Shown here: positions 1 through 64,000 of the stretch, piece by piece
How positions within the stretch are numbered: position 1 is the stretch's first letter
Layout: every line of letters starts with the position of its first letter
Assembly: GCA_002394165.1 (NCBI GenBank)
Contig: DGTA01000057.1
Location: 8,477-72,476 of the forward strand
Origin: Lachnospiraceae bacterium UBA4348
GTDB lineage: Bacteria > Bacillota > Clostridia > Lachnospirales > Lachnospiraceae
Reading direction: 5' to 3'
Length of the DNA stretch: 64,000 bases
The notes under the pieces: generated by a model
The model's database searches: none
Told to the model about the DNA's origin: nothing
What the model saw: the letters and a program-made list of their open reading frames with translations, nothing else
Program-made: the position numbers and the translations under genes

Positions 1-812
1 ATGAGGTTGAGGACGGCAAGGTCGTCAGCAGCGAAGTGATCGGATCGAACGGAACCGGACACGGCGCGTTGGCAACGCTTCTTGCATCGCAGTCGATCGA
101 TGTGCTGATCTGCGGCGGCATCGGCGGCGGCGCCCAGGCGGCGCTGGTCCGGGAGGGAATCGAACTTTGTGCCGGAGCATCCGGCGATGCCAACGAGGCG
201 GTTGAGGCCTATCTCAGGGGCGAGCTGGTGAACACCGGTGCCAACTGTGACCATCACGGAGAAGGCCATTCATGCGGCGGCCACGGGGAAGGTCATTCCT
301 GCGGGGATCACGATGGAGAGGGTCACTGCGGCCATCACGGGGATGAATGCGGCAGCTGCGGTGAGAACGCTTCAGGGATCGAAGGAAAGAATGTCGGAAA
401 AACCTGCCGGACGCATTACCGCGGCACTTTCAACGACGGAACGCAGTTTGATTCTTCCTATGACAGGGGCGAGCCGCTCGAGTTTGTGTGCGGTGCCGGG
501 ATGATGATCAAAGGTTTCGATGCGGCGGTCGCGAACATGGAAGTCGGGCAGAAGGTCAATGTCCATCTGATGCCGTCGGAAGCTTACGGTGATCCGGATC
601 CGGCAGCGGTCTTCACGGTGGAAACGGATAAGATGCCCGGCGCGGAAAATCTTTCCGCGGGAGACCAGGTCTATCTGCAGAACATTTACGGACAGCCGTT
701 CCCGGCGAAGGTGGTTGCCAAAGATGAGAAGACAGTCACTTTTGATGCGAACCATGAGATGGCCGGCAAAGAGCTGAATTTCGAGATCGAGCTGGTCGAA
801 GTCGTGGAATGA
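1..812 (+). CDS. NifX/NifB-like cofactor-binding domain fused via a His/Cys-rich linker to a SlyD-like FKBP peptidyl-prolyl isomerase (5' end outside window)
   Basis: The frame is open from nt 3 (EVEDGKVVSSEVIGSNGTGHG...), so the Met at 36 is internal. The N-part GHGALATLLASQSIDVLICGGIGGGAQAAL is NifX/NifB-like. The linker is HHGEGHSCGGHGEGHSCGDHDGEGHCGHHGDECGSCGE. The C-part ...FDANHEMAGKELNFEIELVEV resembles SlyD (DGNHMLAGQNLKFNVEVV). Confidence 0.75.
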   Translation, partial: EVEDGKVVSSEVIGSNGTGHGALATLLASQSIDVLICGGIGGGAQAALVREGIELCAGASGDANEAVEAYLRGELVNTGANCDHHGEGHSCGGHGEGHSCGDHDGEGHCGHHGDECGSCGENASGIEGKNVGKTCRTHYRGTFNDGTQFDSSYDRGEPLEFVCGAGMMIKGFDAAVANMEVGQKVNVHLMPSEAYGDPDPAAVFTVETDKMPGAENLSAGDQVYLQNIYGQPFPAKVVAKDEKTVTFDANHEMAGKELNFEIELVEVVE

Positions 813-843
813 TGTAAGTGATGAACTGAAGGTGACGAATAAT

Positions 844-1077
844 ATGAGTTATTTGATCAAAGATACGACGAGAGAAGAGCGGGAACGGATCGTGGAGGAG
901 TCGCTGGGAAATATCAGCGGAACCTGTGACGGATGCGCTTCGGGCCTTGTCGAGATGTACCAGGATTATATCGACGGGAAAAAAGAATTAAAAGAAATAA
1001 ATATGGAATTCCGGGCCCGGTATGTATCCGGGCAGGAAGTGCCGGAAAGCGGCGGCTGCGGTTACAGGAGGTTTTAA
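844..1077 (+). CDS. small hypothetical protein (Cys-containing, about 77 aa)
   Basis: ORF 832..1077; the ATG at 844 gives MSYLIKDTTREERERIVEES...CDGCASG...GGCGYRRF. It sits tightly between flanking same-strand genes. I do not recognise the family. Confidence 0.5.
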   Translation: MSYLIKDTTREERERIVEESLGNISGTCDGCASGLVEMYQDYIDGKKELKEINMEFRARYVSGQEVPESGGCGYRRF

Positions 1078-1896
1078 ATGTCAGCTACATCAGACATCAT
1101 CAGAGAAAGAAAAAGTGTGCGCAGCTTCGACGGGACGCCGATCGGGGCTTCGGATCTGGCCAGGCTCAGGGAGTATGCTGAAAACATCACAGATCCTTTC
1201 GGGATTCCGGTTCGATTTGTGTTTCTGGACGCAGAAGAAAAGGGATTATCCAGCCCGGTCATCAGCGGTTAGAGCTGGTATGTAGCGGGGATCGTCCCCA
1301 AACAGCCGTACGCCGATGTGGCTTTCGGCTATTCCTTCGAGAAACTGGTCCTTTATGCCTGGTCGCTCGGAATTGGGACCACATGGATCGGCGGTACGAT
1401 GAAACGGGAAGGTTTCGAGAAGGCAGCCGGAGTGGGGGCAGGGGAGATGATGCCCTGTGTCAGCCCGCTCGGTTATCCCGCAAAGAAACGCTCTTTCAAG
1501 GAAAGCCTGATGCGTAAGGGTGTGGGAGCCGACAACCGTATGCCGGCTGAGAAACTCTTTTTCGATGAGACACTTGACCGGCCATTGGTCTCTCCCGCAA
1601 AGGATCTGATCAATGACCTGATCGAGATGGTCCGGTGGGCGCCTTCGGCGGTCAACAAGCAGCCGTGGCGGGTCGTCGTTCAGGACAGGAAGTATCATTT
1701 TTATGAGAAAAAAGACAAGGGCTATGTCAACGAGGCGACCGGCGACCTGCAGAAGATTGATGTGGGGATCGCACTCTGTCATTTCGTGATGGGTATCGAA
1801 GAACGGAACAATACCGCTGTTGTCACGGTATCCGATCCCGGGATCACCATCCCCGGAGACATGGAGTATATCGCAACCGTCAGCATGGGAGAGTAA
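1078..1896 (+). pseudogene. nitroreductase family gene interrupted by a single in-frame TAG (1270..1272)
   Basis: ORFs 1078..1272 and 1318..1896 are in the same frame. Reading through the TAG gives ...SSPVISG*SWYVAGIVPKQPYADVAFGYSFEKLV... Motifs RKSVRSF and WAPSAVNKQPWR are typical nitroreductase. Confidence 0.7.
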
Positions 1897-1899
1897 GGA

Positions 1900-2427
1900 A
1901 TGAGAAAAATACTGGTCGTGATCGACATGCAGAATGATTTTATCGACGGGGCGCTCGGCACGGAAGAGGCCGTCCGGATCGTCGGGGCCGTAAAAGAAAA
2001 GATCGGCACATATCCGCAGAATGATGTTTATGTGACAATGGATACCCACACGGAAGATTATATGAATACACAGGAAGGAAAATACCTTCCTGTGCCGCAT
2101 TGTATAAGAGGCACGCAGGGCTGGGAGATCCGTCCGGAGATCGAGGCCCTTTTAGGCAGTGCACACCGTTATGAGAAGCCGACTTTCGGCAGCACGGGCC
2201 TGGCCGCGGACCTGACCGTGCTCGCGGCGAAAGAAGAGATCGAGCTTGAACTGATCGGCCTGTGCACAGACATCTGTGTGGTATCGAATGCCCTGCTGCT
2301 CAAGGCCTTCATGCCGGAAGTGAAGATCACTGTCGATGCCTCCTGCTGCGCCGGCGTGACGCCTGAAAAGCACGAGGCTGCGCTCGAGACGATGCGCTCG
2401 TGCCAGATACAGATCACAGGAGTATGA
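1900..2427 (+). CDS. cysteine hydrolase / isochorismatase family (nicotinamidase-like)
   Basis: The MRKILVVIDMQNDFIDGALG start and the LIGLCTDICVVSNAL catalytic Cys motif are typical of the family. Confidence 0.85.
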   Translation: MRKILVVIDMQNDFIDGALGTEEAVRIVGAVKEKIGTYPQNDVYVTMDTHTEDYMNTQEGKYLPVPHCIRGTQGWEIRPEIEALLGSAHRYEKPTFGSTGLAADLTVLAAKEEIELELIGLCTDICVVSNALLLKAFMPEVKITVDASCCAGVTPEKHEAALETMRSCQIQITGV

Positions 2428-2434
2428 GGCCTTC

Positions 2435-2470
2435 TTCAACGCGTTAATGTACGAAAAGGGTCAGACCCCT
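2435..2470. repeat. family-A palindromic repeat, half-element (TTCAACGCGTTAATGTACGAAAAGGGTCAGACCCCT)
   Basis: Near-identical to 25985..26020 and related to the arms at 40388..40439 and 11708..11756. It lies between convergent genes and is followed by TTTATTTT. Confidence 0.8.
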
Positions 2471-3580
2471 TTATTTTATCACACATGAATAATAATCAAT
2501 GTTTTTAACATCACGTACTTCACCATCGTCGAAGACGATCCGGGAAACCCCGACCCATACGGTGTAGACAGAGGCGAGGTATCCCAGGTTGAAGGAGTCG
2601 CAGTAGACTGTCTCGCCCGGCCGGACGGTCTGTGTTTTGGTGGAGGTGTAGACCGGCGTATCGGCGACTCTTTCACCCCAGACATCGGTAGTATACAGGC
2701 TCAGCTCGTAGCCTCTGATCGTCCTTGTGGATGAAGTGTTGGTCACCTGCACTCTGAAGAAGAATGTGTTGACGGACGGCACGCCATCCCATTTGAAGCT
2801 TGAACCGATCACCAGCGGGATTTCCGGTTCTTTACGGGGATTGGCAAGCCCTGAAAATATCATATCCTGTGTGATTGCATCGGCCTCGGGACTCGATCCC
2901 AGGCCGTTTTGTTCGTTCAGTTCTTTCACTGCAGCGGCGGTCTTCGGGCCGTAAGAGCCGTCCGCCTTGTCCGCCAGATAGCCCAGGGCTATGAGCTTTT
3001 CCTGAAGTTTTTTAACATCCTCTCCCTTATCTCCCTGTCTGAGCACATGATAAACGGGTGCCGGCTCGGTCACGGGCTCGGTTTCCGGTTCCTCGATGTG
3101 ACGCCCGCCTTCGAGTTCTTTCAGGTCGACGGACGCTTTCTCCCGGTACAGCTCCTCTTCGGAATCTTTATCCTTGAGCACCAGTGTGACGTCGAGACGC
3201 CGGGCCGAGGAGAGAGCCGCCGTTCCGGCCTGGGCATTATCGCTCGAAGTGATGATCAGTGCGGAAGCGTCATCCTCATGATTCTCGTTTATCCCGGTAT
3301 CCGAGTGAGGCTTTGAGGATAAAAAACCGGTGCCGAGAACGCCGACCCCGTCCACGGTCAGGTCTTTGAACAGAAGGGATAGTTCTCTGTCGGTATCATT
3401 GATGATCCTGGCGTACAGGTACATATCGGCGTTGGTATTCTTGAACCGGAGGATCTCGTAGCCGGTCAGGTAAACGCTGTAGCCGTCATGGCTGAAAAAT
3501 GCCTCTTCAGCCATGGCCGATGAAGATACCATTCCCATCAACATAAAAAACAGCAGAAAGATGAGTGCTTTTTTCTTCAT
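2471..3580 (-). CDS. secreted protein with peptidoglycan-binding (PG_binding_1-like) domain
   Basis: Signal peptide MKKKALIFLLFFMLMGMVSSSAMA. The motif LRQGDKGEDVKKLQEKLIALGYLADKADGSYGPKTAAAVKEL is present. AAGGAGG lies upstream of the ATG. Confidence 0.8.
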   Translation of the reverse strand: MKKKALIFLLFFMLMGMVSSSAMAEEAFFSHDGYSVYLTGYEILRFKNTNADMYLYARIINDTDRELSLLFKDLTVDGVGVLGTGFLSSKPHSDTGINENHEDDASALIITSSDNAQAGTAALSSARRLDVTLVLKDKDSEEELYREKASVDLKELEGGRHIEEPETEPVTEPAPVYHVLRQGDKGEDVKKLQEKLIALGYLADKADGSYGPKTAAAVKELNEQNGLGSSPEADAITQDMIFSGLANPRKEPEIPLVIGSSFKWDGVPSVNTFFFRVQVTNTSSTRTIRGYELSLYTTDVWGERVADTPVYTSTKTQTVRPGETVYCDSFNLGYLASVYTVWVGVSRIVFDDGEVRDVKNIDYYSCVIK

Positions 3581-3613
3581 AATATGGGCACCTCCTTGGT
3601 GATGTTACGGGAT

Positions 3614-5071
3614 CTATGACAACAGCTTCAGCTCCCTGCTTTCTTCCAGCTGCGGATAAAGGGCGAGCTTGTACTTTCGCTGAAGTTCCACGCGGTTACG
3701 GCAGCCGGTCTTCTGCAGCACATTTCTTACGTGGTATTTCACTGTATTTTCAGAGATATAGAGTCTCGCCGCGATCTCGCCGTTTGTGTGATCTTCGATG
3801 ATCAGGCGCAGGAGTTCCCGCTCACGGGAGGACAGATCGTGGTGAAGACAAAAGGACTCGAACACCTCCTCCTCACTTCTTCGCTGCACCGCCTCGGGCT
3901 GATACAGCTGCTGATACAGACTGAACAGCAGCCAGACTGTGGGGATGAACAGGAGTACAGTGACGACGATCAGGGTGATATGACGGCCGGATAGTGACAA
4001 ATAGAGAATGCTGCCGGCTGCGTCCCCGACTCTTCCCATAAGAAGTCCAAGCAGAGCCAGCTCCGGTCGGTGTGTTTTCCGGGCGATGTCCAGAAAAAGC
4101 ACGACCCGGAACACGGTAAAAAAGCTGAAAAGTACGTAGCCTAGACCCCACAGGATCACGCCGGGGACCGGCTCGCTGACGATGCTCAGCATGAGGAAGG
4201 GAGAGGAGAGCGCGGCAACGGTGCAGATAAGGCCGCTTTTTCTGTTCCGGTCATTGATCAGCCCGGCCACGGCAAGGCCGAGCGCGTACGGGATACGGGA
4301 AAGCATGGGATCCAGCCCGGCCGCAATATCAGAGGAAGGAAAACCATATCCTAGATTTTTGACGAGGCTCGCCAGAACAACCGTGCCGCAGGCCAGTGCC
4401 AGTGTTTTCGTTGACAGCTGCATGACATGGCGCGGAGAAGAGGGATCCGGCACAGATGACGCGGGTCCCTCTTTGGCGGGATGGATCAGGCCGAGCCGGC
4501 GCGTCATGAAATACAGCGCCAGCCCCAGGATCAGAAAGAACAGGGCCGCCCGAGAACCGCTTGTCAGGCGGTCGATCCCCGGAAGGGCCAGTATGCCGAC
4601 AATGACCGTCGCGAGGGCATAGCCTCCGCCAAAGACCAGACTTTTATGAGACTTTCTGCCGCTTTCATCCATCTCCTGCCCGTTGATGCCGCCGATCACA
4701 TAAAGATATACACCGGCGATGACGCCGCAGGTCACATTCATTAAGAGCCCAAAGACGGCGCAGGCTGCTGGATGTGTACCGAGCAGGGAGGGGATCAGGA
4801 AAGCGCAGAACAGTAAGAGAGAGTAATTAAAAACGGCACGGCAGGATTCACCCTCATCTTTATGGAGCCGGCGGCTGACAAATCCCAGGCCGGCCGCCTG
4901 GCAGAGATATCCGGCTACCAGACTGAGCCAGTCCGTGGCAGCAGCCCCTGTCATAAACACCATGCGGCGGATCCAGAAGAGATAAGCCGCGGAAGTGAGC
5001 CCGAAGCAAAGTGCCACCCAGAGCGCAGCACGTATCTCCGGTATCATAATAAAACGGCGGATTTGTCTCAT
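3614..5071 (-). CDS. polytopic membrane protein with C-terminal LuxR-type HTH (membrane-anchored LuxR family regulator)
   Basis: About 10 hydrophobic segments are followed by LSSRERELLRLIIEDHTNGEIAARLYISENTVKYHVRNVLQKTG. The start could be the internal Met (MIPEIR). Confidence 0.8.
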   Translation of the reverse strand: MRQIRRFIMIPEIRAALWVALCFGLTSAAYLFWIRRMVFMTGAAATDWLSLVAGYLCQAAGLGFVSRRLHKDEGESCRAVFNYSLLLFCAFLIPSLLGTHPAACAVFGLLMNVTCGVIAGVYLYVIGGINGQEMDESGRKSHKSLVFGGGYALATVIVGILALPGIDRLTSGSRAALFFLILGLALYFMTRRLGLIHPAKEGPASSVPDPSSPRHVMQLSTKTLALACGTVVLASLVKNLGYGFPSSDIAAGLDPMLSRIPYALGLAVAGLINDRNRKSGLICTVAALSSPFLMLSIVSEPVPGVILWGLGYVLFSFFTVFRVVLFLDIARKTHRPELALLGLLMGRVGDAAGSILYLSLSGRHITLIVVTVLLFIPTVWLLFSLYQQLYQPEAVQRRSEEEVFESFCLHHDLSSRERELLRLIIEDHTNGEIAARLYISENTVKYHVRNVLQKTGCRNRVELQRKYKLALYPQLEESRELKLLS

Positions 5072-5371
5072 GATAAGCGGCCCTTTCCTCAGAACAATAC
5101 ATGATCTTCAAGTACTCATCCTGCTTAGAAAAATTATAACAGACCCTGCAGGCGCCCTCAATATTCGGCTGCCTCAAACAAAGTCCAGACAGCGCATAAA
5201 AACGTGTCCTACCCCAAAACCACCCTGCCGAAAAATGCGATCGGAGATCTTTTGGAGGCACTTTCTATTGTCGCTCAGGTGAGGTTTCACATATAATAAA
5301 CCTATATTAATTTAAAAATATCCACGAAAAGAAACCGGACGAAACACAGTGTAAGAGAGGAGGATCAAATC

Positions 5372-6988
5372 ATGAAGCGACTTGCAGCAGTACTGGCAGC
5401 GGCTTGCCTGTTCCTGGTTCCTGTCCATGCCGGGCAGGCATCCACTTTTGATTATGTGAAGGGCATGACAGGTGAAAACACTACCTATATGTTTAATGAC
5501 CTGATGCTTATTCTTCCGGCTGACTGGGATGGAAAGATCACGGTAGAGACAAAGGAGCAGGGAGTCTATTTTTATCAGAGTGAGAGCTATGAGAGATATA
5601 TGGAAGACGGAATGCCCGGCGGCGGCTTCCTCTGTTCACTCTCGGCCAGCAAAGATGACAGCTATACCAGCCTGCCGTCATACCGGTTCCTCGGTATTTC
5701 CGATATTTCCGGGCTGCATTACTACCTCAGCCTTCCGTCGGATTATCCGGCCTACATGGAAGGCGATATCCCGGCCGAATACGACCGGATGCTTGAGCAG
5801 GTCGACTATATTGTGGAAAATGTGAAATTCTTCTCGGAAGGCCCCGGCCTTTCCGGACATGAGTCCGGCAGCACCTTCCCCGATGCGGCGGAGGCAGGTC
5901 CTTCAGGCGGCGAGGAAGGAGCCGCGGATGATCCTCAGATCAGTTCAGATCCGGTGACAGCCGCCTGGACACCGCAGGAGGTCCGCAATGAATTCGAGCA
6001 CTCCATGATTCCCAGATATTTCTTTGAAAGCCCGGATTCCATGCTGGACGGGATCGACGAGGTGGGTATTTACTGGCTGTGGGAATCGGTCTGCGGCGAA
6101 AATGGTGTTGACCCTTATTATCCTAAGGAGAATTATATCGAGCACTGGTATCCGGCGAACGAAAACGGTACCTTCGTGCAGATCGAGCTTCCGGATCCGG
6201 AAGCCAATCTGCTCTGCTACCGGATCTATCTGATCTACGATCCTTCCACAGGACAGACAGCATATTACACGGCAGAATATGATAACCTCCTGGGAGACGC
6301 ATGTTTCCTGTGTTCCTGGGACGAGGACCGGACGCACAGCCTCCTCGATGAGCTGGAGATCCTTGACCGGACAGCCGATGATTACAATGAAAAACTCCGG
6401 GCTGAGGCGGAGAAGGTCGCACAGGCGGCGGGCGTCGCCCTCGGATGGCCGGTCGAGGACGGATCCATCCATGCCGAGGGAGATGAAGGAACCGAGGCCG
6501 GTTCCGATACCATCGTCACGGTGGACGGTGATGATATTGATGAGGATCTTGAGGTGATCTCCTGCCCGGAGCAGGAATTCAGCTTCAAGGCTGATCCTTC
6601 CTATATCTGGGACTACAATGACGGAACGGGCATCACCGTCTATACCGAGGGCGAGAAACGAATCCCCTATATTATCGTTTACCGGGCCGAGGACCTGATC
6701 GTCGAAGCCTATGAATATATCACGGAACAGTTCACGCCTCATATGCAGCAGCAGTATGGGGATAATCTTGTTGAATACACAGAATATGAAGCCTATGAAA
6801 TCGGCGGGAAGCAGCTGCCCGCCGGCCTGTACAAATATAATGTCGAAGGAACTCTTGTTGATCTTCTGCGCATCTATGACTCGACAGGGTCGCAGACGGT
6901 GGCTTACACGGCCAAATACATCGACGGCCAGGGAGAGGCTGAGCTCAAAGCGCTCGATACCGCGGTGAGGACATTCACCGAAGAATGA
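5372..6988 (+). CDS. secreted hypothetical protein (acidic, 538 aa)
   Basis: Signal peptide MKRLAAVLAAACLFLVPVHA. AGAGGAGG RBS. Coding-like composition. No family recognised. Confidence 0.7.
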   Translation: MKRLAAVLAAACLFLVPVHAGQASTFDYVKGMTGENTTYMFNDLMLILPADWDGKITVETKEQGVYFYQSESYERYMEDGMPGGGFLCSLSASKDDSYTSLPSYRFLGISDISGLHYYLSLPSDYPAYMEGDIPAEYDRMLEQVDYIVENVKFFSEGPGLSGHESGSTFPDAAEAGPSGGEEGAADDPQISSDPVTAAWTPQEVRNEFEHSMIPRYFFESPDSMLDGIDEVGIYWLWESVCGENGVDPYYPKENYIEHWYPANENGTFVQIELPDPEANLLCYRIYLIYDPSTGQTAYYTAEYDNLLGDACFLCSWDEDRTHSLLDELEILDRTADDYNEKLRAEAEKVAQAAGVALGWPVEDGSIHAEGDEGTEAGSDTIVTVDGDDIDEDLEVISCPEQEFSFKADPSYIWDYNDGTGITVYTEGEKRIPYIIVYRAEDLIVEAYEYITEQFTPHMQQQYGDNLVEYTEYEAYEIGGKQLPAGLYKYNVEGTLVDLLRIYDSTGSQTVAYTAKYIDGQGEAELKALDTAVRTFTEE

Positions 6989-7025
6989 AAACATGACAGG
7001 GGGGCCGGTTCGGCGTCAATATAAC

Positions 7026-7116
7026 AGAATCTGACAGGGGACGATTCTGTGTCAGCGGCTGCTGACACAGAACCGTCCCCTTGTCAGATTCAGAACCATC
7101 CCCTGCTCTTGTCAGG
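7026..7116. repeat. family-B palindromic repeat cluster (three CTGACA..GGGGACG..TGTCAG units)
   Basis: 7028..7056 and 7061..7091 form a roughly 30-bp-arm inverted repeat (1 indel, 1 mismatch) around the loop GGCT. A third degenerate unit is at 7089..7116. Related to 56713..56762. Confidence 0.8.
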
Positions 7117-7180
7117 CCCCGGAAGCTGTGATATAAGGAATCTGGAACCCTGATATATAAGAGAGTGGGAGTGATTGATC

Positions 7181-9013
7181 ATGAGAAGAAAACTGGCGTT
7201 CTTATTATCGGCGGCACTGACATTTGCCATGATCCCTGGAACAGCGGCGGGTGAAGCCCTGCCGGCGGAAGCACCGGTTCAGGCGGGAGCATCGGACCAG
7301 ACAGAGGCGCTGGATCCGGAGGAGGCGCAGACGGAGGCCGGGGAGGTCTCTGTTTCCATGGAAATGTATACTTACTATATGGAAGAGTACGACAATAATT
7401 TCGAAATGCCCGTATATTTTGTGAACGGCGTGAAAGATCTGCCGTTCGTGGATCTGGCGGACTGGTCGGATGTGATGGTGACGCTCTACCATTATTGCGG
7501 TTATGTGGATTATGCCCTGAATATGGATATAGACGGCGAGCTGGCAATGTATACCAGGGAGAACGGCTACTCCATGTTTTTTAATTTTGCGGAAGGAACC
7601 ATTGTCTTTGACGATTATGACGCGTTTACACATACGGCGGAGGACAAAGCCCTGCTGGATATGGTAAGCATGCCTCTTTATAATGAGGAGGGCGACAAGG
7701 TCGTCATGGAACGGCTCGAGCAGGGATCATTTGACCGCTATGGCAGTGAGATCACGCTGAACCTGAATGATTATGGTATTCCCATGTGCTGGGTCGAGGA
7801 GGAAAACCTGTATCTGGTCCCGATGCAGACGCTGGGGGATTTCCTGATCGCGGGGCCGCTCGGAGTGGATGTCTTTTTCAATGAGGCGGCGGTTTTCCTG
7901 GCCACCGAATCCGATTTCGGGATCGATGTCGAGGAGTATACCCCGCTTGGGGAAGAATTCTATTCGGCTCCCTACGGAACCATGAGCCCGGAGCTTGCGG
8001 CGTACAATTACAGTGAGCTGTGCCTGGCCCTGGATCATCTGTACGGGCTTAAGGAGATTCACGATATCACCAACTTTGACAAGATCTTCCAGGAGACCGG
8101 CTATGCGCATGATCTGTCCGATCCGGATCCCAACGTGTCGGATGGGGCGCTGGCGGACTTTATCGAGTACTACCTGGACGACCTGCATTCCTCCTTTGAG
8201 TTCCCGTCCTACCGGACACAGAAGGTGGAGGCTATCGGGGGGAGCGGGCTATCCTCCATGCAGGATGAGATCAACAGCAGGATCTTTTCGGAGGCCCGGA
8301 AGGCAGCGGACGGCGAGATCACCCCGTATCAGGAAGTGGGAAACACCGCCTATATCACGTTCGATAATTTCTCGTACCGAAGGAATCCTTCCGAGTATTA
8401 CGAAGAGGGAGCGGTCCCGGACCCGGGGACGGATCCCGCTTCTGAAGAGATGGATACGATCGGGCTGATGCTGTATGCGCACCAGCAGATCACGAGGCAG
8501 GACAGCCCCATCGAAAATGTGGTCATCGACGTGAGCCTGAATGGAGGCGGAAATCTTGATGCCTGCGCGTTTACGGCTTCCTGGCTTCTGGGGGAAGCAT
8601 CCCTGAGCATCCGCAGTTCCATGACGGGAGCAACATCGACGGGGGTATACCGGGTGGATGCCAACCTGGACGGGAGCTTTGATGAGAACGACACGATCTC
8701 TGACAAAAACCTGTACTGCCTGATCGGACCGTACAGCTTTTCAGCCGGCAACCTGCTCCCGAACGTCCTCAAGTCCTCCAGCAAGGTGACACTGCTCGGA
8801 CAGACATCCGGCGGCGGAAGCTGCTCGGTGCTTCATATGTCGACGGCATCCGGCGCGATCTTCAATATATCCTCACCCTACAGGATGTCCAGCGTAAAGA
8901 ACGGATCCTACTATGATATCGATCTGGGCATCGAGCCGGACTGCTACATAACAAAACTCGAGAATTTCTACGACAGGCAGGCCCTGACGGATTACATCAA
9001 CCAGCTGTTCTGA
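7181..9013 (+). CDS. S41 family (tail-specific-like) secreted peptidase
   Basis: Signal peptide. The C-terminal block CLIGPYSFSAGNLLPNVLK...TLLGQTSGGGSC resembles the S41 Ser/Lys catalytic region. ATG at 7181 follows GGGAG. Confidence 0.7.
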   Translation: MRRKLAFLLSAALTFAMIPGTAAGEALPAEAPVQAGASDQTEALDPEEAQTEAGEVSVSMEMYTYYMEEYDNNFEMPVYFVNGVKDLPFVDLADWSDVMVTLYHYCGYVDYALNMDIDGELAMYTRENGYSMFFNFAEGTIVFDDYDAFTHTAEDKALLDMVSMPLYNEEGDKVVMERLEQGSFDRYGSEITLNLNDYGIPMCWVEEENLYLVPMQTLGDFLIAGPLGVDVFFNEAAVFLATESDFGIDVEEYTPLGEEFYSAPYGTMSPELAAYNYSELCLALDHLYGLKEIHDITNFDKIFQETGYAHDLSDPDPNVSDGALADFIEYYLDDLHSSFEFPSYRTQKVEAIGGSGLSSMQDEINSRIFSEARKAADGEITPYQEVGNTAYITFDNFSYRRNPSEYYEEGAVPDPGTDPASEEMDTIGLMLYAHQQITRQDSPIENVVIDVSLNGGGNLDACAFTASWLLGEASLSIRSSMTGATSTGVYRVDANLDGSFDENDTISDKNLYCLIGPYSFSAGNLLPNVLKSSSKVTLLGQTSGGGSCSVLHMSTASGAIFNISSPYRMSSVKNGSYYDIDLGIEPDCYITKLENFYDRQALTDYINQLF

Positions 9014-9051
9014 TGACCGGGAAAAGGGCGCCTAAAAGGATGGAAAGCTGA

Positions 9052-9798
9052 ATGGAGTTCGATCAGACGCAGACCAGGATGTACTCGATCATCTGCAGCC
9101 ACGACGGGATCAAAGCCCGTGATATCGCCGCCCGGATCGGGGCGGACAAAACACAGATCAACCGGATGCTGTACAATGCGCCGTTTATCCATGAGCTGTG
9201 CTACCGGGATAAGGATTATCTCTGGCACGGCCTCATCCGCCAGACATTCCCTCACACGGGGCTGGCCGATTTCTGCGGCTATTACGCGTCGGTGGAACGA
9301 TTCCGGGAGCAGGACGGTGAGGAGTGGCTCGAGGAATTAAAGGCCGGCTGCCGCGGCATCGGCCGGAATCTGAACGATACGCGCGGACTGATCCATTCTT
9401 TCAGGGATTCGCGGGAGGTCATGCTCGGACTTTTCGAGGATATGGACGAGCTGGATACATCTTCGTGGGAGATCTGTTTTGAGCTGCGGATCAGGCGCGC
9501 CAGGCATATCCGGATCTACGCGGATGTGCTGGTGATAACTGAAAATAAAGTTTTTTCGCTGGAATTTAAGATGAAGGACGTGATCGACCCGGATGAAGAG
9601 CTGCAGGCCGTCAAGTATGCGCGGTATCTCGACGTCATCTTCGGGCCTGGCTATGAGGTGATCCCCGCGCTGGTGCTGACCAGGGCGGAGGATCTTTACA
9701 CATGGAGCGAGCTGCCCGGGAGCACGGCGCAGATTCCGGTCTGCTCGGGGGATATGCTTTTTAATCTGTTTGATGAGTATATCGGGTTCCTTAACTGA
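9052..9798 (+). CDS. winged-helix-like N-domain plus NERD/PD-(D/E)xK-like nuclease domain protein
   Basis: The N-terminus IICSHDGIKARDIAARIGADKTQINRMLY looks wHTH-like. The C-part IRIYADVLVITENKVFSLEFKMKD...LQAVKYARYL fits the D...E-x-K pattern of NERD-type nucleases. Confidence 0.6.
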   Translation: MEFDQTQTRMYSIICSHDGIKARDIAARIGADKTQINRMLYNAPFIHELCYRDKDYLWHGLIRQTFPHTGLADFCGYYASVERFREQDGEEWLEELKAGCRGIGRNLNDTRGLIHSFRDSREVMLGLFEDMDELDTSSWEICFELRIRRARHIRIYADVLVITENKVFSLEFKMKDVIDPDEELQAVKYARYLDVIFGPGYEVIPALVLTRAEDLYTWSELPGSTAQIPVCSGDMLFNLFDEYIGFLN

Positions 9799-10009
9799 CC
9801 TCGGGATCCGCGTCAAGGTCATCCTGCCTGACGGCATGGCGGAGCAGGCGAAGGAGCCGGCTGTTGTCCCTGCCGGATCTGGCGGGGGCGGGAGTTTCTT
9901 CCTGTGTATCCACTGCAGGGGTCAGGGACCGGTTCTCCGTTTTCTGAGGGAGGGACAGGTCGATCCCCGCTGTGATCTCCTGCAGCTGTGAAAATGATAA
10001 TCTGATCAT
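9791..10009 (-). CDS. possible small hypothetical protein (72 aa), low confidence
   Basis: An ATG preceded by GAAAGAAAGG. The tail overlaps 9052..9798 by 8 nt. Composition is low-complexity and Arg/Leu-rich, so it may be non-coding. Confidence 0.25.
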   Translation of the reverse strand: MIRLSFSQLQEITAGIDLSLPQKTENRSLTPAVDTQEETPAPARSGRDNSRLLRLLRHAVRQDDLDADPEVS

Positions 10010-10109
10010 AACTTAACCTTTCTTTCTATAAGTAAACGCCCGGGGGCAATTATTGCTCTCACAGTAAGATACGAATCGGGCTGAGACTATCCACAAAAGG
10101 AGGAAAAAG

Positions 10110-11150
10110 ATGAGCGGCAATACGCATATCCTGAAGGAAAGACCCATCCGGTGGGGGCTTTTGGGAGCAGGTGTGATCCTGGACCGCTGGCTGAAAGGAG
10201 CCATGCAGGCGGAGGGCACACAGATCGCGGCGGTCGCCTCGCGGACGATCGAAACTGCGAGAAGACAGGCGGATAAATACAAGATCCCCGAGGCGCTTAC
10301 TTATGATGAGATCCTGAAGCGGAAGGACATCGACATCATGTACATTCCGGTGCCGCATATGGCGCACAGGGATCTTGCACTGCGGGCGATGGAAGCGGGC
10401 TTCCATGTGCTTGTGGAGAAACCCGCCGGCGTAACGGCAAAGGAATGGGACGAGATGACGGCCTGCGCCGCCAGAAATCATGTTTTTCTCATGGAGGCAG
10501 TCTGGACCAACTGTTTCCCCATCATGAAGCGGCTGCGTGAAGAACTCGATTCGGGCAGGATCGGCGATGTCCGGAATGTCCAGGCAAATTTCGCTTTCCG
10601 CGTGGACGACGATTATCAGGGCAGGCTGACTGATCCCGCCCAGGCCGGCGGCGGCCTGCTGGATGTAGGCGTCTACACACTGCATTTTGCACAGAATGTT
10701 TTCGGGACTTCACCGGAAAAGCTGGTCTCCTTCGCGTCAATGGACACGGATGACCTTCATCTGAAGGTGGATGAGCAGTGTGCCGTCATCGGCCAGTATA
10801 AGAACGGGGCCCTGGCGGTCCTCCAGGCGGCGATCCGGACTGCCATGCCCGATACCGCGTGGATCTACGGGACGAAGGGATACATCCGCATGCCGGTCTT
10901 CTGGAAACCGTCCGTGATGGAGATCACCACGCAGGAGGGGACCAAGACTGTTTCGATGCCGGTCTCACAAAAGCTGGAGGGCATCGAGGACGAGGGCTAC
11001 CAGTACGAAGTGAGACACGTAAATGACTGCCTGCGGCAGGGACTGACCGAGTCACCGCTGGTGCCGCATGATGTGACGAGGGCCGTGCTCAGGCAGTGCG
11101 ACGCCCTGCGCGCGCAGTGGGGACTGAAGTATCCGTTTGAAGAAATGTGA
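10110..11150 (+). CDS. Gfo/Idh/MocA family oxidoreductase
   Basis: AAAGGAGG RBS. N-terminal Rossmann motif IRWGLLGAGVI and the EKP motif (VLVEKPAG). Confidence 0.9.
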   Translation: MSGNTHILKERPIRWGLLGAGVILDRWLKGAMQAEGTQIAAVASRTIETARRQADKYKIPEALTYDEILKRKDIDIMYIPVPHMAHRDLALRAMEAGFHVLVEKPAGVTAKEWDEMTACAARNHVFLMEAVWTNCFPIMKRLREELDSGRIGDVRNVQANFAFRVDDDYQGRLTDPAQAGGGLLDVGVYTLHFAQNVFGTSPEKLVSFASMDTDDLHLKVDEQCAVIGQYKNGALAVLQAAIRTAMPDTAWIYGTKGYIRMPVFWKPSVMEITTQEGTKTVSMPVSQKLEGIEDEGYQYEVRHVNDCLRQGLTESPLVPHDVTRAVLRQCDALRAQWGLKYPFEEM

Positions 11151-11179
11151 ATGAAACCGGAGATGAACGGAGGCCTTTT

Positions 11180-11770
11180 ATGAAATGGATGATCGCGTCC
11201 GATCTTCACGGATCGGCTTACTACTGCCGGAAAATGCTGGAAGCCTTTGAACGGGAGAAGGCAGACCGGCTGCTTTTTCTTGGAGATATTCTCTACCACG
11301 GCCCGCGAAACGATCTGCCGCGGGATTACGCCCCGAAGGAAGTCATCCGGATGATGAATTCCCTCTCAGACCGGATCCTGGCCGTGCGGGGCAACTGCGA
11401 GGCCGAGGTGGACCAGATGGTCCTGGACTTCCCGGTCCTCGCTTCCTACGCCGTTCTGGAGCTGGGCGCCGGCACGGGCAGCAGCGGCAGCATCATATAC
11501 GCCACCCACGGCCATGTCTGGAACATTGACAACCTGCCGCCTCTTAAAAAAGGCGACATCCTGCTGTACGGACATACGCACGTGCCGCTTTGCGAAGAAA
11601 AAGACGGGATACATTGCCTGAACCCGGGGTCCGTGTCACTGCCCAAAGAAGGCAGCGAACACAGCTATATGACGCTCGAAAACGGCGTATTTTCCTGGGT
11701 TTCTTTTGAGGGGTCTGACCCTTTTCGCACGTTGAAGTGCAAAAGTTTTGAGGGGGAGGAGATAAGGTGA
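11180..11770 (+). CDS. YfcE/MJ0936-type metallophosphoesterase; the 3' end runs into a family-A repeat
   Basis: MKWMIASDLHGS...LGDILYHGPRN...VRGNCE...THGH...YGHTH. ATG at 11180 follows GGAGG. The last roughly 20 codons (EGSDPFRTLKCKSFEGEEIR) are encoded by the repeat. Confidence 0.85.
   Translation: MKWMIASDLHGSAYYCRKMLEAFEREKADRLLFLGDILYHGPRNDLPRDYAPKEVIRMMNSLSDRILAVRGNCEAEVDQMVLDFPVLASYAVLELGAGTGSSGSIIYATHGHVWNIDNLPPLKKGDILLYGHTHVPLCEEKDGIHCLNPGSVSLPKEGSEHSYMTLENGVFSWVSFEGSDPFRTLKCKSFEGEEIR
11708..11756. repeat. family-A palindromic repeat, degenerate full element
   Basis: GAGGGGTCTGACCCTTTTCGCAC-GTTGAA-GTGCAAAAG..TTTTGAGGGGG. The left arm matches 40388..40410, the loop is the reverse complement of the 40411..40416 loop, and the right arm is partly deleted. 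Confidence 0.7.
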
Positions 11771-11781
11771 ACGGGAACAGT

Positions 11782-12510
11782 ATGCTGGAGATCCGCCATT
11801 ACTCGAAATCCTACGGCGGAGGGAAGAAGGCGGCGGATGATGTGTCCCTGACCGTGGAATGCGGGGATATCTGCGGCTTTATCGGCCACAACGGCGCCGG
11901 CAAGTCGACGACGATCCGTGCTGTGGTGGGCGTCCTGGATTTTACGGAGGGCGAGATTTTTATCGGCGGGCATTCGGTGAAGGATGAACCGATGGAATGC
12001 AAGAAGATCACGGCGTATATTCCGGACAATCCGGATCTTTACGAGAACCTGACGGGCATCCAGTACCTGAATTTTATCGCGGATGTTTTTGAGCTTGGGG
12101 CCGCCGAGCGGGAGGAGCGCATCAGAAAGTACGGGGATCTGTTTGAGATCACGCGGGATCTGGGCGACCTGATCAGCTCCTATTCCCACGGGATGAAGCA
12201 GAAGGTGGCGATCATCTCCGCGCTGATCCATGAGCCGAAGCTTCTTGTGCTGGATGAGCCTTTTGTGGGCCTCGATCCGAAGGCGTCCTTTACACTGAAG
12301 GAGATCATGCATGAAATGTGTGATCGGGGGACGGCGGTCTTCTTTTCAACTCATGTGCTCGATGTGGCGGAGAAGCTGTGCAACAAGGTGGCAATCATAA
12401 AGCACGGCAGGATCATTTTTTCCGGGACCATGGAAGAACTGACGGAAGGCCAGTCACTGGAAGAGGCATTTCTGGAGGCGGATCATGAAGAAATACAGCA
12501 TTCTTCTTAA
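11782..12510 (+). CDS. ABC transporter ATP-binding protein
   Basis: Walker A GHNGAGKST, signature SHGMKQKV, Walker B LLVLDEP. Confidence 0.9.
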   Translation: MLEIRHYSKSYGGGKKAADDVSLTVECGDICGFIGHNGAGKSTTIRAVVGVLDFTEGEIFIGGHSVKDEPMECKKITAYIPDNPDLYENLTGIQYLNFIADVFELGAAEREERIRKYGDLFEITRDLGDLISSYSHGMKQKVAIISALIHEPKLLVLDEPFVGLDPKASFTLKEIMHEMCDRGTAVFFSTHVLDVAEKLCNKVAIIKHGRIIFSGTMEELTEGQSLEEAFLEADHEEIQHSS

Positions 12511-14074
12511 GACGATGCTCCTGTCCTCCAGCCTGGGGAATATCCGCAGGCACACGTATGACAGGAAAAAGAAAAGAAAGATCATCGGAAGCCGCATCGG
12601 TCTTACGCTCCTGTGCGCGATGCTCATTGCCTACAGCATCCTGATCTGTGTCGGCTTCGGAAAGATCGGGATGACCGGTGCGGTCCCGGTGATGTGTGCC
12701 CTGGTGATCAGCTCGCTCGCTTTTGTATTCACCTTTTTGAAGTCCAACGGATATCTGTTCAACTTTAAGGAATACGACATGCTGATGGCGCTCCCGTTTA
12801 AGACGAGGACCGTCGCCGCCTGCAAGTTCCTGTATATGTATATCAAGAGCCTGCCATGGTACCTGAGCATCTCCGCTGCCATGCTGGCCGGATATGCGTA
12901 CTATGCTCGGCCGCCCTTCTATACCTATATCATATGGATCATCCTGTCCCTGATCCTGCCGGTGATCCCGATGCTGGCGGCGTCATTTATCGGATTTCTG
13001 ATCGCGAAGATCAGCTCGGGATTTAAGAAGACCAACCTGATCCAGACGATCTTTACCTTCGTGATCATCGTCCTGAGCTTCAGCCTGCGCTACATTATAG
13101 AGGCGCTGATCGGAGACGATAAGATAGAAGCGGTTTTAAGCGGCATTTCGATGATGACAGGCCGGGCTTCGGGGATCTACTTTCCGGCCGGGTGGTTTGC
13201 CGCTGCGGTCACCAGGACGGATATTCCGAAGATGCTGGCACTGACCGGACTTAGCTTCGCGTTATTCGCAGCGGTGTTTTACATCGTCGGAAACTCCTAC
13301 AGGCAGATCAACTCCGCGATCAGGTCCCATGCCGCGTCGAAGAACTACCGGATGAGAAGACAGAAGAAGAGCAGTGTGGTCAATGCGATCGCCTTCAAGG
13401 AATTCAAGAGGCTGACCGGATCCACCGTGTACATGACGAACGCTGCGGTCGGCGAGCTTCTGGCCGCCCTGCTGGGGATCATCACCCTTGTTCTCGGCTT
13501 TGACAGGATCATCGCGATCATCACGCAGGGGGCGCCCATCGACCCGGCCATACTCCAACCGGCCATCCCCTTTGTCGTGTACTTCTTTGTCGGCATGGTG
13601 GCGACCACGGCATGCTCCCCGTCGCTGGAGGGAAAGAACTACTGGATCCTGCAGAGCCTGCCGATCGAAAAAAAGACGATCCGCCAGGGAAAAATGTTGT
13701 TTAATATGTACCTTACAGTTCCCTTTATGCTGTTTGCCGTACTTTGTATGTGTCTGTCATTCAAAGTTCCACTCCTCAACACGGTGCTGTACCTGATCCT
13801 GGGAGTCGCGCTGTGCGCCTTCTCCACAGCCTGGGGCTGCGTTTGCGGAGTCTGGCATATGCGCACAGACTGGGAGAACGAGGTGGAAGTGATCAAGCAG
13901 GGTGCGGCGGTCGTCATCTACATGCTGCCCAACATGCTTGCTGCGATGGGGCTGGTCGTGCTGATGGTGTGGCTTGGCACAAAGATGGATCATACGCTGC
14001 TGACAGTCATCGCAATCGGGATCGCCGGGCTGCTGGCGGGAGTGTGCTACAAGATCGCGATCCGGCTCCGCTGA
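12485..14074 (+). CDS. large polytopic ABC exporter permease-like protein (529 aa)
   Basis: Overlaps the ATPase gene by 26 nt. It has 10 or more hydrophobic helices. Family assignment (putative ABC exporter type) is from memory only. Confidence 0.7.
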   Translation: MKKYSILLKTMLLSSSLGNIRRHTYDRKKKRKIIGSRIGLTLLCAMLIAYSILICVGFGKIGMTGAVPVMCALVISSLAFVFTFLKSNGYLFNFKEYDMLMALPFKTRTVAACKFLYMYIKSLPWYLSISAAMLAGYAYYARPPFYTYIIWIILSLILPVIPMLAASFIGFLIAKISSGFKKTNLIQTIFTFVIIVLSFSLRYIIEALIGDDKIEAVLSGISMMTGRASGIYFPAGWFAAAVTRTDIPKMLALTGLSFALFAAVFYIVGNSYRQINSAIRSHAASKNYRMRRQKKSSVVNAIAFKEFKRLTGSTVYMTNAAVGELLAALLGIITLVLGFDRIIAIITQGAPIDPAILQPAIPFVVYFFVGMVATTACSPSLEGKNYWILQSLPIEKKTIRQGKMLFNMYLTVPFMLFAVLCMCLSFKVPLLNTVLYLILGVALCAFSTAWGCVCGVWHMRTDWENEVEVIKQGAAVVIYMLPNMLAAMGLVVLMVWLGTKMDHTLLTVIAIGIAGLLAGVCYKIAIRLR

Positions 14075-14166
14075 CATAGAAAAGGCCTGCAAAATATTCT
14101 TGCGAACGCGCGGAGGATATGTTATGTTATTCCCAGTATATTTCTAGAAAGAAAGGGGAATACCTG

Positions 14167-14334
14167 ATGAGAAAAGAATATGAAGCTCCGAAGGCAGAGA
14201 AACTTGATTTTGATTATTCAGAAGTCGTAACAGCCAGCAATACGGGTACGGGCTGCATGATCGCCGGTATGACCACAACATATTCGGATGGAAGCGGCAA
14301 CACTTATCAGACATCTGTTCCCGGCGACGAATAA
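14167..14334 (+). CDS. candidate RiPP precursor peptide (55 aa)
   Basis: MRKEYEAPKAEKLDFDYSEVVTAS / NTGTGCMIAGMTTTYSDGSGNTYQTSVPGDE. The N-half is charged and leader-like; the C-half is Gly/Thr/Ser-rich with one Cys. AAGGGG RBS. It lies directly upstream of the rSAM/SPASM gene. Confidence 0.6.
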   Translation: MRKEYEAPKAEKLDFDYSEVVTASNTGTGCMIAGMTTTYSDGSGNTYQTSVPGDE

Positions 14335-14350
14335 AGAGAAATTGTAAAAA

Positions 14351-14377
14351 GCGCCTCGTTTTCGAGGCGTTTTTTTG
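14351..14377 (+). terminator. intrinsic terminator/attenuator between precursor and maturase
   Basis: GCGCCTCG-TTTT-CGAGGCG followed by TTTTTTT, 17 nt after the precursor stop. Confidence 0.65.
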
Positions 14378-14400
14378 ATTTGACGGAGGTCGTGTTCAAG

Positions 14401-15549
14401 ATGAAGGAGCCGAAAAATGGCTTTGAATACCTGAAAAGAAGGCATGAGCAGGAACTGGGGAAAAACGTCCGTTTTTCCGGATTCAAACGGTACCTGGAAG
14501 TGAAGGCCCGTGAAAAGGGAACCCCTGTCAGCGGCCAGTTTGAACTGACGCCGCTCTGCAATTTCGACTGCAGGATGTGTTACGTCCACCTCCGGAAAGA
14601 CCAGCTTAAAACGCAGGATGTCATGACGGCGGATCAGTGGAAGCAGCTGATCAGGCAGGCCTGGGAGATGGGCCTGATCAGGGCGACCCTGACAGGGGGT
14701 GAGTGCCTGGCGTACCCCGGGTTTAAAGAGATCTATCTGTATCTGCACAGCCTCGGCTGCGAGGTCGTGGCGCTGACGAACGGTTTTTTGATCGATGACG
14801 ACTGGATCCGCTTTTTCAGGGAGCATCCGCCGGCGCAGATCCGGATCACCCTCTACGGATACGATGACGATACTTATGAAAATGTGACGGGTCGAAGATG
14901 CTTTGACCGGATCCGCGCGAATATCCTGAAGCTGAAGGATGCGGGGATGCCGCTGACGATCTCGGTGACGCCCAACCGCTTTCTCGGGGAGGGAGTCTTT
15001 GAGACGATCCGCACGGCCAAAAGCCTGTGCCAAAGCGTCCTGATCAGCAATACGCTGTTTGCCCCGAGGCAGGAGACCGGACGGGCGCAGGAAGGGCATA
15101 AGATCAGCGATGAAGATTACCTTCGGATGTACACGCTGATAAATGAGCTGGACGGAAAGGAGACGGTCCCGATCCCCAAAGACGAGCTGCCGCCGGCGGG
15201 CGGTCCTTCCCATGAGTGCAGGGAATGCGGGGTCGAGTGCGGCGCCGGACGATCGGGCTTCAGTATAGACTGGAAGGGAACCATGCGTCCCTGCACCCGG
15301 TTTTATGCGATCGAGGCGTTTCCGCTGCGGGACGGATTTGAAAAAGCCTGGCGGGAAATGAACCGGGTGGCCGCTTCCTGGCCGCGGGTCGCCGAATGTG
15401 AGGGCTGCGCCTACGCCACGGCCTGCATCAGGTGTCCGGCCAATATGCTTGCCTATGCCGAAGCGGGAGTACAGCCGGTTAAAATGTGTGAGAGGACAAT
15501 GTTTTTCGTGGAAAACGGGGTCTGGAACATCCCGGAATGCGATGACTGA
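14401..15549 (+). CDS. radical SAM enzyme with C-terminal SPASM domain (peptide maturase-like)
   Basis: CNFDCRMC (CxxxCxxC) and a GGECLAYPGF GGE motif. C-terminal Cys clusters are CRECGVECGAGRSGFSIDWKGTMRPC (Gx4C) and CEGCAYATACIRC. Confidence 0.85.
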   Translation: MKEPKNGFEYLKRRHEQELGKNVRFSGFKRYLEVKAREKGTPVSGQFELTPLCNFDCRMCYVHLRKDQLKTQDVMTADQWKQLIRQAWEMGLIRATLTGGECLAYPGFKEIYLYLHSLGCEVVALTNGFLIDDDWIRFFREHPPAQIRITLYGYDDDTYENVTGRRCFDRIRANILKLKDAGMPLTISVTPNRFLGEGVFETIRTAKSLCQSVLISNTLFAPRQETGRAQEGHKISDEDYLRMYTLINELDGKETVPIPKDELPPAGGPSHECRECGVECGAGRSGFSIDWKGTMRPCTRFYAIEAFPLRDGFEKAWREMNRVAASWPRVAECEGCAYATACIRCPANMLAYAEAGVQPVKMCERTMFFVENGVWNIPECDD

Positions 15550-15606
15550 AGAAAAGCCCGGGAGGGCAGTTTGCGAACGATTGATGTTTCGGACGAGGAC
15601 ATTTGA

Positions 15607-16821
15607 ATGAATACAGACGAGAAAAAACAATTATATAAGATCCTGATCATCCTCGGCGCCGTGGCGGTGCTGCTCAGCGTGATCCTCACGGTGTTCTTCC
15701 GGACGGATCTTGTGATGAAGCTGATCGGCCGGGCCATGACTGTCCTGGAGCCGTTTTTCTGGGGAATTGCGATCGCTTATATCCTGCATCCGATCAGCGC
15801 ATCCATCGGGCGCTTCCTGACAAAGATCGAGCGAAAGATCAGTAAAAAGCAAAGGCCCGGCCTGATCAGGACGATCAGCGTCCTGGGCGCCATCATTTTT
15901 ATGTTCGCGGTCATCACCCTGCTTCTTCTGGCACTGCTTCCCGAGCTGATCTCCAGCATCAGCAGCCTGATCAGTCAGCTGCCCGGTGCGCTGCGAAGCT
16001 TTGAGGAGTGGGTCAGCTCTCTCGACCACGGCGGGACCTCGCATGAGGTGGTCACCACTATCCAGGCGGCGGTCGACACGCTGGGCGACAAGCTGCAGAA
16101 TTACCTGCAGACCGATGTGCTGCCCAACTTGGAGACACTGGTCACCAACGTGACGAGCAGCTTCATGGGCCTCCTTTCCGTGGTGAAGAATATCGGCCTC
16201 GGATGCATCATCTCCGCCTATATCATGGGCAGCTGGGAAAAATTCATCGCACAGGCGGGCATGATCGTCTACGCGCTCTTCCCGAAAAAAACAGCCGACT
16301 GGATCCGCCGGGAAGCGAAGTTCACCGACCGGATGTTCAGCGGTTTTATCCACGGGAAGGTATTCGATTCACTGATCGTGGGCCTGATCTGCTTTGTCTT
16401 CTGTATGATCACAAAAATGCCGTACGCACTGCTTGTCAGCGTTATTGTGGGTGTGACGAACATCATCCCGTTTTTCGGGCCTTACCTGGGAGCCATTCCC
16501 TCCGCTCTGCTGATCCTGACCGTCTCGCCGGTCAAATGCCTGATCTTTGTTGTCTTCATCATTCTGCTCCAGCAGTTTGACGGAAACTACCTCGGACCGG
16601 CTATCCTGGGCGACCGTCTGGGCATCTCCGGGATCTGGATCCTGTTTTCCATCCTGGTCTTCAGCTCCCTGTGGGGGATCCTTGGCATGCTGATCGGAGT
16701 GCCGGTGTTCGCGGTGATTTATGACCTGATCAGCAGCCTTGTCGCTGCCGGGCTCAGAAAGCGCGGGCAGGAAAAGCGCCTGGCCAGATATGAAGATACA
16801 TTCCACAGCGAAAAAAAGTAA
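15607..16821 (+). CDS. AI-2E family (PerM/YhhT-like) transporter
   Basis: Eight-TM-like profile. The conserved C-part NIIPFFGPYLGAIP...LLQQFDGNYLGPAILG is present. Confidence 0.85.
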   Translation: MNTDEKKQLYKILIILGAVAVLLSVILTVFFRTDLVMKLIGRAMTVLEPFFWGIAIAYILHPISASIGRFLTKIERKISKKQRPGLIRTISVLGAIIFMFAVITLLLLALLPELISSISSLISQLPGALRSFEEWVSSLDHGGTSHEVVTTIQAAVDTLGDKLQNYLQTDVLPNLETLVTNVTSSFMGLLSVVKNIGLGCIISAYIMGSWEKFIAQAGMIVYALFPKKTADWIRREAKFTDRMFSGFIHGKVFDSLIVGLICFVFCMITKMPYALLVSVIVGVTNIIPFFGPYLGAIPSALLILTVSPVKCLIFVVFIILLQQFDGNYLGPAILGDRLGISGIWILFSILVFSSLWGILGMLIGVPVFAVIYDLISSLVAAGLRKRGQEKRLARYEDTFHSEKK

Positions 16822-16834
16822 AAGGGGAACGTTT

Positions 16835-17638
16835 ATGACAATAAAAAAGTTACTGCCGGTGCTGGTCTGCACCGCTGCTGTATTCTGCGCGGCGGGGGCC
16901 GTGCGGGCGTCAAAGCCTGATCTTGAAAGTGTTGAAATGGTGGCCCTGATACAGGAAGGCCTCAATGCCGCCGGATACGACTGCGGCACGGCCGACGGCA
17001 TCGCCGGCGAAAACACAAAAGCGGCTATCCGCAGCTACCGGGAGGCGAACGCTCTGCCGGAGGGCGATCAGATCGATGCCGGGCTTTTCAACGCCCTGAC
17101 GCTGACCGGTGAAGAGCAGGCGCTTGTGCATAAGGCGGAGGAGATCTGCGCCGATGTGCTGGAGGAGGGCAATGAGACGGGGGAGATCACCCTGTATGAA
17201 GGGGACCTGTACATAACCGTCCTTCCGGACTATACGGCGCAGGAACTGCTCCCGGTCCAGGAGACCGCCCAGGCCGTCACAAAGGCCATCGCCGCGGAGG
17301 AGGATCTCTCGCCGCTGTGGGAGACCGTTACCTTCAGCTTCGGTGTGCTCGGTGAGATCGAAAACAGGAAAGAAGACTACCAGAACATCACAGGCGTGAA
17401 GGAAGCGCTGGACGAGTACGAGGCTTTTATCGCCGGATACTGCACCTTCATGCAGGACTTCGACGGGAAAAATCCGGCTGCGCTGTCGTCGTATTTCTCA
17501 CTGGTTCAGGAATATGATGCGTACGAGGAGAAGATCGGGGCCATGAAGGAGGCCATGATGTCAGAGGAGGACCGCCGGTACTTTGACGAGGTGCTGGAGA
17601 GGGTGCAGGAGCAGCTGGCCGGGGTGGAGCAGCAGTGA
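16835..17638 (+). CDS. secreted protein with peptidoglycan-binding domain
   Basis: ATG at 16835 gives the MTIKKLLPVLVCTAAVFCAAGAVRA signal. The motif LIQEGLNAAGYDCGTADGIAGENTKAAIRSYREANAL is present. Confidence 0.75.
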   Translation: MTIKKLLPVLVCTAAVFCAAGAVRASKPDLESVEMVALIQEGLNAAGYDCGTADGIAGENTKAAIRSYREANALPEGDQIDAGLFNALTLTGEEQALVHKAEEICADVLEEGNETGEITLYEGDLYITVLPDYTAQELLPVQETAQAVTKAIAAEEDLSPLWETVTFSFGVLGEIENRKEDYQNITGVKEALDEYEAFIAGYCTFMQDFDGKNPAALSSYFSLVQEYDAYEEKIGAMKEAMMSEEDRRYFDEVLERVQEQLAGVEQQ

Positions 17639-17640
17639 GC

Positions 17641-17702
17641 CAGGAGACATATCTTCTGACTCACTAAAAAAGCGAGTCAGGAGATACATCCCCTGACTCA
17701 CC
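17641..17702. repeat. family-C palindromic repeat (GAGTCAGGAGATACATCCCCTGACTC plus a degenerate partner)
   Basis: 17675..17699 differs by 1 nt from 39775..39799. The stem is GAGTCAGG/CCTGACTC. It lies between convergent genes. Confidence 0.8.
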
Positions 17703-17707
17703 GGCAT

Positions 17708-18007
17708 TTACTCTGTTACAAGATAGTTGGCGTTCACATAGCCTCTTCCATTGGTTTTGGGTGAATATACCCACACATAAGGATTTCCGTCCCGGCCGAC
17801 GGTATTGCCGCCTTCGATAAAGACGTAATCTCCGTTGAAGAGCTCGTGGCCGCGCTGCTCATTGCCGTGGTCATAATTAGGCTGGGTGCGCAGTGCCAGG
17901 TAGCCGGTTTTGAGGTTGGCTACTTTTCTCCTGTAGATGTTGCCGGTGGCATTACCGCCGCTTACGCCGGCAAGTTCTTCTTCGTTGATTTTATTGAGAT
18001 CGGTCAT
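17708..18007 (-). CDS. double-glycine (bacteriocin-type) leader fused to an SH3-like domain, paralog 1
   Basis: MTDLNKINEEELAGVSGG|NATGNIY... Hydrophobic residues at -4, -7, -12 and -15 fit the GG-leader pattern. The core GYLALRTQP...GDYVFIEG...YVWVYSPKTNGRGYVNANYL looks like bacterial SH3. GGAGG RBS. Confidence 0.75.
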   Translation of the reverse strand: MTDLNKINEEELAGVSGGNATGNIYRRKVANLKTGYLALRTQPNYDHGNEQRGHELFNGDYVFIEGGNTVGRDGNPYVWVYSPKTNGRGYVNANYLVTE

Positions 18008-18059
18008 GGTTTATACCTCCGTTTATTAATGATCGCGTGTTGTCCGCTGTTTATATTCT

Positions 18060-18089
18060 ATTATACGTTGGAGTGCGGCTGAAATCTAC
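18060..18089 (-). promoter_or_regulatory. putative sigma-70-type promoter of GG-SH3 paralog 1
   Basis: On the minus strand this reads TGTAGATT-N17-TATAAT (the -10 is the reverse complement of 18060..18065). The same TGTRGAT-N17-TATAAT-A layout occurs at 34260..34289. Confidence 0.35.
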
Positions 18090-18220
18090 AGGAGCCGGGA
18101 GAATTTGTGATCCGGGCGAAAATCTGTTCGATTGTCCGCTTTTTTGGACCCTGCCTTTGAGATACTGCAGATAACAGGAAACACTGTTGAAGTTATCTCA
18201 GATCAAAGGAGGCGGATGAC

Positions 18221-18322
18221 ATGAAGGGATACAGCGTAGAGAGCGGTTACATGGGACTGGTGGACGGCAGATACATGTTATTTGCTTCAGAGGAAGACTA
18301 CAGAGAGTACCTGGAAGAGTGA
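18221..18322 (+). CDS. small ORF (33 aa) missing from the ORF track
   Basis: AAAGGAGG lies 7 nt upstream of the ATG. Product: MKGYSVESGYMGLVDGRYMLFASEEDYREYLEE. Two hairpins follow it (18354..18376 and 18390..18410). Confidence 0.45.
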   Translation: MKGYSVESGYMGLVDGRYMLFASEEDYREYLEE

Positions 18323-18389
18323 CAGACAGATAAAAGAACAAAAGAGCAGAAGAGGATCCGGCTTCCGGCCGGATCCTTACGGTTCATTG

Positions 18390-18410
18390 GCGCCTGAAAG
18401 GCGCATTTTT
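18390..18410 (+). terminator. weak intrinsic terminator
   Basis: GCGCC-TGAAA-GGCGC followed by ATTTTT. Confidence 0.4.
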
Positions 18411-18426
18411 AAACAGGAGCAGAGCA

Positions 18427-19185
18427 GTGGAAAAATATGTTGCGATCAACGAAGAAGGCTTCAGCATAAGGGGAAAGATCTATGCGCGGGAGATGAGCGG
18501 GATCGGCCGGGTCATCCTTTTCGGACACGGCTTTGGCGGTCACAGGGACAACAAGGCGGCCGAGAGGTTCGCGAGGCGTATCCTGGAGAAAAATAAGGGA
18601 GTGGCGGTCATGACCTTTGACTGGCCCTGCCACGGGAGCGATGCCCGCAAAAAGCTGCGCCTCGAGGAATGCGACACGTATCTGCGGCTGGTGCTGGAAT
18701 TCATCCGCAGCCGGTTTTCCGACCCGGAGATCTACGCATATGCGACGAGCTTCGGGGCGTACCTGTTCCTGAAATACATGGCTGAGCACGGGAAAGTGTT
18801 TGTCAGGACCGCGCTTCGAAGCCCTGCGGTCAACATGTATGAATCGATCACCGGAGATATCATGACGGACGCCGACCGCAGCCTGATCGGGAAGGGAAAG
18901 CCGGCGAAGGTAGGCTTTGACAGGAAGGTTGAGATCGACGGAGAGTTCCTGGAGAGCCTGAAGCAGGCTGATATCCGGGAAATTGATTTCCTCGATTTCG
19001 CGGATGATATCCTGATCATTCACGGGACGAAGGACGAGATCATTCCTTTGGAAGTGGTGAAAGCGTTCTCGGAGCAGAACGTGATCGAGCTGGTCGAGGC
19101 GGAGGGAGCTGACCACCGGTTCCAGAACCCGCTGCATATGGACGAAGCGATCGCCCGGATCGCCGCCTTTTTCGGAATGCGATAA
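18427..19185 (+). CDS. alpha/beta hydrolase
   Basis: GTG start. LFGHGFGGHRDN, a nucleophile-elbow-like YATSFGAY, and C-terminal GADHRF. Confidence 0.8.
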   Translation: MEKYVAINEEGFSIRGKIYAREMSGIGRVILFGHGFGGHRDNKAAERFARRILEKNKGVAVMTFDWPCHGSDARKKLRLEECDTYLRLVLEFIRSRFSDPEIYAYATSFGAYLFLKYMAEHGKVFVRTALRSPAVNMYESITGDIMTDADRSLIGKGKPAKVGFDRKVEIDGEFLESLKQADIREIDFLDFADDILIIHGTKDEIIPLEVVKAFSEQNVIELVEAEGADHRFQNPLHMDEAIARIAAFFGMR

Positions 19186-19287
19186 ACAAAATATTAAGAA
19201 AATCGAAAGCCGTTGAAAAAATGCACGTTTTCTGTGAAAATGGGAAGGAGAAGCTGCCTGGAAAAGTAGCATAAGAGGAAAACGTGA

Positions 19288-20463
19288 ATGGAAAACAAAA
19301 AAGCGGACAGAAGACTCCGTGATGCGATCCGGGGCTGCCTTTTCGGAGGCGCGGTCGGGGATGCCCTCGGGTACCCGGCGGAGTTTATGAGAGAGAAAGA
19401 GATAACGGCGGAGTACGGCCCCGACGGGATCACTGCGTACGAGAGGGATCCCCTGGCCAGGAAGGCGGTCATTTCCGATGACACGCAGATGACGCTGTTC
19501 ACGGCGAACGGACTGCTGGTATGGGAAACGGAGCGGAGCGCAGCTTCGCCAAGGCAGTATGTGGCGCGCGCTTACAGGGACTGGCTGATGACGCAGGAAT
19601 CTTCCTTAAGAGCGGTGCAGGCTTCTGAAAGAAATACAGCAAAAGGCGGATATTCCTGGCTGCTGGACGTACCTGAACTTTATCACCGGCGCGCACCAGG
19701 GATCACCTGCCTTAGCGCGCTCGGCGACAGTGAGTATTATGATGATTACGTGAAGGAGAAGGTCAACCAGAGCAAGGGCTGCGGCGGGATCATGCGCGTG
19801 GCGCCGATCGCTCTGGATCATCATATCGGCGGCATCGAGGAGGTCGATATGGAGGGGGCACAGGCGGCCGCGGTCACGCACGGGCATTCGCTCGGATATA
19901 TGACCTCTGCGGTGCTGGTGCATATCATCCACCGGATCGTTTATCCGCCGGAAGGAACGCAGATGACGCTGGAGGAGATCGTGCGGGAAGCGCGCGATAC
20001 CGCCGCGAAGATCTTTGCGGGGGATCCCGGTCTGCTGAAGATGTCACAGGTCATCGAGATCGCACTGGAGCAGGCCCGCAAGAGCCGGGAAAAAGAAAGC
20101 ACCCGGGAGGAGGACCTGAATAATATCCACCGCATCGGGGAAGGCTGGGTGGCTGAGGAGACGCTGGGCATCTCACTGTACTGCGCACTCAGGCATCAGG
20201 ATGATTTTTCCGCTGCGATGATCGCGGCGGTCAATCACCGCGGCGACAGCGATTCGACGGGAGCGGTGACCGGAAATATCCTCGGAGCTCTTCTCGGATA
20301 TGAGGCGATCGATGAGAAATGGAAGAAAGAACTGGAGCTGGCTGACGTGATCCTCGAGATGGCGGATGATCTTTATCTGGCTGCCGGGACACAGGAAAAG
20401 GAACCTTATCATACCAGGGCCTGGAAGAAGAAATATGTGGAGATGCGCCGGTATGAAAAATGA
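19288..20463 (+). CDS. ADP-ribosylglycohydrolase family protein
   Basis: GGAVGDALGYPAEF, SDDTQMTLF and GDSDSTGAVTGNILGA are hallmark motifs. Confidence 0.85.
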   Translation: MENKKADRRLRDAIRGCLFGGAVGDALGYPAEFMREKEITAEYGPDGITAYERDPLARKAVISDDTQMTLFTANGLLVWETERSAASPRQYVARAYRDWLMTQESSLRAVQASERNTAKGGYSWLLDVPELYHRRAPGITCLSALGDSEYYDDYVKEKVNQSKGCGGIMRVAPIALDHHIGGIEEVDMEGAQAAAVTHGHSLGYMTSAVLVHIIHRIVYPPEGTQMTLEEIVREARDTAAKIFAGDPGLLKMSQVIEIALEQARKSREKESTREEDLNNIHRIGEGWVAEETLGISLYCALRHQDDFSAAMIAAVNHRGDSDSTGAVTGNILGALLGYEAIDEKWKKELELADVILEMADDLYLAAGTQEKEPYHTRAWKKKYVEMRRYEK

Positions 20464-20474
20464 GAGGGACTGAC

Positions 20475-21944
20475 ATGATCACAAATGATAAAGGTATCGT
20501 TGACCTGAAACACCAGGTTTTAAGAGAAGTATGCCGGATGGAGTGGGAGGACCGACTGTCGCCTGAGGAGACGGAAAAGCTGGTCTATGAGCTGATCCCT
20601 GGGCATAAGCCCCAGTACCGGTGCTGTGTCTACAAGGAGAGGGAGATCATCCGCGGCCGCATCCGGATGGCCGTCGGACTCGGCGCGGACCCGGCCAATC
20701 CGTCTGAGAACGTGGTCAGTGTCATCCCGGCTGCCTGCGATGACTGCCCCGTCCAGGAATACTCCGTGACGGACAGCTGCCGTTTCTGCCTTGGAAAGCC
20801 CTGCCAAAGCGCCTGCCGCTTCGGGGCGATCTCCATGGGGGAGAACCGGATGCATATCGATTCCGAAAAGTGCAAAGCCTGCGGGCTGTGCGCCGGGGCC
20901 TGCCCGTTCGGCGCTATCGTTCACCTGGAGCGGCCGTGCCGGAAATCCTGCCCCTCGGATGCCATTTCCTACGATGAGAACGGCATCTGCATGATCGACG
21001 ATGAGAAGTGCATCTCCTGCGGACACTGCATCCACAATTGCCCCTTCGGCGCCATCGGATCGAGGATCTTCGCGGTGGATGTGATCAGGAAGATCAAGGA
21101 AGGAAAGCGCGTGGTCGCTATGTGCGCCCCGGCGACGGAGGGTCAGTTCGGCAAGGATATCACCATAGGAGCGCTGCGGGAAGCCCTCAGAAAGATCGGG
21201 TTCGCGGACATGGTGGAGGTCGGCCTCGGCGGCGATATGACAGCAGCCTACGAGGCGAAGGAGTGGATCGAAGCCAGGAAGGAAGGCAGGAAGATGACCA
21301 CCTCCTGCTGTCCGGCGTTTATCTCCATGATGAAGAACCGCTTCCCGGAGCTGTACAAGGAGAACCGCTCTGACACTGTCTCCCCGATGGTGGCTGTGTC
21401 CAGGTATCTTAAGTATATGGATCCGGACTGTGTGACCGTGTTTATCGGGCCGTGCATCGCCAAGAAAGCGGAGACGATGAATGAGGACATTGTGCAGAGG
21501 CCGGATTACGCCCTGACTTACGGCGAGATCGTGGCCATGCTCGATTCGCGCAGTGTGACGATCGAACCGGTACAGGAGGAGTATCAGGAGGCCTCCCTGT
21601 TCGGCAAGAAATTTGCGGGAAGCGGCGGCGTCGCGGCGGCCGTGCTCGAAGCCATGCAGGAGATGGGGGAGGACACTTCCGGTATCTCACTGCTGACCTG
21701 CGCCGGAGGCGACGAGTGCAAGAAGGCTCTGACCATGCTGAAAGCCGGGCGGCTTAAGGAAGATTTTGTGGAAGGGATGATCTGCCCGGGCGGCTGCGTG
21801 GGCGGTCCGTCCAAACACCAGGCGGAAGGCCTGGTGCTGAAAGCGAGAGCCGAGCTGTTCACGAAAGCGGACCGGCGCGGCATCCTGGAAAATCTGGAGA
21901 AATATCCCATGGATGATTTTTCGATGTACAGAGACGGGAGATGA
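20475..21944 (+). CDS. [FeFe]-hydrogenase-like protein with N-terminal 4Fe-4S ferredoxin domains
   Basis: Several CxxCxxCxxxCP clusters. H-cluster-like motifs are TSCCPAF, GPCIAKKAE and MICPGGCVGGP. Confidence 0.85.
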   Translation: MITNDKGIVDLKHQVLREVCRMEWEDRLSPEETEKLVYELIPGHKPQYRCCVYKEREIIRGRIRMAVGLGADPANPSENVVSVIPAACDDCPVQEYSVTDSCRFCLGKPCQSACRFGAISMGENRMHIDSEKCKACGLCAGACPFGAIVHLERPCRKSCPSDAISYDENGICMIDDEKCISCGHCIHNCPFGAIGSRIFAVDVIRKIKEGKRVVAMCAPATEGQFGKDITIGALREALRKIGFADMVEVGLGGDMTAAYEAKEWIEARKEGRKMTTSCCPAFISMMKNRFPELYKENRSDTVSPMVAVSRYLKYMDPDCVTVFIGPCIAKKAETMNEDIVQRPDYALTYGEIVAMLDSRSVTIEPVQEEYQEASLFGKKFAGSGGVAAAVLEAMQEMGEDTSGISLLTCAGGDECKKALTMLKAGRLKEDFVEGMICPGGCVGGPSKHQAEGLVLKARAELFTKADRRGILENLEKYPMDDFSMYRDGR

Positions 21945-21961
21945 CCCTTCAGAAAAGGCGG

Positions 21962-21988
21962 CGGCGGCTCCGGAGGGGCCGCCGTTTC
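21962..21988 (+). terminator. GC-rich hairpin after the hydrogenase gene
   Basis: CGGCGGC-TCCGGAGGG-GCCGCCG followed by TTTCTG. The T-tract is weak. Confidence 0.4.
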
Positions 21989-22004
21989 TGTGGAGAAACA
22001 GAGT

Positions 22005-22307
22005 ATGTATGAACTGATACAGGTTTCCGGAAACGACTATTATATCCAGAGCCCGGCGAAGATCGGGATCGTCAGAACGGGAGAGGATCCGCTCTCTTAT
22101 CTGGAGACGCTGGAGAGTGTAAAAAGATGCGCGCAGCCCGGTTTGTGCCGTCTCACGCCGCAGTAACGCAGGACATAGGCCCGCTCTCACAGGTGAATAT
22201 TGACAAGGTAAATGAGATCGCGCAGGTGATCCTCGGGATCTGCCGGGAGCGGGCAGCTGGAGGCGGTGATCGAAAGAAACCGGCTGATCTGGAAGACGCA
22301 GGCCTGA
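22005..22307 (+). pseudogene. remnant of an MBL-fold metallo-hydrolase gene (internal deletions plus frameshifts)
   Basis: Three frames carry collinear pieces: MYELIQVSGNDYYIQSPAKIGIVRTGEDP..LSYLETLESVK, then RFVPSHAAVTQDIGPLSQVNIDKVNEIAQVILGICRE, then GQLEAVIERNRLIWKTQA*. The HxHxDH core is absent. Confidence 0.5.
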
Positions 22308-22352
22308 ATGGTTTGGAAAAGAGCCGGAGCGGCTCATCAGATGAGGTATTGA

Positions 22353-23204
22353 ATGAAAAAGGAACTGGAAAAATACCGTCTTGTAGAACGGAGCATTCAG
22401 AAGACATATCATAAGGGATTGTGGACTCCGTTCGTGCGGGCCGTAAAGCAGTACCAGCTAATTCAGGAGGGAGACAGGATCGCCGTGTGCATCTCCGGCG
22501 GCAAGGATTCCATGCTGATGGCAAAGCTGATGCAGATGCTGCACCGGCACAGCGACGTGCCGTTCGAGATCGTCTATCTGGTCATGGACCCGGGGTACAA
22601 CCGGATCAACCGCGAGAAGATCGAGAGTAATGCCGCCCTGCTGCATATCCCGATCACGGTGTTCGAGACCCGTATCTTCAATATTGCCAACAGCCAGGAC
22701 GAGTCCCCCTGTTACCTGTGTGCCAGGATGCGCCGCGGAAACCTTTATGCGAAGGCCAGGGAGCTCGGATGCAATAAGATCGCCCTCGGACATCATTTGA
22801 ACGACGTGATCGAGACGACGCTGATGGCGATGTTCTACAGCTCCCAGCTGCAGGGCATGCTGCCGAAACTGCACAGCACCAATTTCGAGGGAATGGAGCT
22901 GATCCGGCCTCTCTACTGCATCCGGGAGGAGGACATCATTGCCTGGCAAAACGGCAACGGGCTGGAGTTTATCCAGTGTGCGTGCCGGTTTACCGAGAAT
23001 GTCTCGAAGAGCGGGGACGGGATCGGGAAATCGAAAAGGCAGGAGGTCAAACAGCTGATCAAACAGCTTCGCAGGGATAACCCGGAGATCGAGAACAGCC
23101 TGTTCAACAGCATCCACGCCGTAAACATTGAGACCTTCCCGGGATACAAAGCCGAAGGAACCCGGCATTCCTATCTGGAGAATTACGATGAGAAACACAG
23201 GTGA
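22353..23204 (+). CDS. TtcA-like PP-loop ATPase (tRNA thiolation family)
   Basis: PP-loop CISGGKDS. Cys motifs CYLCARMRRG and QCACRF. LGHHLND is present. Confidence 0.8.
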   Translation: MKKELEKYRLVERSIQKTYHKGLWTPFVRAVKQYQLIQEGDRIAVCISGGKDSMLMAKLMQMLHRHSDVPFEIVYLVMDPGYNRINREKIESNAALLHIPITVFETRIFNIANSQDESPCYLCARMRRGNLYAKARELGCNKIALGHHLNDVIETTLMAMFYSSQLQGMLPKLHSTNFEGMELIRPLYCIREEDIIAWQNGNGLEFIQCACRFTENVSKSGDGIGKSKRQEVKQLIKQLRRDNPEIENSLFNSIHAVNIETFPGYKAEGTRHSYLENYDEKHR

Positions 23205-24039
23205 AAACCAGGAAATACTGACAGAAGAACTTGAAAAAAAGCTGACTGCCCTGCGTGAATATATCCGCTCCCTCGGGTCACTGGCCGTGGGGTTCTCCGG
23301 CGGGGTGGACTCCACCCTGATGCTGGCGGCGGCTTTCGATGTACTGGGCGATAAGGCGCTGGCGGTGACGGCTTTTGCTGAATCGATCCCGGAGCGGGAG
23401 CTGGCAGAAGCGAAGGATTTCTGCGCACGGCGAGGCATCCGGCACATCATTGCAGACGTGGAGCAGCTGAAAATAGAGAGCTTCCGCATCAACAGTCCGG
23501 ACCGGTGCTATCACTGCAAACGGGCGATCTTCACCCGGATCGGGCAGATCGCGGCTCAGAACGGGATCCGGTATCTGGCGGAGGGATCGAATATGGACGA
23601 TCTGGGCGACTACCGCCCGGGACTTCGCGCCGTCGAGGAACTGTCCGTCAAAAGTCCCCTTCGCGAGGCGGGCCTTACTAAGGCTGATATCCGGAAGATC
23701 TCGAGAGCGCTTGGTCTGCCCACCTGGGACAAGCCTTCCTATGCGTGCCTGGCCTCGCGCTTTGTATACGGGGAGGAGATCACCGTCGAAAAGCTGCGGA
23801 TGGTCGAGAAGGCGGAAGATTTCCTGATCGGGCGAGGCTTTGCCCAGGAGCGCGTCAGGATGCACGGGCGGATGGCCAGGATCGAGGTGCCGCCGGAGGA
23901 TATTGCGCGTCTTGCCTCAGAGGAGGACCGCTCCGCCGTTTTTGAAGAATTTAAAAAGATCGGGTTCGATTTTGTGACGCTGGACCTTGGCGGCTACCGG
24001 ACGGGCAGCATGAACGCGTCGATCGGAAAGGACATGTAG
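23188..24039 (+). CDS. larE: LarE-like ATP-dependent sulfur transferase (PP-loop, TIGR00268-type)
   Basis: ATG at 23188 overlaps the upstream stop by 17 nt. Motifs: FSGGVDSTLM, CYHCK and ACLASRF. Confidence 0.75.
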   Translation: MRNTGENQEILTEELEKKLTALREYIRSLGSLAVGFSGGVDSTLMLAAAFDVLGDKALAVTAFAESIPERELAEAKDFCARRGIRHIIADVEQLKIESFRINSPDRCYHCKRAIFTRIGQIAAQNGIRYLAEGSNMDDLGDYRPGLRAVEELSVKSPLREAGLTKADIRKISRALGLPTWDKPSYACLASRFVYGEEITVEKLRMVEKAEDFLIGRGFAQERVRMHGRMARIEVPPEDIARLASEEDRSAVFEEFKKIGFDFVTLDLGGYRTGSMNASIGKDM

Positions 24040-24097
24040 GCTCTGAGCCTCTTTTACGTATATTCCTCAGAGGGAGTTATTCTGAGAGGAGTTTATC

Positions 24098-24583
24098 ATG
24101 AAGAAGAACAAAAAACGCGGGCCCGACCGGAAGATCTTCGAAGAGGAGATGGAGCGGCTGACGGTCCGCGATGAGATCCGGAAAATGAGCACCTTCACGC
24201 AGCATCAGGGCAACAATACACTGCAGCATGTGAGAAATGTGGCTTACCGGAGCTTTGAGCTGGCGGAGAAATTCGGCTGGGACATCGATGAGAAAAACCT
24301 GGTCAGGGGAGCCATGCTCCACGACTATTATTTGTATAATATCCGGCAGGAAGGGATCAGCAGTTACCGGCACGGCACCAGACACCCCGCCAGAGCGCTG
24401 GAGAACGCGAGGGAGATCTTCGACCTGTCAGAGAAGGAAGAAAACATTATCCGCAGTCACATGTGGCCGCTGACACTTTTCCATGTTCCGCGCAGCAGGG
24501 AGGCTTTGCTGGTGTGTCTCGCGGACAAGGACTGCGCCATAAAGGAGATGTTCCTGGGCAAAAAGAACCTGGAGGGAAAATGA
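24098..24583 (+). CDS. HD-domain phosphohydrolase
   Basis: LQHVRNVAY...AMLHDYYLY...HG.RHP pattern. GAGAGGAG RBS. Confidence 0.8.
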   Translation: MKKNKKRGPDRKIFEEEMERLTVRDEIRKMSTFTQHQGNNTLQHVRNVAYRSFELAEKFGWDIDEKNLVRGAMLHDYYLYNIRQEGISSYRHGTRHPARALENAREIFDLSEKEENIIRSHMWPLTLFHVPRSREALLVCLADKDCAIKEMFLGKKNLEGK

Positions 24584-24586
24584 CGA

Positions 24587-24763
24587 ATGAGCGGGAATTG
24601 TGAGACATGCACCTATCTGACTTATGATGAGGATTATGAGACTTATATCTGTGATGCAGCCATGGACGAGGACGATTACATAAGACTGCAGGAGCAGTCC
24701 TTTAAGGGATGTCCCTATTATCGAGACGGCGATGAATACCGCGTCGTGAAAAAACAGCTTTGA
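24587..24763 (+). CDS. small Cys-rich protein (58 aa) missing from the ORF track
   Basis: MSGNCETCTYLTYDEDYETYICDAAMDEDDYIRLQEQSFKGCPYYRDGDEYRVVKKQL. It starts 4 nt after the HD gene stop. Confidence 0.5.
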   Translation: MSGNCETCTYLTYDEDYETYICDAAMDEDDYIRLQEQSFKGCPYYRDGDEYRVVKKQL

Positions 24764-24780
24764 GAAAGGGCGTGGCGGTT

Positions 24781-25296
24781 ATGCAGGATTTTACTTTCCA
24801 GATAAATTATGACGAGGCGTCTTATACGATCATGAGCTACGCCGGGGATGAAGCGGACGTGGTCATTCCCGGGCAGTACGCGGGAAAGCCGGTGACCATT
24901 CTTTTTGATCATCTGTTCGCCGGCCACAAAGAGCTGCGCTCGGTCACCTTCCCGGATACGGTCACGGATCTGGGGGAATTCCTGTTTGACGGCTGTGAGT
25001 CGCTCCGGCATATTCAGCTGCCTCCCGCCCTGGAAAACCTGTGGGGATATACCTTTGTACGCTGCGGCCTGGAGGAGATCACGCTTCCGGACACGGTCAG
25101 CACGATCCCTCCGTACGCTTTCAAGGAGTGCCGGAACCTTAAGCGAGTCGTATGCGGAAAGGGCATGAAAAAGATACATGCGTGGGCATTTGGCGGGTGT
25201 GATAAACTGACGGATCTTGTATGCGGCAGGAACGTCGATATCAGTCCGGATGCTTTTAAATTAAATGAGAGGATACTCAGGTTAAGTTACCAATAA
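24781..25296 (+). CDS. BspA-type leucine-rich repeat protein
   Basis: Repeated ...L.SVTFPDTVTDLGEFLFDGCESL / L.EITLPDTVSTIPPYAFKECRNL units. Confidence 0.8.
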   Translation: MQDFTFQINYDEASYTIMSYAGDEADVVIPGQYAGKPVTILFDHLFAGHKELRSVTFPDTVTDLGEFLFDGCESLRHIQLPPALENLWGYTFVRCGLEEITLPDTVSTIPPYAFKECRNLKRVVCGKGMKKIHAWAFGGCDKLTDLVCGRNVDISPDAFKLNERILRLSYQ

Positions 25297-25318
25297 CAAA
25301 GAGTCAAGAGGACGGGAA

Positions 25319-25975
25319 ATGAAACGCATCGGACTTATCTCGGATACACACGGGCTCCTTCGCCCGGAGGTGACGGAGGCGCTGGGAGACTGCTGCGCCA
25401 TCCTGCACGGCGGCGACATCAACCGGCAGGAGATCCTGGACCGGCTCAGTGAGATCGCGCCTGTTCATGCGGTGCGGGGAAACAACGATAAAGAGTGGGC
25501 AGAGCATCTGCCGCAGATGCTGGACTTCACGCTTTACGGCCTTCATGTTTTCATGACGCATAAAAAGAAGGATCTGCCGAAAAACATACACGACTATGAT
25601 CTGATTCTATACGGACATTCTCATAAATATGAGGAGAAGACAGAGGACGGAACTTACCTGATAAATCCCGGAAGCTGCGGGCCGAGAAGATTCAACCAGG
25701 AGATCACCATGGCAAAGCTGACGCTGGATGAGGATGGCAGGATCGCCGCTCTCACGCGCATCGACATTCCGCATCAGTCTCCGGGCATAAGTCCTGAGCA
25801 GATCCGGCGCCAGGACATCGAGCGGGTAATCAGGGAGATCAAAAAAGGCCGGAGCGTCAAACAGATCGCCGCAGCAACCGGACTGGGGGAAGCGCTTTCA
25901 GAGCAGATCTGCCGGCTGTATTTGACTCATCCCGGAGTGGATGCCGACGGGATCATGACAAAGATGGGCTTGTGA
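25319..25975 (+). CDS. YfcE/MJ0936-type metallophosphoesterase with C-terminal HTH-like extension
   Basis: ISDTHG, GGDI, VRGNND, YGHSH. The last roughly 60 aa (IREIKKGRSVKQIAAATGLGEALS) are HTH-like. Confidence 0.85.
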   Translation: MKRIGLISDTHGLLRPEVTEALGDCCAILHGGDINRQEILDRLSEIAPVHAVRGNNDKEWAEHLPQMLDFTLYGLHVFMTHKKKDLPKNIHDYDLILYGHSHKYEEKTEDGTYLINPGSCGPRRFNQEITMAKLTLDEDGRIAALTRIDIPHQSPGISPEQIRRQDIERVIREIKKGRSVKQIAAATGLGEALSEQICRLYLTHPGVDADGIMTKMGL

Positions 25976-25984
25976 TGAGGACAG

Positions 25985-26020
25985 TTTAACGCGTTAATTT
26001 ACGAAAAGGGTCAGACCCCT
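25985..26020. repeat. family-A palindromic repeat, half-element
   Basis: TTTAACGCGTTAATTTACGAAAAGGGTCAGACCCCT, near-identical to 2435..2470. Confidence 0.8.
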
Positions 26021-26039
26021 CAGGGGGAATGGAGGGATT

Positions 26040-28463
26040 ATGAAGATCAACGCCTATGAAAAGGAACATTTGAACCAGCTACGGGCCGGGCTGGCGGAGT
26101 GCACGGTCCTTTTGAAAAGCAACGGTGATTTTCCTCTCGAAAAGCCGGGGAAGATCGCCCTTTTCGGCAGCGGCGCCCGCCGCACGGTAATGGGCGGCAC
26201 CGGCTCCGGGGAGGTGAATTCCCGTTTTACGGTGAGCGTGGAGCGCGGCCTGGAGCTGGCCGGCTTTACGGTGACGACCGGGGCATGGCTGGATGCATAC
26301 GACAAGGCGGCGGATGACGCGCATCGCCGTTTCATCAGGGACCTGAAAAAACGCGTCGCGAAGGAGCACGGGAATATCTTCCTGGAGGCGATGGGGGCGG
26401 TCATGCCGGAGCCCGAATACAGCATTCCGACGGAGGGAGAGGGCGATACGGCCGTATATGTCCTTGCCCGCATTTCCGGGGAGGGAGCCGACCGCCGGCC
26501 CATTCCAGGCGATGTACTGCTGACCGGGACCGAGATCCGCGACATCCTTGCGATCCGCAGGAAATACAAAAAGTTTATGCTGGTCCTCAACGTGGGCGGA
26601 CCGGTGGATCTCGAACCGGTGAAGGATGTGGAAAACATCCTGGTCCTGTCCCAGCTCGGCGTCGGAACGGGCGTTGCCCTGGCAGATATCCTGCTGGGGA
26701 AAAGCACGCCTTCAGGAAAACTCTCGACTACCTGGACCGCCTGGGGAGACTACCCAGGGATCGGCGACTTCGGCGGTCAGAATGATACCCGCTACCGCGA
26801 GGGAATCTATGTCGGTTACCGCTATTTTGACAGCGTTGGCAAAAAGCCGCTCTTCCCGTTCGGCTTTGGCCTTTCTTATACGTCTTTTTCAGTCGGTGAG
26901 GCGGGCGTCTCCCGCGAGGGATCGGTGGTCAGCGTGACGGCCTGTGTGAAAAATACCGGCTCTATGCCCGGAAAAGAAACAGTGCAGGTCTATGTCTCCG
27001 TGCCGGGCGTGAGGCTGGATCAGCCTTACCAGACGCTGGCGGGTTTTGCCAAGAGCGATGAGCTTCTTCCCGGGCAGAGCGCGCAGGTCAGCCTGAGTTT
27101 TGATCTGAGGGATCTGTCCTCTTTCAGTGAGGAGGAGAACGCCTATGTCCTGGAGGAGGGAGAGTACCTGCTGCGGATCGGGACGAGCAGTGCCGATACC
27201 GAGCCTTTCGCCGTGCTGTCTGTGGAGGAACGGATCTTTGTCAGGAAGGTGAGGGAGAGCCTGGGACGCGCGGATGAGCCGGACTGGAAGCCGGAAGAAC
27301 CGGTAAACGTGAGGATTCCGGAAGGACTCGATGTGATCCGCGTCAGCGCGGAGGATGTGCCGTGTGAAGAGATCTCTTATGAAAGAGTGGAGGAGATCGA
27401 ACCGGAAGTACAGGATTTAAGTGATGATGAACTTATATTATTGAATATTGGTTCATTCGATCCGAAGGGGATCGTTGCCAGTGTGATCGGAAGCGCCGGC
27501 CAGTCGGTAGCGGGCGCCGCCGGTGAGACGACCGGAAAACTCAAAGACAAAGGCATCGATTCCCTGGTCATGGCGGACGGGCCTGCCGGCCTTCGCCTGA
27601 ACCGGAAATATTTTGTCGACGCGAAGGGGGTTCACGGCATGGAGGCGGCGATCCCGGCGACACTCTCCGAGATCATGCCTGCGCCGGTGACCTGGCTCAC
27701 CCGCATTCTGGCAAGGAAACCGAAGGCCGGTGACGAGATCCGTGAACAGTATGCAACGGCGATACCCATCGGCACCGCGCTCGCACAGAGCTGGAACACG
27801 GAGTTTGCCAAGCTCTGCGGAGATATCGTCGGAGACGAGATGGAGCGCTTCGGCGTGCATCTGTGGCTGGCGCCGGCACTTAACATCCATCGCAGCATCC
27901 TGTGCGGAAGGAACTTTGAATATTATTCTGAGGACCCGCTGATCGGCGGACTGATGGCGGCGGCTGTCACAAACGGAGTGCAAAGGCATCCGAGGTGCGC
28001 CGCAACGATCAAGCATTTTGCCGCGAACAACCAGGAGTATTACCGGTATACCAATAACAGCATCGTCAGTGGGCGCGCACTGCGCGAGATCTACCTGCGC
28101 GGGTTTGAGATCTGCATCCGTACTTCACAGCCCCACGCGCTCATGACCTCCTATAATCTGGTCAACGGCGTGCACACGTCGGAGAGAGCGGACCTGATCG
28201 GCGATGTGCTCAGGTCGGAATTCGGCTTTGAGGGAATCGTCATGACAGACTGGATCATCGCGGGGATGGGGCCGAAAAACTCCCCGCACCCCGAAGCACG
28301 CGCCGACCGCATCAGTGCGGCGGGTGTGGATCTGGTGATGCCGGGAGCGCAGGTTGATTTTGATAATATCAAAGAAGCCCTGAAGGATGGGCGGATCACG
28401 AGAGAGCAGCTGGAGAAAAATGCATCCAGGACTCTTCGTATGATACGGAAGCTTTCAGCCTGA
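26040..28463 (+). CDS. glycoside hydrolase family 3 beta-glucosidase with permuted domain order
   Basis: An alpha/beta-sandwich-type region comes first (VLLKSNGDFPLEK..IALFG). Then LFPFGFGLSYTSF and an Fn3-like region. The barrel region (KHFAANNQE, ALMTSYN, GIVMTDW) comes last. Confidence 0.9.
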   Translation: MKINAYEKEHLNQLRAGLAECTVLLKSNGDFPLEKPGKIALFGSGARRTVMGGTGSGEVNSRFTVSVERGLELAGFTVTTGAWLDAYDKAADDAHRRFIRDLKKRVAKEHGNIFLEAMGAVMPEPEYSIPTEGEGDTAVYVLARISGEGADRRPIPGDVLLTGTEIRDILAIRRKYKKFMLVLNVGGPVDLEPVKDVENILVLSQLGVGTGVALADILLGKSTPSGKLSTTWTAWGDYPGIGDFGGQNDTRYREGIYVGYRYFDSVGKKPLFPFGFGLSYTSFSVGEAGVSREGSVVSVTACVKNTGSMPGKETVQVYVSVPGVRLDQPYQTLAGFAKSDELLPGQSAQVSLSFDLRDLSSFSEEENAYVLEEGEYLLRIGTSSADTEPFAVLSVEERIFVRKVRESLGRADEPDWKPEEPVNVRIPEGLDVIRVSAEDVPCEEISYERVEEIEPEVQDLSDDELILLNIGSFDPKGIVASVIGSAGQSVAGAAGETTGKLKDKGIDSLVMADGPAGLRLNRKYFVDAKGVHGMEAAIPATLSEIMPAPVTWLTRILARKPKAGDEIREQYATAIPIGTALAQSWNTEFAKLCGDIVGDEMERFGVHLWLAPALNIHRSILCGRNFEYYSEDPLIGGLMAAAVTNGVQRHPRCAATIKHFAANNQEYYRYTNNSIVSGRALREIYLRGFEICIRTSQPHALMTSYNLVNGVHTSERADLIGDVLRSEFGFEGIVMTDWIIAGMGPKNSPHPEARADRISAAGVDLVMPGAQVDFDNIKEALKDGRITREQLEKNASRTLRMIRKLSA

Positions 28464-28476
28464 AAAATCTGTCAGA

Positions 28477-29841
28477 TTATTTTGCTATCTCTCTGGCGAC
28501 AAACACGCCGCTTGCGGAGGCATGGGAGAGGGAGTGGGTGACTCCGCTGCCATCCCCGATGATGTAGAGGCCTTTGTGGCAGGACTCCAGGTGCTCATCG
28601 ACCCGGACCTGCATATTGTAGAACTTGACTTCCACGCCGTAGAGCAGGGTGCCGTCGTTGGCCGTGCCGGGAGCGATCTTGTCGAGAGCATAGATCATCT
28701 CGATGATGCCGTCGAGGATCCGCTTGGGCAGTACGAGGGCTAGGTCGCCGGGCTCCGCCTGCAGGGTGGGAACGACAAAGTTTTCCGCGATGCGCTTGGG
28801 CGTGCTGCGCCGGCCGCGGACCAGGTCTCCGAAGCGCTGTACCAGTACGCCGCCGCCGAGCATGTTGGAGAGGCGGGCGATGCTCTCGCCGTAGCCGTTG
28901 CTGTCCTTGAACGGCTCGGAGAAATGCTTGGATACGAGCAGAGCGAAATTCGTGTTCTCCGTCTGGCGGGCTGGATCTTCAAAACTGTGGCCGTTGACGG
29001 TCACGATCCCGTTGGTATTCTCGTTGACAACGATGCCGCGCGGATTCATGCAGAAGGTCCTCACCAGGTCCTCAAATTTCTCGGTGCGGTAGACGATCTT
29101 GCTCTCATACAGCTCATCGGTCAGATGGGAGAAGAGCTCGGCGGGCAGCTCCACGCGCACGCCAAGGTCCACACGGTTGGATTCGGTCGGGATGGACATC
29201 TCCCGGCATACCTTCTCCATCCATTTGCTGCCGCTGCGGCCGACGGAGACGATGCACTTTTTGCAGGTGTAGCTCTCCGAGGCGGTGCTCACGACAAAAC
29301 CGTCGTCATTTTTTTCGAGATGCTCGACGGGGCTGTTGAAAAAGAAATCAACATGATCCCTGAGCTCTTTATAAAGGTTCTCAAGAACGATATAATTGAT
29401 ATCGGTGCCCAGATGACGGACGGATGCATCCAGGAGCTTAAGGCGATGCTGCATGCACAGCTTTTTGAAGGAAGAGCCCGCTGTTGTGTAAAGCTTTGTC
29501 CCTTCGCCGCCGTGGCTCATGTTGATGCTGTCGACGTACTCCATCAGGGAGATGGCTTCGCGCTGGCCGATGTAGCTGTACAGGGTCCCGCCAAAGTCAT
29601 TTGTGATATTATATTTTCCGTCGGAGAACGCGCCGGCTCCGCCAAAGCCGCTCATGATCGAGCAGGTCTTGCAGTGGATACAGCTTTTGATCCGGTCGCC
29701 GTCGATGGGGCATTTTCGCCCGGCCAGCTCACGGCCGGCCTCAAAGACCGCTGTTTTCAGCTGAGGCGCTTTTTTCATAAGTTCATAGGCTGCAAAGATC
29801 CCGCCCGGGCCGGCGCCGATCACGATCACGTCATAATTCAT
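28477..29841 (-). CDS. FAD-dependent oxidoreductase (COG2509-like)
   Basis: MNYDVIVIGAGPGGIFAAYEL dinucleotide-binding motif. GGAGG RBS. Confidence 0.85.
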   Translation of the reverse strand: MNYDVIVIGAGPGGIFAAYELMKKAPQLKTAVFEAGRELAGRKCPIDGDRIKSCIHCKTCSIMSGFGGAGAFSDGKYNITNDFGGTLYSYIGQREAISLMEYVDSINMSHGGEGTKLYTTAGSSFKKLCMQHRLKLLDASVRHLGTDINYIVLENLYKELRDHVDFFFNSPVEHLEKNDDGFVVSTASESYTCKKCIVSVGRSGSKWMEKVCREMSIPTESNRVDLGVRVELPAELFSHLTDELYESKIVYRTEKFEDLVRTFCMNPRGIVVNENTNGIVTVNGHSFEDPARQTENTNFALLVSKHFSEPFKDSNGYGESIARLSNMLGGGVLVQRFGDLVRGRRSTPKRIAENFVVPTLQAEPGDLALVLPKRILDGIIEMIYALDKIAPGTANDGTLLYGVEVKFYNMQVRVDEHLESCHKGLYIIGDGSGVTHSLSHASASGVFVAREIAK

Positions 29842-29977
29842 GGTATATTCCTCCGTCTCCGCGTCCGGACCGACGCGGCAATCTGGTGTTAAGCCGTATT
29901 CACTATATCATGAGTCGGATGCAATATGCAATTTTGTGTTTTGACGGAAAAAACATTCTAAGGGAGAAGCTGATCAT

Positions 29978-31558
29978 ATGCCAGAAGGCACAAACAGAAA
30001 ACATCACAATACCGTTGAGGGAAGCGCCCATGTGAGAAACGGCGTGAAAAGGCTTTTCTTCGCCCTCATTTCGATCATGCTGGAGATCCTGGCCTTGGCG
30101 GTCATTTTCACCGGTTTCATCCAGTTTATGCCCTGGCTCGTGGTGGTGATCAGGATCCTGGGAGCGTTGATCGTCCTGGGCATTTTCAGCCAGAACAAAA
30201 CGGCTTCGCTCAAGATGCCGTGGATCATGCTGATCATGGCGGTGCCGCTGACCGGCGTGACTCTCTATCTTCTGATCGGCCTGGACAAAAACACCAGAAA
30301 GATGCGTGAACGGTATGAGGCGATCGACTCCATGCTGATGTGCATGGCCCGCGGTGATACGGAAACAAGGCAGGATCTTCGCAGGGCAGACCCTGCCGGC
30401 GCTTCGCTGGCCGCTTATCTTCACAGCTATGCCGGGGCCCCGCTCTTTAGGGACACGAAAGTCACGTATTATCCGGAAGCGTCGGAGGGACTGGAGGCGC
30501 AGCTGGAGGACCTAGCAAAGGCTCAGAAGTTCATCTTCATGGAATACCATGCCATCGAAGACAGCGTGAGTTTCCACCGGATCGAAGAGGTGCTGGTGGA
30601 GAGAGTGAAGCACGGCGTGGAAGTTCGCCTGTTTTATGATGACATCGGCTCGATCGGCTTTATCACCACAGATTTTGTCAGGCGGATGGAGGCGAAGGGC
30701 ATACGGTGCCGCGTATTTAATCCCTTCGCTCCCGGCATCAACATTTTCCTGAACAACCGGGATCACCGCAAGATCACCGTGATCGACGGGAAAGTCGGCT
30801 TCACCGGCGGCTACAATCTGGCGGATGAATATTTCAATGTGACGCATCCTTACGGGTACTGGAAGGATACGGGCATCCGCCTGGAGGGACCGGCGGTGCA
30901 GAGCCTGGGTTCGATGTTCCTGGAAATGTGGAATGCGGTGAGAGACAACGATAAGGATGACAGGGATTTCTCCGCGTATCTGCCCGATCCGGAGCCGCAG
31001 GAAGGAGCGCAGGGCTTCGTGCAGCCCTATGCGGATTCCCCGATCGATGACGAGCATGTTGGGGAAGAAGTCTATATCAGCATCGTGGAAGGCGCGCAGG
31101 ATTATGTGTGGTTTGTCACTCCTTATCTGATCATTACCGATGAGATGAGGCACGCGCTGAGCCTGGCAGCCAAGCGCGGCGTCGATGTGCGCGTGGTCAC
31201 GCCCGGGATACCGGACAAGAAGCTGGTCTACTCCGTCACGCGGTCCTATTACAACGGACTGGTGAGCAACGGAGTCAGGATCTTTGAGTATACCCCCGGA
31301 TTCTGCCACTGCAAGATGTCCGTCTCGGATGACCGTGTGGCGACCTGCGGCACGATCAATCTTGATTACCGCAGCCTGTATCATCATTTTGAAAATGGCT
31401 GTGTGCTGTACGGGAACGAGGCGGTCATGGCGATCCGGAAAGACTTTGAGGAGATCATGGCGGTCAGCCGGGAGGTGACCGATACCTACCGGTACGGACG
31501 GAGCGCATTCCTCCGCCTGGGACAGCTGCTGCTGAGGCTGGCTGCGCCGCTGCTGTGA
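29978..31558 (+). CDS. cls: cardiolipin synthase
   Basis: N-terminal TM helices. Two HKD motifs: HRKITVIDGKVGFTGGYNL and HCKMSVSDDRVATCGTINLD. Confidence 0.9.
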   Translation: MPEGTNRKHHNTVEGSAHVRNGVKRLFFALISIMLEILALAVIFTGFIQFMPWLVVVIRILGALIVLGIFSQNKTASLKMPWIMLIMAVPLTGVTLYLLIGLDKNTRKMRERYEAIDSMLMCMARGDTETRQDLRRADPAGASLAAYLHSYAGAPLFRDTKVTYYPEASEGLEAQLEDLAKAQKFIFMEYHAIEDSVSFHRIEEVLVERVKHGVEVRLFYDDIGSIGFITTDFVRRMEAKGIRCRVFNPFAPGINIFLNNRDHRKITVIDGKVGFTGGYNLADEYFNVTHPYGYWKDTGIRLEGPAVQSLGSMFLEMWNAVRDNDKDDRDFSAYLPDPEPQEGAQGFVQPYADSPIDDEHVGEEVYISIVEGAQDYVWFVTPYLIITDEMRHALSLAAKRGVDVRVVTPGIPDKKLVYSVTRSYYNGLVSNGVRIFEYTPGFCHCKMSVSDDRVATCGTINLDYRSLYHHFENGCVLYGNEAVMAIRKDFEEIMAVSREVTDTYRYGRSAFLRLGQLLLRLAAPLL

Positions 31559-31574
31559 CCTTGTTTCCCGTTTG

Positions 31575-32510
31575 TTATAAGGACAGGTCCAGCCTCAGCT
31601 GGGGATCGATCCAGCTTGACTGTTTTGCCTGGTGGATAACATCTTCCTGCCGGACATGGCCGATCAGGAGCGGTGACTTCGGATCGTGCATTTTCCGGTT
31701 GGCATGCACCAGCGATGTGTCGGCGTTCGCATAACAGTAGCGGCACAGATGCGGGCAGGTGTTGTAAGCTCCGATGTCGCCTGTCAGGTAACAGGCACAT
31801 TCTTTGCGGTTGTTGGGATTTGGCGGCACGATCAGGTGCTGCCCGACCGCTTCCTCGAAGGTCTTTACGGTCATACAGCCGCTGCAGTCCGCCCCGGCTT
31901 TCTCGAGGATCCGGCTCTCGCCGCACGGCCGGATGGTCATCCCATGGGAGCGGGCGATCTCCACGAACGCGCGGGTCAGCTCCAGCTGCAGCGGCATGGG
32001 GACCGTCCTCACCTCCGGATAATTGCGCCTGACCTTGTCGTACAGATCGATGAAACTGATCACGCAGACTCTGGCTGCCCCGGAAAGCTTTTCACACATG
32101 GATGAAAAAGCTTCGATATGCCTCTCGACGGTCCACTCTTCATTAACGATGATCGGATCATAGCGCCACGTGATGTTCTGCGGGCCGACAATATCCGAGA
32201 TCTGCCGGAAGGAGGCGATCACTTCATCGGGTCCTGGAACATTCGGTTCAATATCCTTTCCGTACGGGGTGATGGTCACGAACCAGTAACGGCGGAAGGG
32301 AGTGAGCAGATCCCGGTACGTGAAGAGCGGCGCGGGATTTTTGCTGCAGAAGACGATCAGGTCGACCACCTTCGGATCCAGCTCGTAGCGCGTGACGGAG
32401 AGCGGGTTGAAAGGATTACGCACGAGGACATATCCCTCCCGGAGCCGGTTTGCGAACCACTGGGCGTAGAACGCGGGGATATCGGTCCTGTTTCCTGTCT
32501 GAATGATCAT
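31575..32510 (-). CDS. DUF1848 family protein
   Basis: MIIQTGNRTDIPAFYAQWFANRLREGYVLVRNPFNP and the C-terminal Cys cluster CYLTGDIGAYNTCPHLCRYCYA. Confidence 0.75.
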   Translation of the reverse strand: MIIQTGNRTDIPAFYAQWFANRLREGYVLVRNPFNPLSVTRYELDPKVVDLIVFCSKNPAPLFTYRDLLTPFRRYWFVTITPYGKDIEPNVPGPDEVIASFRQISDIVGPQNITWRYDPIIVNEEWTVERHIEAFSSMCEKLSGAARVCVISFIDLYDKVRRNYPEVRTVPMPLQLELTRAFVEIARSHGMTIRPCGESRILEKAGADCSGCMTVKTFEEAVGQHLIVPPNPNNRKECACYLTGDIGAYNTCPHLCRYCYANADTSLVHANRKMHDPKSPLLIGHVRQEDVIHQAKQSSWIDPQLRLDLSL

Positions 32511-32511
32511 C

Positions 32512-33090
32512 TTAAAGCTCCTTTGGCCGGCGCTGCAGCCATCTGTCTTTTGTCAGTCTGGTAAAATGCTCCCGTCTTCTTTCACCGAGAGCCTCCACCA
32601 TCACGTCATCCTCGGCATGGTCGTAGACAAAGCCGCATTTTTCCTGTACGCGCCGTGATTTTTCATTGCCCTGGTAATAGCCGCACCAGACGGCGCTCAT
32701 GCCAAGCTCCAGGAAACAGCGCTCCAGAAGACGGCTGACCGCCTCCGGGGCCAGCCCGCGGCCCCAGTAGGGCACACCGATCCAGTAGCCGATCTCGCCT
32801 TCGTCCGCCTTCAGATATCTGCGGCCTGTGGCACCGTATGTAATGCCGGCCGCGCCGACCAGGTCCCCGCTTTCTTTGAGTATCACCGCATAGATATCCG
32901 GAGTGCACAAAACCTCCCGGATGACCTCAAGGCTGTTGGCCGGATCGCGGTGGACGGGCCATCCCGCCGCCGGGCCGACCTTCGGGTCCTTTGCAAGGCG
33001 GTAAAGTGCCTTGGCGTCAGCTTTGTTCTTTTTCCAGGGGCGCAGGATGAGGCGCTCCGTTTCCATGATAAGCGGTTTTTTGTCAGACAT
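32512..33090 (-). CDS. GNAT family N-acetyltransferase (RimJ/RimL-like)
   Basis: ETERLILRPW...IGYWIGVPYWGRGLAPEAV... Confidence 0.85.
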   Translation of the reverse strand: MSDKKPLIMETERLILRPWKKNKADAKALYRLAKDPKVGPAAGWPVHRDPANSLEVIREVLCTPDIYAVILKESGDLVGAAGITYGATGRRYLKADEGEIGYWIGVPYWGRGLAPEAVSRLLERCFLELGMSAVWCGYYQGNEKSRRVQEKCGFVYDHAEDDVMVEALGERRREHFTRLTKDRWLQRRPKEL

Positions 33091-33170
33091 TTTTTTAATG
33101 TGATCTCCATTACATGATATACTATATTCGTAACATAATCCTGTTTTGTCAAGACAGTGAGGGAATGCTT

Positions 33171-34223
33171 ATGAAAAAGGGAATTGCAGGTATGGCAGCG
33201 ATGTTCCTGACGGTTGCTGCGGCGGTGGTGATGGTGCCTGCCGAAGCTTCTCTGGCAGGAGAAGGGGCAGCGCAGGGGGAGCCGGTGCCGGTGAAGGTTC
33301 TGCTGCTTCCCAAATTTGAAGTGGACAATATGGCCGGCGATTTTCCCGGTGAGGCACAGTATTATTATGAACATTACCTGACCGGGGCGGAGGAATATGA
33401 GATCCCGGACGGCGGGGAAGATTCCTGTCTTTATTATAAGGATGGTGTCGCTCTTTATGTGCTGGGTATGGGGAAGGTCAACTCCGCTGTGGGCACCATG
33501 GCGGTCCTCACCGACAGCCGCTTTGATTTTTCACAGGCCTATATCATCTCGACAGGCTGCGCCGGATCCTCCGTCGGGACGACGGTCATGGGCGATGTCT
33601 TTGTCATCACGGCGGCGGTGGATTATGATCTGGGCCATCACGCGGATGGACGTGAGCTGGCTGATCCGGAGGGGACGACCTGGTTTCATGACTCCGATTA
33701 TGATTCTTCGGGGGCGGTCATCCTTGATCAGGAGCTGATGGATAAGGTATACGCACTGGTGAAGGATACGCCCCTCGAGACGACGGAGAAGACCCGGAAT
33801 TTCATGAAGTACGCTTTTGACGGCGAGGACTGGGCACTGCGCGACCCCATGGTGCTGCGGGGGACCACGGTAAGCGGCGACAATTACTGGAAGGGCGTGC
33901 ACGGACATGAAAACGCGGTGCTCATGGCACAGACCTATCAATGCCCGGATCCCTATGCGCTGACGGAGATGGAGGATGTAGCCGTCGCCCTGGCGGCGCG
34001 GCGGATGGGGATGCTTGAGAGGATGATCATCATCCGTGACAGTGTGAATATGGATGTGTTCATGCCCGGGGTCACCCCGGAGAGCCTGTGGGGAGAGAGC
34101 GGAACGCCGGACCTTGCGCAGGAGGGAAGTGTGGAAGCGGCCGATATTTTCGCGACCGCCATGAAGAATAATTTCGAGGTGGGGCGGATCATTATTGACA
34201 GCATCCTTGAAGGAAGCTTATGA
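33171..34223 (+). CDS. secreted purine nucleoside permease (NUP)-family / phosphorylase-fold protein
   Basis: Signal peptide from the ATG at 33171. VKVLLLPKFE...ALYVLGMGKVNSAVGTMAVLTDSRFDFSQAYIISTGCAG pattern. Confidence 0.65.
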   Translation: MKKGIAGMAAMFLTVAAAVVMVPAEASLAGEGAAQGEPVPVKVLLLPKFEVDNMAGDFPGEAQYYYEHYLTGAEEYEIPDGGEDSCLYYKDGVALYVLGMGKVNSAVGTMAVLTDSRFDFSQAYIISTGCAGSSVGTTVMGDVFVITAAVDYDLGHHADGRELADPEGTTWFHDSDYDSSGAVILDQELMDKVYALVKDTPLETTEKTRNFMKYAFDGEDWALRDPMVLRGTTVSGDNYWKGVHGHENAVLMAQTYQCPDPYALTEMEDVAVALAARRMGMLERMIIIRDSVNMDVFMPGVTPESLWGESGTPDLAQEGSVEAADIFATAMKNNFEVGRIIIDSILEGSL

Positions 34224-34259
34224 TGATATTGTAATCTTTTAAATTTTCCTTTGATTTTT

Positions 34260-34289
34260 TGTGGATGTTTTGATGCGGCTGCGTATAAT
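34260..34289 (+). promoter_or_regulatory. putative promoter of GG-SH3 paralog 2
   Basis: TGTGGAT-N17-TATAAT-A, the same layout as upstream of paralog 1. Confidence 0.35.
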
Positions 34290-34379
34290 ACATCAGAACG
34301 ACAAAAGAACCTGCAAAAGACAAGCGCAGGGGTCGTCGGGAAAAGAAAAAACCAATTATCAAAAATGGAGGATAAAAAA

Positions 34380-34688
34380 ATGATGGAAGATATCAAGAAA
34401 ATCAATGATCAGGCACTTGAGGATGTTACCGGCGGTACCGTTGGTTATCAGGGACAGTGGATGACAGTCCGCAATCTGTCGGACGGCTATCTGGCAATCA
34501 GGACAGCTCCGGCTTTCCAGTATGAGAACGAGATCAACCACATCGGTCTTTACAACGGTGAGCAGGTTCAGATCGCCGGCCAGCCGGTTCAGGGCTCCGG
34601 CATCAACGGCACAAAAGCCACCTACGCATATGTCTATGCTCCCAAGTTCGGCTGCTACGGCTATGTGAACGCTTACTACCTTGGCTGA
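34380..34688 (+). CDS. double-glycine leader fused to an SH3-like domain, paralog 2
   Basis: GGAGG lies 8 nt before the ATG at 34380. MMEDIKKINDQALEDVTGG|TVGYQGQW... The core GYLAIRTAP...GEQVQIAG...YAYVYAPKFGCYGYVNAYYLG aligns with 17708..18007. Confidence 0.75.
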   Translation: MMEDIKKINDQALEDVTGGTVGYQGQWMTVRNLSDGYLAIRTAPAFQYENEINHIGLYNGEQVQIAGQPVQGSGINGTKATYAYVYAPKFGCYGYVNAYYLG

Positions 34689-34731
34689 TCCTGAAGGATC
34701 CTGGTATAAACAGAATAATAATTGAAAAAAG

Positions 34732-34761
34732 AGGCCGCGGCACTTAGGTGCTGCGGCCTTT
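34732..34761. terminator. hairpin shared by convergent genes
   Basis: AGGCCGCGGCAC-TTAG-GTGCTGCGGCCT (12 bp including one G-U), flanked by an A-run and TTT. The stop codon of the minus-strand DMT gene lies in the loop. Confidence 0.55.
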
Positions 34762-35637
34762 GTCATGACCGGCTTTTTGCGGGGCCTTTTGTCCGGACTC
34801 TTCCAGGCAGCAGGACAGAACCACCGCCCCGATGATAACAGCCGCCCCGCACACTTCTCTGGCAGTGGGTGCCTGCCCCAGAAGGATCCAGGCAAAGAAA
34901 ATGGCATAAACGGTCTCCATGGAGGAGATGATCCCGGCCAGCTGCGCGCTCAGATGCCGGAGACCGGTGATAAACAGCGTGTGGGCAATCGCAGTCATCA
35001 CAACGCCGAGGAGGAGCAGCAGGCCGATATCCGCCGCGGACGGAGACAGTTCTGCTCCCAGCACGACCGGCAGCAGGAGGATGGCAGCTGCCGCCTGCTC
35101 ATAAAAGGCGGTCTTCGTACCGCCGCAGCTGGTGACAAGACTTTTGTTCATCAGCGTCAGCACGGCATAGGCGAGGGAAGAAATCATGCCGATGACAATG
35201 CCCTGGAAATACCGGTCTTCTAAAGTAAATGCCGGGATCGTGATCACAACGCCGGCCAGGACGGCCAGCGCTGTCAGCACGTCAGCGGCACGGGGCTTTT
35301 TGTGGGAGAGGGCCGGCTCCAGGAAGGTGACGAACAGCGGAAACGAGGAAAACGTGATCGTCCCGATCGCAACGCCTGAACGCCGGACGGATTCCATAAA
35401 AGCCCACCAGTGCAGCGCCAGGACAGCGCCCGCCAGGATCAGCTTAAGAAGTTCCACCCTTGAACGGACTTTGAACGGCATCCGCCGGATCAGCATGTAA
35501 AGTCCTAAGGTGACGGAAGAAAACAGGACCCGGCCAAAGGTTATTCCCGAGGCGGGCAGGCTGATCCATCTGGCGAACAGGCCGGCCAGGCCGAACAGCA
35601 GGACGGCGATGTTGACCGGGAGGATGGCTTTTTTCAC
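34744..35637 (-). CDS. DMT superfamily (EamA-like) transporter
   Basis: Ten hydrophobic helices with an internally duplicated EamA-like pattern. GTG start. Confidence 0.85.
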   Translation of the reverse strand: MKKAILPVNIAVLLFGLAGLFARWISLPASGITFGRVLFSSVTLGLYMLIRRMPFKVRSRVELLKLILAGAVLALHWWAFMESVRRSGVAIGTITFSSFPLFVTFLEPALSHKKPRAADVLTALAVLAGVVITIPAFTLEDRYFQGIVIGMISSLAYAVLTLMNKSLVTSCGGTKTAFYEQAAAAILLLPVVLGAELSPSAADIGLLLLLGVVMTAIAHTLFITGLRHLSAQLAGIISSMETVYAIFFAWILLGQAPTAREVCGAAVIIGAVVLSCCLEESGQKAPQKAGHDKGRST

Positions 35638-35661
35638 GGAAACAGTTCCTTTCTGCGCCTT

Positions 35662-36237
35662 TTACAGGATGATGTCCTCCAGGGCCCGCTTGGGCACATA
35701 GTGGACATCGTTTTCATCGCGGTAGTAGTTGACGGCGCCGTCTTTGACGTCCGTGAGGACCACTTCTTCATCCGGCTTCCCGATCGCGACGACCAGAATG
35801 GGCTCAATACCTTCTCCAAGCTTAAGGGTCTCGATGAAGGCGCTTTTCTGGAAGCTGCCGATCATACAGCCGCCCAGGCCCATCTCCGTGGCGGCCAGAA
35901 GGATCGACTGGGCGGTGACACCGACATCGCGGATAAACAGCGGGCGGTTGTCATTGATGTTCATGTCCTGGCAGATCACGATGAAGGCGGTCGGCTCCTT
36001 CCCGGGATGGGGAAGGGTCAGCTGCGGCAGTTTTCTCGCCCAGATCGTGGCTTTCTGAAGCTCATCGACTGTCTCTTCCTCGTATGCCAGCGCGAACTTC
36101 AGCGGCTGCTGGTTCATGGAGGAGGCGGACAGCCTTGCGCAGTCGACCATCTCCAGCAATTCTTCTCTTGTTACTTTTCTTGTGTGGTCGTACCCGCGAT
36201 AGCTGCGGTTTTTGATGATCAGTTCTTTTAATTTCAT
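35662..36237 (-). CDS. nitroreductase family protein
   Basis: MKLKELIIKNRSYRGY...ARLSASSMNQQPLKF. GGAGG lies before the ATG at 36237. Confidence 0.85.
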   Translation of the reverse strand: MKLKELIIKNRSYRGYDHTRKVTREELLEMVDCARLSASSMNQQPLKFALAYEEETVDELQKATIWARKLPQLTLPHPGKEPTAFIVICQDMNINDNRPLFIRDVGVTAQSILLAATEMGLGGCMIGSFQKSAFIETLKLGEGIEPILVVAIGKPDEEVVLTDVKDGAVNYYRDENDVHYVPKRALEDIIL

Positions 36238-36466
36238 AGATACCTCCCGAATTGAATGCGCGCCGTGCACGCGATAAAAGCTGCCGTGTCCGGTTCCGGA
36301 TCTATTTTACCATCCGGCGGTTCCAGGCACAATTATTAAAGAACCATAAAGCCCTCTTCCGGTTCATTGCGCTTGAAAAGAAAACGTGCTATTCTTTTCG
36401 CAGAAAGTGTGCCGTACCTGCCGGGCGGCAGCATTTGAGTATAAATGCCGAAAGGAGATTGGAAAC

Positions 36467-36805
36467 ATGTTTGGCGGTATTTTTGGAAGATTTTTAGCGC
36501 TGATATTTGCTTTTTCGATGGGTGTCAGTTTTGCCTCGGAGCAGCCGGCGACAGATTCGGAGTTGAAGCAGAAGGTACAGCAGCACATGGATGTGATCGC
36601 GGATGAATCGGCGGCGATCGTGGATGATGTAATCGACGAAGCCCGCAAGGATGAGCGTGTGCAGAAGGCGGAAGAATTCGCCAATGATGTCAATGAGATC
36701 GTCGGCAATACGAAGCAGGATATCAAAGATCACTTCGGTCCGGAGGAGGAGACGGAGGATCTGTCCGAGGCCGTCGGTCTTGAAGAGGCTACGGAAGGCA
36801 TCTGA
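36467..36805 (+). CDS. small secreted acidic protein
   Basis: AAAGGAGA RBS. The MFGGIFGRFLALIFAFSMGVSFA signal is followed by a Glu/Asp-rich, helical-looking sequence. Confidence 0.6.
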   Translation: MFGGIFGRFLALIFAFSMGVSFASEQPATDSELKQKVQQHMDVIADESAAIVDDVIDEARKDERVQKAEEFANDVNEIVGNTKQDIKDHFGPEEETEDLSEAVGLEEATEGI

Positions 36806-36848
36806 TCCGCGGCTTGGCGACAGGAACATGCTTTTGTTTTGATCAGTC

Positions 36849-36876
36849 ACTGCCCGGTGTTTTCCGGGCAGTTTTT
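36849..36876 (+). terminator. intrinsic terminator
   Basis: ACTGCCCGG-TGTTTT-CCGGGCAGT followed by TTTT. Confidence 0.75.
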
Positions 36877-36949
36877 ACGTTTCACAGGATAATTGATTAT
36901 TGAAAGGGAGAGACACAGCCGGGGCAGCCCGAAGCTGTGCAGACGACCT

Positions 36950-39748
36950 ATGCTGACGATCGATCAAGTTTACAAGGAGTACCGGACCGGCACACTGGTG
37001 CAGAAAGCGCTGGACGGAGTCTCCATCTCTTTCAGAGAACGGGAGTTTGTGGCCATTCTTGGGCCGAGCGGTTCCGGAAAAACGACGCTGCTCAATGTGA
37101 TCGGCGGACTGGACCGCTATGACAGCGGTGAGATGACCTTCAACTCCGTTCCGACCAGCAGCTACGGAAACCGGGAGTGGGATACATATCGAAATCATAC
37201 GATCGGTTTTATCTTCCAGAGCTACAACCTGATCCCCCACCAGAGCATCCTCTCGAACGTGGAGCTTGCGCTGACGCTGGCAGGCGTAAAGAAGGAGGAG
37301 CGGCTGAAGAGGGCTAAGGAAGCGCTGGACAGGGTGGGACTCCTCGATCAGGCGTTCAAGAAGCCGATGCAGCTGTCCGGCGGACAGATGCAGAGGGTGG
37401 CGATCGCGCGCGCACTGGTCAACCGCCCGTCCATCCTGCTGGCCGATGAGCCGACGGGAGCCCTCGACTCGGATACCGGCGAGCAGGTGATGAAGCTTCT
37501 CAAGGAGGTATCGCAGGACCACCTGGTCATCATGGTCACGCACAACCCGGATCTGGCCAGGCGCTACGCGACAAGGATCGTCCAGCTGCGGGACGGGAAG
37601 ATCACGGACGACTCCGATCCGTACGAGCCCGATGAGGAAAAGCCCGCCGAAAAGAGTGGCATGCCGGGGCGGAAAAGCTCCATGTCATTTCTGACGGCTC
37701 TCTCCCTGTCTGTCTCAAACCTGCTCTCCAAGAAGGCGCGCACTATTCTGGTGGCGTTTGCCGCGTCGATCGGGATCGTCGGGATCGCGCTGATCCTTTC
37801 GCTCTCAAACGGGGCGAACGCGTATATACACCAGATGGAGAGGGATTCCCTGAGCCAGTATCCCATCGAGATCACCAGCTCGTCCTTCTCTATGGAGGAG
37901 ACGATGATGACGTTCGCCGCCATGCGGCAGAGTGCCGCCTCCACGGACGGGGACGGGATCACCGAACAGCAGATGATGGGCGGGATGCTCTCCTCGGCGA
38001 GCATCAACGACCTGGCTTCCCTGAAGCGCTGGTTCGACAGCGGCTACAGCGGGATGGAGGAGTACACGCGCGGGATCGATTACAGCTACGGGATCAGCCC
38101 GCAGATCTACCGCCTGCAGGAGGACGGGTACCGTCAGGTGAACCCGGACCAGACGATGGCGGCGTTCGGCGTGAGTATGGATGACGCGCTGACCGGCGCC
38201 ATGAGCGGATACAGCTTCAACGAAATGTTCCTGCCCCTGCCGGACAATCGGGCCCTGTATGAGGGGGATTACGACCTGCTGGCCGGCTCGTGGCCGAAGA
38301 AGGACACGGACCTGGTCCTGGTGCTGTCCGGTTCGGGCGGCATCCCGGACTTTATGCTCTACACGATGGGGCTGAAGGATTCCGATGAGCTCAATGAGCA
38401 GATCCAGAATGTGGTCGCCGGCAACGGCTCCGGGATCAGGAGCGAGGACCTGCAGGACAACCGGGTGTACGATCCCGAGGAGTTCCTCGGCATTTCCTTC
38501 AAGCTGCTTCCGGCTTATTCATTGTTTGAAAAAGATGAGAACGTGGGGCTCTGGCTGGATCAGTCCGGCAACGAGAAGAAAGTCCTGAAGCTGCTTGAAA
38601 AAGCGGAGGATATGAATATCGTCGGCGTGGTGCGCCCTTCGGAGGATGTTTCCTTCGGGATCCTGGGGATCGGCCTGGAGTATCAGCCCGGGCTGCTTAA
38701 ACGCCTGATGCGGGAGGCCGGAGAGAGTGACGTGGTCCTTGCCCAGAACGCATCGCCCGATGTCAATATCCTGACGGGGACGGCCTTCGGCGAGGATGAT
38801 TTCTCCTCGATGGACTCTTATCTGGATATGATCGAGCTGCATCCGGAGCATCTGGACGAGGCGGTCTCCATCCGCTGGGACAGGCTCGGGGAGCTGGAGA
38901 CGGACGATACGCGCCTGAGCGCCAAACGCCTGGTGAGGATCACCAGGGAGCTTTCGAGAACCGGAAAATCCCCGACACTCGAGAAGATGTTTGAGGCGGC
39001 GCTGCCTCTCATGAAAGACCTGATCGAGATCGATGAAGAGAAGATCGGCGACGTCATATCGTTTGCGATGGATGAGAACAGGATGCAGGAGATGTATTCC
39101 GCCCGCGCCGCTGCCCAGAGCGCGACCTTAAGCGGAAACCTGACCCGGTTCGGGTACGCCGATGAAGAGACGCCCATGAGGGTGACCATCTATCCGAGTG
39201 ATTTTGACAGCAAGAGCGAGGTGATCCGCCTGCTCGACGCCTACAACGAGGCGGTGAAGGAAGAAGGATATGAAGAGAAGGTGATCTCCTACACGGACTA
39301 TGTCGGTGCGCTGATGTCTTCCGTAACGACGATCATCGATGTGATCACCTACGTGCTGATCGCATTCGTGGCCGTCTCCCTGGTGGTGTCTTCGATCATG
39401 ATCGGGATCATCACCTATATCTCCGTCCTGGAGAGGCGCAAGGAGATCGGCATACTGCGTGCGATGGGCGCTTCGCGCTACAACATTACGCAGGTGTTCA
39501 ACGCGGAGACCTTTATTATCGGGCTGCTGTCAGGCGCCTTCGGCATGGGTATCACCCTGGCGGCGCTGGTCCCGATCAATATTGTGATCCAGAAGCTGGC
39601 AGAGCAGCGGCATATCCGCGCCTTCCTGCCGCCCGGAGCCGGAGCGGTGCTGATCGTCCTTTGCATCGTCCTGACGTTTATCGGCGGGTTCATTCCGTCC
39701 AGGCAGGCGGCCAGGCAGGATCCGGTAGCAGCGCTTCGAAGCGAATGA
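36950..39748 (+). CDS. MacB-like fused ABC ATPase plus FtsX-type permease
   Basis: GPSGSGKTT, LSGGQMQRVAIARAL and LLADEPTGALD, then a large extracytoplasmic region and a C-terminal FtsX-like 4-TM block (EIGILRAMGA). Confidence 0.9.
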   Translation: MLTIDQVYKEYRTGTLVQKALDGVSISFREREFVAILGPSGSGKTTLLNVIGGLDRYDSGEMTFNSVPTSSYGNREWDTYRNHTIGFIFQSYNLIPHQSILSNVELALTLAGVKKEERLKRAKEALDRVGLLDQAFKKPMQLSGGQMQRVAIARALVNRPSILLADEPTGALDSDTGEQVMKLLKEVSQDHLVIMVTHNPDLARRYATRIVQLRDGKITDDSDPYEPDEEKPAEKSGMPGRKSSMSFLTALSLSVSNLLSKKARTILVAFAASIGIVGIALILSLSNGANAYIHQMERDSLSQYPIEITSSSFSMEETMMTFAAMRQSAASTDGDGITEQQMMGGMLSSASINDLASLKRWFDSGYSGMEEYTRGIDYSYGISPQIYRLQEDGYRQVNPDQTMAAFGVSMDDALTGAMSGYSFNEMFLPLPDNRALYEGDYDLLAGSWPKKDTDLVLVLSGSGGIPDFMLYTMGLKDSDELNEQIQNVVAGNGSGIRSEDLQDNRVYDPEEFLGISFKLLPAYSLFEKDENVGLWLDQSGNEKKVLKLLEKAEDMNIVGVVRPSEDVSFGILGIGLEYQPGLLKRLMREAGESDVVLAQNASPDVNILTGTAFGEDDFSSMDSYLDMIELHPEHLDEAVSIRWDRLGELETDDTRLSAKRLVRITRELSRTGKSPTLEKMFEAALPLMKDLIEIDEEKIGDVISFAMDENRMQEMYSARAAAQSATLSGNLTRFGYADEETPMRVTIYPSDFDSKSEVIRLLDAYNEAVKEEGYEEKVISYTDYVGALMSSVTTIIDVITYVLIAFVAVSLVVSSIMIGIITYISVLERRKEIGILRAMGASRYNITQVFNAETFIIGLLSGAFGMGITLAALVPINIVIQKLAEQRHIRAFLPPGAGAVLIVLCIVLTFIGGFIPSRQAARQDPVAALRSE

Positions 39749-39750
39749 AT

Positions 39751-39805
39751 GTGAGTGAGACAGTGAGTCAGGGTGAGTCAGGAGATACGTCCCCTGACTT
39801 ACTCT
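39751..39805. repeat. family-C palindromic repeat
   Basis: GTGAGTGAGACAGTGAGTCAGGGTGAGTCAGGAGATACGTCCCCTGACTTAC. The core matches 17675..17699. Confidence 0.8.
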
Positions 39806-39820
39806 GCCCGCTGACCGAAG

Positions 39821-40315
39821 TCATTTCGGGGCGCCGGAGCGGATCTTTTCCTCAATGGCCCGGATCTCCCGGGCCTTGGCCAGCAGCTTCCGGGCCCAAT
39901 TCTCATCCGGTTCGCACACATTGAAAGTGCGGAACCCCATGGACCGGCCGTAGTCATGGATCACCTGCTCATCATCGACGTGAAGCGAGATCCGGTAGAA
40001 CTGGGGCATTTTCTGGGGAAGGCGCGCCGGATGGCCCTTCTGGACCTCCTTCAGGTGGCGCTGTGCGTTGACGATCTGGTCAAAGCGGACGCCGTAATGA
40101 CGGAACAGACCGCGGATATAGGCTGCCGACCGGAAGGAGGAGGTATAGACCCATACCTCAAACCCCTCCTGCTGGAGCGTATGGATCAGGTCCACAGTTC
40201 CCTTTCGAAGCCGCTCACGGTAGATCCGGTCAAAAGGAAAGGAAGGGGGATCTTCAATGTCGAAGCTTCTCGGATCAACGAATAAAACTTCATCCAGATC
40301 AAAAGAAATGCGCAT
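39821..40315 (-). CDS. HAD-superfamily-like hydrolase
   Basis: N-terminal MRISFDLDEVLF (DxD motif). Size and pattern fit small HAD/NT5C-like phosphatases. Confidence 0.6.
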   Translation of the reverse strand: MRISFDLDEVLFVDPRSFDIEDPPSFPFDRIYRERLRKGTVDLIHTLQQEGFEVWVYTSSFRSAAYIRGLFRHYGVRFDQIVNAQRHLKEVQKGHPARLPQKMPQFYRISLHVDDEQVIHDYGRSMGFRTFNVCEPDENWARKLLAKAREIRAIEEKIRSGAPK

Positions 40316-40387
40316 ACTGCCACCTCAGGGAATATATCTAACGCCATCTTAATTCATTTTACCGCCCTTTTCAGGCAGTGTCAAAAA

Positions 40388-40439
40388 GAGGGGTCTGACC
40401 CTTTTCGCGCTTCAACGCGCGAAAAGGGTCAGACCCCTC
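40388..40439. repeat. family-A palindromic repeat, complete element (perfect 23-bp arms)
   Basis: GAGGGGTCTGACCCTTTTCGCGC-TTCAAC-GCGCGAAAAGGGTCAGACCCCTC. Confidence 0.9.
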
Positions 40440-40586
40440 CCCGGAAACCCGCGTGCTGTGTGGATTTTTCCGCCGTCTTTCGTATATTTTAGCAGATGAC
40501 TGAAGTGACCGGTCGTCGATAGATTTAGAAAAAAGGAAATAAACGAAAACAATCCTGAGAATATGAAAAATAAGGAGGATAGAATA

Positions 40587-41528
40587 ATGAAGATCATAAA
40601 AATGATTACATGCGGACTGATGACAGCAGTAGTTCTTGCGATGTCTGCCTGCGCTTTTAATTCTTTTGCGGAGGAGACGGTTACGGAGGCAGGGCCCCGG
40701 GAGGGCGAGTATATCATGCTTGAGAATGAGGGCCTGAAGCTGCCGGTTCCGGCTGAATTTCAGGATACGGTGGTGACCGAGATCCCGGAGAAGGGTGAGA
40801 GGAACGTTCTGTTTTCCGCCTCGGAAAAAGCCTCCATCGATGCGGCTGAGGCAAACGGGGAAAACACGGACGGTGCCGGATGGCTCTTCTCCATCCGTAT
40901 GACTGACCAGGCCGGGCTCGATGAGATGCGCACCGGCGACATGTTCGGTGAAAGGCCTTTTGCGAAGGATGAAAACGGCAACATTTACGTGCTCTGCCTG
41001 CCGACGGATGTGAGGATGGTGCGTGAGAACTATGACAACATGGAAGCTGAGCTCAAGGATTTTGAGGTCCTTACCCAGTGGGCGAGCGAGACGGTTCCCG
41101 AAATGTTTATCGAAGAGAACGGCCTGACGCCCCTCGCTGTGACCAACACCGACCTGGATATCACGCTGGCGAGGATCGCCTTTGTTCCGGAGACGAAATA
41201 CATCTTAAGCACCACGCAGTACGGAGAGCTTGAGCCGAAGGATGCCGATGCGGCTCCCTTCCTTGAAAAGCTGATGAACGATGTGACCTTTGTTCCGGCA
41301 AACGATGCTGAGGCTCCGGACGGAGAATACGTCGTGCTGCGCATCCCGGGGGAGAACGTCCGGTTCGATTTCTTCAGCAACGACAGCGAGAACCTGGTCC
41401 GCGAGGTCTGGGAAGAGCTCGGCGATGAAGCTCTGTACCGCGCAGAGTTTAAGGATGGGACTTCTTCCGTGACAAAGATCATGCAGGAGTGGTATGATGC
41501 GCTGGCCAAAGCCAACGGAAAAGAGTGA
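40587..41528 (+). CDS. secreted protein / probable lipoprotein, unknown function
   Basis: AAGGAGG lies 8 nt before the ATG at 40587. MKIIKMITCGLMTAVVLAMSAC has a lipobox-like motif. Confidence 0.7.
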   Translation: MKIIKMITCGLMTAVVLAMSACAFNSFAEETVTEAGPREGEYIMLENEGLKLPVPAEFQDTVVTEIPEKGERNVLFSASEKASIDAAEANGENTDGAGWLFSIRMTDQAGLDEMRTGDMFGERPFAKDENGNIYVLCLPTDVRMVRENYDNMEAELKDFEVLTQWASETVPEMFIEENGLTPLAVTNTDLDITLARIAFVPETKYILSTTQYGELEPKDADAAPFLEKLMNDVTFVPANDAEAPDGEYVVLRIPGENVRFDFFSNDSENLVREVWEELGDEALYRAEFKDGTSSVTKIMQEWYDALAKANGKE

Positions 41529-41583
41529 CCGGCAGGGGGGCTGTCGCAATAGATGTTGTATCAGTCCATACTAATCGGTAAAA

Positions 41584-41608
41584 ATCCGGCCTTTTCGGCC
41601 GGATTTTT
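41584..41608 (+). terminator. intrinsic terminator
   Basis: ATCCGGCC-TTTTC-GGCCGGAT followed by TTTT. Confidence 0.75.
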
Positions 41609-41716
41609 ACTATGTCAGACATATTTTCTGATGAATCTCTGAATCAAGCGTACTTGAATTAAAGCCGCTCGTCAAACAAGCGCCTTCCTCCAATCGCTGT
41701 TTTGAATTGTCAAAAT

Positions 41717-41915
41717 TTATGAAGCTTTCAATTCAGTCAGGTACTGACCTGTTCGGCCTCCCTGTATCTTAAAATGGAGCTTATTGATGTTATAGGCAAT
41801 GGCAAGAAGGACACTCTGGGCCAGTACATTTTCTTTTCCCCGGTAAAGATATTGGCGGAAATTCATATCCTCTTTTACAACGGCAAAAGGAAAACATTGC
41901 AGCAGTGTTTTTTTC
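41717..41915 (-). mobile_element. 3' remnant of an IS1182-like (IS4/IS5-type) transposase gene
   Basis: The minus-strand frame reads ...CFPFAVVKEDMNFRQYLYRGKENVLAQSVLLAIAYNINKLHFKIQGGRTGQYLTELKAS*. The F-x-x-[IV]K...FRxxxxRG...A.NI.KL pattern is the conserved C-terminus of these transposases (from memory). There is no upstream catalytic part. Confidence 0.55.
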
Positions 41916-41924
41916 GGCGCGGAT

Positions 41925-42698
41925 TTGGTGGAAAACCTGATCAGCTTTCTGAAAGACTATATCCGGGAACTGCCGGAGGGCAAAAAGGTCAGCGCCGCCG
42001 CGATCGGCTTTCCGTCCACTATCAACAGAGCACGGGATACGGTCATGCAGTCGCCAAATCTGGCGGGCCTGGACAATGTTCCGCTTAAGGCGATGCTGGA
42101 AGAAGAGTTGGGGATAAAAGTGCTGATTGAAAAAGATGTGAATCTGCTGTACTGCCATGACCGGAAAGTGTTGAACTTAAGCCGCAAAGGGGTGCATATC
42201 GGCATCTATTTCGGGACCGGCATCGGCAATGCCATTTTCATAGACGGTAAACCACTGACCGGCAAGGACGGGGCAGCCGGCGAGATCGGCCACATACCGC
42301 TGGTGCCCGGAGGAAAGCTATGCGGCTGCGGAAACAGGGGCTGCGCTGAGTGTTATGCGGGCGGAAAGTACCTGGTGGAACTGATCAACACGAAGTATTC
42401 CGGGGAACCGATATCCGAATTGTTCGTAAGGCACGCAGAAAGCCCGGAGATAAAGGAGTTTGTGGAGAATGCGGCCAGGGTGGTCGCAACGGAGATCAAC
42501 CTGCTGAACCCGGAGACGATCGTCCTTGGCGGAGGCGTGCTGAATATGAAGGGGTTCCCGACAAAGTTGCTGGAAGAAAAGATCAGGAACTGCAGCCGGA
42601 AACCGTATCCGGAAGAAAGCCTGGAAATTTACTTTTCAAAGGATGAAGTGGAGAACGGTGTAAGAGGGGCGGTAGAGTATGCGAGGGAGAGGAGTTAA
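41925..42698 (+). pseudogene. ROK-family sugar kinase (AlsK-like), 5'-truncated
   Basis: GAAGEIGHIPL, CGCGNRGCAECYAGG and LGGGV are present. The N-terminal roughly 45 aa with the DxGGT ATP-binding motif are absent, and the only start is a TTG abutting the IS remnant. Confidence 0.6.
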
Positions 42699-42722
42699 TT
42701 TCCCAAATGCTGCCCTTGAAAA

Positions 42723-42752
42723 GCTGCCGCACTAATTTCCTGGTGCGGCAGC
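42723..42752 (-). terminator. hairpin terminator for the minus-strand ABC operon (possibly bidirectional)
   Basis: GCTGCCGCAC-N10-GTGCGGCAGC. On the minus strand it is followed by TTTTC. Confidence 0.5.
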
Positions 42753-42824
42753 CCTTGCGTCCGGCATCTTCCGGACAAAAGTAAGCTATAGTCGGTAGAA
42801 TCTAAGAAAAGTTATTCTTGATAA

Positions 42825-43661
42825 TCATTTTACGGCTCCGAGTGTCAGTCCGGCTGTCATTTTTTTATTCAAAGAGAAATAGATCACAAGTGTCGGCAGG
42901 ATCGAAAGGGCAATCGCCGCGTAGGTTGCTCCCCAGTCTTTCAGGCCGCGGGGGCCGATAAAATCAGACAGGCCCACGGAAATCGTCTTGAGTTCCGTGC
43001 TGTTTATGAAAACAAGGCTGAATGCGTAGTCGTTCCAAACAGTAATAAAGTTCATTGCCAGAACTGTCATGATCGTATTCAGCGACAGCGGGATCATGAT
43101 CCTGGTATAAATGCCATAAGCGCTCGCTCCGTCGATAACGGCCGCTTCAATGATCTCATCGGGGATGAAAGTATAGAAATTGACGAACAGCATGATGGAT
43201 ACAGGAAGCTGAAACGCCAGAAGCGGCAGGATGACGCTTGTTCTCGTATTGATCAGGTTGACGCGGGCGAACATCGTGAACAATGGGATAAGGGTAACCG
43301 CATACGGGATAGTAAGCCCGATCAGGAAATACCGGTAGATCTTTTTGCTGCCGGCGAATTTCAGTTTCGCGATGGCATATGCAGCCATCGAGCTTAAAAG
43401 AACGATAAGCACAAGGGATATCACGGAGATGATGGCACTGTTTTTGATATATGTAAAAACATGGCTGGTCGTAAAGATCGTAATAAAGTTTTCCTTTGTC
43501 AACTGTCTCGGAAAACTAAACGGCTCGGTCAGCAGCTCCATGTTCGGGCGGAATGCGGCCAGCAGGAGCCAGAGGACCGGATATGCCTGAATGATCAGGA
43601 AGACGATCATGACGAACCAGTAGACTGTTTTTCTGGCTTTCTTACGGGATTTATAACTCAT
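42825..43661 (-). CDS. carbohydrate ABC transporter permease (MalG-type)
   Basis: Six-TM profile. EAA-like loop IPDEIIEAAVIDGAS. Confidence 0.9.
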   Translation of the reverse strand: MSYKSRKKARKTVYWFVMIVFLIIQAYPVLWLLLAAFRPNMELLTEPFSFPRQLTKENFITIFTTSHVFTYIKNSAIISVISLVLIVLLSSMAAYAIAKLKFAGSKKIYRYFLIGLTIPYAVTLIPLFTMFARVNLINTRTSVILPLLAFQLPVSIMLFVNFYTFIPDEIIEAAVIDGASAYGIYTRIMIPLSLNTIMTVLAMNFITVWNDYAFSLVFINSTELKTISVGLSDFIGPRGLKDWGATYAAIALSILPTLVIYFSLNKKMTAGLTLGAVK

Positions 43662-43672
43662 ATCTGATCCTT

Positions 43673-44542
43673 TCACGCGTCTTCTCTATCCATGTATCTG
43701 CTGATCAACAGTACTCCGATAACGCTTAGAATAACGATTACGACAGCGATTGAACTGCCGTACCCATAGTCACGGCTCGTAAATGCTTTTTTATACATGT
43801 AAGTTGCGAGTATTTCTGAGCGGTGGTTCGGGCCTCCCTTTGTCATATTCATCGGGGCGGCAAATCCGCGCAGCGCACCGACCAGACTTAGAATACAGGC
43901 AAGCAGGATGACATTTGCGATGGAAGGAATTCGAATTCGGAACAAAAGCTGTAATTCTGTAGCTCCGTCAATTCTTGCCGCCTCTAGAATATCCGGGGAT
44001 ACCGACACTAATGCGGAATAGAAAATGATCATATAGATGCCGATATACTGCCAGCCTTCTACGGCGGCCACAGCAGGCAGCGCCGCTTTATAATCACTTA
44101 GAAAAGCAATCGGTTCCAGGCCGATGAATTTACGGAAAATGTTGAAAAGACCAATCGGCTCATATGAGTAAAAACTGGTAAAAAGCTGGGCAATGGCAAT
44201 AACGGTAATTACAGACGGGATATAGTAGACAGTTTGTATGAAGCCCCTTCCTTTTACCAGATATGTCAGCAGGACGGCAATAATAAAACCGAATCCCAGC
44301 TGAAGGACCATAACGATCACGATGTAAAGCAGGTTATTGGTGAATGACCTTATGAAAATCTTGTCGTTAAGCAGTTTTACGAAATTGCTCAGACCGACGA
44401 ACTGTTTCGGCCCAAGACCATCCCAGTCAATCAGGCTGTAATAGATCGAAACGGCGATCGGGATCATGACCATGATGGTATACACGATCAGCGCCGGAAG
44501 CAAAAAGAACGCGACCGCCTTCTTATCACGCAGAGTTTTCAT
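43673..44542 (-). CDS. carbohydrate ABC transporter permease (MalF-type)
   Basis: Six-TM profile. EAA-like loop SPDILEAARIDGAT. Confidence 0.9.
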   Translation of the reverse strand: MKTLRDKKAVAFFLLPALIVYTIMVMIPIAVSIYYSLIDWDGLGPKQFVGLSNFVKLLNDKIFIRSFTNNLLYIVIVMVLQLGFGFIIAVLLTYLVKGRGFIQTVYYIPSVITVIAIAQLFTSFYSYEPIGLFNIFRKFIGLEPIAFLSDYKAALPAVAAVEGWQYIGIYMIIFYSALVSVSPDILEAARIDGATELQLLFRIRIPSIANVILLACILSLVGALRGFAAPMNMTKGGPNHRSEILATYMYKKAFTSRDYGYGSSIAVVIVILSVIGVLLISRYMDREDA

Positions 44543-44611
44543 AATTATAGTTCCCCATTTCAGATGATAACAGGGGACGGTTTGGCGTCCCCTGCTGTCA
44601 ATTCCTATGTA

Positions 44612-45889
44612 TTAGTTTGCGTTTGCTTCAAGAGCCTCGTCAACAGCGGCCTCAAAATCTTCAGGTGTCTCCTCGCCCATGCACAGGCCGGGAAGTGTAT
44701 CGTTGATCGTAGCGATAACATCCTCACCCAGGACAACATCCCACGGACGGGCAGCTGTCTCGCCGAGATTGGCCGTATCATCCATAATCTGGACGAACAG
44801 CGGATCGAAATCAGCCGTATCGTCTGCTTCAACTTTCTGAGGAGCAAGGTGCTGATGTGCGAAATATGCGGGGCTGTAATTCTTAACGATAAAGGTCAGG
44901 TAATCCTTGTACTCGTCATCAAATGCTTCCGGGTTAACGGCAAGACCGATACCGCCGAATGCCCAGTACTCATTGGGAGCCGTTGCGGCATCATCAATCG
45001 TCGGCATATAGAAATAACTTACATTCAGTCCTTCAGGACGATTCTCATCGGTGAAGTAATTCAACTCCCATGTTCCTGTGGGATACATAGCACACTTACC
45101 GCTCAGGAACAGGTTAAGTCCTGTCGCGACGTCTGTGGTTGAGAAGCCGGGCTGGAAATACTGGCCGATCTGGGCCATGAATTCGCTGGTGGCAACACCT
45201 GCGGGATCGGTCATTTTAGCTTCACCGGCTGCCAGCTGATTAAGGAAATCATTGCCGGTCATGCGGAAAGGATAAGTGGCAAGAAGCCTGAGGAGCGGCC
45301 AACCGTCACCACCGCCGATACCAAACGGGGTATAGCCTTTTTCCTGCAGCGCTGCGCAGGCAGCCAGAAGATCATCCAGCGTCTCCGGTGCTTCTACGCC
45401 GGCATCCGCAAACATATCCGTGTTATACCAGATCATTTCTGTGGAAAGCTCGAGGGGCAGCGTATACAGCTTTCCGTCCGGAGTACGTCCGTAATTCAGG
45501 GAAAGTGAGATATAGCTGTCCTTTTCTCCGATCTCATCCAGGAATGCATCCATGTCTGTGAGCATTCCCTGCTCACCAAGCTCAACGGCATAAGGCGTGG
45601 GATCCAGGTCGAACATGTCGGGCATCTGGCCGCCTGCAATCATGGTTCTCAGTTTCTGGTCGTAAGAAATTCTGTCTGCATTACTGTCGATGACCAGCTC
45701 GATATTTCCGCCCTGGGCATTATACGCGTCTGTAACTTCCTGCAGTGTGACCATAGTGTCATCGGAAGCGGACCTGGACGAGAAATAATGAATCTGTCTG
45801 GTCTCTGCGGCAAATACGGTAACTCCAGCCAGAGTAACCGCTGCTGCCAGTCCTGCTGCTGCGATAGTTCTGATTTTCTGTGATAACAT
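44612..45889 (-). CDS. extracellular sugar-binding protein of the ABC transporter
   Basis: AGGAGG lies before the ATG at 45889. Signal/anchor MLSQKIRTIAAAGLAAAVTLAGVTVFA. Family-1 SBP-like composition. Confidence 0.85.
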   Translation of the reverse strand: MLSQKIRTIAAAGLAAAVTLAGVTVFAAETRQIHYFSSRSASDDTMVTLQEVTDAYNAQGGNIELVIDSNADRISYDQKLRTMIAGGQMPDMFDLDPTPYAVELGEQGMLTDMDAFLDEIGEKDSYISLSLNYGRTPDGKLYTLPLELSTEMIWYNTDMFADAGVEAPETLDDLLAACAALQEKGYTPFGIGGGDGWPLLRLLATYPFRMTGNDFLNQLAAGEAKMTDPAGVATSEFMAQIGQYFQPGFSTTDVATGLNLFLSGKCAMYPTGTWELNYFTDENRPEGLNVSYFYMPTIDDAATAPNEYWAFGGIGLAVNPEAFDDEYKDYLTFIVKNYSPAYFAHQHLAPQKVEADDTADFDPLFVQIMDDTANLGETAARPWDVVLGEDVIATINDTLPGLCMGEETPEDFEAAVDEALEANAN

Positions 45890-45921
45890 GTCATCCTCCT
45901 TTTTGTTGCTGGTTAACCAGT

Positions 45922-47370
45922 TCATCTATACATATGTATATTAGTGACCTTAATGCTGCCGTCGCTTACCATAAAGCCCCAATGTGTCCGTTCGGAAGCG
46001 TAGGCTCTTGTCGTGAGCGCCACCTCATTATTAACATACAGACATAGGATCGATCCGGCATCAATCAGCTGTACATGTACTATGTTGTTGGGAAGGTTTT
46101 TATAATCCAAAGGTCTTTCGAGTTCTATCAGAAACGGCTTGTCTCCGTCAATGTACCATTGATTGACACCAGTGATTCGCCGCGGCCACATATCCGCGAC
46201 TACCCGGTTGTAAAATGGTTCAAACCGCAGATAATAACCACCAGAAAGCAGTGAATCCTGCCTGACAGCAAGAGAGAACGATCTTGTGCCTTCCGAAAAC
46301 TCGATATCGGCCTCGATCATACAGGTATCCGGCATCCCATCCAGGACAACACTGCTGATCCCCTCATAATTGGTGATCTCCGCAGCTGATGCGTCTGTGT
46401 TTTTTGGGGTGATATCCTGATCAAATAAAGCAGTCAATGCTTCGGGAGGCTTTACGGTCAGCCTGCCGTCCGGATGCTGGTCGATTTTGTGTACGATCAG
46501 CGTGCCGCCCCATTCATACTGTCCGTAATCGGTATTCCCACGTTTTGTCGGAACCCAGGCGAAAGCAGCTCGTTCACCGTTTACAGCCGCCGTTTTGGCT
46601 GCGTAGAAAGCGCGCCCGTCAAAAGTGTCCTCGATCGGTGCGGTCCAGGGACCGTCGATCGAATCGGAAAATCGGTAATGAGTGACGAATTTCTCGGAAA
46701 AGGTTGAGTAAACCAGATACCATTTCTCACCCATTTTGAACAGGTCCGGACACTCATGCGTCATATAGGAGCCGGGGTTGAAAAACGGCTGCTGTGCTTT
46801 CCAGCTGATCAGGTCATCAGACGTACACAGGCCAACGCATCCGCCGTTTTTTTCACTCGCACCGATCACCCGCGCCGCAAGCAGCATGCAGTAGCATCCC
46901 TTTTCTTCACTGTAGAAAACATATGGATCGCGCCAATCCCACGGCTCATAGATAGATTCGTCAGCGCCGAACAGAAAGCCGGGATCTTTTTCCCAGTGAA
47001 TCAAGTCGTTACTGACTGCGTGCGCGACGAACTGCAGCGGACGGCCGTCCTTATGATACCTTGGATTGTAATTATTCTGCGCTGTGTAAAAAATGTGAAA
47101 GCGCCCGTCTTTTCCTTCTATAACGGATCCGGTATAGCAGGCATAATCCGCCGCATCATATTCACCGACCGGCAGAACGACACCATAGTCCGTGAAATGG
47201 ACGCAGTCCCGGGTCACTAACAGGTTCCAGCTGGTGCGGTAACCGTACTCATCCTCAGAATTGCCTTTTCTCTCATCATGGAGATAATAGATATAATACT
47301 TGCCGTCATGTGCAAACGGGATCGTGTCGCCGATCCATCCGCCTTCCGGTTGATAAAATACGCTTTTCAT
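45922..47370 (-). CDS. GH32 family beta-fructofuranosidase-like enzyme
   Basis: WIGDTIPF (variant of the WMNDPNG nucleophile block), WDWRDPYVF (RDP) and THECPDLF (EC). Confidence 0.85.
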   Translation of the reverse strand: MKSVFYQPEGGWIGDTIPFAHDGKYYIYYLHDERKGNSEDEYGYRTSWNLLVTRDCVHFTDYGVVLPVGEYDAADYACYTGSVIEGKDGRFHIFYTAQNNYNPRYHKDGRPLQFVAHAVSNDLIHWEKDPGFLFGADESIYEPWDWRDPYVFYSEEKGCYCMLLAARVIGASEKNGGCVGLCTSDDLISWKAQQPFFNPGSYMTHECPDLFKMGEKWYLVYSTFSEKFVTHYRFSDSIDGPWTAPIEDTFDGRAFYAAKTAAVNGERAAFAWVPTKRGNTDYGQYEWGGTLIVHKIDQHPDGRLTVKPPEALTALFDQDITPKNTDASAAEITNYEGISSVVLDGMPDTCMIEADIEFSEGTRSFSLAVRQDSLLSGGYYLRFEPFYNRVVADMWPRRITGVNQWYIDGDKPFLIELERPLDYKNLPNNIVHVQLIDAGSILCLYVNNEVALTTRAYASERTHWGFMVSDGSIKVTNIHMYR

Positions 47371-47575
47371 AAGGCCCACTCTTTCCTGTTGTATTACTAA
47401 AATTCTACTGTTTTCAGAACCGGAAATCCATTCGCAGAACAGACAATGTTTTCATACAATGATTATGCAACCTATTATTTTCTTTCATTTTTCACTGGAA
47501 ATATGGTATGATTTTCATGAATTACAATGAATAGTACAGAGATTTTCATAAGCTGTTTTCGTAAAGGAGATATGT

Positions 47576-48601
47576 ATGGCTACGATCAAAGAAGTTGCAG
47601 AAGCGGCAGGTGTCTCCATTTCAACCGTGTCCCGGGTAATGAACCACAGCAACAATGTTGCGGAAGAAACGCGCCAGCGCGTTATGGAAGCGGTAAGAGA
47701 GCTGGAATATGTTCCGAACGTATCAGCAGGCAGTACCTCCAAAAAGTCCAAGAAGCTGATCGGGGTACTGTTTCCGGATATTTCCAATAATGTCTTCGGA
47801 AGGATCATGCAGGGAATCAACAATGTCGTGACTCCTTTCGGGTACAACACCATCATCTGCGAAACAGACGGGGAGCTGGAGAAAGAGATTCATTTTCTCA
47901 ACGTTTTGAAAGACAAACAGGTTGACGGGGTCATTATGGCGACTATCCATATTCCGGAAGAACATATGATGTGGATCCACAAAAATCAGAAGCCTGTCAT
48001 CTACGTGTGTCAGGACCTGCCGGAATTCAGCCTTAAAGTGCCTTGCAGCTCGGTTAACATGGATAATCGGAAAGCGATATGCGACATGGTTCACCTGCTT
48101 TACAATATGGGTCATCAGAGCATTGCTTTTGTCGGCGGTCCGATGGACGACCTTTCCGCAGGGAAGAAAAGATACGATGGGTATGTGAAAGGAATGAGAG
48201 AGTGCGGACTGCCGCTTTCGGAAGATATGATCACTTTCCAGGAATCGTTTGCAATCGAGGCGGGTTACAGCGGCATGCATCAGATTTATGAAAAGGCATC
48301 GACGCTTCCGACAGCTGTTCTGTGCGCCAGCGATTATATGGCCGTCGGCGCAATGGATTTTATGTATGACAACAATATCCTTGTTCCGCAGCACATTTCT
48401 GTGACCGGTGTGGATGATGCCGATCTTGCAACGGCGGTGCGACCGTCACTGACGACCATCCGGCATGCGACCTCGGATACCGGCGTCAAGGCAGCCATGC
48501 TGCTGATGGAGTTTATTGCGGCTCCGGATACCGAAGGCTGTGCCTGTAATGTGCCTTATCAGATACTGCGGCGGCAAAGCGTACTGCATATCATGCGGTG
48601 A
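47576..48601 (+). CDS. LacI family transcriptional regulator
   Basis: MATIKEVAEAAGVSISTVSRVMN HTH. Periplasmic-binding-fold C-domain. Confidence 0.9.
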   Translation: MATIKEVAEAAGVSISTVSRVMNHSNNVAEETRQRVMEAVRELEYVPNVSAGSTSKKSKKLIGVLFPDISNNVFGRIMQGINNVVTPFGYNTIICETDGELEKEIHFLNVLKDKQVDGVIMATIHIPEEHMMWIHKNQKPVIYVCQDLPEFSLKVPCSSVNMDNRKAICDMVHLLYNMGHQSIAFVGGPMDDLSAGKKRYDGYVKGMRECGLPLSEDMITFQESFAIEAGYSGMHQIYEKASTLPTAVLCASDYMAVGAMDFMYDNNILVPQHISVTGVDDADLATAVRPSLTTIRHATSDTGVKAAMLLMEFIAAPDTEGCACNVPYQILRRQSVLHIMR

Positions 48602-48792
48602 ATACTAAGATAAAAGCAGTCAGACTCCTTTGGTATCACCCCGCCATTTCCCTTCTTCAAAACAAAAAGTGAGCTGCAGCATGACAGAATATAAGAAGCG
48701 TTATTCGAAGCAATCATGTATAATAATTAAAAATAGTCTAAAAACGGGTAGTGTTAAGATTGTTTCGCAAAATGTGAAAGGAGACGGGCCGC

Positions 48793-48903
48793 ATGTTTGA
48801 TTTTAATTATTTCACCCCTACTAAAGTCGTATTCGGAAAGAATACGGAGAGCCGCGTGGCAGAACTTATAAAGGAGTTCGGAGGTACGAAGATTCTGATG
48901 TGA
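48793..48903 (+). pseudogene. 5' fragment (36 codons) of an iron-containing alcohol dehydrogenase gene
   Basis: MFDFNYFTPTKVVFGKNTESRVAELIKEFGGTKILM* is the typical N-terminus of Fe-ADH/butanol dehydrogenases. It stops after 36 aa. Confidence 0.55.
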
Positions 48904-49126
48904 TGGATGTCCGAGCAGTATAAGCATTCCCGATGTGTTCAGAACCATAAATACCCTTCGACGCTATCCGGATGACTGGAGGTCTAAGAATTTCTATTCC
49001 GGTCTGGTCGGACGAAGCGGTAAAGCATCGGATTGTATCGCATGCGGACAATGCGAAAGTGTCTGTCCGCAGCATCTGCCGATCATAGAGCTGATGAAGG
49101 AAGCGGCACAGATACTGGATAAATAA
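48899..49126 (+). pseudogene. 3' fragment of an aldo/keto reductase with C-terminal 4Fe-4S motif
   Basis: CDGCPSSISIPDVFRTINTLRRY...ASDCIACGQCESVCPQHLPIIELMKEAAQILDK* is only the C-terminal roughly 75 aa of a COG1453-type protein. It begins exactly at the ADH fragment stop. Confidence 0.55.
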
Positions 49127-49212
49127 CACGATTTGCGAAAAAAGGGGCTGTCGCACGTAATATAAGGGAGGACGCGCATGCGTCACTTCCTGTCATCAGT
49201 ATGGAGGAATAT

Positions 49213-49932
49213 ATGCCGGGATTTGGGACGATCATCAATGTGGCTTTTATAGTAATCGGAGGACTGGCAGGCCTGCTGTTCGGGTCAAGGCTTGGTGAGA
49301 GGAGCCGGGAGACGCTGCTGCTGGCCAACGCGGTGGCGGTGCTGTTCATCGGTATTTCCGGAGCGCTCCAGCAGATGTATGTGCTGGCGGACAGCGGGAA
49401 GCTGGAGACGACCGGGACGATGATGATGATCGCATCGCTGGCCGTCGGCGCGGTGATCGGAGAGTGGATCGACCTGGAAGGAAAGATCGAGCGCTTCGGA
49501 GAATGGCTGAAGGCCAAAACGGGAAACAGCTCAGACGCCGGATTTGTCGGCGCTTTCGTGACAGCCTCCCTGACTGTTTGCATCGGCGCCATGGCGGTGG
49601 TGGGATCGATCGAAGACGGTGCGGCGGGAGACCATTCCATCCTGTTCGCAAAGGCTATCCTCGACCTGATCATCATCATGGTCATGACGGCGTCCCTCGG
49701 GAAGGGCTGCATCTTCTCCGCCATCCCGGTCGGCCTGCTGCAGGGAACAGTCACGATGCTGGCGGTCCTGATCCGGCCGTACATAACGGATCATGCGATG
49801 AGTTACCTTTCGCTGGTCGGATCTGTGCTGATCTTCTGTGTGGGCGTCAATCTGTTCTGGGGAAAGAAGATAAGGGTAGCCAACCTGCTGCCGTCGCTGG
49901 TGGTGGCTGTGGCATGGGCGGCATGGAGATGA
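49213..49932 (+). CDS. DUF554 family membrane protein
   Basis: MPGFGTIINVAFIVIGGLAGLLFG... is the typical DUF554 (YdfK-like) N-terminus. Multi-TM. Confidence 0.8.
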   Translation: MPGFGTIINVAFIVIGGLAGLLFGSRLGERSRETLLLANAVAVLFIGISGALQQMYVLADSGKLETTGTMMMIASLAVGAVIGEWIDLEGKIERFGEWLKAKTGNSSDAGFVGAFVTASLTVCIGAMAVVGSIEDGAAGDHSILFAKAILDLIIIMVMTASLGKGCIFSAIPVGLLQGTVTMLAVLIRPYITDHAMSYLSLVGSVLIFCVGVNLFWGKKIRVANLLPSLVVAVAWAAWR

Positions 49933-50015
49933 CTTCCCACAGGGCGGAACAAATATGATAAAATAAACCTGTTCGTACCAGAAATGAAATGTCAGCTATT
50001 ATCCGGGAGAAAGCG

Positions 50016-50495
50016 ATGGAGTTCACACATTTTGACCAGGCGGGCAATGCCCTGATGGTGGACGTTGGAGGAAAAAAGGAGACCCTGCGCGAAGCGGCTG
50101 CTGAAGGGTTTATCTACATGAGCCCGGACTGTTTTGAGAAGATCCGGGACGGGAACATGAAAAAAGGTGATGTGCTGGGAGTGGCGAGGATCGCCGGAAT
50201 CATGGGGGCCAAGCGGACATCTGAGCTGATCCCGCTCTGCCACGTCGTTCCGCTGACGAAGGTTTCTCTCGACCTTGAACTGGTTCCGGAAAAAAACAGC
50301 GTGCACGTGGTCTGCCGGGCGGGGACGGTCGGAAGGACCGGCGTGGAGATGGAGGCGCTGACAGGCGTCAATATCGCTTTATTGACGATCTACGATATGT
50401 GCAAGGCCGTGGACCGGGCGATGGAGATCGGGCCCGTCCGGCTGCTTGAAAAGAGCGGCGGGAAAACCGGGACCTGGATCCGCGAGCAAAGCTGA
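50016..50495 (+). CDS. moaC: cyclic pyranopterin monophosphate synthase MoaC
   Basis: [17 protein letters not shown]...[26 protein letters not shown]... Confidence 0.9.
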
Positions 50496-50528
50496 TTCTT
50501 GATAAGGAAGGGCCGGCAGAGGAGAAGT

Positions 50529-51506
50529 ATGCAGGACCAGTATGGAAGAAATATCGATTATATGAGAATCTCCGTGACGGACCGCTGCAGCCTGCGCTGC
50601 CGGTACTGTATGCCCCGCGGCGTGGAGCTGTGCGATATGGCGCAGCTGCTGACGTATGAGGAGATCGTGCTCTGCGCACAGACGGCTGCGAAGCTGGGGA
50701 TCCGCCATATTAAGCTGACCGGAGGGGAGCCGCTGGTCAGGAGAGGACTCGATGGCCTGGTGCGGATGCTCAAAGCGGTGGACGGGATCGGGCAGGTGAC
50801 ACTGACGACAAACGGGACGATGCTTGAAAAGCATCTTAGCGGACTGATCGGCGCCGGTCTTGACGCAGTCAACATCAGCCTGGATACGACGGACCGCCGC
50901 GCTTACGAAGAACTGACCGGGAAGGATGAGCTTGGGAGCGTCCTTTCCTCCATCGATGCCGCCGTCGGCGCCGGGCTCAGGACCAAGATCAATGCGGTTT
51001 CCTTTCCACGGAGCCGGGAAGAGATCCGGAATCTGGCCGCGATGGCTAAAGACAGGCCAATCGACGTGCGCTTTATCGAGCTGATGCCGATCGGATACGG
51101 AAAGGGCTTTCCGGGAGTTTCCCACAAAGACCTGTTTTTGCAGCTGAAGGAGATGTTCCCGGGGATGGAACCGGATCCGGCTCCTCACGGGTTCGGTCCG
51201 GCTGTCTATTACAGCATCCCCGGATACGCCGGCGGTATTGGACTGATCAGTGCGCTTCACGGCAAATTCTGCGGCAGCTGCAACCGGGTGCGGCTGACAT
51301 CGAAAGGCTTTCTGAAGCCCTGTCTTTGCTATGACAGCGGGGAGGACCTGCGGCCGATCCTGCGATCCGGCCTGCCTCCTCGGGAGCGGGACGAAAAGCT
51401 GCTGGAGACCATGAGGACGGTGATCTTTGAAAAACCGCGGGAGCATTGCTTCGAGAATGAACAGGAGATCACGGAAGGAGCCCCGATGAGTGCGATCGGC
51501 GGATGA
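50529..51506 (+). CDS. moaA: GTP 3',8-cyclase MoaA (radical SAM)
   Basis: YMRISVTDRCSLRCRYCMP, KLTGGEPL and the C-terminal CGSCNRVRLTSKGFLKPCL. Confidence 0.9.
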   Translation: MQDQYGRNIDYMRISVTDRCSLRCRYCMPRGVELCDMAQLLTYEEIVLCAQTAAKLGIRHIKLTGGEPLVRRGLDGLVRMLKAVDGIGQVTLTTNGTMLEKHLSGLIGAGLDAVNISLDTTDRRAYEELTGKDELGSVLSSIDAAVGAGLRTKINAVSFPRSREEIRNLAAMAKDRPIDVRFIELMPIGYGKGFPGVSHKDLFLQLKEMFPGMEPDPAPHGFGPAVYYSIPGYAGGIGLISALHGKFCGSCNRVRLTSKGFLKPCLCYDSGEDLRPILRSGLPPRERDEKLLETMRTVIFEKPREHCFENEQEITEGAPMSAIGG

Positions 51507-51549
51507 GAAGGTACTGGTCCGGAACCATTACAGGGAGAGACGGAGGAAA

Positions 51550-52512
51550 ATGGCGGAGCATAACAGCAGGGAAGATATGCGGGGCGTTGTGCGCTCAGTC
51601 TGCACCAGTCCTGCAAAGGGAACAGAAAAAAGACCGGTGGAGAGCGGCCATTTTATTGCCGGCTTCGGGATAGAGAATGATGCCCATGCCGGGAAGTGGC
51701 ACCGCCAGGTGAGCCTGCTCTCCTGGGATAAGGTGGAGGCCTTCAATAAAAAAGGGGCACTTGTCAGGGACGGCGATTTCGGGGAGAACCTGCTGGTGGA
51801 GGGCATCGATTTTAAAAACCTGCCGGTGGGGACTGTGCTTAAAGTCGGAACGGTGACGCTGAGGATGACCCAGATCGGCAAGGAATGCCACACGGGCTGT
51901 GCCATCCGCCAAAGGGTCGGTGACTGCATCATGCCCAGGGAAGGTGTGTTTGCCGAGGTGCTTACGGAAGGGGATGTCCGCGCCGGAGATGAAATGGAGG
52001 TAATCCTGCCTGACCCGGAGCGGCCTTTCACCGCGGCGGTCATTACCTTAAGCGACAAGGGCGCCAAAGGGGAGCGAAAGGATGAGAGCGGCCCGGCGGC
52101 GGCGCAGATGCTTGCCGATGCCGGGTATGAAGTGGTCGAGACGCTGCTTCTGCCTGATGACCCGGAGCTGCTCAAGACAGAGCTTTGCCGGCTGGCGGAC
52201 CGGCGCCGGGTCGATCTGGTGCTGACCAGCGGCGGGACAGGCTTTTCCTTAAGGGACCAGACTCCGGAGGCCACCCTGGCCGTGGCCGACCGCAATGCGC
52301 CCGGAATCGCTGAATACATGCGCATGCGCTCGGCGCAGATCACGGACCGGGCGATCTTAAGCCGCGGGGTATCCGTCATCCGCAAAGGGACCCTGATCGT
52401 TAACCTGCCGGGAAGCCCGAAAGCCGTTAAGGAAAGCCTGGGCTTTATCCTGGGACCGCTCGATCATGGCTTAAAGATCCTGCGCGGCAGCGCCGGGGAA
52501 TGTGCCCGGTAA
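51550..52512 (+). CDS. MOSC domain fused to a MoaB/MogA-type molybdopterin-binding domain
   Basis: The N-part GFGIENDAHAGKWHRQVSLL is MOSC. The C-part AAVITLSDKGAKGERKDESGP...LVLTSGGTGFSLRDQTPEA is MoaB/MogA. Confidence 0.8.
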   Translation: MAEHNSREDMRGVVRSVCTSPAKGTEKRPVESGHFIAGFGIENDAHAGKWHRQVSLLSWDKVEAFNKKGALVRDGDFGENLLVEGIDFKNLPVGTVLKVGTVTLRMTQIGKECHTGCAIRQRVGDCIMPREGVFAEVLTEGDVRAGDEMEVILPDPERPFTAAVITLSDKGAKGERKDESGPAAAQMLADAGYEVVETLLLPDDPELLKTELCRLADRRRVDLVLTSGGTGFSLRDQTPEATLAVADRNAPGIAEYMRMRSAQITDRAILSRGVSVIRKGTLIVNLPGSPKAVKESLGFILGPLDHGLKILRGSAGECAR

Positions 52513-52582
52513 AGCAAAGAATGGGCAGCGCCTGCGTCACCATTTGGTGATGCGGCCCTGCCCCTTTATTATCGATACTGAT

Positions 52583-52880
52583 CAGTCATCGAAATCAAAA
52601 TCGAAATCCCAGTCGTCATCGTCATCGCAGTCTTTCCTGCATTTGGTAAAGGTTACTTCAGACTCTGTGAAACCGGCATCCTTCAACGCGGCTGCCTTGG
52701 CCTGCTGCTCGGTGGAATCCACATATCCTGGTCCTGATCGATGATCTTGCCGGCCGCCGCAAGAGCGGTTTTCTGCGCATCATCCAGTGTCGTGCCGGCC
52801 GCGAATGCGGTGCAGCTCATTCCCATTACCATTGCTCCAAGCATCATTCCTGCTGTAAGTCCGATCGTTCTTTTCTTCAT
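52583..52880 (-). pseudogene. small secreted PepSY-like protein, apparently frameshifted
   Basis: Frame 1 reads MKKRTIGLTAGMMLGAMVMGMSCTAFA..TLDDAQKTALAAAGKIIDQDQ. The sense continues in another frame: GYVDSTEQQAKAAALKDAGFTESEVTFTKCRKDCDDDDDWDFDFDFDD*. Confidence 0.5.
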
Positions 52881-53033
52881 TTTTTCTACTATCTAATAAT
52901 GTATGATATTCTGTTTTTGTAATCCGCCATCAATTTTGATGTATATGGGATGTTTTTATATACGTCGGCCGGTACCTGTATCCACGCAGGTACAGAAAAT
53001 ATTTATTTCAGCTTTTTGTGCGGGAGGTTTCTT

Positions 53034-55394
53034 ATGATGATTTCCGTGAAACGATGGATCATGTTACTGGCTGCTGTCGGTATACTCGCAGGCATTGGGA
53101 CCGGGGCAGCAGCTGCGGAGCCGGAGGAGAGATCCCTGCCCGGTGCGCAGGTCTTTGTGCCGGACGGTTATGAGGATGAACCGGACCGGAGGTACCCGGT
53201 GCTGTACATCCTGCCGGAGGAAGAAACCGGCACCGCTCCGGAGGCATTTCTGGAGGGCGTGCTGGAGACAGCTTCATCGGAGGATTCGATGGACCTGATC
53301 ATAGTCTGTCCGGATCCTGGCGGATGGAAGACGGACACATGGGCTGATCTGACCGCCTCGGCGGAAGCTCTTATAAAGGAAGTGGATGCTTCCTTCCGGA
53401 CAGTGGATGATCCCGAATACCGGACGGTTGCCGGCGCGGGCAGCGGCGGTTATCTGGCCTCGATGCTGGCCTGGACCGACGCGGAGGGTCATCTTCGCAG
53501 GCAGCCGGAGCTTTTTGCGATGACCGGCTCCGTAAACGGAGATTACAGATCGGAAGACTCCTGGCAGGCACGCTTCGGCTCCTTTACGGAGGCGGTCCGG
53601 GACGGACGCCTGACAAACGCCGCCGCCATTCATTTTTATACATTCATGCGAACGGCCTCCGAGGAGGAGACGGCCTATATGGAGGATGGGGCGAATGATG
53701 TGATCTCGCTCTTCATCCGTCTGGGATCCGCCTATGGCACCTACACGAGCATTTACGGGAACGCGGATGAGACGGTGCTGGATCTGCAGGTGGTCCACGG
53801 GAACGCGGACGAGAACTTCTTAAAGGAAAGTGCCCGGGATCTGGTGAAAGGGATCTCTCACCGGATGTCGAAGAGGCTGATCTCAGGCGAGGTGTCCGTG
53901 CCGCCCGTGGATGAGGGGACGGAGGAGGACGGGATCATCGCACTTGCTTCTGCCCAGACGGCCGTCACACAGGACGCAGCGCTGTTTGGCACAGATCCCG
54001 AGAATCCCGGGATGAATACGTCTCTGGAGATCCTGGAAACAGAGGAGGGATCTTCGATCGTGCTGACGGCCGACTTTCTCGGGATGAAAATGAAGCTGGC
54101 CCAGGCGCCGGTCGTTTTTGTGAAGGCCGGGGGAATGGAGCCTGAGGAGCAGCTGGTCGACCTGATGGGCGAGTGGTATTTCAAGCCGGCCCTGTCAGTG
54201 AGGCCGGGCGAACTTCCGGCTCCGGAGGAATACCGTTCCTGGGAGAAGGTAGTGCCGGCGCTTGACTGGTGGAACAGTGACTTTTCGACAGATACCGATA
54301 TGAAAGGCTTTGCCGGCTACGCCTGGTATGTGAAGGAATTTGAGATGCCTGAGCATTATCCGGCGGACAAGACGTATTATCTTCCGATGGGATGTTTCGA
54401 TGAGACGGACATCTGCTTTGTGAACGGACAGATGGTCGGATGCACCGGTCTCGATCCGGACCGGTGGATGCATCTGGAGGACTGCTGGGACACCGAGCGC
54501 CTCTATGAGGCCGGCGGAGAGCTGTTTCACTTTGGCCAGACGAATGTGATCACGGTCCTGACGCACAATGCTTCTGGAGACGGCGGCTGGTACAGCGGCC
54601 ATCCCGGTGTGTACTCGCCGGAAGCATACGAAGCGCTGGGCCTGACGGGCAAGGGGAACGATGACCGGTACGAAGACGTGACCTTCCCATTCGATACGCC
54701 TGCCGGGGATGAAGCGCATGCACTGGTCTATCTGCCGGAGGGGTATGAGGATCCCGGGAACGCGGACAGGGCATATCCCGTGCTGTATCTGCTGCACCAG
54801 CTTAACAGTACGAGCCGCTCCTACGTGCTGGACGGGATCGATGAGCTGCTCGACGAAGCCATCCGGACGGGAGAAATCGGGGATCTGATCGTTGTTCTTC
54901 CTGATTCTTCTGCAGAAAGCTGGTGGATGTACGGTTGGGATGACATGGTCATTGAAGGACTGATTCCGTATATCGATGAAAACTTCCGGACGATAGCGGA
55001 TGCACAGCACCGGTACATCGGCGGGGCCTCCATGGGCGGCCACGGCGCGTACCACATTGCGCTGAAGGCACCGGACCTGTTCGGCGGCGTGATCAGCTTC
55101 TACGGTGCGCTCAACATGGGCTCCAACCCGCTGCGCGACATGCAGAACATGGGAAAGGAAGAGCTTGGCGCCTTCCGCCACTATTTCATCTGCGGCAACC
55201 GGGATCTTTACAAGTTCGGGCCGGTGGCGATGGTCCTCGACCAGCATTTAAGAAGCGTCGGGGTCGATCACTGGTTTGAGCTCGGAGAGGGAGGGCATGA
55301 CAGCGCATACTACCTGCCGCACTTTATCGAGGCGATCAAGTATCTGACAGGGGAAGGTTCTGTGTCAGGATCTGCTGACAAGGGGAGTCTGTGA
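53034..55394 (+). CDS. secreted tandem esterase (two 'putative esterase'/esterase-D-like domains) with a central jelly-roll-like domain
   Basis: Signal peptide from MMISVKRW. Two blocks, RYPVLYILPE...GAGSGGY and YPVLYLLHQ...IGGASMGGHGA, flank a GFAGYAWYVKEF...ICFVNGQMVG sugar-binding-like region. Confidence 0.7.
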   Translation: MMISVKRWIMLLAAVGILAGIGTGAAAAEPEERSLPGAQVFVPDGYEDEPDRRYPVLYILPEEETGTAPEAFLEGVLETASSEDSMDLIIVCPDPGGWKTDTWADLTASAEALIKEVDASFRTVDDPEYRTVAGAGSGGYLASMLAWTDAEGHLRRQPELFAMTGSVNGDYRSEDSWQARFGSFTEAVRDGRLTNAAAIHFYTFMRTASEEETAYMEDGANDVISLFIRLGSAYGTYTSIYGNADETVLDLQVVHGNADENFLKESARDLVKGISHRMSKRLISGEVSVPPVDEGTEEDGIIALASAQTAVTQDAALFGTDPENPGMNTSLEILETEEGSSIVLTADFLGMKMKLAQAPVVFVKAGGMEPEEQLVDLMGEWYFKPALSVRPGELPAPEEYRSWEKVVPALDWWNSDFSTDTDMKGFAGYAWYVKEFEMPEHYPADKTYYLPMGCFDETDICFVNGQMVGCTGLDPDRWMHLEDCWDTERLYEAGGELFHFGQTNVITVLTHNASGDGGWYSGHPGVYSPEAYEALGLTGKGNDDRYEDVTFPFDTPAGDEAHALVYLPEGYEDPGNADRAYPVLYLLHQLNSTSRSYVLDGIDELLDEAIRTGEIGDLIVVLPDSSAESWWMYGWDDMVIEGLIPYIDENFRTIADAQHRYIGGASMGGHGAYHIALKAPDLFGGVISFYGALNMGSNPLRDMQNMGKEELGAFRHYFICGNRDLYKFGPVAMVLDQHLRSVGVDHWFELGEGGHDSAYYLPHFIEAIKYLTGEGSVSGSADKGSL

Positions 55395-55428
55395 ACGCGG
55401 TACGCGCGCGACTCCCCCTGTCAGAAAA

Positions 55429-56574
55429 TTACAGGACCGGCTGTCCGTCCACGAACACCTGCACGGCATGTGCCTGGATCTCCCGCAGCGGGTTGCCGCT
55501 GAAGACAGCGATATCCGCGTCCTTGCCGGGTTCCAGGGATCCGACTCTCCCGTCGATGCCGGCGACGTGTGCCGGATTGACAGTGATGGCTCTCCAGGCA
55601 TCTTCCTCCTCCATGCCGTATCGGATGGCCAGGCCGGCGACCAGTGTAAGGTACTGGAGCGGGATGACGGGTGCATCTGTGATCAGGCACACCTCGAGGC
55701 CGGCTTTGGCCAGTATTCCCGGCGTGGCGAAGGTTTTGTTCTTAAGTTCAAACTTGCTCTTGGAGCCCAGGGAAGGACCGACCAGCACCGGCTTTCCGGC
55801 TTTCACCAGCTGATCGACGATCAGGTGTCCCTCGGTGCAGTGATCCAGGGTGACATCAATATCAAATTCCCGGGCTACGCGTAGAGCGGTGAGCATGTCG
55901 TCGGCCCGGTGAGCATGGACCTTGAGCGGGATCTCTTTGCGGATGACCGGCAGCATGGCTTCCATCTGCAGATCAAACGGGGCCTTTTTTGATTCGTCGG
56001 CCCTGTCCTCGTCGTACTGCCTTGCCTTGCTGAGCGTTGTCCGAAGAAGGGAGGCGATCCCCATCCGGGTGACCGGCTCCTTGCTCCCGTTCTGCCCGTA
56101 GCAGCCCTTTGGATTTTCGCCCATGGCCGCTTTCATGGCCACGGGATCTTTCACTACCATCTCATCCACGCAATTTCCATGCAGCTTGATCGCCAGGAAC
56201 GTCCCGCCGATGACATTGGCGGATCCGGGGCCGGTGACGGCGGTCGTGACGCCGCCCGCCAGGGCCAGCCCGAGGGATTCGTCCATCGGATTGATACCGT
56301 CAATGCCGCGCACCTGGGGCGTGACCGGAGAGGACTTCTCGTTATAATCCATTCCTTCCCAGCGGATCGCCTCCTCGTGCAGGCCGATGTGCGTGTGCGC
56401 ATCGATCAGTCCCGGAGTGATCAGCATTCCCTTCGCATCAAACACCTCGCAGCCTTCCGGAGCATCCACCTTTTCTCCGACAGCCAGGATCTTTCCGCCG
56501 TCGATCAGGATCTGCCCGTTTTCAATATCTCCCTGTGTGATCGTTTTGATCAGTCTGCCCTGTATCAGAAGCAT
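55429..56574 (-). CDS. amidohydrolase family protein
   Basis: MLLIQGRL...PGLIDAHTHIGL... metal-binding HxH and C-terminal DADIAVF. Confidence 0.85.
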   Translation of the reverse strand: MLLIQGRLIKTITQGDIENGQILIDGGKILAVGEKVDAPEGCEVFDAKGMLITPGLIDAHTHIGLHEEAIRWEGMDYNEKSSPVTPQVRGIDGINPMDESLGLALAGGVTTAVTGPGSANVIGGTFLAIKLHGNCVDEMVVKDPVAMKAAMGENPKGCYGQNGSKEPVTRMGIASLLRTTLSKARQYDEDRADESKKAPFDLQMEAMLPVIRKEIPLKVHAHRADDMLTALRVAREFDIDVTLDHCTEGHLIVDQLVKAGKPVLVGPSLGSKSKFELKNKTFATPGILAKAGLEVCLITDAPVIPLQYLTLVAGLAIRYGMEEEDAWRAITVNPAHVAGIDGRVGSLEPGKDADIAVFSGNPLREIQAHAVQVFVDGQPVL

Positions 56575-56712
56575 ATTTTTTACCTCATCACTTTCTTTTT
56601 TATTTGTTACAGCAAGCATATCATATGCGAAGACCCGGGACAACTCAGGGTGGGGAGATAACAAAAGCGGTTGGAGCACCCGGGCAGCTCATGATAGAAT
56701 ACGATTAAGAGA

Positions 56713-56762
56713 GGACTGTCCCCTGTCAGCAGATTCTGACATAGAACCGTCCCCTACTGTCA
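56713..56762. repeat. family-B palindromic repeat
   Basis: GGACTGTCCCCTGTCAGCAGATTCTGACATAGAACCGTCCCCTACTGTCA. It matches the units at 7061..7116 and lies immediately upstream of the RBS of the next gene. Confidence 0.8.
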
Positions 56763-56774
56763 TAAGGAGGATGT

Positions 56775-58337
56775 ATGATGAATCACAGGAAATGGAAACT
56801 GGCGCTGCGCAGCGGGATCCTGATGGCCGCGATCGCGTCTTTTGCCCTGGGGGCCGGCGCCGGAGAGGCAGAGCAGGTCTCTTTTGAGGGAAACCTGAAA
56901 AAGATAACGACGGCCGCGGATTTTGAGGCCGGGACCCTGACGGATCTTTCGATCGATCCCGAAATCGGGGACGGTGCTCTTGTGCTGGAAGAGAATGCGC
57001 TGACGGGAAGCTTTGAATCGGCTGTCTATGAGGGCAGTACGTTTTCGGACATGGTGGCCTGCTGGAACGCGGCCATCTACGAAGGCGGGCAGGTCGAGGT
57101 CTTTGCGCGGGCGCGATATGACGGACAGTGGACGCAGTATCTTACCTGGGGACCGTTCACTCCGTTCGATACGAGAGGCTCGAAAGAGAATAAGGAAGAT
57201 GAGGCTGCCATGGTTGACCAGGATACCTTCTGTATGGCGGATGACAGGGTGGCGGACGCGTTCCAGATGAAGGCGGTCCTGAGGCGCGACGACGCCGGAA
57301 AGACTTCTCCTGTGTTGAGGATGCTGTCCATGACTTTCAGGGGCGGCGAGATGGTGCCGACATACGCGGAGGAGCCGGTGAAGGAGATCCCGGATAAGAT
57401 CCTGATCGGATCCCCCGCTTTCTCGCAGCTGATCCGGGCGCCGCGGATCGCGCCGGATATCTGCTCGCCCACGACCATGACGGTGATGATGGACAGCCGC
57501 GTCCCGGAGCTTAATATCCTCCCGGATGAATATGCGCTCAGCATCAGGGACGAGGAAGAGGATATCTTCGGAAGCTGGGCTTTTACCGTGGCGGGCGCCG
57601 GGCTGTACGGCTTTGAGGCGTATCCGCAGTTCGCGGATGAGAACATTCTCATGCAGGAACTGGCCAAAGGACATGCGACCGGTGTGAATATCCGTTATAC
57701 CAACCTGGAAGGGACGGACGATCCGTACCTCGAAGGTGCCTTCGACAGGACCGGCGGGCATCTGCTGTGCCTGATCGGCTATGAGTATGAGGATGGTGTG
57801 CGCGATGATGATCATCTGTATTTCTACAGCGCCGATTCATTCTCGGACAGCGACCGCACCAGCTACCGGAGGTATAAATGGACGCAGCTTAAAGACTGCA
57901 TCAGGGGAATGGCCTACATCATACCGGATGACAAACAGGAAGTGACCGGAGACTATGCCCCGGGGATCATCCGCCGGAGCGTGGAGCTGCGCAGGGATGA
58001 AGAGAGGAACGACACCTGGATCTTCTGCGAAAACGGTGAGGATATCGATATGGAGTGGTGCGCGCGCGGAAAAGGATTTTTTGCCGTCAGCACGGCGGGC
58101 AGTGAGGAGAAGGCTCCGATCGCTACCGATCACTCGATCGTATATGAAAATGCCGTGTTTACCGAGGCAAATGATGAATTCTATTACGGGATCGTCAACC
58201 GCCGGGACGGCTCGGTCATCTTAAACCGGGAGGAGCTGGTGAAAAAGCTCGGGCTGGAGGATCCGGACGCAGAGATCAAGGTCTGGGCCGTTTCTGACCG
58301 GGGTGTCTGCTATGAGGCGGTGCTGCCGGAGCAGTAA
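56775..58337 (+). CDS. secreted protein with a C39-like (papain-fold) cysteine peptidase domain
   Basis: Signal peptide. SQLIRAPRIAPDICSPTTMTVMM (Cys block) and GGHLLCLIGYEYED...LYFYSADS (His block) follow the Peptidase_C39_2 pattern. Confidence 0.55.
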   Translation: MMNHRKWKLALRSGILMAAIASFALGAGAGEAEQVSFEGNLKKITTAADFEAGTLTDLSIDPEIGDGALVLEENALTGSFESAVYEGSTFSDMVACWNAAIYEGGQVEVFARARYDGQWTQYLTWGPFTPFDTRGSKENKEDEAAMVDQDTFCMADDRVADAFQMKAVLRRDDAGKTSPVLRMLSMTFRGGEMVPTYAEEPVKEIPDKILIGSPAFSQLIRAPRIAPDICSPTTMTVMMDSRVPELNILPDEYALSIRDEEEDIFGSWAFTVAGAGLYGFEAYPQFADENILMQELAKGHATGVNIRYTNLEGTDDPYLEGAFDRTGGHLLCLIGYEYEDGVRDDDHLYFYSADSFSDSDRTSYRRYKWTQLKDCIRGMAYIIPDDKQEVTGDYAPGIIRRSVELRRDEERNDTWIFCENGEDIDMEWCARGKGFFAVSTAGSEEKAPIATDHSIVYENAVFTEANDEFYYGIVNRRDGSVILNREELVKKLGLEDPDAEIKVWAVSDRGVCYEAVLPEQ

Positions 58338-58794
58338 ATATCCTGGAGGCTTGAAACAGCGTCTTCATGGGCGGGAAAGTATTCAGCGGCTCGATGACCA
58401 GGGTCATTCCGGCTTCCTCAAGGCAGGGGGCACAGGAGCACAGGCCTTCCACGATACTCTCATGCTGCCGGGAGCGTTCTGTGCCCGGAAGGGCGCTGCC
58501 TGTCTGGGATATGATGGTCCGGCAGCCGAGATACCGGGCGGTCCTGATCGTTTCCCTGAGACCTTCAATATAATCATTCCGCCTGCCGGGATCGGTAAGG
58601 GGGATGAATTTTGTGCACAGCGCAGCCGGGACAAGGCCGGCTTCGAGCTGTGCTGTTTTCATTTTCTGGATATCTTTGTCCCACCAGCTCCAGAATTCGT
58701 AAGCGTCAAAGCCGATTGCCCCGACTTCTTTGATCGCGGAGGCCGGATCCGTATTCTGGCCGAATACAGCGTCGATGCAGACAGAAAACCGCAT
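58276..58794 (-). pseudogene. xylose-isomerase-like TIM-barrel (hydroxypyruvate isomerase-like) gene, 3'-truncated
   Basis: MRFSVCIDAVF...AYEFWSWW...LVIEPLN matches roughly the first 150 aa of about 260-aa homologues. After LVIEPLNT the sequence is nonsense and overlaps the convergent gene by 62 nt. Confidence 0.55.
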
Positions 58795-58897
58795 TTTGTA
58801 CTCCTTTCAGGACATTACCGGGAATTTAAAGTCAGTATATCAGAAACTTCTTCCGTGTAATATGGTATACTGTTAGGAAAAATGGTCAGAAAGAAAA

Positions 58898-59695
58898 ATG
58901 GACATGTATATGATCTTAATTATCATAACGGTGATACTGGCCGCGGTCGCCGTTATTCTGTTTGGCGTTGATAAAAGGAAATACAGGCTGCTGATATTGC
59001 TCTTTGGAGCTGCGGCTGCCCTGATGGCCGCTTTCCTGGTGTGGACTTCGGATTATTATCGCGCCGGTGAGACAGCGAAGGCGGCGATGCGGACAGACAG
59101 CATGGTCACCGTCGAAAAAGTAAAGAACGGCTGGCTGTTTGACGGCCCGTCAGAGGAGAATATGCTGGTCTTCTATCCGGGAGCAAAGGTCGAGGAGACG
59201 GCCTATGCTCCGCTTCTTCGTAAGCTCGCGGAGGAGGAGACGGATGTCTTTCTGGTCAAAATGCCGCTCCATCTAGCCGTTTTCGGGATTAATGCGGCTG
59301 ATGACATGATCAGGGAGGGCACTTACAGCCACTATTATATAGGCGGGCATTCCCTCGGAGGCGCCATGGCGGCATTCTACGGAGCCGGACACGGAGATGT
59401 CATTGACGGACAGATCCTTCTGGCTGCCTATCCGACGAAGAAGACAGCGGTTGATACGGCCCTGATCTATGGCAGCGGGGACGGAGTGCTCAGAATGCCG
59501 CGCGTTGAAAAAGCGAAGAGCCTGGTAAGCGGGCTTTTCCAAGAATATGTCATTACCGGCGGCAATCACGCACAATTTGGGGATTACGGAGTGCAGGCGG
59601 GAGACGGAAAAGCACAGATTACAGCATTGCAGCAGCAAAGACAGACATTGGAGGCGATCGAGAGCTTTCTTGGATCCTGCCGCGGCGCAGCCTGA
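58898..59695 (+). CDS. membrane-anchored alpha/beta hydrolase
   Basis: An N-terminal TM pair, then YIGGHSLGGAMAA (GxSxG). Confidence 0.75.
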   Translation: MDMYMILIIITVILAAVAVILFGVDKRKYRLLILLFGAAAALMAAFLVWTSDYYRAGETAKAAMRTDSMVTVEKVKNGWLFDGPSEENMLVFYPGAKVEETAYAPLLRKLAEEETDVFLVKMPLHLAVFGINAADDMIREGTYSHYYIGGHSLGGAMAAFYGAGHGDVIDGQILLAAYPTKKTAVDTALIYGSGDGVLRMPRVEKAKSLVSGLFQEYVITGGNHAQFGDYGVQAGDGKAQITALQQQRQTLEAIESFLGSCRGAA

Positions 59696-59704
59696 TAAAG
59701 GAGG

Positions 59705-60355
59705 ATGAACAACGAAATGGCACAGGAACGGAAATTGACACAGGCAGAGATTAAAAGATCGGAACGGTTCGGGAAAAAAGCGGAGGCACTCGTTAACGAG
59801 GGATACGAGAGAACGGATCTTATCGTTGACATCATCAAAGCCAACATTCTGTCGGTGCTGGTGATGCTTCCCTTTGTGCTGGTCATCGCCGTTCCGTATC
59901 TGCTGCGGAATGGTATCCCGGAAAGACCGTCCATATCGACATATCTGCTGTATCTGGCATTGTTCATCTTCGTGACAATGGCGGAGCTGGCCTTGCATGA
60001 AGGTATTCACGGACTTGTCTGGGGCCTGTTGAACAAAGAAGGCTTCTCTGCAATCGAGTTCGGCCTCATTAAAGAATATCTGACACCGTACTGCTACTGC
60101 GGCTCGCCGCTCCTCCGCTGGCAGTATATCCTCGGCAGTGTTATGCCTACGGTCGTTCTCGGCTTCATCCAGGGCCTGATCGCGATCCTGACCGGCAGCT
60201 TTCTGCTGTTTGTGCTGTCCGTATTCCTGATGATCGGGGGAGGCGGAGATTTCCTGATCACCTTCATGCTGCTGTTTTACAGGAAAAAGAAGAAAGAACT
60301 GATCCTGATGGATCACCCGACGCAGCTGGGGTCCGTCCTTTTTGAGAAAGACTGA
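59705..60355 (+). CDS. DUF3267-like membrane protein (putative zincin peptidase)
   Basis: About 4-5 TM segments. HEGIHGL metal-binding-like motif. The start could be the ATG at 59717. Confidence 0.65.
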   Translation: MNNEMAQERKLTQAEIKRSERFGKKAEALVNEGYERTDLIVDIIKANILSVLVMLPFVLVIAVPYLLRNGIPERPSISTYLLYLALFIFVTMAELALHEGIHGLVWGLLNKEGFSAIEFGLIKEYLTPYCYCGSPLLRWQYILGSVMPTVVLGFIQGLIAILTGSFLLFVLSVFLMIGGGGDFLITFMLLFYRKKKKELILMDHPTQLGSVLFEKD

Positions 60356-60361
60356 CGACAG

Positions 60362-61624
60362 ATGTATCCGACGATCCATGAAAAGAAGCCTGCATCGCTT
60401 TCCTTTGACCGTCTTGAAAAGCTCTGGCAGCGATATCCGCAGTATCATGAGATGGGTGTGTTCACGACGCTGGATGAACTTCTGGCGGAACATGAAAAGT
60501 ATCAGGAAGATTTTGACGCTCTTCGCGAAGAGTATGAAACAAACCATTATGAGCGGTTCCTGATCCGCCTGTCCTGGGAGGATCTCGCTTACCGCTATGC
60601 CACAAAAGAACTGATCAAAGAGCATCCTGCCGTGCCGGCCAACCATTATGTGGAAAGCTTCATGGAACAGTTTGAAGGTCTGGACACGGATCACAAAGCC
60701 TGCTTTCTTTTCCCGGAAAGCTTTGCCACACAGTTTTTTGTGGTCATGGAAGTGTGCAAAAGAGCGGAGGCGCTGTATCCCGTCAGAAATCTGTTCCCGG
60801 ATGAAGAAAAGGTGCATTATCTGGCCGTTTTTGATAAACAGTGCATGGATGATGTGCTGCTGATGTATCACCTGCTCTATACAAATCCTTCCCAGGAAGT
60901 GTTTGGCGGATATTCTCTGTATGATCATCCGCTCCCGTGGTATCAGAGCCACCTTTGGGAGAACGGCACCGTGCTCCGCTCGCCTTACCTTCCGGACAGG
61001 ATCGCGAAATACCAGGGAAACATGCCGTTTTACCATAATCCGGTCAAGACCGTGTATGTGCGGAGAAATATAGATCATATCCTTGAGCGCGGATACTTCG
61101 GATCAGAACTGGAGTTTTTCCTGAGCCTCACGCAGGTCATCATGCCTTTCTTTCAGTGGTGGTATGAGGATCTGGCTCTGTATGAGGAAAAAGACGGGTT
61201 CCGTACGAACTGGCGCCTGGAGCGGACAAAGATCCGGACCAGGCTGACGGCGGAGGGCGTCATCAAACCGAAATGGAAACATGAGCTGTCTCTTTTTCAC
61301 GCTGTCAGGCAGCTGTATCCGGATACGCTGTATCAGCACCGCCCGGAATGGCTGGGCCGGCAGAGCCTGGACCTGTACATTCCGTCGATCCGGACGGCCA
61401 TTGAGTACCAGGGGATTCAGCATTATCATCCGGTCGGTTTCTTCGGCGGCGAGGAAGCACTCCTTCAGCGAAAGACGCTGGACGAACAGAAAAGACAGCT
61501 GTGCAGGGAAAATGAGGTACGCCTGGTCGAATGGCCCTACAGCCTGGATCCTGCGAAGGAGAACATTCTTCAATGGATCGGGGACGGAAAAGAAATAACA
61601 GATGAAAGAGAAACAGAAATATAG
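60362..61624 (+). CDS. 420-aa hypothetical protein with a C-terminal Vsr/DUF559-like PD-(D/E)xK endonuclease domain
   Basis: The C-terminal roughly 100 aa read SLFHAVRQLYPD...RQSLDLYIPSIRTAIEYQGIQHYHPVGFFGG...QRKTLDEQKRQLCRENEVRLVEWPY (D...E-x-Q-G-x-x-H pattern). The N-terminal 300 aa are unrecognised. Confidence 0.6.
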   Translation: MYPTIHEKKPASLSFDRLEKLWQRYPQYHEMGVFTTLDELLAEHEKYQEDFDALREEYETNHYERFLIRLSWEDLAYRYATKELIKEHPAVPANHYVESFMEQFEGLDTDHKACFLFPESFATQFFVVMEVCKRAEALYPVRNLFPDEEKVHYLAVFDKQCMDDVLLMYHLLYTNPSQEVFGGYSLYDHPLPWYQSHLWENGTVLRSPYLPDRIAKYQGNMPFYHNPVKTVYVRRNIDHILERGYFGSELEFFLSLTQVIMPFFQWWYEDLALYEEKDGFRTNWRLERTKIRTRLTAEGVIKPKWKHELSLFHAVRQLYPDTLYQHRPEWLGRQSLDLYIPSIRTAIEYQGIQHYHPVGFFGGEEALLQRKTLDEQKRQLCRENEVRLVEWPYSLDPAKENILQWIGDGKEITDERETEI

Positions 61625-61645
61625 TTGGAAAAAGGAGAATCCGGA

Positions 61646-62782
61646 ATGGAGAAAAAAACAGCACCTGCAGCACCTGCAGACAACCGCGATAAAGTGATCA
61701 TCCGCACCAGCATCATCGGAATACTGACCAATGTACTGCTGGCGGCCTTTAAGGCTGTGATCGGCATTATTTCCAACTCGATCGCGGTTACGCTGGACGC
61801 CGTTAATAATCTTTCTGACGCCCTCTCCTCGGTCATTACGATCATAGGGACGAAGCTGGCAGGGAGGCTGCCCGATAAGAAACATCCGCTCGGATACGGC
61901 CGGATCGAGTATCTGAGTGCCATGATCGTTTCGGGGATCGTTCTCTACGCAGGCATCACCTCCGCCGTGGAGTCTGTAAAAAAGATCATTCATCCGGAGA
62001 AACCGGACTACAGCATCATTTCCCTTGTGATCATCGCGGTGGCAGTCATCGTGAAGATCCTTCTGGGCAGATATGTGAAAGCAAAAGGACAGCAGGTCAA
62101 CTCCGGCTCGCTGGAAGCGTCCGGTTCCGATGCCATGTTTGATGCCATCCTTTCCGGATCGGTCCTGGTCTGCGCGATCATCTTCATGGTGAGCGGACTG
62201 TCCCTGGAGGCTTATGTAGGTGTTGTCATCGCAGCTTTTATCATCAAGGCGGGCATCGAGATGATGATCGAAACGCTGAATGAGATCCTGGGCGTCAGGG
62301 CGGATAAAGAAACGACGGACCGGATCAAAAAACTGCTCACCCAGGAACCGCAGGTCCGGGGCGCCTATGACCTGATCATGTACAACTATGGCCCGGATAA
62401 GGATCTTGCTTCCGTTCATCTTGAGCTGCCCGACACGATGACGGCGCGGGAGATCGATCAGCTGACCAGAAGGCTGGAAAGAAAAGTACAAAAGGAGACC
62501 GGCGTTATCCTGGTGGGTGTCGGCGTGTATTCCTACAATACCGGAAATGATGAGGCCGCCGTTATCCGGAGGAATGTCTATAAGCGCGTCATGGCACATG
62601 ACTGGGCCGTTCAGGTTCACGGGTTCTATGTAGATACGGAAGCGAAGGAAATGACCTTTGATGTTGTTCTGAGCTTCGACATCAAGCCGTCAGAAGCGCT
62701 TCGGATCCTCTGTGAAGAGATCAGGGCAGACTATCCGGAATATACTGTCCAGATCGCACCGGACGTGGATGTTTCAGACTGA
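61646..62782 (+). CDS. cation diffusion facilitator family transporter
   Basis: AAAGGAGA RBS. Six TMs with SNSIAVTLDAVNNLSDA, and a C-terminal cytoplasmic domain. Confidence 0.9.
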   Translation: MEKKTAPAAPADNRDKVIIRTSIIGILTNVLLAAFKAVIGIISNSIAVTLDAVNNLSDALSSVITIIGTKLAGRLPDKKHPLGYGRIEYLSAMIVSGIVLYAGITSAVESVKKIIHPEKPDYSIISLVIIAVAVIVKILLGRYVKAKGQQVNSGSLEASGSDAMFDAILSGSVLVCAIIFMVSGLSLEAYVGVVIAAFIIKAGIEMMIETLNEILGVRADKETTDRIKKLLTQEPQVRGAYDLIMYNYGPDKDLASVHLELPDTMTAREIDQLTRRLERKVQKETGVILVGVGVYSYNTGNDEAAVIRRNVYKRVMAHDWAVQVHGFYVDTEAKEMTFDVVLSFDIKPSEALRILCEEIRADYPEYTVQIAPDVDVSD

Positions 62783-62819
62783 AACGAGTGAGAAAGAAGA
62801 AGGAAAAAGGCATACTGGT

Positions 62820-63740
62820 ATGGACTCAGAGTTAAAAGGTTTGATCAGGATATTTATCACCGGCTGCCTTTGGGGGACGATCGGCCTGTTTGTCAGGCTG
62901 ATGGAGCTGCAGGGCTCGTCCTCATCGTATACAAGCTTTCTGAGATTGGTTTTCGGCTTCCTGCTTTTGGCGATCCTGACTTTTGCCCTTGACGGGCCGA
63001 AGGCCTTCCGGATCGGGCCGAGGACGCTTGTCTCCTGCATCCTGCTGGGGGTCGTCTGCCAGGGAATATTCAATATTTTGTACAGCACGTCCATCAGCAT
63101 GAACGGGATGTCTGTCGGATCGGTTCTTTTATATACCGCCCCGGTCTTTACGGCTATTGCCTCCCGGCTGCTGTTTGGGGAAAAGCTGGATCATCTGAAG
63201 CGGATCGCCCTGCTTGTCAATGTGGCCGGGTGCATCCTTACTGCGACCGGCGGAGAATTCGGCGCGGCGGCGGTCGATCCGGCCGGCCTTCTGATCGGTA
63301 TCGGCTCGGGATTTACCTATGCCATGACCGCCGTTTTCGGAAAGATCGCGATGAGAGAAGAGGCTTCTCCGTTTGCCGTGGCTGCGTATAATCTGTTTTT
63401 TGGCTGCGCTTTTATTGCTCTTGTGCGGAGTCCCTGGAAGAGTGTGGAAAGCCCGCTTGGCGTGCGGCTTCTCCTGCTGGGGCTGCTGTTTGGACTGATC
63501 GCAACGGCACTTGCTTATGCGTTGTATTTCAGCGGGCTTACAAAGGTCTCGCAGACCAGCAAAGTGCCGGTAGCGGCTTCGGTTGAACTAGTGGTCGCGG
63601 CGGTCATCGGTTTTACAGTCTTTGATGAGAGCATCAATATGATCAGGATCATCGGGATCCTGCTGGTTCTTTTTTCCATTTTGATGTTCAGCAAAAAAGC
63701 CGGTGCTTCCGGAGATGATACCGTAAAAAGTTCCGGCTGA
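62820..63740 (+). CDS. DMT superfamily (EamA-like) transporter
   Basis: Ten-helix profile from MDSELKGLIRIFITGCLWG. Confidence 0.85.
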   Translation: MDSELKGLIRIFITGCLWGTIGLFVRLMELQGSSSSYTSFLRLVFGFLLLAILTFALDGPKAFRIGPRTLVSCILLGVVCQGIFNILYSTSISMNGMSVGSVLLYTAPVFTAIASRLLFGEKLDHLKRIALLVNVAGCILTATGGEFGAAAVDPAGLLIGIGSGFTYAMTAVFGKIAMREEASPFAVAAYNLFFGCAFIALVRSPWKSVESPLGVRLLLLGLLFGLIATALAYALYFSGLTKVSQTSKVPVAASVELVVAAVIGFTVFDESINMIRIIGILLVLFSILMFSKKAGASGDDTVKSSG

Positions 63741-63764
63741 GAATATGACTGGAGACAGAGTACT

Positions 63765-64000
63765 ATGGTTAGAAAACTGAGCCTGCAGGAGATGCAGGAC
63801 ATTTATGAAAAGCAGATGAAAACCGACTTTCCTCCTGCTGAGATAAAGCCGTTTTCTGCTATCCGCTCGATGTGCGAACGCGGAGAATACACAGGACTGG
63901 GTATGCTGACAGATGAAGGACGGCTGCTTGCCTACGCCTTTTTCGTACTCTGCCGGCCGGACGCTCAGGCTGTCCTCCTGGACTATTTTGCAGTGGACAA
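63765..64000 (+). CDS. GNAT-like acetyltransferase, 3' end outside window
   Basis: MVRKLSLQEMQDIYEKQMKTDFPPAEIKPFSAIRSMCERGEYTGLGMLTDEGRLLAYAFFV... The frame is open to the window end. Confidence 0.55.
   Translation, partial: MVRKLSLQEMQDIYEKQMKTDFPPAEIKPFSAIRSMCERGEYTGLGMLTDEGRLLAYAFFVLCRPDAQAVLLDYFAVD

Follow-up and report, generated by a model that had tools for sequence, protein, structure and literature searches.

Does the short open reading frame just ahead of a radical SAM gene in Lachnospiraceae bacterium UBA4348 encode a substrate of that enzyme, and do the transporter genes on either side belong to the same system? The window, by which we mean the whole stretch of 64,000 nucleotides analysed here, had been read from its sequence alone as holding a RiPP precursor and its radical SAM/SPASM maturase, flanked by exporters. 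The core of this reading is supported on both points at which computation could have contradicted it, namely the class of the enzyme and the conservation of the small open reading frame, and positions 14153-15549 very probably form a two-gene RiPP module composed of a leader-bearing precursor and a radical SAM/SPASM enzyme that modifies its core. The relevant features are the following:

11767..14074, plus strand: ABC-2-type transporter, consisting of a DrrA-like ATPase (11767-12510) and a 529-aa, 12-TM permease (12485-14074; PF16949/PF09847)
14153..14159, plus strand: precursor ribosome-binding site AAGGGGA, read from the sequence, 7 nt 5' of the ATG at 14167
14167..14334, plus strand: 55-aa precursor open reading frame, which reads MRKEYEAPKAEKLDFDYSEVVTASNTGTGCMIAGMTTTYSDGSGNTYQTSVPGDE
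14167..14238, plus strand: precursor leader, residues 1-24, MRKEYEAPKAEKLDFDYSEVVTAS, from alignment conservation and the leader HMM
14239..14334, plus strand: precursor core, residues 25-55, NTGTGCMIAGMTTTYSDGSGNTYQTSVPGDE, and stop codon, from the core-subfamily alignment
14346..14376, plus strand: intrinsic terminator/attenuator hairpin, CGCCTCG-TTTT-CGAGGCG followed by T7, from a terminator scan and folding
14385..14389, plus strand: maturase ribosome-binding site GGAGG, read from the sequence, 11 nt 5' of the ATG at 14401
14401..15549, plus strand: predicted radical SAM/SPASM peptide maturase of 382 aa, from PF04055, motifs and homologues
14557-14580, plus strand: CxxxCxxC cluster CNFDCRMC, residues 53-60 (Cys53, Cys57 and Cys60), invariant in 42 homologues
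15217-15489, plus strand: SPASM Cys region C273-C363, part of the maturase
15607..16821, plus strand: AI-2E family transporter (PF01594, 167 bits)

The proposed precursor frame is present with a ribosome-binding site of its own; a 71-aa reading that starts at 14119 is not supported, homologues beginning with MKK or MRK. The true start of the maturase is the ATG at 14401, 67 nt past the peptide stop, which matches the spacing originally given, and its homologues are likewise 381-382 aa long; the upstream-extended frame from the TTG at 14380 in the ORF listing was discarded. The hairpin between the two genes had escaped the sequence-only reading. It has a folding energy of -20.9 kcal/mol (z -4.3), with none of 200 shuffles as stable, and a hairpin with a U-tract but with a different, unrelated stem is found at the same position in L001, L006, L007, L010 and L052. 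The suggestion that the precursor has its own promoter (TTGCGA-N17-TATGTT) lacks statistical support: the site agrees with only 8 of 12 consensus positions, and the promoter scan gives 5 sites for the region versus 4.8 expected from shuffles.

The association of the two genes is not due to chance. At all 16 genome loci (L001-L016), defined by an enzyme at least 35% identical to that of the window, a same-strand leader-bearing frame adjoins the enzyme gene, either upstream or downstream, and a paired small frame is present at 66 of 80 metagenome loci (58 match the leader HMM and 8 have divergent leaders). The small frame that the sequence-only reading would expect in homologous loci is thus conserved, and the pair remains together while its surroundings change completely. 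Between two Porcincola-like species the window pair is retained with 82% identity in the enzyme and a core that has diverged in-frame. A peptide profile search across 1.84 billion proteins recovered 1050 representatives at 50% clustering; in the 90% database the peptides form 227 clusters, and the enzyme has more than 2255 homologues. No curated NCBIfam or Pfam peptide model matched the precursor at E 0.01, and a literature search found no paper on the family. The peptides belong to a very large and apparently unstudied family, whose hosts are gut and rumen Clostridia.

The family is unified by a leader with the consensus Y..P.AEK.EF.Y...V.AS, in which Y5 and P8 never vary and conservation is 90% or more at F15, Y17 and S24 (alignments A1, A2 and A4); the leader HMM matches the window peptide with an E-value of 3.5e-14. 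While the leaders are nearly invariant, the cores are hypervariable, and this combination is typical of RiPPs. A double-glycine variant of the leader carries the same type of core, with its GG aligned to AS, and we accordingly place the end of the leader at AS; this bears out the boundary after ...VVTAS that had been drawn from the window alone. The core of the window falls in a subfamily with the motif C-[MIA]-[IV]-x-G-x4-[YW]-x-[DN]...G-[DN]-[ED], common to L006, L001, L007, P0216/L052, P0372/L049 and L053. There is also a sister family with MKKxYxKP...FEL leaders.

On the enzyme side, PF04055 matches with 82.2 bits (cutoff 29.5) and is the sole Pfam match; the SPASM model PF13186 gives no match to the window enzyme at E 0.01 and is precomputed for one homologue, P0017. 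Both Cys arrangements that had been pointed out, CNFDCRMC and the C-terminal SPASM type, are nevertheless present, the latter as C-x17-(GTMRPC)...CEGCAYATACIRC...C, in agreement with the general SPASM pattern C-x9-17-G-x4-C ... C-x2-C-x5-C-x2/3-C ... C, and the seven SPASM Cys (C280, C298, C333, C336, C342, C345 and C363) are, like the three of the radical SAM cluster, invariant in 42 homologues. All 66 columns invariant in that alignment, these 3+7 Cys included, are kept in the window enzyme. Its AlphaFold model (pLDDT 88.9) aligns over the full length with the SPASM/twitch enzymes SuiB, anSME, PqqE and SkfB; SkfB is both the nearest solved protein by sequence (E 1.8e-16 against the PDB) and the best fold match. 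In homologues such as L007, L008 and L012 the eighth Cys, which precedes C280, varies or is missing; this would fit an auxiliary cluster I with an open coordination site, like that of the thioether-forming CteB. An RRE (PqqD-like) was found neither in the enzyme, where the model has two helices alone before the barrel, nor elsewhere in the 64 kb, whereas related full cassettes supply one in trans. No NCBIfam cutoff is reached, the top match being ScmF (58.1 bits versus 400), and scores for sulfatase and cofactor maturases lie far below the curated cutoffs (anSME, TIGR03942, 34.6 bits versus 349; AhbD 55.6 versus 500; MoaA 52.7 versus 325; PqqE 48.2 versus 381), so that the enzyme belongs to none of these classes.

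Comparison with known systems shows in which respects this family resembles each of them. The earlier label "sactipeptide/ranthipeptide-type" stands as a generic resemblance, but the enzyme has no RRE and scores far below the cutoff of every sactipeptide (SkfB, AlbA, StsB and others) or ranthipeptide model. Like the sactipeptide synthases (SkfB, AlbA, and the thuricin and ruminococcin C maturases), it combines a radical SAM domain with auxiliary Fe-S clusters at the C-terminal end and is encoded next to a small leader-bearing peptide with a core Cys as the likely donor, and the sboA-alb system also has a terminator between precursor and maturase. Unlike them, it shares about 20% identity, in the core barrel only, scores 55.8 bits against 300 for SkfB and 42.6 against 850 for AlbA, lacks the N-terminal RRE and is paired with an unrelated leader family, whose cores do not show an N-terminal Cys ladder but usually contain two Cys at a distance of 12-16 residues. 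The ranthipeptide enzymes (SCIFF/CteB and PapB/freyrasin), which are abundant in Clostridia, are radical SAM proteins of the SPASM type that form thioethers; all seven Cys of the SPASM motif are present in the window enzyme, to which PapB aligns over residues 56-352. However, the PapB model gives 41.5 bits against 340, the SCIFF precursor model TIGR03973 has no match at E 0.01, the core is neither Cys-rich nor built of CxxD-type repeats, and again the enzyme has no RRE. The SynChlorMet cassette and related systems combining HPr-kinase-like, PqqD and radical SAM proteins (ScmC, ScmD, ScmE, ScmF; HprK_rel_A) share ScmF as the top match of the enzyme, and the full cassettes of the family encode an HPr-kinase-like::PqqD fusion with weak ScmC, ScmD and HprK_rel_A matches, as well as a PF14907 nucleotidyltransferase. 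These matches are far under cutoff (58 versus 400, 22 versus 125 and 22 versus 100), and no ScmC/ScmD-like or other accessory gene is found in the window; the SynChlorMet cassette is itself uncharacterised, a literature search having found no paper on it. Finally, the invariant Y-x-x-P near the N-terminus of the leader recalls lasso peptides, in which B1 proteins bind a YxxP leader motif, and lasso_PqqD models give the best matches to the PqqD domains encoded in related cassettes. In contrast to lasso systems the modifying enzyme here is a radical SAM protein, and neither the Asn-synthase-like cyclase nor the B2 transglutaminase-like protease appears among the Pfam-annotated genes listed for the window region and for eight related loci.

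If the pair is a RiPP module, the precursor would be translated from its own ribosome-binding site, and a leaky terminator between the genes could keep the peptide transcript in excess over that of the enzyme. The first 24 residues of the precursor would serve as the recognition leader (Y-x-x-P-x-A-E-K-L-x-F-x-Y-x-x-x-V-x-A-S) and the other 31 as the core to be modified by the 382-aa enzyme, whose SPASM domain is predicted to hold two auxiliary Fe-S clusters. The enzyme would bind the leader, cleave SAM to yield a 5'-deoxyadenosyl radical and abstract hydrogen from one of the core residues; the leader would probably be removed after Ser24 and the peptide then exported. The layout of the genes, their family and the pairing of peptide with enzyme are thus shown, whereas the chemistry, the site of cleavage, the way of export and any biological activity are inferred.

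The most likely product, to which we give roughly even chances, is a thioether from the sulfur of Cys30, the sole Cys of the window core (codon 14254-14256), to the carbon of a downstream core residue, which would give one macrocycle. This proposal draws on Cys enrichment and on distant fold relatives. Cys occurs at least once in 260 of the 262 unique cores and accounts for 6.6% of the residues of the first 127; 183 cores have two, and 28 have one, as in the window. The one-Cys core, which had been considered unusual, is hence a minority state, but not exceptional in the family. Different core subfamilies drop either the first or the second Cys and keep the remaining motif, and therefore independent Cys-to-carbon links fit better than one disulfide.

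The module could also be real and yet form no thioether, and this we consider a serious possibility, though one short of an even chance. The modification would then be a C-C, C-O or C-N cross-link on the conserved aromatic residue (Tyr39), or an epimerisation, with the Cys acting as disulfide or metal ligands or being irrelevant. In the core subfamily of the window the Cys is indeed less strictly conserved than the C-terminal G-D-E or the Gly, the aromatic residue and the Asp/Asn of G-x4-[YW]-x-[DN], and the seven members listed have 2, 2, 2, 2, 1, 1 and 0 Cys. The Cys-free peptide, P0372, is a credible member that occupies a full, intact cassette; because of it and of the other positions conserved in the subfamily, the target could be a residue other than Cys. 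In several other subfamilies a Trp lies 2-4 residues past the first Cys. Furthermore, SuiB, which forms a Lys-Trp link, and PqqE, which forms a Glu-Tyr link, match the fold as closely as SkfB does, and the fold matches include the EpeE epimerase. On the other hand, the prevalence of Cys is hard to explain if it is irrelevant, and its independent loss at either position counts against an obligatory disulfide. Moreover, the cluster in which P0372 is the second peptide encodes a two-Cys peptide and two enzymes as well, so P0372 may be the substrate of a different enzyme or a decaying copy.

Full cassettes, found in L003, L015, L046, L047, L049, L052, L053 and others, encode in addition a signal-peptidase-I-like protease, an ABC exporter, the kinase-like::PqqD (RRE) fusion and the nucleotidyltransferase. 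The window locus is a stripped-down copy of such a cassette: none of the accessory genes (PqqD, S26-like peptidase, HPr-kinase-like and others) lies within its 64 kb, and the enzyme brings no RRE of its own. Unless they are missing altogether, accessory functions must here come from elsewhere in the genome or from housekeeping proteins, and the activity of the pair might be lower than that of full cassettes. Even if the family makes modified peptides, the window pair might be a satellite or relic, severed from the accessory genes, that depends on a full cassette elsewhere in the genome or no longer yields a mature product. Coexistence of the two forms has a precedent in the MAG contig JAFXZS010000008.1, which bears the full cassette L004 and the minimal pair L011, and the MAG of the closest relative has two loci, L006 and L008. 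We nonetheless regard a satellite or relic as rather unlikely, given that neither gene is disrupted and each has a good ribosome-binding site, that no invariant column of the enzyme is lost, and that the pair has been kept in two species. Minimal pairs (L008, L011 and L012) recur in unrelated contexts, which suggests either that no further gene is needed or that help is normally supplied in trans.

The sequence-only reading implied that the flanking transporters are functional parts of the locus, serving in export, self-immunity or both, but this is improbable. The ABC ATPase, the 529-aa permease and the AI-2E protein are present on the same strand, as had been noted, but they are not conserved partners of the pair. 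The permease stop lies 93 nt before the peptide start and the AI-2E gene 58 nt past the enzyme stop, the ATPase resembles the DrrA/lantibiotic-protection type, and in the Porcincola relative, L006, the pair likewise has an AI-2E gene downstream. There, however, it is 7.7 kb away, with three unrelated genes inserted after the enzyme, and it is absent from all other loci; homologues of the ATPase and permease accompany the pair in no other species' locus, so that adjacency is the only evidence that the transporters belong. The start of the ATPase gene overlaps the stop of an upstream yfcE-type housekeeping phosphodiesterase gene, which assigns it to the upstream operon. Full cassettes employ a different exporter, of the MsbA/bacteriocin-type ABC family, and the neighbours of other minimal pairs are unrelated.

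That the enzyme is instead a sulfatase-maturating, heme/molybdopterin or other cofactor enzyme beside a spurious small frame is exceedingly improbable, since its weak core-domain similarity to the AhbD, MoaA, NirJ and anSME models amounts to scores 5- to 10-fold under the curated cutoffs, and the small frame, on one side or the other, goes with the enzyme in virtually all loci and has more than 1000 homologous clusters.

Taking the pair, then, as a precursor and its maturase, a more speculative reading, which we consider less likely than not, is that this leader family and its sister family constitute a new class of RiPPs in gut and rumen Clostridia, which three features would set apart. First, an RRE-less SPASM enzyme would install an undescribed cross-link, for example from Cys or an aromatic residue to an unusual acceptor. 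Second, in minimal two-gene loci such as that of the window the enzyme alone would recognise the leader. Third, the full cassettes, often inside exopolysaccharide loci, would use a signal-peptidase-I-type leader protease, and their HPr-kinase-like/nucleotidyltransferase pair would tailor the peptide further.

The 55-aa precursor ORF is, judging by its conservation, a real gene that is tied to the 382-aa radical SAM/SPASM enzyme encoded downstream of it.

Features of the gene pair in the window
14167-14334, + strand: precursor ORF, 55 aa (MRKEYEAPKAEKLDFDYSEVVTASNTGTGCMIAGMTTTYSDGSGNTYQTSVPGDE), read from the sequence
14352-14369: G+C-rich hairpin CGCCTCG-TTTT-CGAGGCG immediately 3' of the precursor stop, with A5 and T7 on either side
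14401-15549, + strand: radical SAM gene, true start ATG 14401, with GGAGG 11 nt 5' of it

The precursor ATG has AAGGGGA 7 nt 5' of it, and a 71-aa reading from the ATG at 14119 was ruled out, as the N-terminal extension is not conserved. An automatic ORF call had started the radical SAM gene at TTG 14380; this codon overlaps the ribosome-binding site, and the lengths of the homologues favour ATG 14401. The intergenic hairpin (-20.9 kcal/mol, z -4.3; 0 of 200 shuffles equally stable) is also reported by a terminator scan, and five other loci likewise have a hairpin with a U-tract between their peptide and enzyme genes. Its recurrence at the same place with differing, unrelated stem sequences supports a conserved attenuator, which would set the ratio of peptide to enzyme. 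The promoter that the sequence-only reading had placed at 14100..14128 agrees with 8 of 12 consensus positions; as promoter-like sites in the region are no commoner than in shuffled sequence, it is not supported.

Used alone as query, the peptide recovered three relatives, which share its leader but differ in the core. In the genome collection every locus whose enzyme shares at least 35% identity with that of the window (L001-L016, from Porcincola, Blautia, Lachnospiraceae, Oscillospiraceae and other Clostridia MAGs) has a small ORF, detected by a leader HMM or motif scan, adjoining the enzyme on the same strand, upstream in some loci and downstream in others. Among metagenome loci the leader HMM matched in 58 of 80, eight more have divergent leaders, and most of the others are contigs with little flank. 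This conserved co-occurrence is what the sequence-only reading had suggested looking for. The peptide profile matches 227 clusters in a 90% database and, out of 1.84 billion clusters at 50%, 1050 representatives. The family as a whole numbers over 1000 distinct clusters of precursors and over 2000 of enzymes, in Clostridia of the rumen and of the pig and human gut, among them Lachnospiraceae, Blautia and Oscillospiraceae. The leader hardly varies from the consensus MKKxYETPxAEKxEFDYxExVVAS (Y5 and P8 invariant; F15, Y17 and S24 at least 90% conserved), and the cores are hypervariable, a combination that is the classic signature of a RiPP. The closest relative, a rumen Porcincola MAG, has an enzyme 82% identical to that of the window and a peptide, MKKEYEAPKAEKLEFAYSEVVTAS-GQGSGLPCILGSSVSWQDAAGNQYRQEYPGDE, that likewise carries a single Cys.

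The enzyme contains the motif CNFDCRMC and the C-terminal Cys pattern HECRECGVECGAGRSG...GTMRPC...CEGCAYATACIRC...MC. As a query the protein recovered more than 2255 homologues, of which the majority measure 381-382 aa and share about 55% identity. When 42 sequences were aligned, the three Cys of the radical SAM cluster and seven of the SPASM motif (C280, C298, C333, C336, C342, C345, C363) proved invariant. Pfam assigns PF04055 alone, and in NCBIfam every model lies far below its cutoff, with sub-threshold matches only; the precursor matches no family in either collection.

NCBIfam matches of the window enzyme
ScmF: 58 bits, cutoff 400
SkfB: 56 bits, cutoff 300
AhbD: 56 bits, cutoff 500
PapB: 41.5 bits, cutoff 340
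anSME: 34.6 bits, cutoff 349

With scores nowhere near the cutoffs, the explanation of the enzyme as a sulfatase or cofactor maturase fails, and together with the confirmed gene pair and the RiPP-like pattern of leader and core this supports the original proposal of a RiPP precursor with its radical SAM/SPASM maturase. The AlphaFold model of the enzyme is confident (pLDDT 88.9, pTM 0.86), and its top PDB neighbours are SkfB, SuiB, anSME and PqqE (TM-scores 0.5-0.6, identities 14-20%); SkfB is also the top PDB match by sequence (E 1.8e-16). As only two helices precede the barrel in the model, the enzyme has no built-in RRE. An eighth Cys, N-terminal to C280, is variable in position (C273 or C276) and missing in L007, a locus of the genome collection. 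In the thioether former CteB, auxiliary cluster I has an open site, and the variability of the eighth Cys is compatible with, and hints weakly at, a similar open site in these enzymes.

The same core type, GNGDVGRGRGRGGGCDG..., is found both behind a leader of the window's type and behind a double-glycine leader. Since the GG of the latter aligns with AS, the predicted end of the leader is placed after Ser24. In L060, L095, L102, L104 and L105 the core type GNGDVGRGRGRGGGCDGVPYHRNARTFSSGRNSGC occurs with three kinds of leader, including a double-glycine one (YGSPELEKLALEDEDLERVSGG), so there has been an exchange of leaders between routes of export or processing.

The single Cys of the core had been regarded as unusual. 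Among 262 unique cores, 183 contain two Cys, 28 one, 26 three, 19 four, four contain five and two have none; a one-Cys core is thus indeed a minority state but no oddity within the family. Cys accounts for 6.6% of the residues in the 127 cores that were analysed first, and the two Cys of two-Cys cores are mostly spaced 12-16 residues apart. The core subfamily of the window follows the pattern C-[MIA]-[IV]-x-G-x4-[YW]-x-[DN]...[CY]...G-D-E. The first Cys has been lost in some core subfamilies and the second in others, with the remaining motif kept (e.g. SCSGGIYRMFVENYTNCHEKETEVW versus NGHKYRKYVDNYAGCRETATDEW), a pattern easier to reconcile with separate Cys-to-carbon links than with a single obligatory disulfide. 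We give a thioether at Cys30 about an even chance. One member of the window's own core subfamily, P0372 (NGGQQKIPGIEGSVVEYDDMGGTHHSQTYGGDE; L049, 6001-6174), lacks Cys entirely; it is the second peptide of a full cassette, which also encodes a two-Cys peptide and a pair of radical SAM enzymes. Its existence allows for a target other than Cys, and a cross-link of another kind, or epimerisation, is a distinct possibility that falls short of an even chance.

Other genomes contain a fuller cassette, often within exopolysaccharide loci.

Components of the full cassette
PF14907 nucleotidyltransferase
Radical SAM enzyme
One or two peptides
Signal-peptidase-I-like protein, 151-174 aa, with GxSMxP; TIGR02228 at 41.5 bits, sub-threshold
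ABC exporter of the MsbA/bacteriocin type
HPr-kinase-like::PqqD fusion, 361-402 aa

Full cassettes were found in L003, L046, L047, L049, L052, L053, L094 and L119-L131, and among the loci whose neighbours were examined, cassettes lie inside exopolysaccharide/glycosyltransferase loci in L001, L003, L046, L047 and L049. The accessory genes are absent from the 64-kb window, where searches for PqqD, the S26-like peptidase and the HPr-kinase-like protein, by phmmer and with HMMs built for the purpose, yielded no match better than about E 1. Minimal pairs with unrelated neighbours recur (L008, L011, L012), and one MAG contig carries both a full cassette (L004) and a minimal pair (L011). A review of RiPP leader proteases makes no mention of signal peptidase or S26.

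In having a leader-guided SPASM radical SAM enzyme and a Cys-bearing core the system resembles those of sactipeptides and ranthipeptides, but the module does not qualify as a member of the sactipeptide, ranthipeptide or anSME families or of the SynChlorMet cassette. The Y-x-x-P motif of the leader and the PqqD partners found in related cassettes are reminiscent of lasso-type RRE recognition. In a sister family (L017-L040, e.g. L020, 6120-6374) the maturases are 30-35% identical, an HPr-kinase-like gene overlaps upstream and a small PqqD gene lies downstream; the precursors contain about four Cys, have leaders of the form MKKxYxKPxxYFExFELxxxIA... and share ...YCY...(F/I)NS at the C-terminus. 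Neither Pfam nor NCBIfam has a curated model for the window's family, and full-text searches of a library with few subscription papers found no paper on it or its sister, though a mention in an earlier genome-mining atlas is possible. What the Hungate1000 paper calls 'ranthipeptides' are SCIFF peptides found with TIGR03973, a different family.

The genes flanking the pair, all on the + strand, were correctly described as a DrrA-like ABC ATPase, a 529-aa permease (PF16949/PF09847) and an AI-2E transporter, but their assignment to the pair as its exporters is not supported. Neither the window's ABC-2 transporter nor its AI-2E gene adjoins the pair in the loci of any other species, the ABC ATPase gene overlaps the stop of an upstream phosphodiesterase gene, and in the Porcincola relative (L006, 1545-9268, Porcincola sp. 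ruminal MAG_190) three genes are inserted between enzyme and AI-2E; these transporters are thus best described as adjacent. The insert looks like a defence-type island: its products are a 763-aa TIR-TPR protein, a protein of 621 aa that has no clear domain, and a 1157-aa Ser/Thr kinase-WD40 protein.

Two further genes were noted elsewhere in the window.

Other genes in the window
17708-18007, - strand: 99-aa ORF, body of about 80 aa behind a double-glycine leader (MTDLNKINEEELAGVSGG)
36893-39748, + strand: fused ABC ATPase and FtsX-type permease, MacB-like, 951 aa

The 99-aa ORF is followed by a strong 14-bp terminator (17702-17671) and matches Pfam Bacteriocin_IIc at only 16 bits; its product may be secreted and bacteriocin-like, with no relation to the radical SAM pair. 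The window yielded no C39-peptidase ABC exporter, and the gene at 36893-39748 was rejected as one, its domains being ABC_tran and FtsX.

On these observations the pair is a small, intact and minimal member of a very large radical SAM RiPP family that is apparently uncharacterised. Among the radical SAM-modified peptides that gut anaerobes make are signalling peptides and antibiotics, ruminococcin C being one of the latter. The S26-type peptidase, HPr-kinase-like::PqqD fusion and PF14907 nucleotidyltransferase of the cassettes are an unusual set of accessories, and along with their frequent setting in polysaccharide loci they raise questions of leader removal, further tailoring and biological role. 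The two-gene version, with one 55-aa peptide, one Cys and one enzyme, offers the simplest entry to the chemistry of the family.

Follow-up and report, generated by a model that had tools for sequence, protein, structure and literature searches.

An open reading frame on the minus strand at positions 17708..18007 of the window (the whole 64-kb stretch of DNA that was analysed, from a rumen Lachnospiraceae bacterium) encodes a 99-aa protein, referred to here as paralog 1, in which a predicted double-glycine (GG) leader is followed by a cargo modelled as one SH3b domain. We propose that its product is a single-copy wall-binding module exported by a C39 peptidase-containing ABC transporter (PCAT), a reading to which we give a probability of roughly 0.6 for export and wall binding together; our confidence in any particular ecological role for the exported module is much lower. 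Both the binding of a wall ligand and the biological role are what we infer, the binding from the extracytoplasmic architectures in which relatives of the protein carry the same domain. The features of the gene, and of a second copy in the window, are listed below.

17708..18007 (-): coding sequence, with its stop codon, of paralog 1, the 99-aa GG-leader/SH3b protein
17954..18007 (-): double-glycine leader MTDLNKINEEELAGVSGG, codons 1-18, with predicted cleavage after Gly18 (profile on 94 relatives)
17711..17953 (-): predicted mature 81-aa protein, codons 19-99, with residues 23-99 as an SH3b-like barrel
18016..18020 (-): RBS GGAGG, 8 nt 5' of the ATG, read from sequence
18060..18088 (-): possible promoter, read by eye
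17671..17702 (-): intrinsic-terminator-like hairpin of 14 pairs, then TTTTTAG, 6 nt past the stop codon; a palindromic repeat copy
34380..34688 (+): paralog 2, a 102-aa GG-leader/SH3b protein with leader MMEDIKKINDQALEDVTGG, 41% identical to paralog 1

Judged from its sequence, the open reading frame is a real gene, since a protein identical to paralog 1 (P0001) has been called on 17 public contigs, its coding log-odds are +30, and the comparison with an 81% identical ortholog in a Porcincola MAG (L011) gave a dN/dS of 0.17, a value that indicates purifying selection. The gene is set between a convergent gene (16835..17638, +), whose product carries PG_binding_1 and DUF6591, and a divergent alpha/beta hydrolase gene (18427..19185, +), and is thus monocistronic, as the initial annotation of this DNA had it. 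That annotation had also given the gene its own promoter and RBS: the RBS GGAGG stands, while the promoter is weak, combining a perfect -10 TATAAT (18065..18060) and a 17-nt spacer with a weak 3/6 -35 TAGATT (18088..18083), and the promoter scan returned no site upstream of paralog 1 at its threshold. The repeat hairpin described at the 3' end was recovered as a 14-pair hairpin belonging to a small palindromic repeat family, and the existence of a second copy of the gene, already implied by the numbering of the paralogs, was likewise confirmed at 34380..34688 (+).

The N-terminus of paralog 1 reads as a conserved double-glycine leader. The signature first picked out from the letters alone (GG, V-4, L-7, I-12 and L-15) was exact in its positions and is conserved in 94 relatives; G17-G18 supply G-2 and G-1, and position -8 is occupied by Glu. 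The leader fits the recognition consensus L(-12)-X3-E(-8)-L(-7) and has the residues corresponding to V-4, L-7 and L-12, which bind in pockets of the peptidase (PMC6363468), a code known from the LahT and PCAT1 structures (PMC6363468, PMC6959990). Of the six-frame ORFs of 25 aa or longer in the 64-kb window, that of paralog 1 alone matched the strict leader pattern.

The leader profile was built on 94 non-identical single-domain relatives, anchored at the GG, with a modal leader length of 18. Since this set had been chosen by G[GAS] and by hydrophobic residues at -4 and -7, those columns are partly circular, and the high counts that they show (G at -2 in 94/94; at -1, G in 93 and A in 1; L-7 in 80/94) are to be read accordingly; the selection-independent evidence therefore lies in E-8 (79/94), I/L/M/V at -12 (91/94), K/R at -13 (84/94) and M/I/F/L at -15 (88/94), together with the sharp boundary past the GG, where column information falls from >4 bits to ~1 bit at +1 to +9. 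The GG is also at least 90% conserved in the 50-sequence family alignment.

Curated leader models scored paralog 1 under their cut-offs, with 12.0 bits against 15.7 for TIGR01847 and 16.4 bits against 27.1 for PF10439. Across the 50 family members the recurring weak matches, all of them sub-threshold, were exclusively to GG-leader families: PF10439 in 29/50, and also TIGR01847, the CTB family, class IIb bacteriocins and lantibiotic leaders. Because the leader is acidic, hydrophilic and predicted to be disordered (pLDDT < 50 at residues 1-22 in the AlphaFold2 model), the N-terminus is not a Sec signal.

The cargo is predicted to have an SH3b-type fold. AlphaFold2, supplied with the family alignment, placed residues 23-99 of paralog 1 in an SH3 barrel with pLDDT > 90. 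In Foldseek searches with this model, the top PDB matches were all SH3 domains (best E = 0.03), the PDB matches including the bacterial-type SH3b of Trichomonas NlpC (TMq 0.54, rmsd 2.5 A, 75 columns), and the top matches in the viral database BFVD were wall-binding SH3b modules from phage endolysins (E from 4e-4 upwards); the E-values obtained with the modelled cargo are modest in both databases. In direct scans, paralog 1 gave no match to Pfam SH3_3 (PF08239) even at E <= 10, and thus stays under its gathering score; all that Pfam and NCBIfam returned for it were the sub-threshold leader matches and a spurious Kelch_3. SH3_3 was weakly matched by only 5/50 family members (best E = 0.013), and the family profile found nothing meaningful among PDB sequences, the best match being an OTU protein at E = 0.12. 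Mature paralog 1 is a protein of 9.16 kDa with a pI of 9.0 and a GRAVY of -0.87, it has no amphipathic or membrane segment, and its computed volume is ~11,260 A^3; the pI of mature paralog 2 is 6.4. Within the domain of paralog 1, R40, N49, E50, Y77 and K84 are invariant positions.

An SH3-like cargo had been proposed at the outset, and the AlphaFold2 model, the SH3 and SH3b matches in Foldseek and the homology to PF08239-positive repeats all agree with that proposal. It had been said that homologues lacking the GG motif, or a predicted fold other than SH3, would count against it; the homologues keep the motif and the predicted fold is SH3-like.

Database searches retrieved four relatives for paralog 1 and 45 for paralog 2, all of ~100 aa, unnamed and without Pfam domains, and the single-domain GG-leader/SH3b design is common to about 100 relatives. 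HMMER with the family profile against 1.84 billion representatives returned 377 proteins at E <= 0.001. Many of the strongest matches hold 2-5 tandem copies of the domain and are aligned to profile positions ~21-99 only, such tandem-repeat proteins being matched at E down to 1.7e-48. The seven longer relatives that were scanned, multi-repeat or multi-domain, all pass the SH3_3 gathering score on the same repeats (7/7; the repeats of P0050 reach 87.9 bits against PF08239 in 5 stretches), and profile comparison in this way indicates that the cargo is homologous to PF08239-positive proteins. The longer relatives further carry signal peptides, lipoprotein-like N-termini, a zinc ribbon with a membrane anchor, or a Ser/Thr kinase with a membrane anchor.

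An architecture census was made on the best 149 of the 377 representatives. Multi-repeat proteins account for 88 of these 149; a hydrophobic N-terminal segment is present in 77/88 and a GG leader at the N-terminus in 0/88, with a chance internal motif match in two. The strict GG pattern occurs in 40 single-domain proteins, about eight further single-domain proteins show GG, GA or SG leaders by eye, and the remainder of the best 149 are fragments or Sec-signal proteins. Full-length single-domain forms have the GG leader and no Sec signal. Since the multi-repeat relatives have Sec signals or membrane anchors and the single-domain forms a GG leader, the domain is predicted to be extracytoplasmic wherever an export signal can be read, and in the single-domain family the GG leader is predicted to replace the Sec signal. 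The family thus appears to be a wall-binding module that passed from the Sec to the GG-leader/PCAT pathway and persists as stand-alone genes, scattered and several to a genome.

Both export routes for the domain coexist in one organism, since the Porcincola MAG has three GG-leader genes and two genes for Sec-signal proteins with the same domain. The latter two (L026 9620..10174 and L030 9626..10198) encode Sec-signal proteins of 184 and 190 aa, each consisting of a canonical SH3_3 domain and one SH3b copy of the family type. At two other loci GG-leader SH3b genes are paired, 1.5 to 6 kb apart (L023 8458..8763 and 9998..10303; L024 3847..4182 and 9983..10312), an arrangement that points to local duplication of the family; the pair in L023 flanks a gene for an EamA transporter.

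The mechanism that we propose would begin with a PCAT encoded elsewhere in the genome, whose C39 cysteine-peptidase domain would recognise the face formed by V-4, L-7, E-8 and I-12, cut after Gly18 and allow the cargo to be translocated. The 81-residue product, starting NATGNIY, would then form a single SH3b (SH3_3-type) beta-barrel, as the computed fold and homology suggest, and this free domain would bind a cell-envelope ligand, either peptidoglycan or a wall polymer, of the same class as that bound by its Sec-secreted or membrane-anchored relatives. Those relatives belong to related rumen Clostridia and mostly carry 2-5 tandem copies. A single soluble copy might occupy, or compete for, wall sites on the producer or on its neighbours, with no lysis and no pores.

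The cavity of PCAT1 is ~15,000 A^3 and its natural cargo is 66 aa long, with a volume of ~9,000 A^3 (PMC6959990); at ~11,260 A^3, the cargo of paralog 1 would fit a cavity of that size. Because the cargo of PCAT1 is unstructured during transport (PMC6959990), an SH3 barrel, which folds fast, might have to be kept from folding in the cytoplasm.

An ecological extension of this mechanism, which we put forward tentatively and consider unlikely, is that rumen Lachnospiraceae release single-copy SH3b modules through the bacteriocin export pathway as decoys or competitors that occupy wall-polymer or peptidoglycan sites. Such modules could possibly act in three ways: by displacing the multivalent SH3b-anchored surface proteins of rivals, by shielding the wall of the producer from SH3b-targeted endolysins or bacteriolysins, or by tuning the anchoring of its own surface proteins. 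If true, this would define a class of PCAT cargo that is neither lytic nor pore-forming, and would be the first natural folded binding domain to serve as a GG-leader substrate.

Every one of the 22 genome loci with homologues belongs to a MAG of Lachnospiraceae or Clostridiales from rumen or gut, and 25 further homologous loci are metagenome contigs. Syntenic orthologs of the two window paralogs are present in the Porcincola MAG. The scan of viral contigs returned no relative of the family, and a phage or prophage origin was rejected on that ground.

As regards the exporter, the initial annotation had reported neither a PCAT nor an immunity gene in the window, and the Pfam scan and motif scan agree with it. 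No PCAT was detected by Pfam among the window ORFs of at least 600 aa, and the Walker A and LSGGQ motifs occur together in one window ORF of at least 300 aa, the MacB-like ABC-FtsX fusion at 36893..39748. A PCAT was likewise absent within ~8 kb past either window end and, in the motif scan, at ~45 homologous loci, many of which are short contigs. No immunity gene, linked modification gene or conserved neighbour turned up either, whether in the window or at those homologous loci. The 107 neighbouring genes at 19 loci were led by PG_binding_1 (4), followed by ABC_tran, GNAT and HAD (3 each), and their 25 commonest families include no C39 or immunity-like family.

PG_binding_1 was rejected as a partner, being found in only 4/107 neighbour genes. 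Secreted PG_binding_1 proteins are encoded in the window itself at 2471..3580 (-) and 16835..17638 (+, with DUF6591, the convergent neighbour of paralog 1), and they give a weak hint of a wall-related neighbourhood.

Two further genes in the window deserve description. The first, at 36893..39748 (+) and thus 2.2 kb downstream of paralog 2, encodes a 951-aa MacB-like ABC-ATPase/FtsX fusion; a copy with 74% identity (L012 6982..9864) ends 137 nt before a GG-SH3b homologue. Its ATPase resembles the export ATPases of the lactococcin-972 type, below cut-off. As this neighbour was seen for only two family genes, paralog 2 and the L012 homologue, its proximity is probably residual synteny, and it may take part in the export of, or the immunity to, GG-SH3b proteins. 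The second, at 56775..58337 (+), encodes a protein of 520 aa that begins with a signal peptide and weakly resembles Peptidase_C39_2 over residues 214-340 (18.7 bits, cut-off 24); it shows plausible Cys (ICSPTT) and His (GGHLLCLIGYE) motifs and is not an ABC transporter. It was set aside as a leader peptidase, being sub-threshold, bearing a signal peptide and lying 39 kb off; the signal peptide would place it on the wrong side of the membrane for a cytoplasmic leader peptidase.

Among the alternatives to a PCAT-exported wall-binding module, the one that survives best is a bacteriocin in the strict sense, that is, a folded domain that kills or inhibits competitors through an essential envelope target, as lactococcin 972 does through lipid II. 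A leader of bacteriocin type, the basic pI of mature paralog 1 (9.0), several diverging copies per genome, and the MacB-like ABC-FtsX gene 2.2 kb from paralog 2, with its 74% identical copy 137 nt from the L012 homologue, are all in keeping with this idea. We nevertheless regard it as quite unlikely: no immunity-like gene, conserved neighbour or recurring small membrane-protein neighbour was found among the 107 neighbouring genes at 19 loci, the ABC-FtsX gene accompanies only two family genes, a GRAVY of -0.87 marks paralog 1 as very hydrophilic, and it lacks any segment of amphipathic or membrane type, paralog 2, with its pI of 6.4, is not basic, and many surface proteins use the same domain as a passive anchoring repeat. 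Class II bacteriocins are small membrane-active peptides, cationic and amphipathic or hydrophobic, that come with a linked immunity gene; paralog 1, modelled as a folded beta-barrel, does not fit that description.

Export might instead follow a route that involves no PCAT, with either a stand-alone C39 peptidase working alongside a generic ABC exporter, or the MacB-type ABC-FtsX protein near paralog 2. No PCAT lies near any family member examined, the ABC-FtsX gene is close to paralog 2 and its 74% identical copy adjoins the L012 homologue, and a weak Peptidase_C39_2-like protein is encoded at 56775..58337, all of which could be accommodated by such a route. This possibility we hold to be somewhat less probable again, for that protein is sub-threshold (18.7 against 24 bits) and its signal peptide puts it on the wrong membrane side, the ABC-FtsX gene is missing at most loci, and in streptococci it is well known that unlinked GG peptides are served by a distant PCAT (cf. 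PMC7018657).

It is highly improbable that the protein stays in the cytoplasm and that its conserved N-terminus is a structural or regulatory helix which merely resembles a GG leader. The absence of an exporter from the window and from the loci examined, and leader HMM scores under the curated cut-offs, would suit this explanation, but at least seven conserved leader positions match the recognition code, conservation is lost abruptly at the cleavage point, the N-terminus is predicted to be disordered and outside the fold, and the other architectures with an intact N-terminus bear a signal peptide or membrane anchor (77/88 multi-repeat relatives).

A radical-SAM cassette lies 2.2 to 6 kb from paralog 1, and here the initial annotation, which saw no modification enzyme in the window, has to be corrected. 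The genes of the cassette are the following.

11767..12510 (+): ABC ATPase
12485..14074 (+): 529-aa ABC_tran_2/12TM permease
14167..14334 (+): 55-aa peptide MRKEYEAPKAEKLDFDYSEVV...
14380..15549 (+): radical-SAM/SPASM-like enzyme, below every NCBIfam equivalog cut-off

From its gene content, 11767..15549 is probably a peptide-modification (RiPP) cassette. It is absent beside the 81% identical ortholog in L011, where the other neighbours are conserved, and is therefore considered unrelated to paralog 1; radical-SAM linkage was rejected on this synteny, the maturase not being a conserved companion of the gene. That paralog 1 is a RiPP precursor modified by the enzyme at 14380..15549, as the proximity of that enzyme and its ABC pair and the weak TIGR04149 matches (rSAM-modified GG-leader peptides) of 8/50 members might suggest, can be dismissed for practical purposes, since the cassette has its own peptide gene at 14167..14334, lies on the other strand from paralog 1 with two unrelated genes in between, is missing beside the close ortholog, and the cargo is confidently folded in the model and has no Cys-rich or repeated core motif. 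A 381-aa radical-SAM gene with a 56-aa ORF was also observed ~4.6 to 6 kb beyond window position 1 (L060 4122..5478); the two adjoin an ABC/BPD_transp_2 importer and may be a paralogous peptide-maturase cassette.

A PCAT-exported single-copy wall-binding module can be placed beside several known systems. Colicin V, a class II microcin with a GG leader, has a cargo of about 88 aa. With the GG-leader substrates of PCAT/AMS (class II bacteriocins, ComC/BlpC pheromones, class II microcins such as colicin V, and CtA of Clostridium thermocellum PCAT1), paralog 1 shares a leader of 15-25 residues ending in GG, with hydrophobic residues at -4, -7, -12 and -15, Glu at -8 and no Sec signal, and an 81-aa cargo in the known size range (CtA, 66 aa; PMC6959990). 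It departs from them in having a hydrophilic cargo predicted to fold as SH3b, where theirs is a short amphipathic, hydrophobic or Gly-rich peptide, in having no linked transporter, immunity or regulator genes, and in HMM scores under the cut-offs.

With the SH3b/SH3_3 (PF08239) domains of endolysins, autolysins, NlpC/P60 hydrolases and surface proteins, it shares the predicted fold, profile homology to the tandem repeats, and the pattern L-x-[LV]-R-x-x-P ... G-x-x-V ... W/Y-x-V ... G-[YW]-V-x-x-x-Y-L. Unlike SH3_3 proteins, paralog 1 has a single copy of the domain, no catalytic or anchoring partner domain and a GG leader in place of a Sec signal; the family also carries a loop insertion, GxxVxGTGxxGxxAT, which sets it apart from the repeat form of SH3b. 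Paralog 1 would accordingly work like a GG-leader substrate combined with an SH3b domain, while by curated HMM thresholds it is formally a member of neither.

Free wall-binding domains arise from internal translation starts in some phage endolysins, such as the clostridial CTP1L and CD27L and the enterococcal Lys170. There, too, a binding module is released as a separate small protein, but those domains are cytoplasmic products of an endolysin gene, associate with the full-length enzyme and are set free when holins bring about lysis, whereas paralog 1 is an independent chromosomal gene with its own predicted export leader. Lactococcin 972, a folded beta-sandwich that binds lipid II, is comparable as a small beta-rich secreted protein aimed at the envelope, sometimes with ABC/FtsX genes near; it differs in being Sec-secreted and of another fold, no homology to it was detected, and the transporter linkage in the present family is sporadic.

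The initial annotation had not recognised the combination of a GG leader with an SH3 domain as a described family, and our searches agree: no model in Pfam or NCBIfam and no paper in the literature retrieved, including a 2026 survey of rumen bacteriocins, covers this arrangement. Our results suggest that peptide exporters also secrete small folded wall-binding proteins. GG leaders and PCATs are usually discussed for short bacteriocins and pheromones, so that a cargo family of folded wall-binding domains would widen their cargo range, would speak to the question whether a PCAT can carry its cargo only in the unfolded state, and would offer a clear example of a single domain that has changed between Sec and PCAT export. 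It may also represent an unrecognised type of interaction at the cell walls of rumen Gram-positive bacteria, and in practical terms the domain could be used as a small tag for targeting the walls of rumen Firmicutes. The family would escape bacteriocin-mining pipelines that rely on curated cut-offs, or on transporter or immunity genes in linkage, because it offers neither.

Finally, the palindromic hairpin repeats at the 3' end of paralog 1, of the form GAGTCAGGAGATAC[A/G]TCCCCTGACTC, make up a small family with three copies in the window, where none is expected by chance.

17637..17662: palindromic repeat copy
17674..17699: palindromic repeat copy
39775..39800: palindromic repeat copy

The first two stand in tandem between the convergent genes, and the third is located just after the ABC-FtsX gene.

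Follow-up and report, generated by a model that had tools for sequence, protein, structure and literature searches.

Double-glycine-leader proteins with an SH3b-like domain in rumen and gut Lachnospiraceae: an old pair of paralogues under a shared promoter element

Two small genes, here called A and B, are located on opposite strands of the analysed stretch of DNA (64 kb, referred to as the window), and their products are members of a real and hitherto undescribed family, a variant of double-glycine (GG) leader cargo in which the leader is joined to an SH3b domain. Sequence comparison supports the view that A and B are true paralogues. The family can be described, from the sequences and the labels of their sources, as a set of unannotated proteins of about 100 aa, typical of rumen and gut Lachnospiraceae. 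A and B are probably PCAT-exported, non-catalytic wall-binding proteins of the SH3b type, belonging to one regulon governed by an alternative sigma factor or by an activator; the extracellular role assigned to them is a guess drawn from the fold.

The coding features of the two genes are reported below.

34380..34688, + strand: ORF A, with ATG at 34380, stop codon at 34686-34688 and GGAGG at 34367-34371, 8 nt before the ATG
34380..34436, + strand: double-glycine leader of A, MMEDIKKINDQALEDVTGG, 19 aa, ending in TGG, with predicted cleavage after G19
34437..34688, + strand: mature SH3b-like domain of A and stop codon, 83 aa, TVGYQGQW...NAYYLG
18007..17708, - strand: ORF B, with ATG at 18007, stop codon at 17710-17708 and GGAGG at 18020-18016, arranged as in A
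17954..18007, - strand: double-glycine leader of B, MTDLNKINEEELAGVSGG, 18 aa, ending in SGG
17708..17953, - strand: mature SH3b-like domain of B and stop codon, 81 aa, with predicted N-terminus NATGNIYR, assigned by the family alignment and by 41% identity to A

Rereading of the sequence gave the same coordinates for the two ORFs as an earlier note on this DNA, and the whole-length similarity claimed there proved significant by BLASTP, with 41/100 identities (41%), 4 gaps and an E value of 2e-19 over an alignment covering both proteins from end to end. The four motifs described as common to the pair (V.NL..GYLA.RT.P, L.NG..V.I.G, Y.(W/Y)VY.PK and GYVNA.YL) are all found in both proteins. The same holds for the spacing of the leader hydrophobic residues, at -4, -7, -12 and -15 before the GG: A has V, L, I and I at these four positions, followed by GG at -2/-1, and B has V, L, I and L, together with E at -8. 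No family copies beyond A and B were detected by tblastn in the 64 kb window; a strict leader regular expression, which is not exhaustive, found B, missed A and returned no other GG-leader ORF in the same DNA. In the family alignment, A and B are assigned to two subfamilies, both represented in other genomes, the A-type being marked by NEINHIGL and a long QGTG..G loop, and the B-type by NE.RG.EL and a short loop.

Substitution rates indicate that A and B form an old pair, belonging to two old subfamilies, and that both are real coding genes under purifying selection. The comparison of A with B, proposed in the earlier note as a measure of selection, could be computed (dN/dS 0.42) but is uninformative, since synonymous sites are saturated (dS 1.43), and orthologue pairs were used in its place. 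Their dN/dS values are 0.10 (A vs locus L019), 0.20 (A vs L001) and 0.03 (L004b vs L005); paralogue pairs within one genome range between 0.25 and 0.49, and none exceeds 1. The suggestion that the two genes are diversifying paralogues is not supported by these values, from 0.03 to 0.20 for orthologues, nor by the age of the A/B split. The orthologue of A is 92% identical, against 75-81% for the NUP, EamA and GNAT genes around it.

A homologue search returned 52 clusters at 90% identity, none of them named in any source, and an exhaustive HMMER scan yielded 208 matches at E<=1e-3; at least 93 members of the family bear a leader. Neither A nor B reaches any Pfam or NCBIfam model at threshold, no model covers the family, and full-text literature searches retrieved no account of an SH3 domain joined to a GG leader. 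A new model of the Pfam or NCBIfam type would annotate hundreds of hypothetical proteins. The 18 loci found in the species-representative genome set are nearly all titled Lachnospiraceae (one Porcincola), the remaining ones being labelled only as Clostridia or Clostridiales, with one Ruminococcaceae, and most of the 18 have names from rumen MAG series or are labelled as sheep gut. The exact B sequence is also present in several public metagenome assemblies, some of which, by their accessions, we take to be sheep-rumen data, so that a Lachnospiraceae of the sheep rumen is the most likely source of the window.

The N-terminal segment, called a GG leader in the earlier note, has the profile of a canonical double-glycine leader when the 93 members are considered together. 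G is found at -1 in 92 of the 93 sequences and at -2 in all 93, while position -4 is V or I in 80, -7 is L in 82 and -8 is E in 69; -12 is I, L, M or V in 89, and -15 is hydrophobic in 82, the latter two positions lying outside the pattern used to select the 93 members. Leader length ranges between 15 and 34 aa, with a median of 18. Comparison of A and B with curated libraries gave sub-threshold matches limited to the first 20-27 residues (LcnG-beta, Bacteriocin_IIc, TIGR01847): residues 1-23 of B score 16.4 bits against PF10439 Bacteriocin_IIc (cut-off 27.1) and 12.0 against TIGR01847 (cut-off 15.7), and A matches neither model. Leader models are matched at E<=0.01 by 5 of 40 diverse members. 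The transporter PCAT1 recognises its 90-residue substrate CtA through L(-7), L(-12) and position -4, and the leader positions conserved in the family coincide with those used by PCAT1 for cargo recognition (PMC6959990).

A promoter element is shared by the two genes and recurs twice more in the window.

34260..34290, + strand: promoter of gene A, T-GTGGAT (GTGGAT at 34261-34266), 15 nt, CGTATAAT (34282-34289)
18060..18090, - strand: promoter of gene B, T-GTAGAT (GTAGAT at 18089-18084), 16 nt, CGTATAAT (18067-18060)
40459..40488, + strand: third promoter copy, TGTGGAT-N15-CGTATATT, upstream of 40587..41528
52957..52985, - strand: fourth promoter copy, GTGGAT-N15-CGTATATA, upstream of a small signal-peptide gene

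For A, the element was found exactly as previously claimed, with TGTGGAT at 34260-34266, N17, TATAAT at 34284-34289 and A at 34290. For B, the element is present, with TGTAGAT at 18090-18084 and TATAAT at 18065-18060, but its spacer is 18 and not 17, and it starts at 18090 and not at 18089; this spacing is the sole error in the earlier observation. The refined element, GT(G/A)GAT-N15/16-CGTATA(A/T)(A/T), has four sites on the two strands of the 64 kb window, versus 0.02 expected from shuffled sequences. The third copy precedes a gene (40587..41528) for a 313-aa product, secreted or lipoprotein-like and devoid of Pfam domains, and the fourth a gene starting at ATG 52880 on the - strand, which encodes 65 aa and then continues, after an apparent frameshift, into 52722..52582. 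Because these two further copies precede secreted-type genes, the element points to a regulon of extracytoplasmic proteins.

The shared upstream motif is retained at orthologous and paralogous loci in other genomes. It was found upstream of the A-orthologues at L019, L020 and L001 and of the second copy in L001, at both L004 copies, at L002, L005, L016 and L017, and, farther upstream, at L006; among B-orthologous loci it is present at L026-L031, and at L047 in the form TGTGGAT-N16-CGTATAAT. It is kept as well at L045, which encodes a 55% relative of B (ATGGAT-N15-CGTATATA), and in the distant PCAT-linked subfamily of L018 and L041 (GTGGAA-N16-CGTATGTA). All 17 strict matches in 376 kb of other loci are upstream of a GG-leader gene or at a contig end syntenic with such a gene, one of them, in L010, preceding an unrelated 52-aa GG peptide. 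Nearly every copy contains an unchanged CGTA, with TGTA in L005, and the element is retained upstream of paralogues down to about 40% protein identity. Since a non-coding element would not survive such protein divergence unconstrained, common regulation of A and B may soundly be inferred and appears well supported. The promoter is not universal in the family: about half of the loci are without it, and L003, L012, L015, L021 and L035 carry instead TGTGAC-N5-TGTGACA, followed by a GATAnAAT-like -10 box.

A scan for canonical sigma-70 promoters returned nothing for B, and for A a single match, TTGACA-N18-TATGAT at 34195-34224, which is contained within the end of the upstream NUP gene and was discarded as unrelated. 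As read from its consensus, the conserved element is not sigma-A-like at -35. It shares with promoters of the ECF-sigma type, such as that of B. subtilis sigma-W (TGAAAC-N16-CGTA), the CGTA that starts the -10 box, a spacer of 15-16 nt, close adherence to the consensus and extracytoplasmic-protein targets; CGT in the -10 box is a criterion for ECF promoters, and CGTA marks sigma-W (PMC5758882). In contrast to these promoters, its -35 box is GT(G/A)GA(T/A), without the AAC hallmark, its -10 box extends to a full TATAAT-like hexamer, and no cognate sigma/anti-sigma pair was found by a crude pattern search of the window and loci. The same type of search, based on region 2 and region 4 patterns, detected no sigma-factor genes in the window or at any locus.

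Each gene appears as a separate transcription unit, with the following non-coding features.

34291..34379, + strand: 5' untranslated region of A, rich in A and C, about 85-90 nt long, including GGAGG at 34367-34371
34733..34764, no strand assigned: terminator-like hairpin between the convergent gene A and EamA gene, GGCCGCGGCAC-TTAG-GTGCTGCGGCC, then TTTGTC
17671..17702, - strand: intrinsic terminator of B, a 14-pair stem, then TTTTTT

A and B are monocistronic, with a hairpin terminator directly 3' of each stop codon. The hairpin on the A side is formed by 11 pairs, one of them G-U, and its U-tract is too weak for the terminator scan to list it. A hairpin within the 5' untranslated region of A (about 34299-34338) was considered as a conserved element and rejected, its folding z-score against shuffled sequences being -1.96 and its counterpart being absent in the closest orthologue, L019. 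The Rfam scan of the whole window, at gathering threshold, detected no RNA family, so that the 5' leaders do not correspond to a known riboswitch or leader.

The mature part, proposed earlier to be SH3-like, was confirmed as such by structure prediction, by structural comparison and by the Pfam domains of its relatives. The AF2 model of the mature part of A is a seven-strand barrel (pLDDT 93.8, pTM 0.83), and in the full-length model the leader is disordered. Foldseek matches in the PDB are nearly all SH3 domains, together with the SH3b-type teichoic-acid-binding domain of SlpA; their E values are weak, around 0.1, with probabilities up to 1.0 and TM scores up to 0.71. Among viral models (BFVD), the top matches are SH3b domains of endolysins, with E values from 5.8e-4 to 3e-2, led by a PlyB-like endolysin SH3b module (E 5.8e-4, 25% identity) and followed by an SH3b protein of Bacillus phage PBC2 (E 2.5e-3). 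Comparison of the family profile with PDB sequences gave only a chance match (E = 1), and hence no PDB sequence relative.

A and B themselves do not match the Pfam model SH3_3 (PF08239), which is matched by 13 of 40 diverse single-domain members, with a best E value of 1.3e-6. Many of the relatives detected by HMMER with A as query contain 2-19 tandem copies of the domain and match SH3_3 above threshold (44-89 bits versus a cut-off of 27), in positions overlapping the matched stretches, e.g. 447-499 of P0097. In these multi-repeat proteins the SH3 repeats follow a zinc ribbon or, in a single case, a Ser/Thr kinase domain, and a presumed membrane span between the N-terminal domain and the repeats would place the latter outside the cell. 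In some single-domain relatives (P0182, P0192, P0193) the GG leader is replaced by a Sec signal peptide. Sec-signal and repeat relatives together suggest that the domain works outside the cell, with the GG leader and the Sec signal as alternative means of export. In the 93-member set the mature part has a median length of 82 aa, is hydrophilic (GRAVY -0.25), with a median net charge of +1 (0 in A, +2 in B), and includes no amphipathic or transmembrane segment and no catalytic domain.

No C39/PCAT gene is present in the 64 kb window, as assessed by domain annotation, by patterns for the Walker A, signature and C39 motifs, and by tblastn with the PCAT of L041; the latter two approaches revealed generic ABC ATPase similarity only. 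At L041, the genes of an intact operon are, in order, those for a Peptidase_C39-ABC protein of 728 aa, another ABC half-transporter of 734 aa and a family member of 121 aa. The same arrangement is found at L018, where the C39 part is in a shifted frame and the pair scored with TIGR03796 and TIGR03797, which describe in NCBIfam the NHLP-type bacteriocin export pair. At L013, the end of the second ABC gene is followed by a different GG-leader ORF, of 97 aa, and then by a typical family member of 100 aa. The family thus appears directly linked, at the genetic level, to a GG-cleaving exporter in two subfamilies and three genomes. The earlier note had regarded A and B as orphans serviced in trans by one exporter: the orphan layout was found both in the window and at most other loci, and their export in trans, by an exporter encoded elsewhere in the genome, is plausible.

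Three other readings of the family were weighed against export of a wall-binding protein. A and B are unlikely to be true bacteriocins, i.e. unmodified, PCAT-exported antimicrobials of about class II size which would kill or inhibit related bacteria through binding of a wall precursor or receptor and whose immunity is encoded elsewhere. Such an identity would account for the type of leader, with its sub-threshold matches to Bacteriocin_IIc, TIGR01847, Lactococcin and L_biotic_typeA, for the location next to NHLP-type bacteriocin exporters in L041, L018 and L013, for the several paralogues per genome and for the promoter copy of L010, which drives a different 52-aa GG peptide; a mature product of about 9 kDa also fits the PCAT cargo range. 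However, no immunity-like gene adjoins the family members in a conserved manner in about 25 distinct loci, and the mature part, hydrophilic (GRAVY -0.25) and near neutral, is unlike membrane-active class II peptides. Purifying selection is strong and the sequences are conserved across genomes, in contrast to the rapid diversification usual for toxins, and the fold is that of a binding module with no catalytic domain. The lack of immunity genes, the neutral folded cargo, the strong conservation and the absence of a catalytic domain all weaken the bacteriocin reading.

It is very improbable that the genes belong to a developmental regulon, for instance of sporulation, in which a stage-specific sigma factor would direct the synthesis of SH3b proteins that are delivered across a membrane to nascent peptidoglycan of cortex or wall and do not act between cells. 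The conserved non-sigma-A promoter, common to other extracytoplasmic proteins, would agree with it, and SH3b domains do bind peptidoglycan. On the other hand, the element is not known to match any of the SigE, SigK, SigF and SigG consensus sequences of Bacillus and Clostridium, whose -10 box is of the CATA type versus the CGTA found here, and no sporulation genes adjoin any locus examined. A precedent is offered by MAM of Faecalibacterium, a GG-leader protein near a PCAT and sporulation genes (PMC8836110). It is hardly credible that the GG is not a processing site and that the likeness to a leader is coincidental, the products being small cytoplasmic SH3-like proteins, as could be argued from the window containing no exporter and from A and B falling below the thresholds of curated leader models. 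Conservation of positions -1, -2, -4, -7, -8, -12 and -15 across 93 members speaks against this, as do the predicted disorder of the leader, separate from the domain, the operon linkage to C39 transporters in three genomes, and the homologous domains found behind a Sec signal or C-terminal to a zinc ribbon or kinase domain.

The preferred reading, that A and B are exported through a PCAT and bind the wall, can be compared with known systems. The family resembles PCAT cargo, as exemplified by CtA/PCAT1 of Clostridium thermocellum and by precursors of class II bacteriocins and GG peptides, in the short GG leader, hydrophobic at -4, -7, -12 and -15 and acidic at -8, in a size of tens of residues and, in some genomes, in the location of the gene directly 3' of transporter genes; CtA consists of a 24-aa leader and a 66-aa cargo (PMC6959990). 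It differs in that a conserved, confidently folded SH3b domain of 81-83 aa takes the place of the short hydrophobic or cationic peptide, most copies lie as orphans at a distance from any transporter gene, no immunity gene is present and curated leader models are not reached. Set against class II bacteriocins in particular, the mature part is a folded beta domain and not a small cationic or hydrophobic membrane-active peptide, and the neighbours are varying housekeeping genes, with no dedicated immunity gene. NHLP/Nif11-type precursors, the usual cargo of the TIGR03796/TIGR03797 pair, carry a nitrile-hydratase-like or Nif11-like leader of about 70-80 aa before the GG, unlike the family leader of 15-34 aa (median 18), and family precursors gave no NCBIfam match.

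With the SH3b domains of endolysins and wall hydrolases (PlyB-like, PBC2; Pfam SH3_3) the family shares the fold, 17-25% identity, the SH3_3 signature in many members, the occurrence of the same domain as repeats in larger relatives and a presumed extracellular location. Unlike them, its domain stands alone, without a catalytic partner, follows a GG leader instead of being part of a Sec- or holin-released enzyme, and has motifs of its own (GYLAIRTAP, NEINHIGL, GYVNA.YL). Among gut Clostridia, MAM (microbial anti-inflammatory molecule) of Faecalibacterium prausnitzii is the nearest precedent for a protein cargo other than a bacteriocin. This small protein has conserved glycines 20/21, and in some strains it adjoins a C39 PCAT, which has been suggested to cleave and export it (PMC8836110). 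MAM is likened to the family by description, not by homology or fold. It is presumably longer than the proteins of the A/B family.

Within this reading, each gene would be self-contained, consisting of promoter, leader RNA of 50-90 nt, strong ribosome-binding site, ORF and terminator. Transcription would start from the shared non-housekeeping element GT(G/A)GAT-N15/16-CGTATAWW, whose motif, conservation and enrichment are documented above, probably through one alternative sigma factor or through sigma-A aided by a dedicated activator, and the same promoter would also drive at least two Sec-type secreted proteins in this genome. An NHLP-type C39-peptidase ABC exporter (TIGR03796 + TIGR03797), encoded elsewhere in the genome, would then recognise the precursor via V(-4), L(-7) and I(-12), cleave it behind the GG and transport it out of the cell, the gene linkage being that observed in three other genomes. 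In the last and least certain step, the SH3b domain, of 81-83 aa, hydrophilic and near neutral, may bind a polymer in the cell wall of the producer or of its neighbours, such as peptidoglycan or a glycopolymer resembling teichoic acid. Lacking a catalytic domain, it would act by binding, and possible roles are masking, competition with SH3b-targeted lysins, adhesion and signalling.

The PCAT/GG-leader route is known almost only for short bacteriocins, pheromones and RiPPs; here the same type of leader is attached to a conserved, folded domain of the wall-binding type, and a major group of fibre degraders of the rumen carries several copies per genome. Should the mechanism prove correct, the range of PCAT cargo would be widened, and a small cell-wall-targeting module with its export tag would become available for Lachnospiraceae; the conserved promoter could be used to find the regulator and the inducing conditions of a set of rumen secreted proteins. 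A bolder version, itself rather unlikely, envisages a dedicated regulon of rumen Lachnospiraceae, with its own sigma factor or activator acting on GTGGAT-N15-CGTATAWW, whose output includes inert SH3b domains, delivered through a PCAT, that coat or compete for wall sites. Its products would represent a new functional class of GG-leader cargo, engaged neither in killing nor in signalling as known GG peptides are; they might, for example, protect the producer against phage endolysins or bacteriolysins that are targeted by SH3b domains, or block such enzymes on neighbours.

As for the genomic setting, A is flanked by a purine nucleoside permease-like gene (NUP) and by a convergent EamA transporter gene, and B by a DUF6591/PG_binding_1 gene and an alpha/beta hydrolase gene. 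The syntenic position of A is kept in L019, L020 and L001, the latter containing a second family copy between EamA and nitroreductase genes. Family members elsewhere are found in unrelated housekeeping contexts, with neighbours varying from locus to locus, and most loci are orphans. A gene for a MacB-like ATPase-FtsX fusion (36893..39748) is located 2.2 kb from A; it was considered as an exporter or immunity gene and set aside, since it is without a peptidase domain and the association is limited to two lineages. The second of these is represented by L015, where a 74%-identical orthologue of the fusion directly precedes a family member.

The promoter shared by the paralogous genes A and B was found, in the form GTGGAT-N15-CGTATAWW, at two additional positions of the window, each ahead of a gene for a Sec-type secreted protein:
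40459-41528, forward strand: promoter motif and gene for a 313-aa lipoprotein-like protein
52985-52582, reverse strand: promoter motif and gene for a 65-aa signal-peptide protein
No Pfam domain was found in the 313-aa product. The 65-aa reading frame is apparently broken and continues in 52722..52582; this gene encodes a PepSY-like motif and an acidic tail, DWDFDFDFDD.

In other genomes, GG-leader sequences different from the SH3-like family lie near family genes:
L010, 9271-9560: 52-aa GG-leader peptide, MADMNKINNIEKHLTNEELGKVNGG before and RREKIELPEVLTEEDKELLKRLTNIKL after the predicted leader cut, with the same promoter as A and B
L013, 402-695: ORF of 97 aa; leader of the GG type, MKKGNRKIELDPAQMQQVGGG...; mature part unrelated
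At locus L010, the family gene itself lacks the promoter, which precedes instead the 52-aa peptide, located about 0.7 kb upstream. At locus L013, the 97-aa ORF is placed between the second ABC gene of the PCAT (the exporter cutting GG leaders) and the SH3-like gene, which suggests that this exporter handles cargo of more than one type. In locus L018, the PCAT has its C39 peptidase domain (5262-5800) out of frame with the transporter body; this domain is 97% identical to the intact protein of locus L041, and either a frameshift in the MAG assembly or a pseudogene may be responsible.

Different upstream arrangements were also observed. A second conserved layout is shared by five loci (L003, L012, L015, L021 and L035), where it lies some 90-130 nt ahead of the family gene. 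It combines a direct repeat with an 11-bp period, TGTGAC-N5-TGTGACA, and a -10 box resembling GATAnAAT, placed 9-10 nt beyond the repeat. At some other loci, direct repeats of 15-17 bp are present (three copies in L009; also L011/L032 and L013). These differences suggest separate regulators in separate lineages.

Two groups of genes are located near the family members in the window, a MacB-like pair 2.2 kb downstream of gene A and a RiPP-like cluster (11767-16821, forward strand) 1-6 kb from gene B:
36386-39748, forward: 139-aa small secreted protein and 951-aa fused ABC ATPase-FtsX (MacB-like) transporter
11767-12510, forward: ABC ATPase
12485-14074, forward: 12-TM ABC_tran_2 permease
14167-14334, forward: 55-aa peptide (MRKEYEAPKAEKLDFDYSEVVTAS...)
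14380-15549, forward: radical-SAM enzyme with Cys-rich C-terminus
15607-16821, forward: AI-2E family transporter
An orthologous MacB-like pair (L015, 6549-9867; 56% identity for the secreted protein, 74% for the transporter) immediately precedes a B-type family member. The association could reflect a functional link, such as immunity or export, or else remnant synteny.

Searches with A as query also retrieved larger proteins containing the SH3-like module: P0053 (1335 aa), where it is repeated 19 times in tandem, and P0197 (752 aa), a Ser/Thr protein kinase of which it forms the putative extracellular part. Its place in the kinase hints that the domain is able to act as sensor of a wall-derived ligand.
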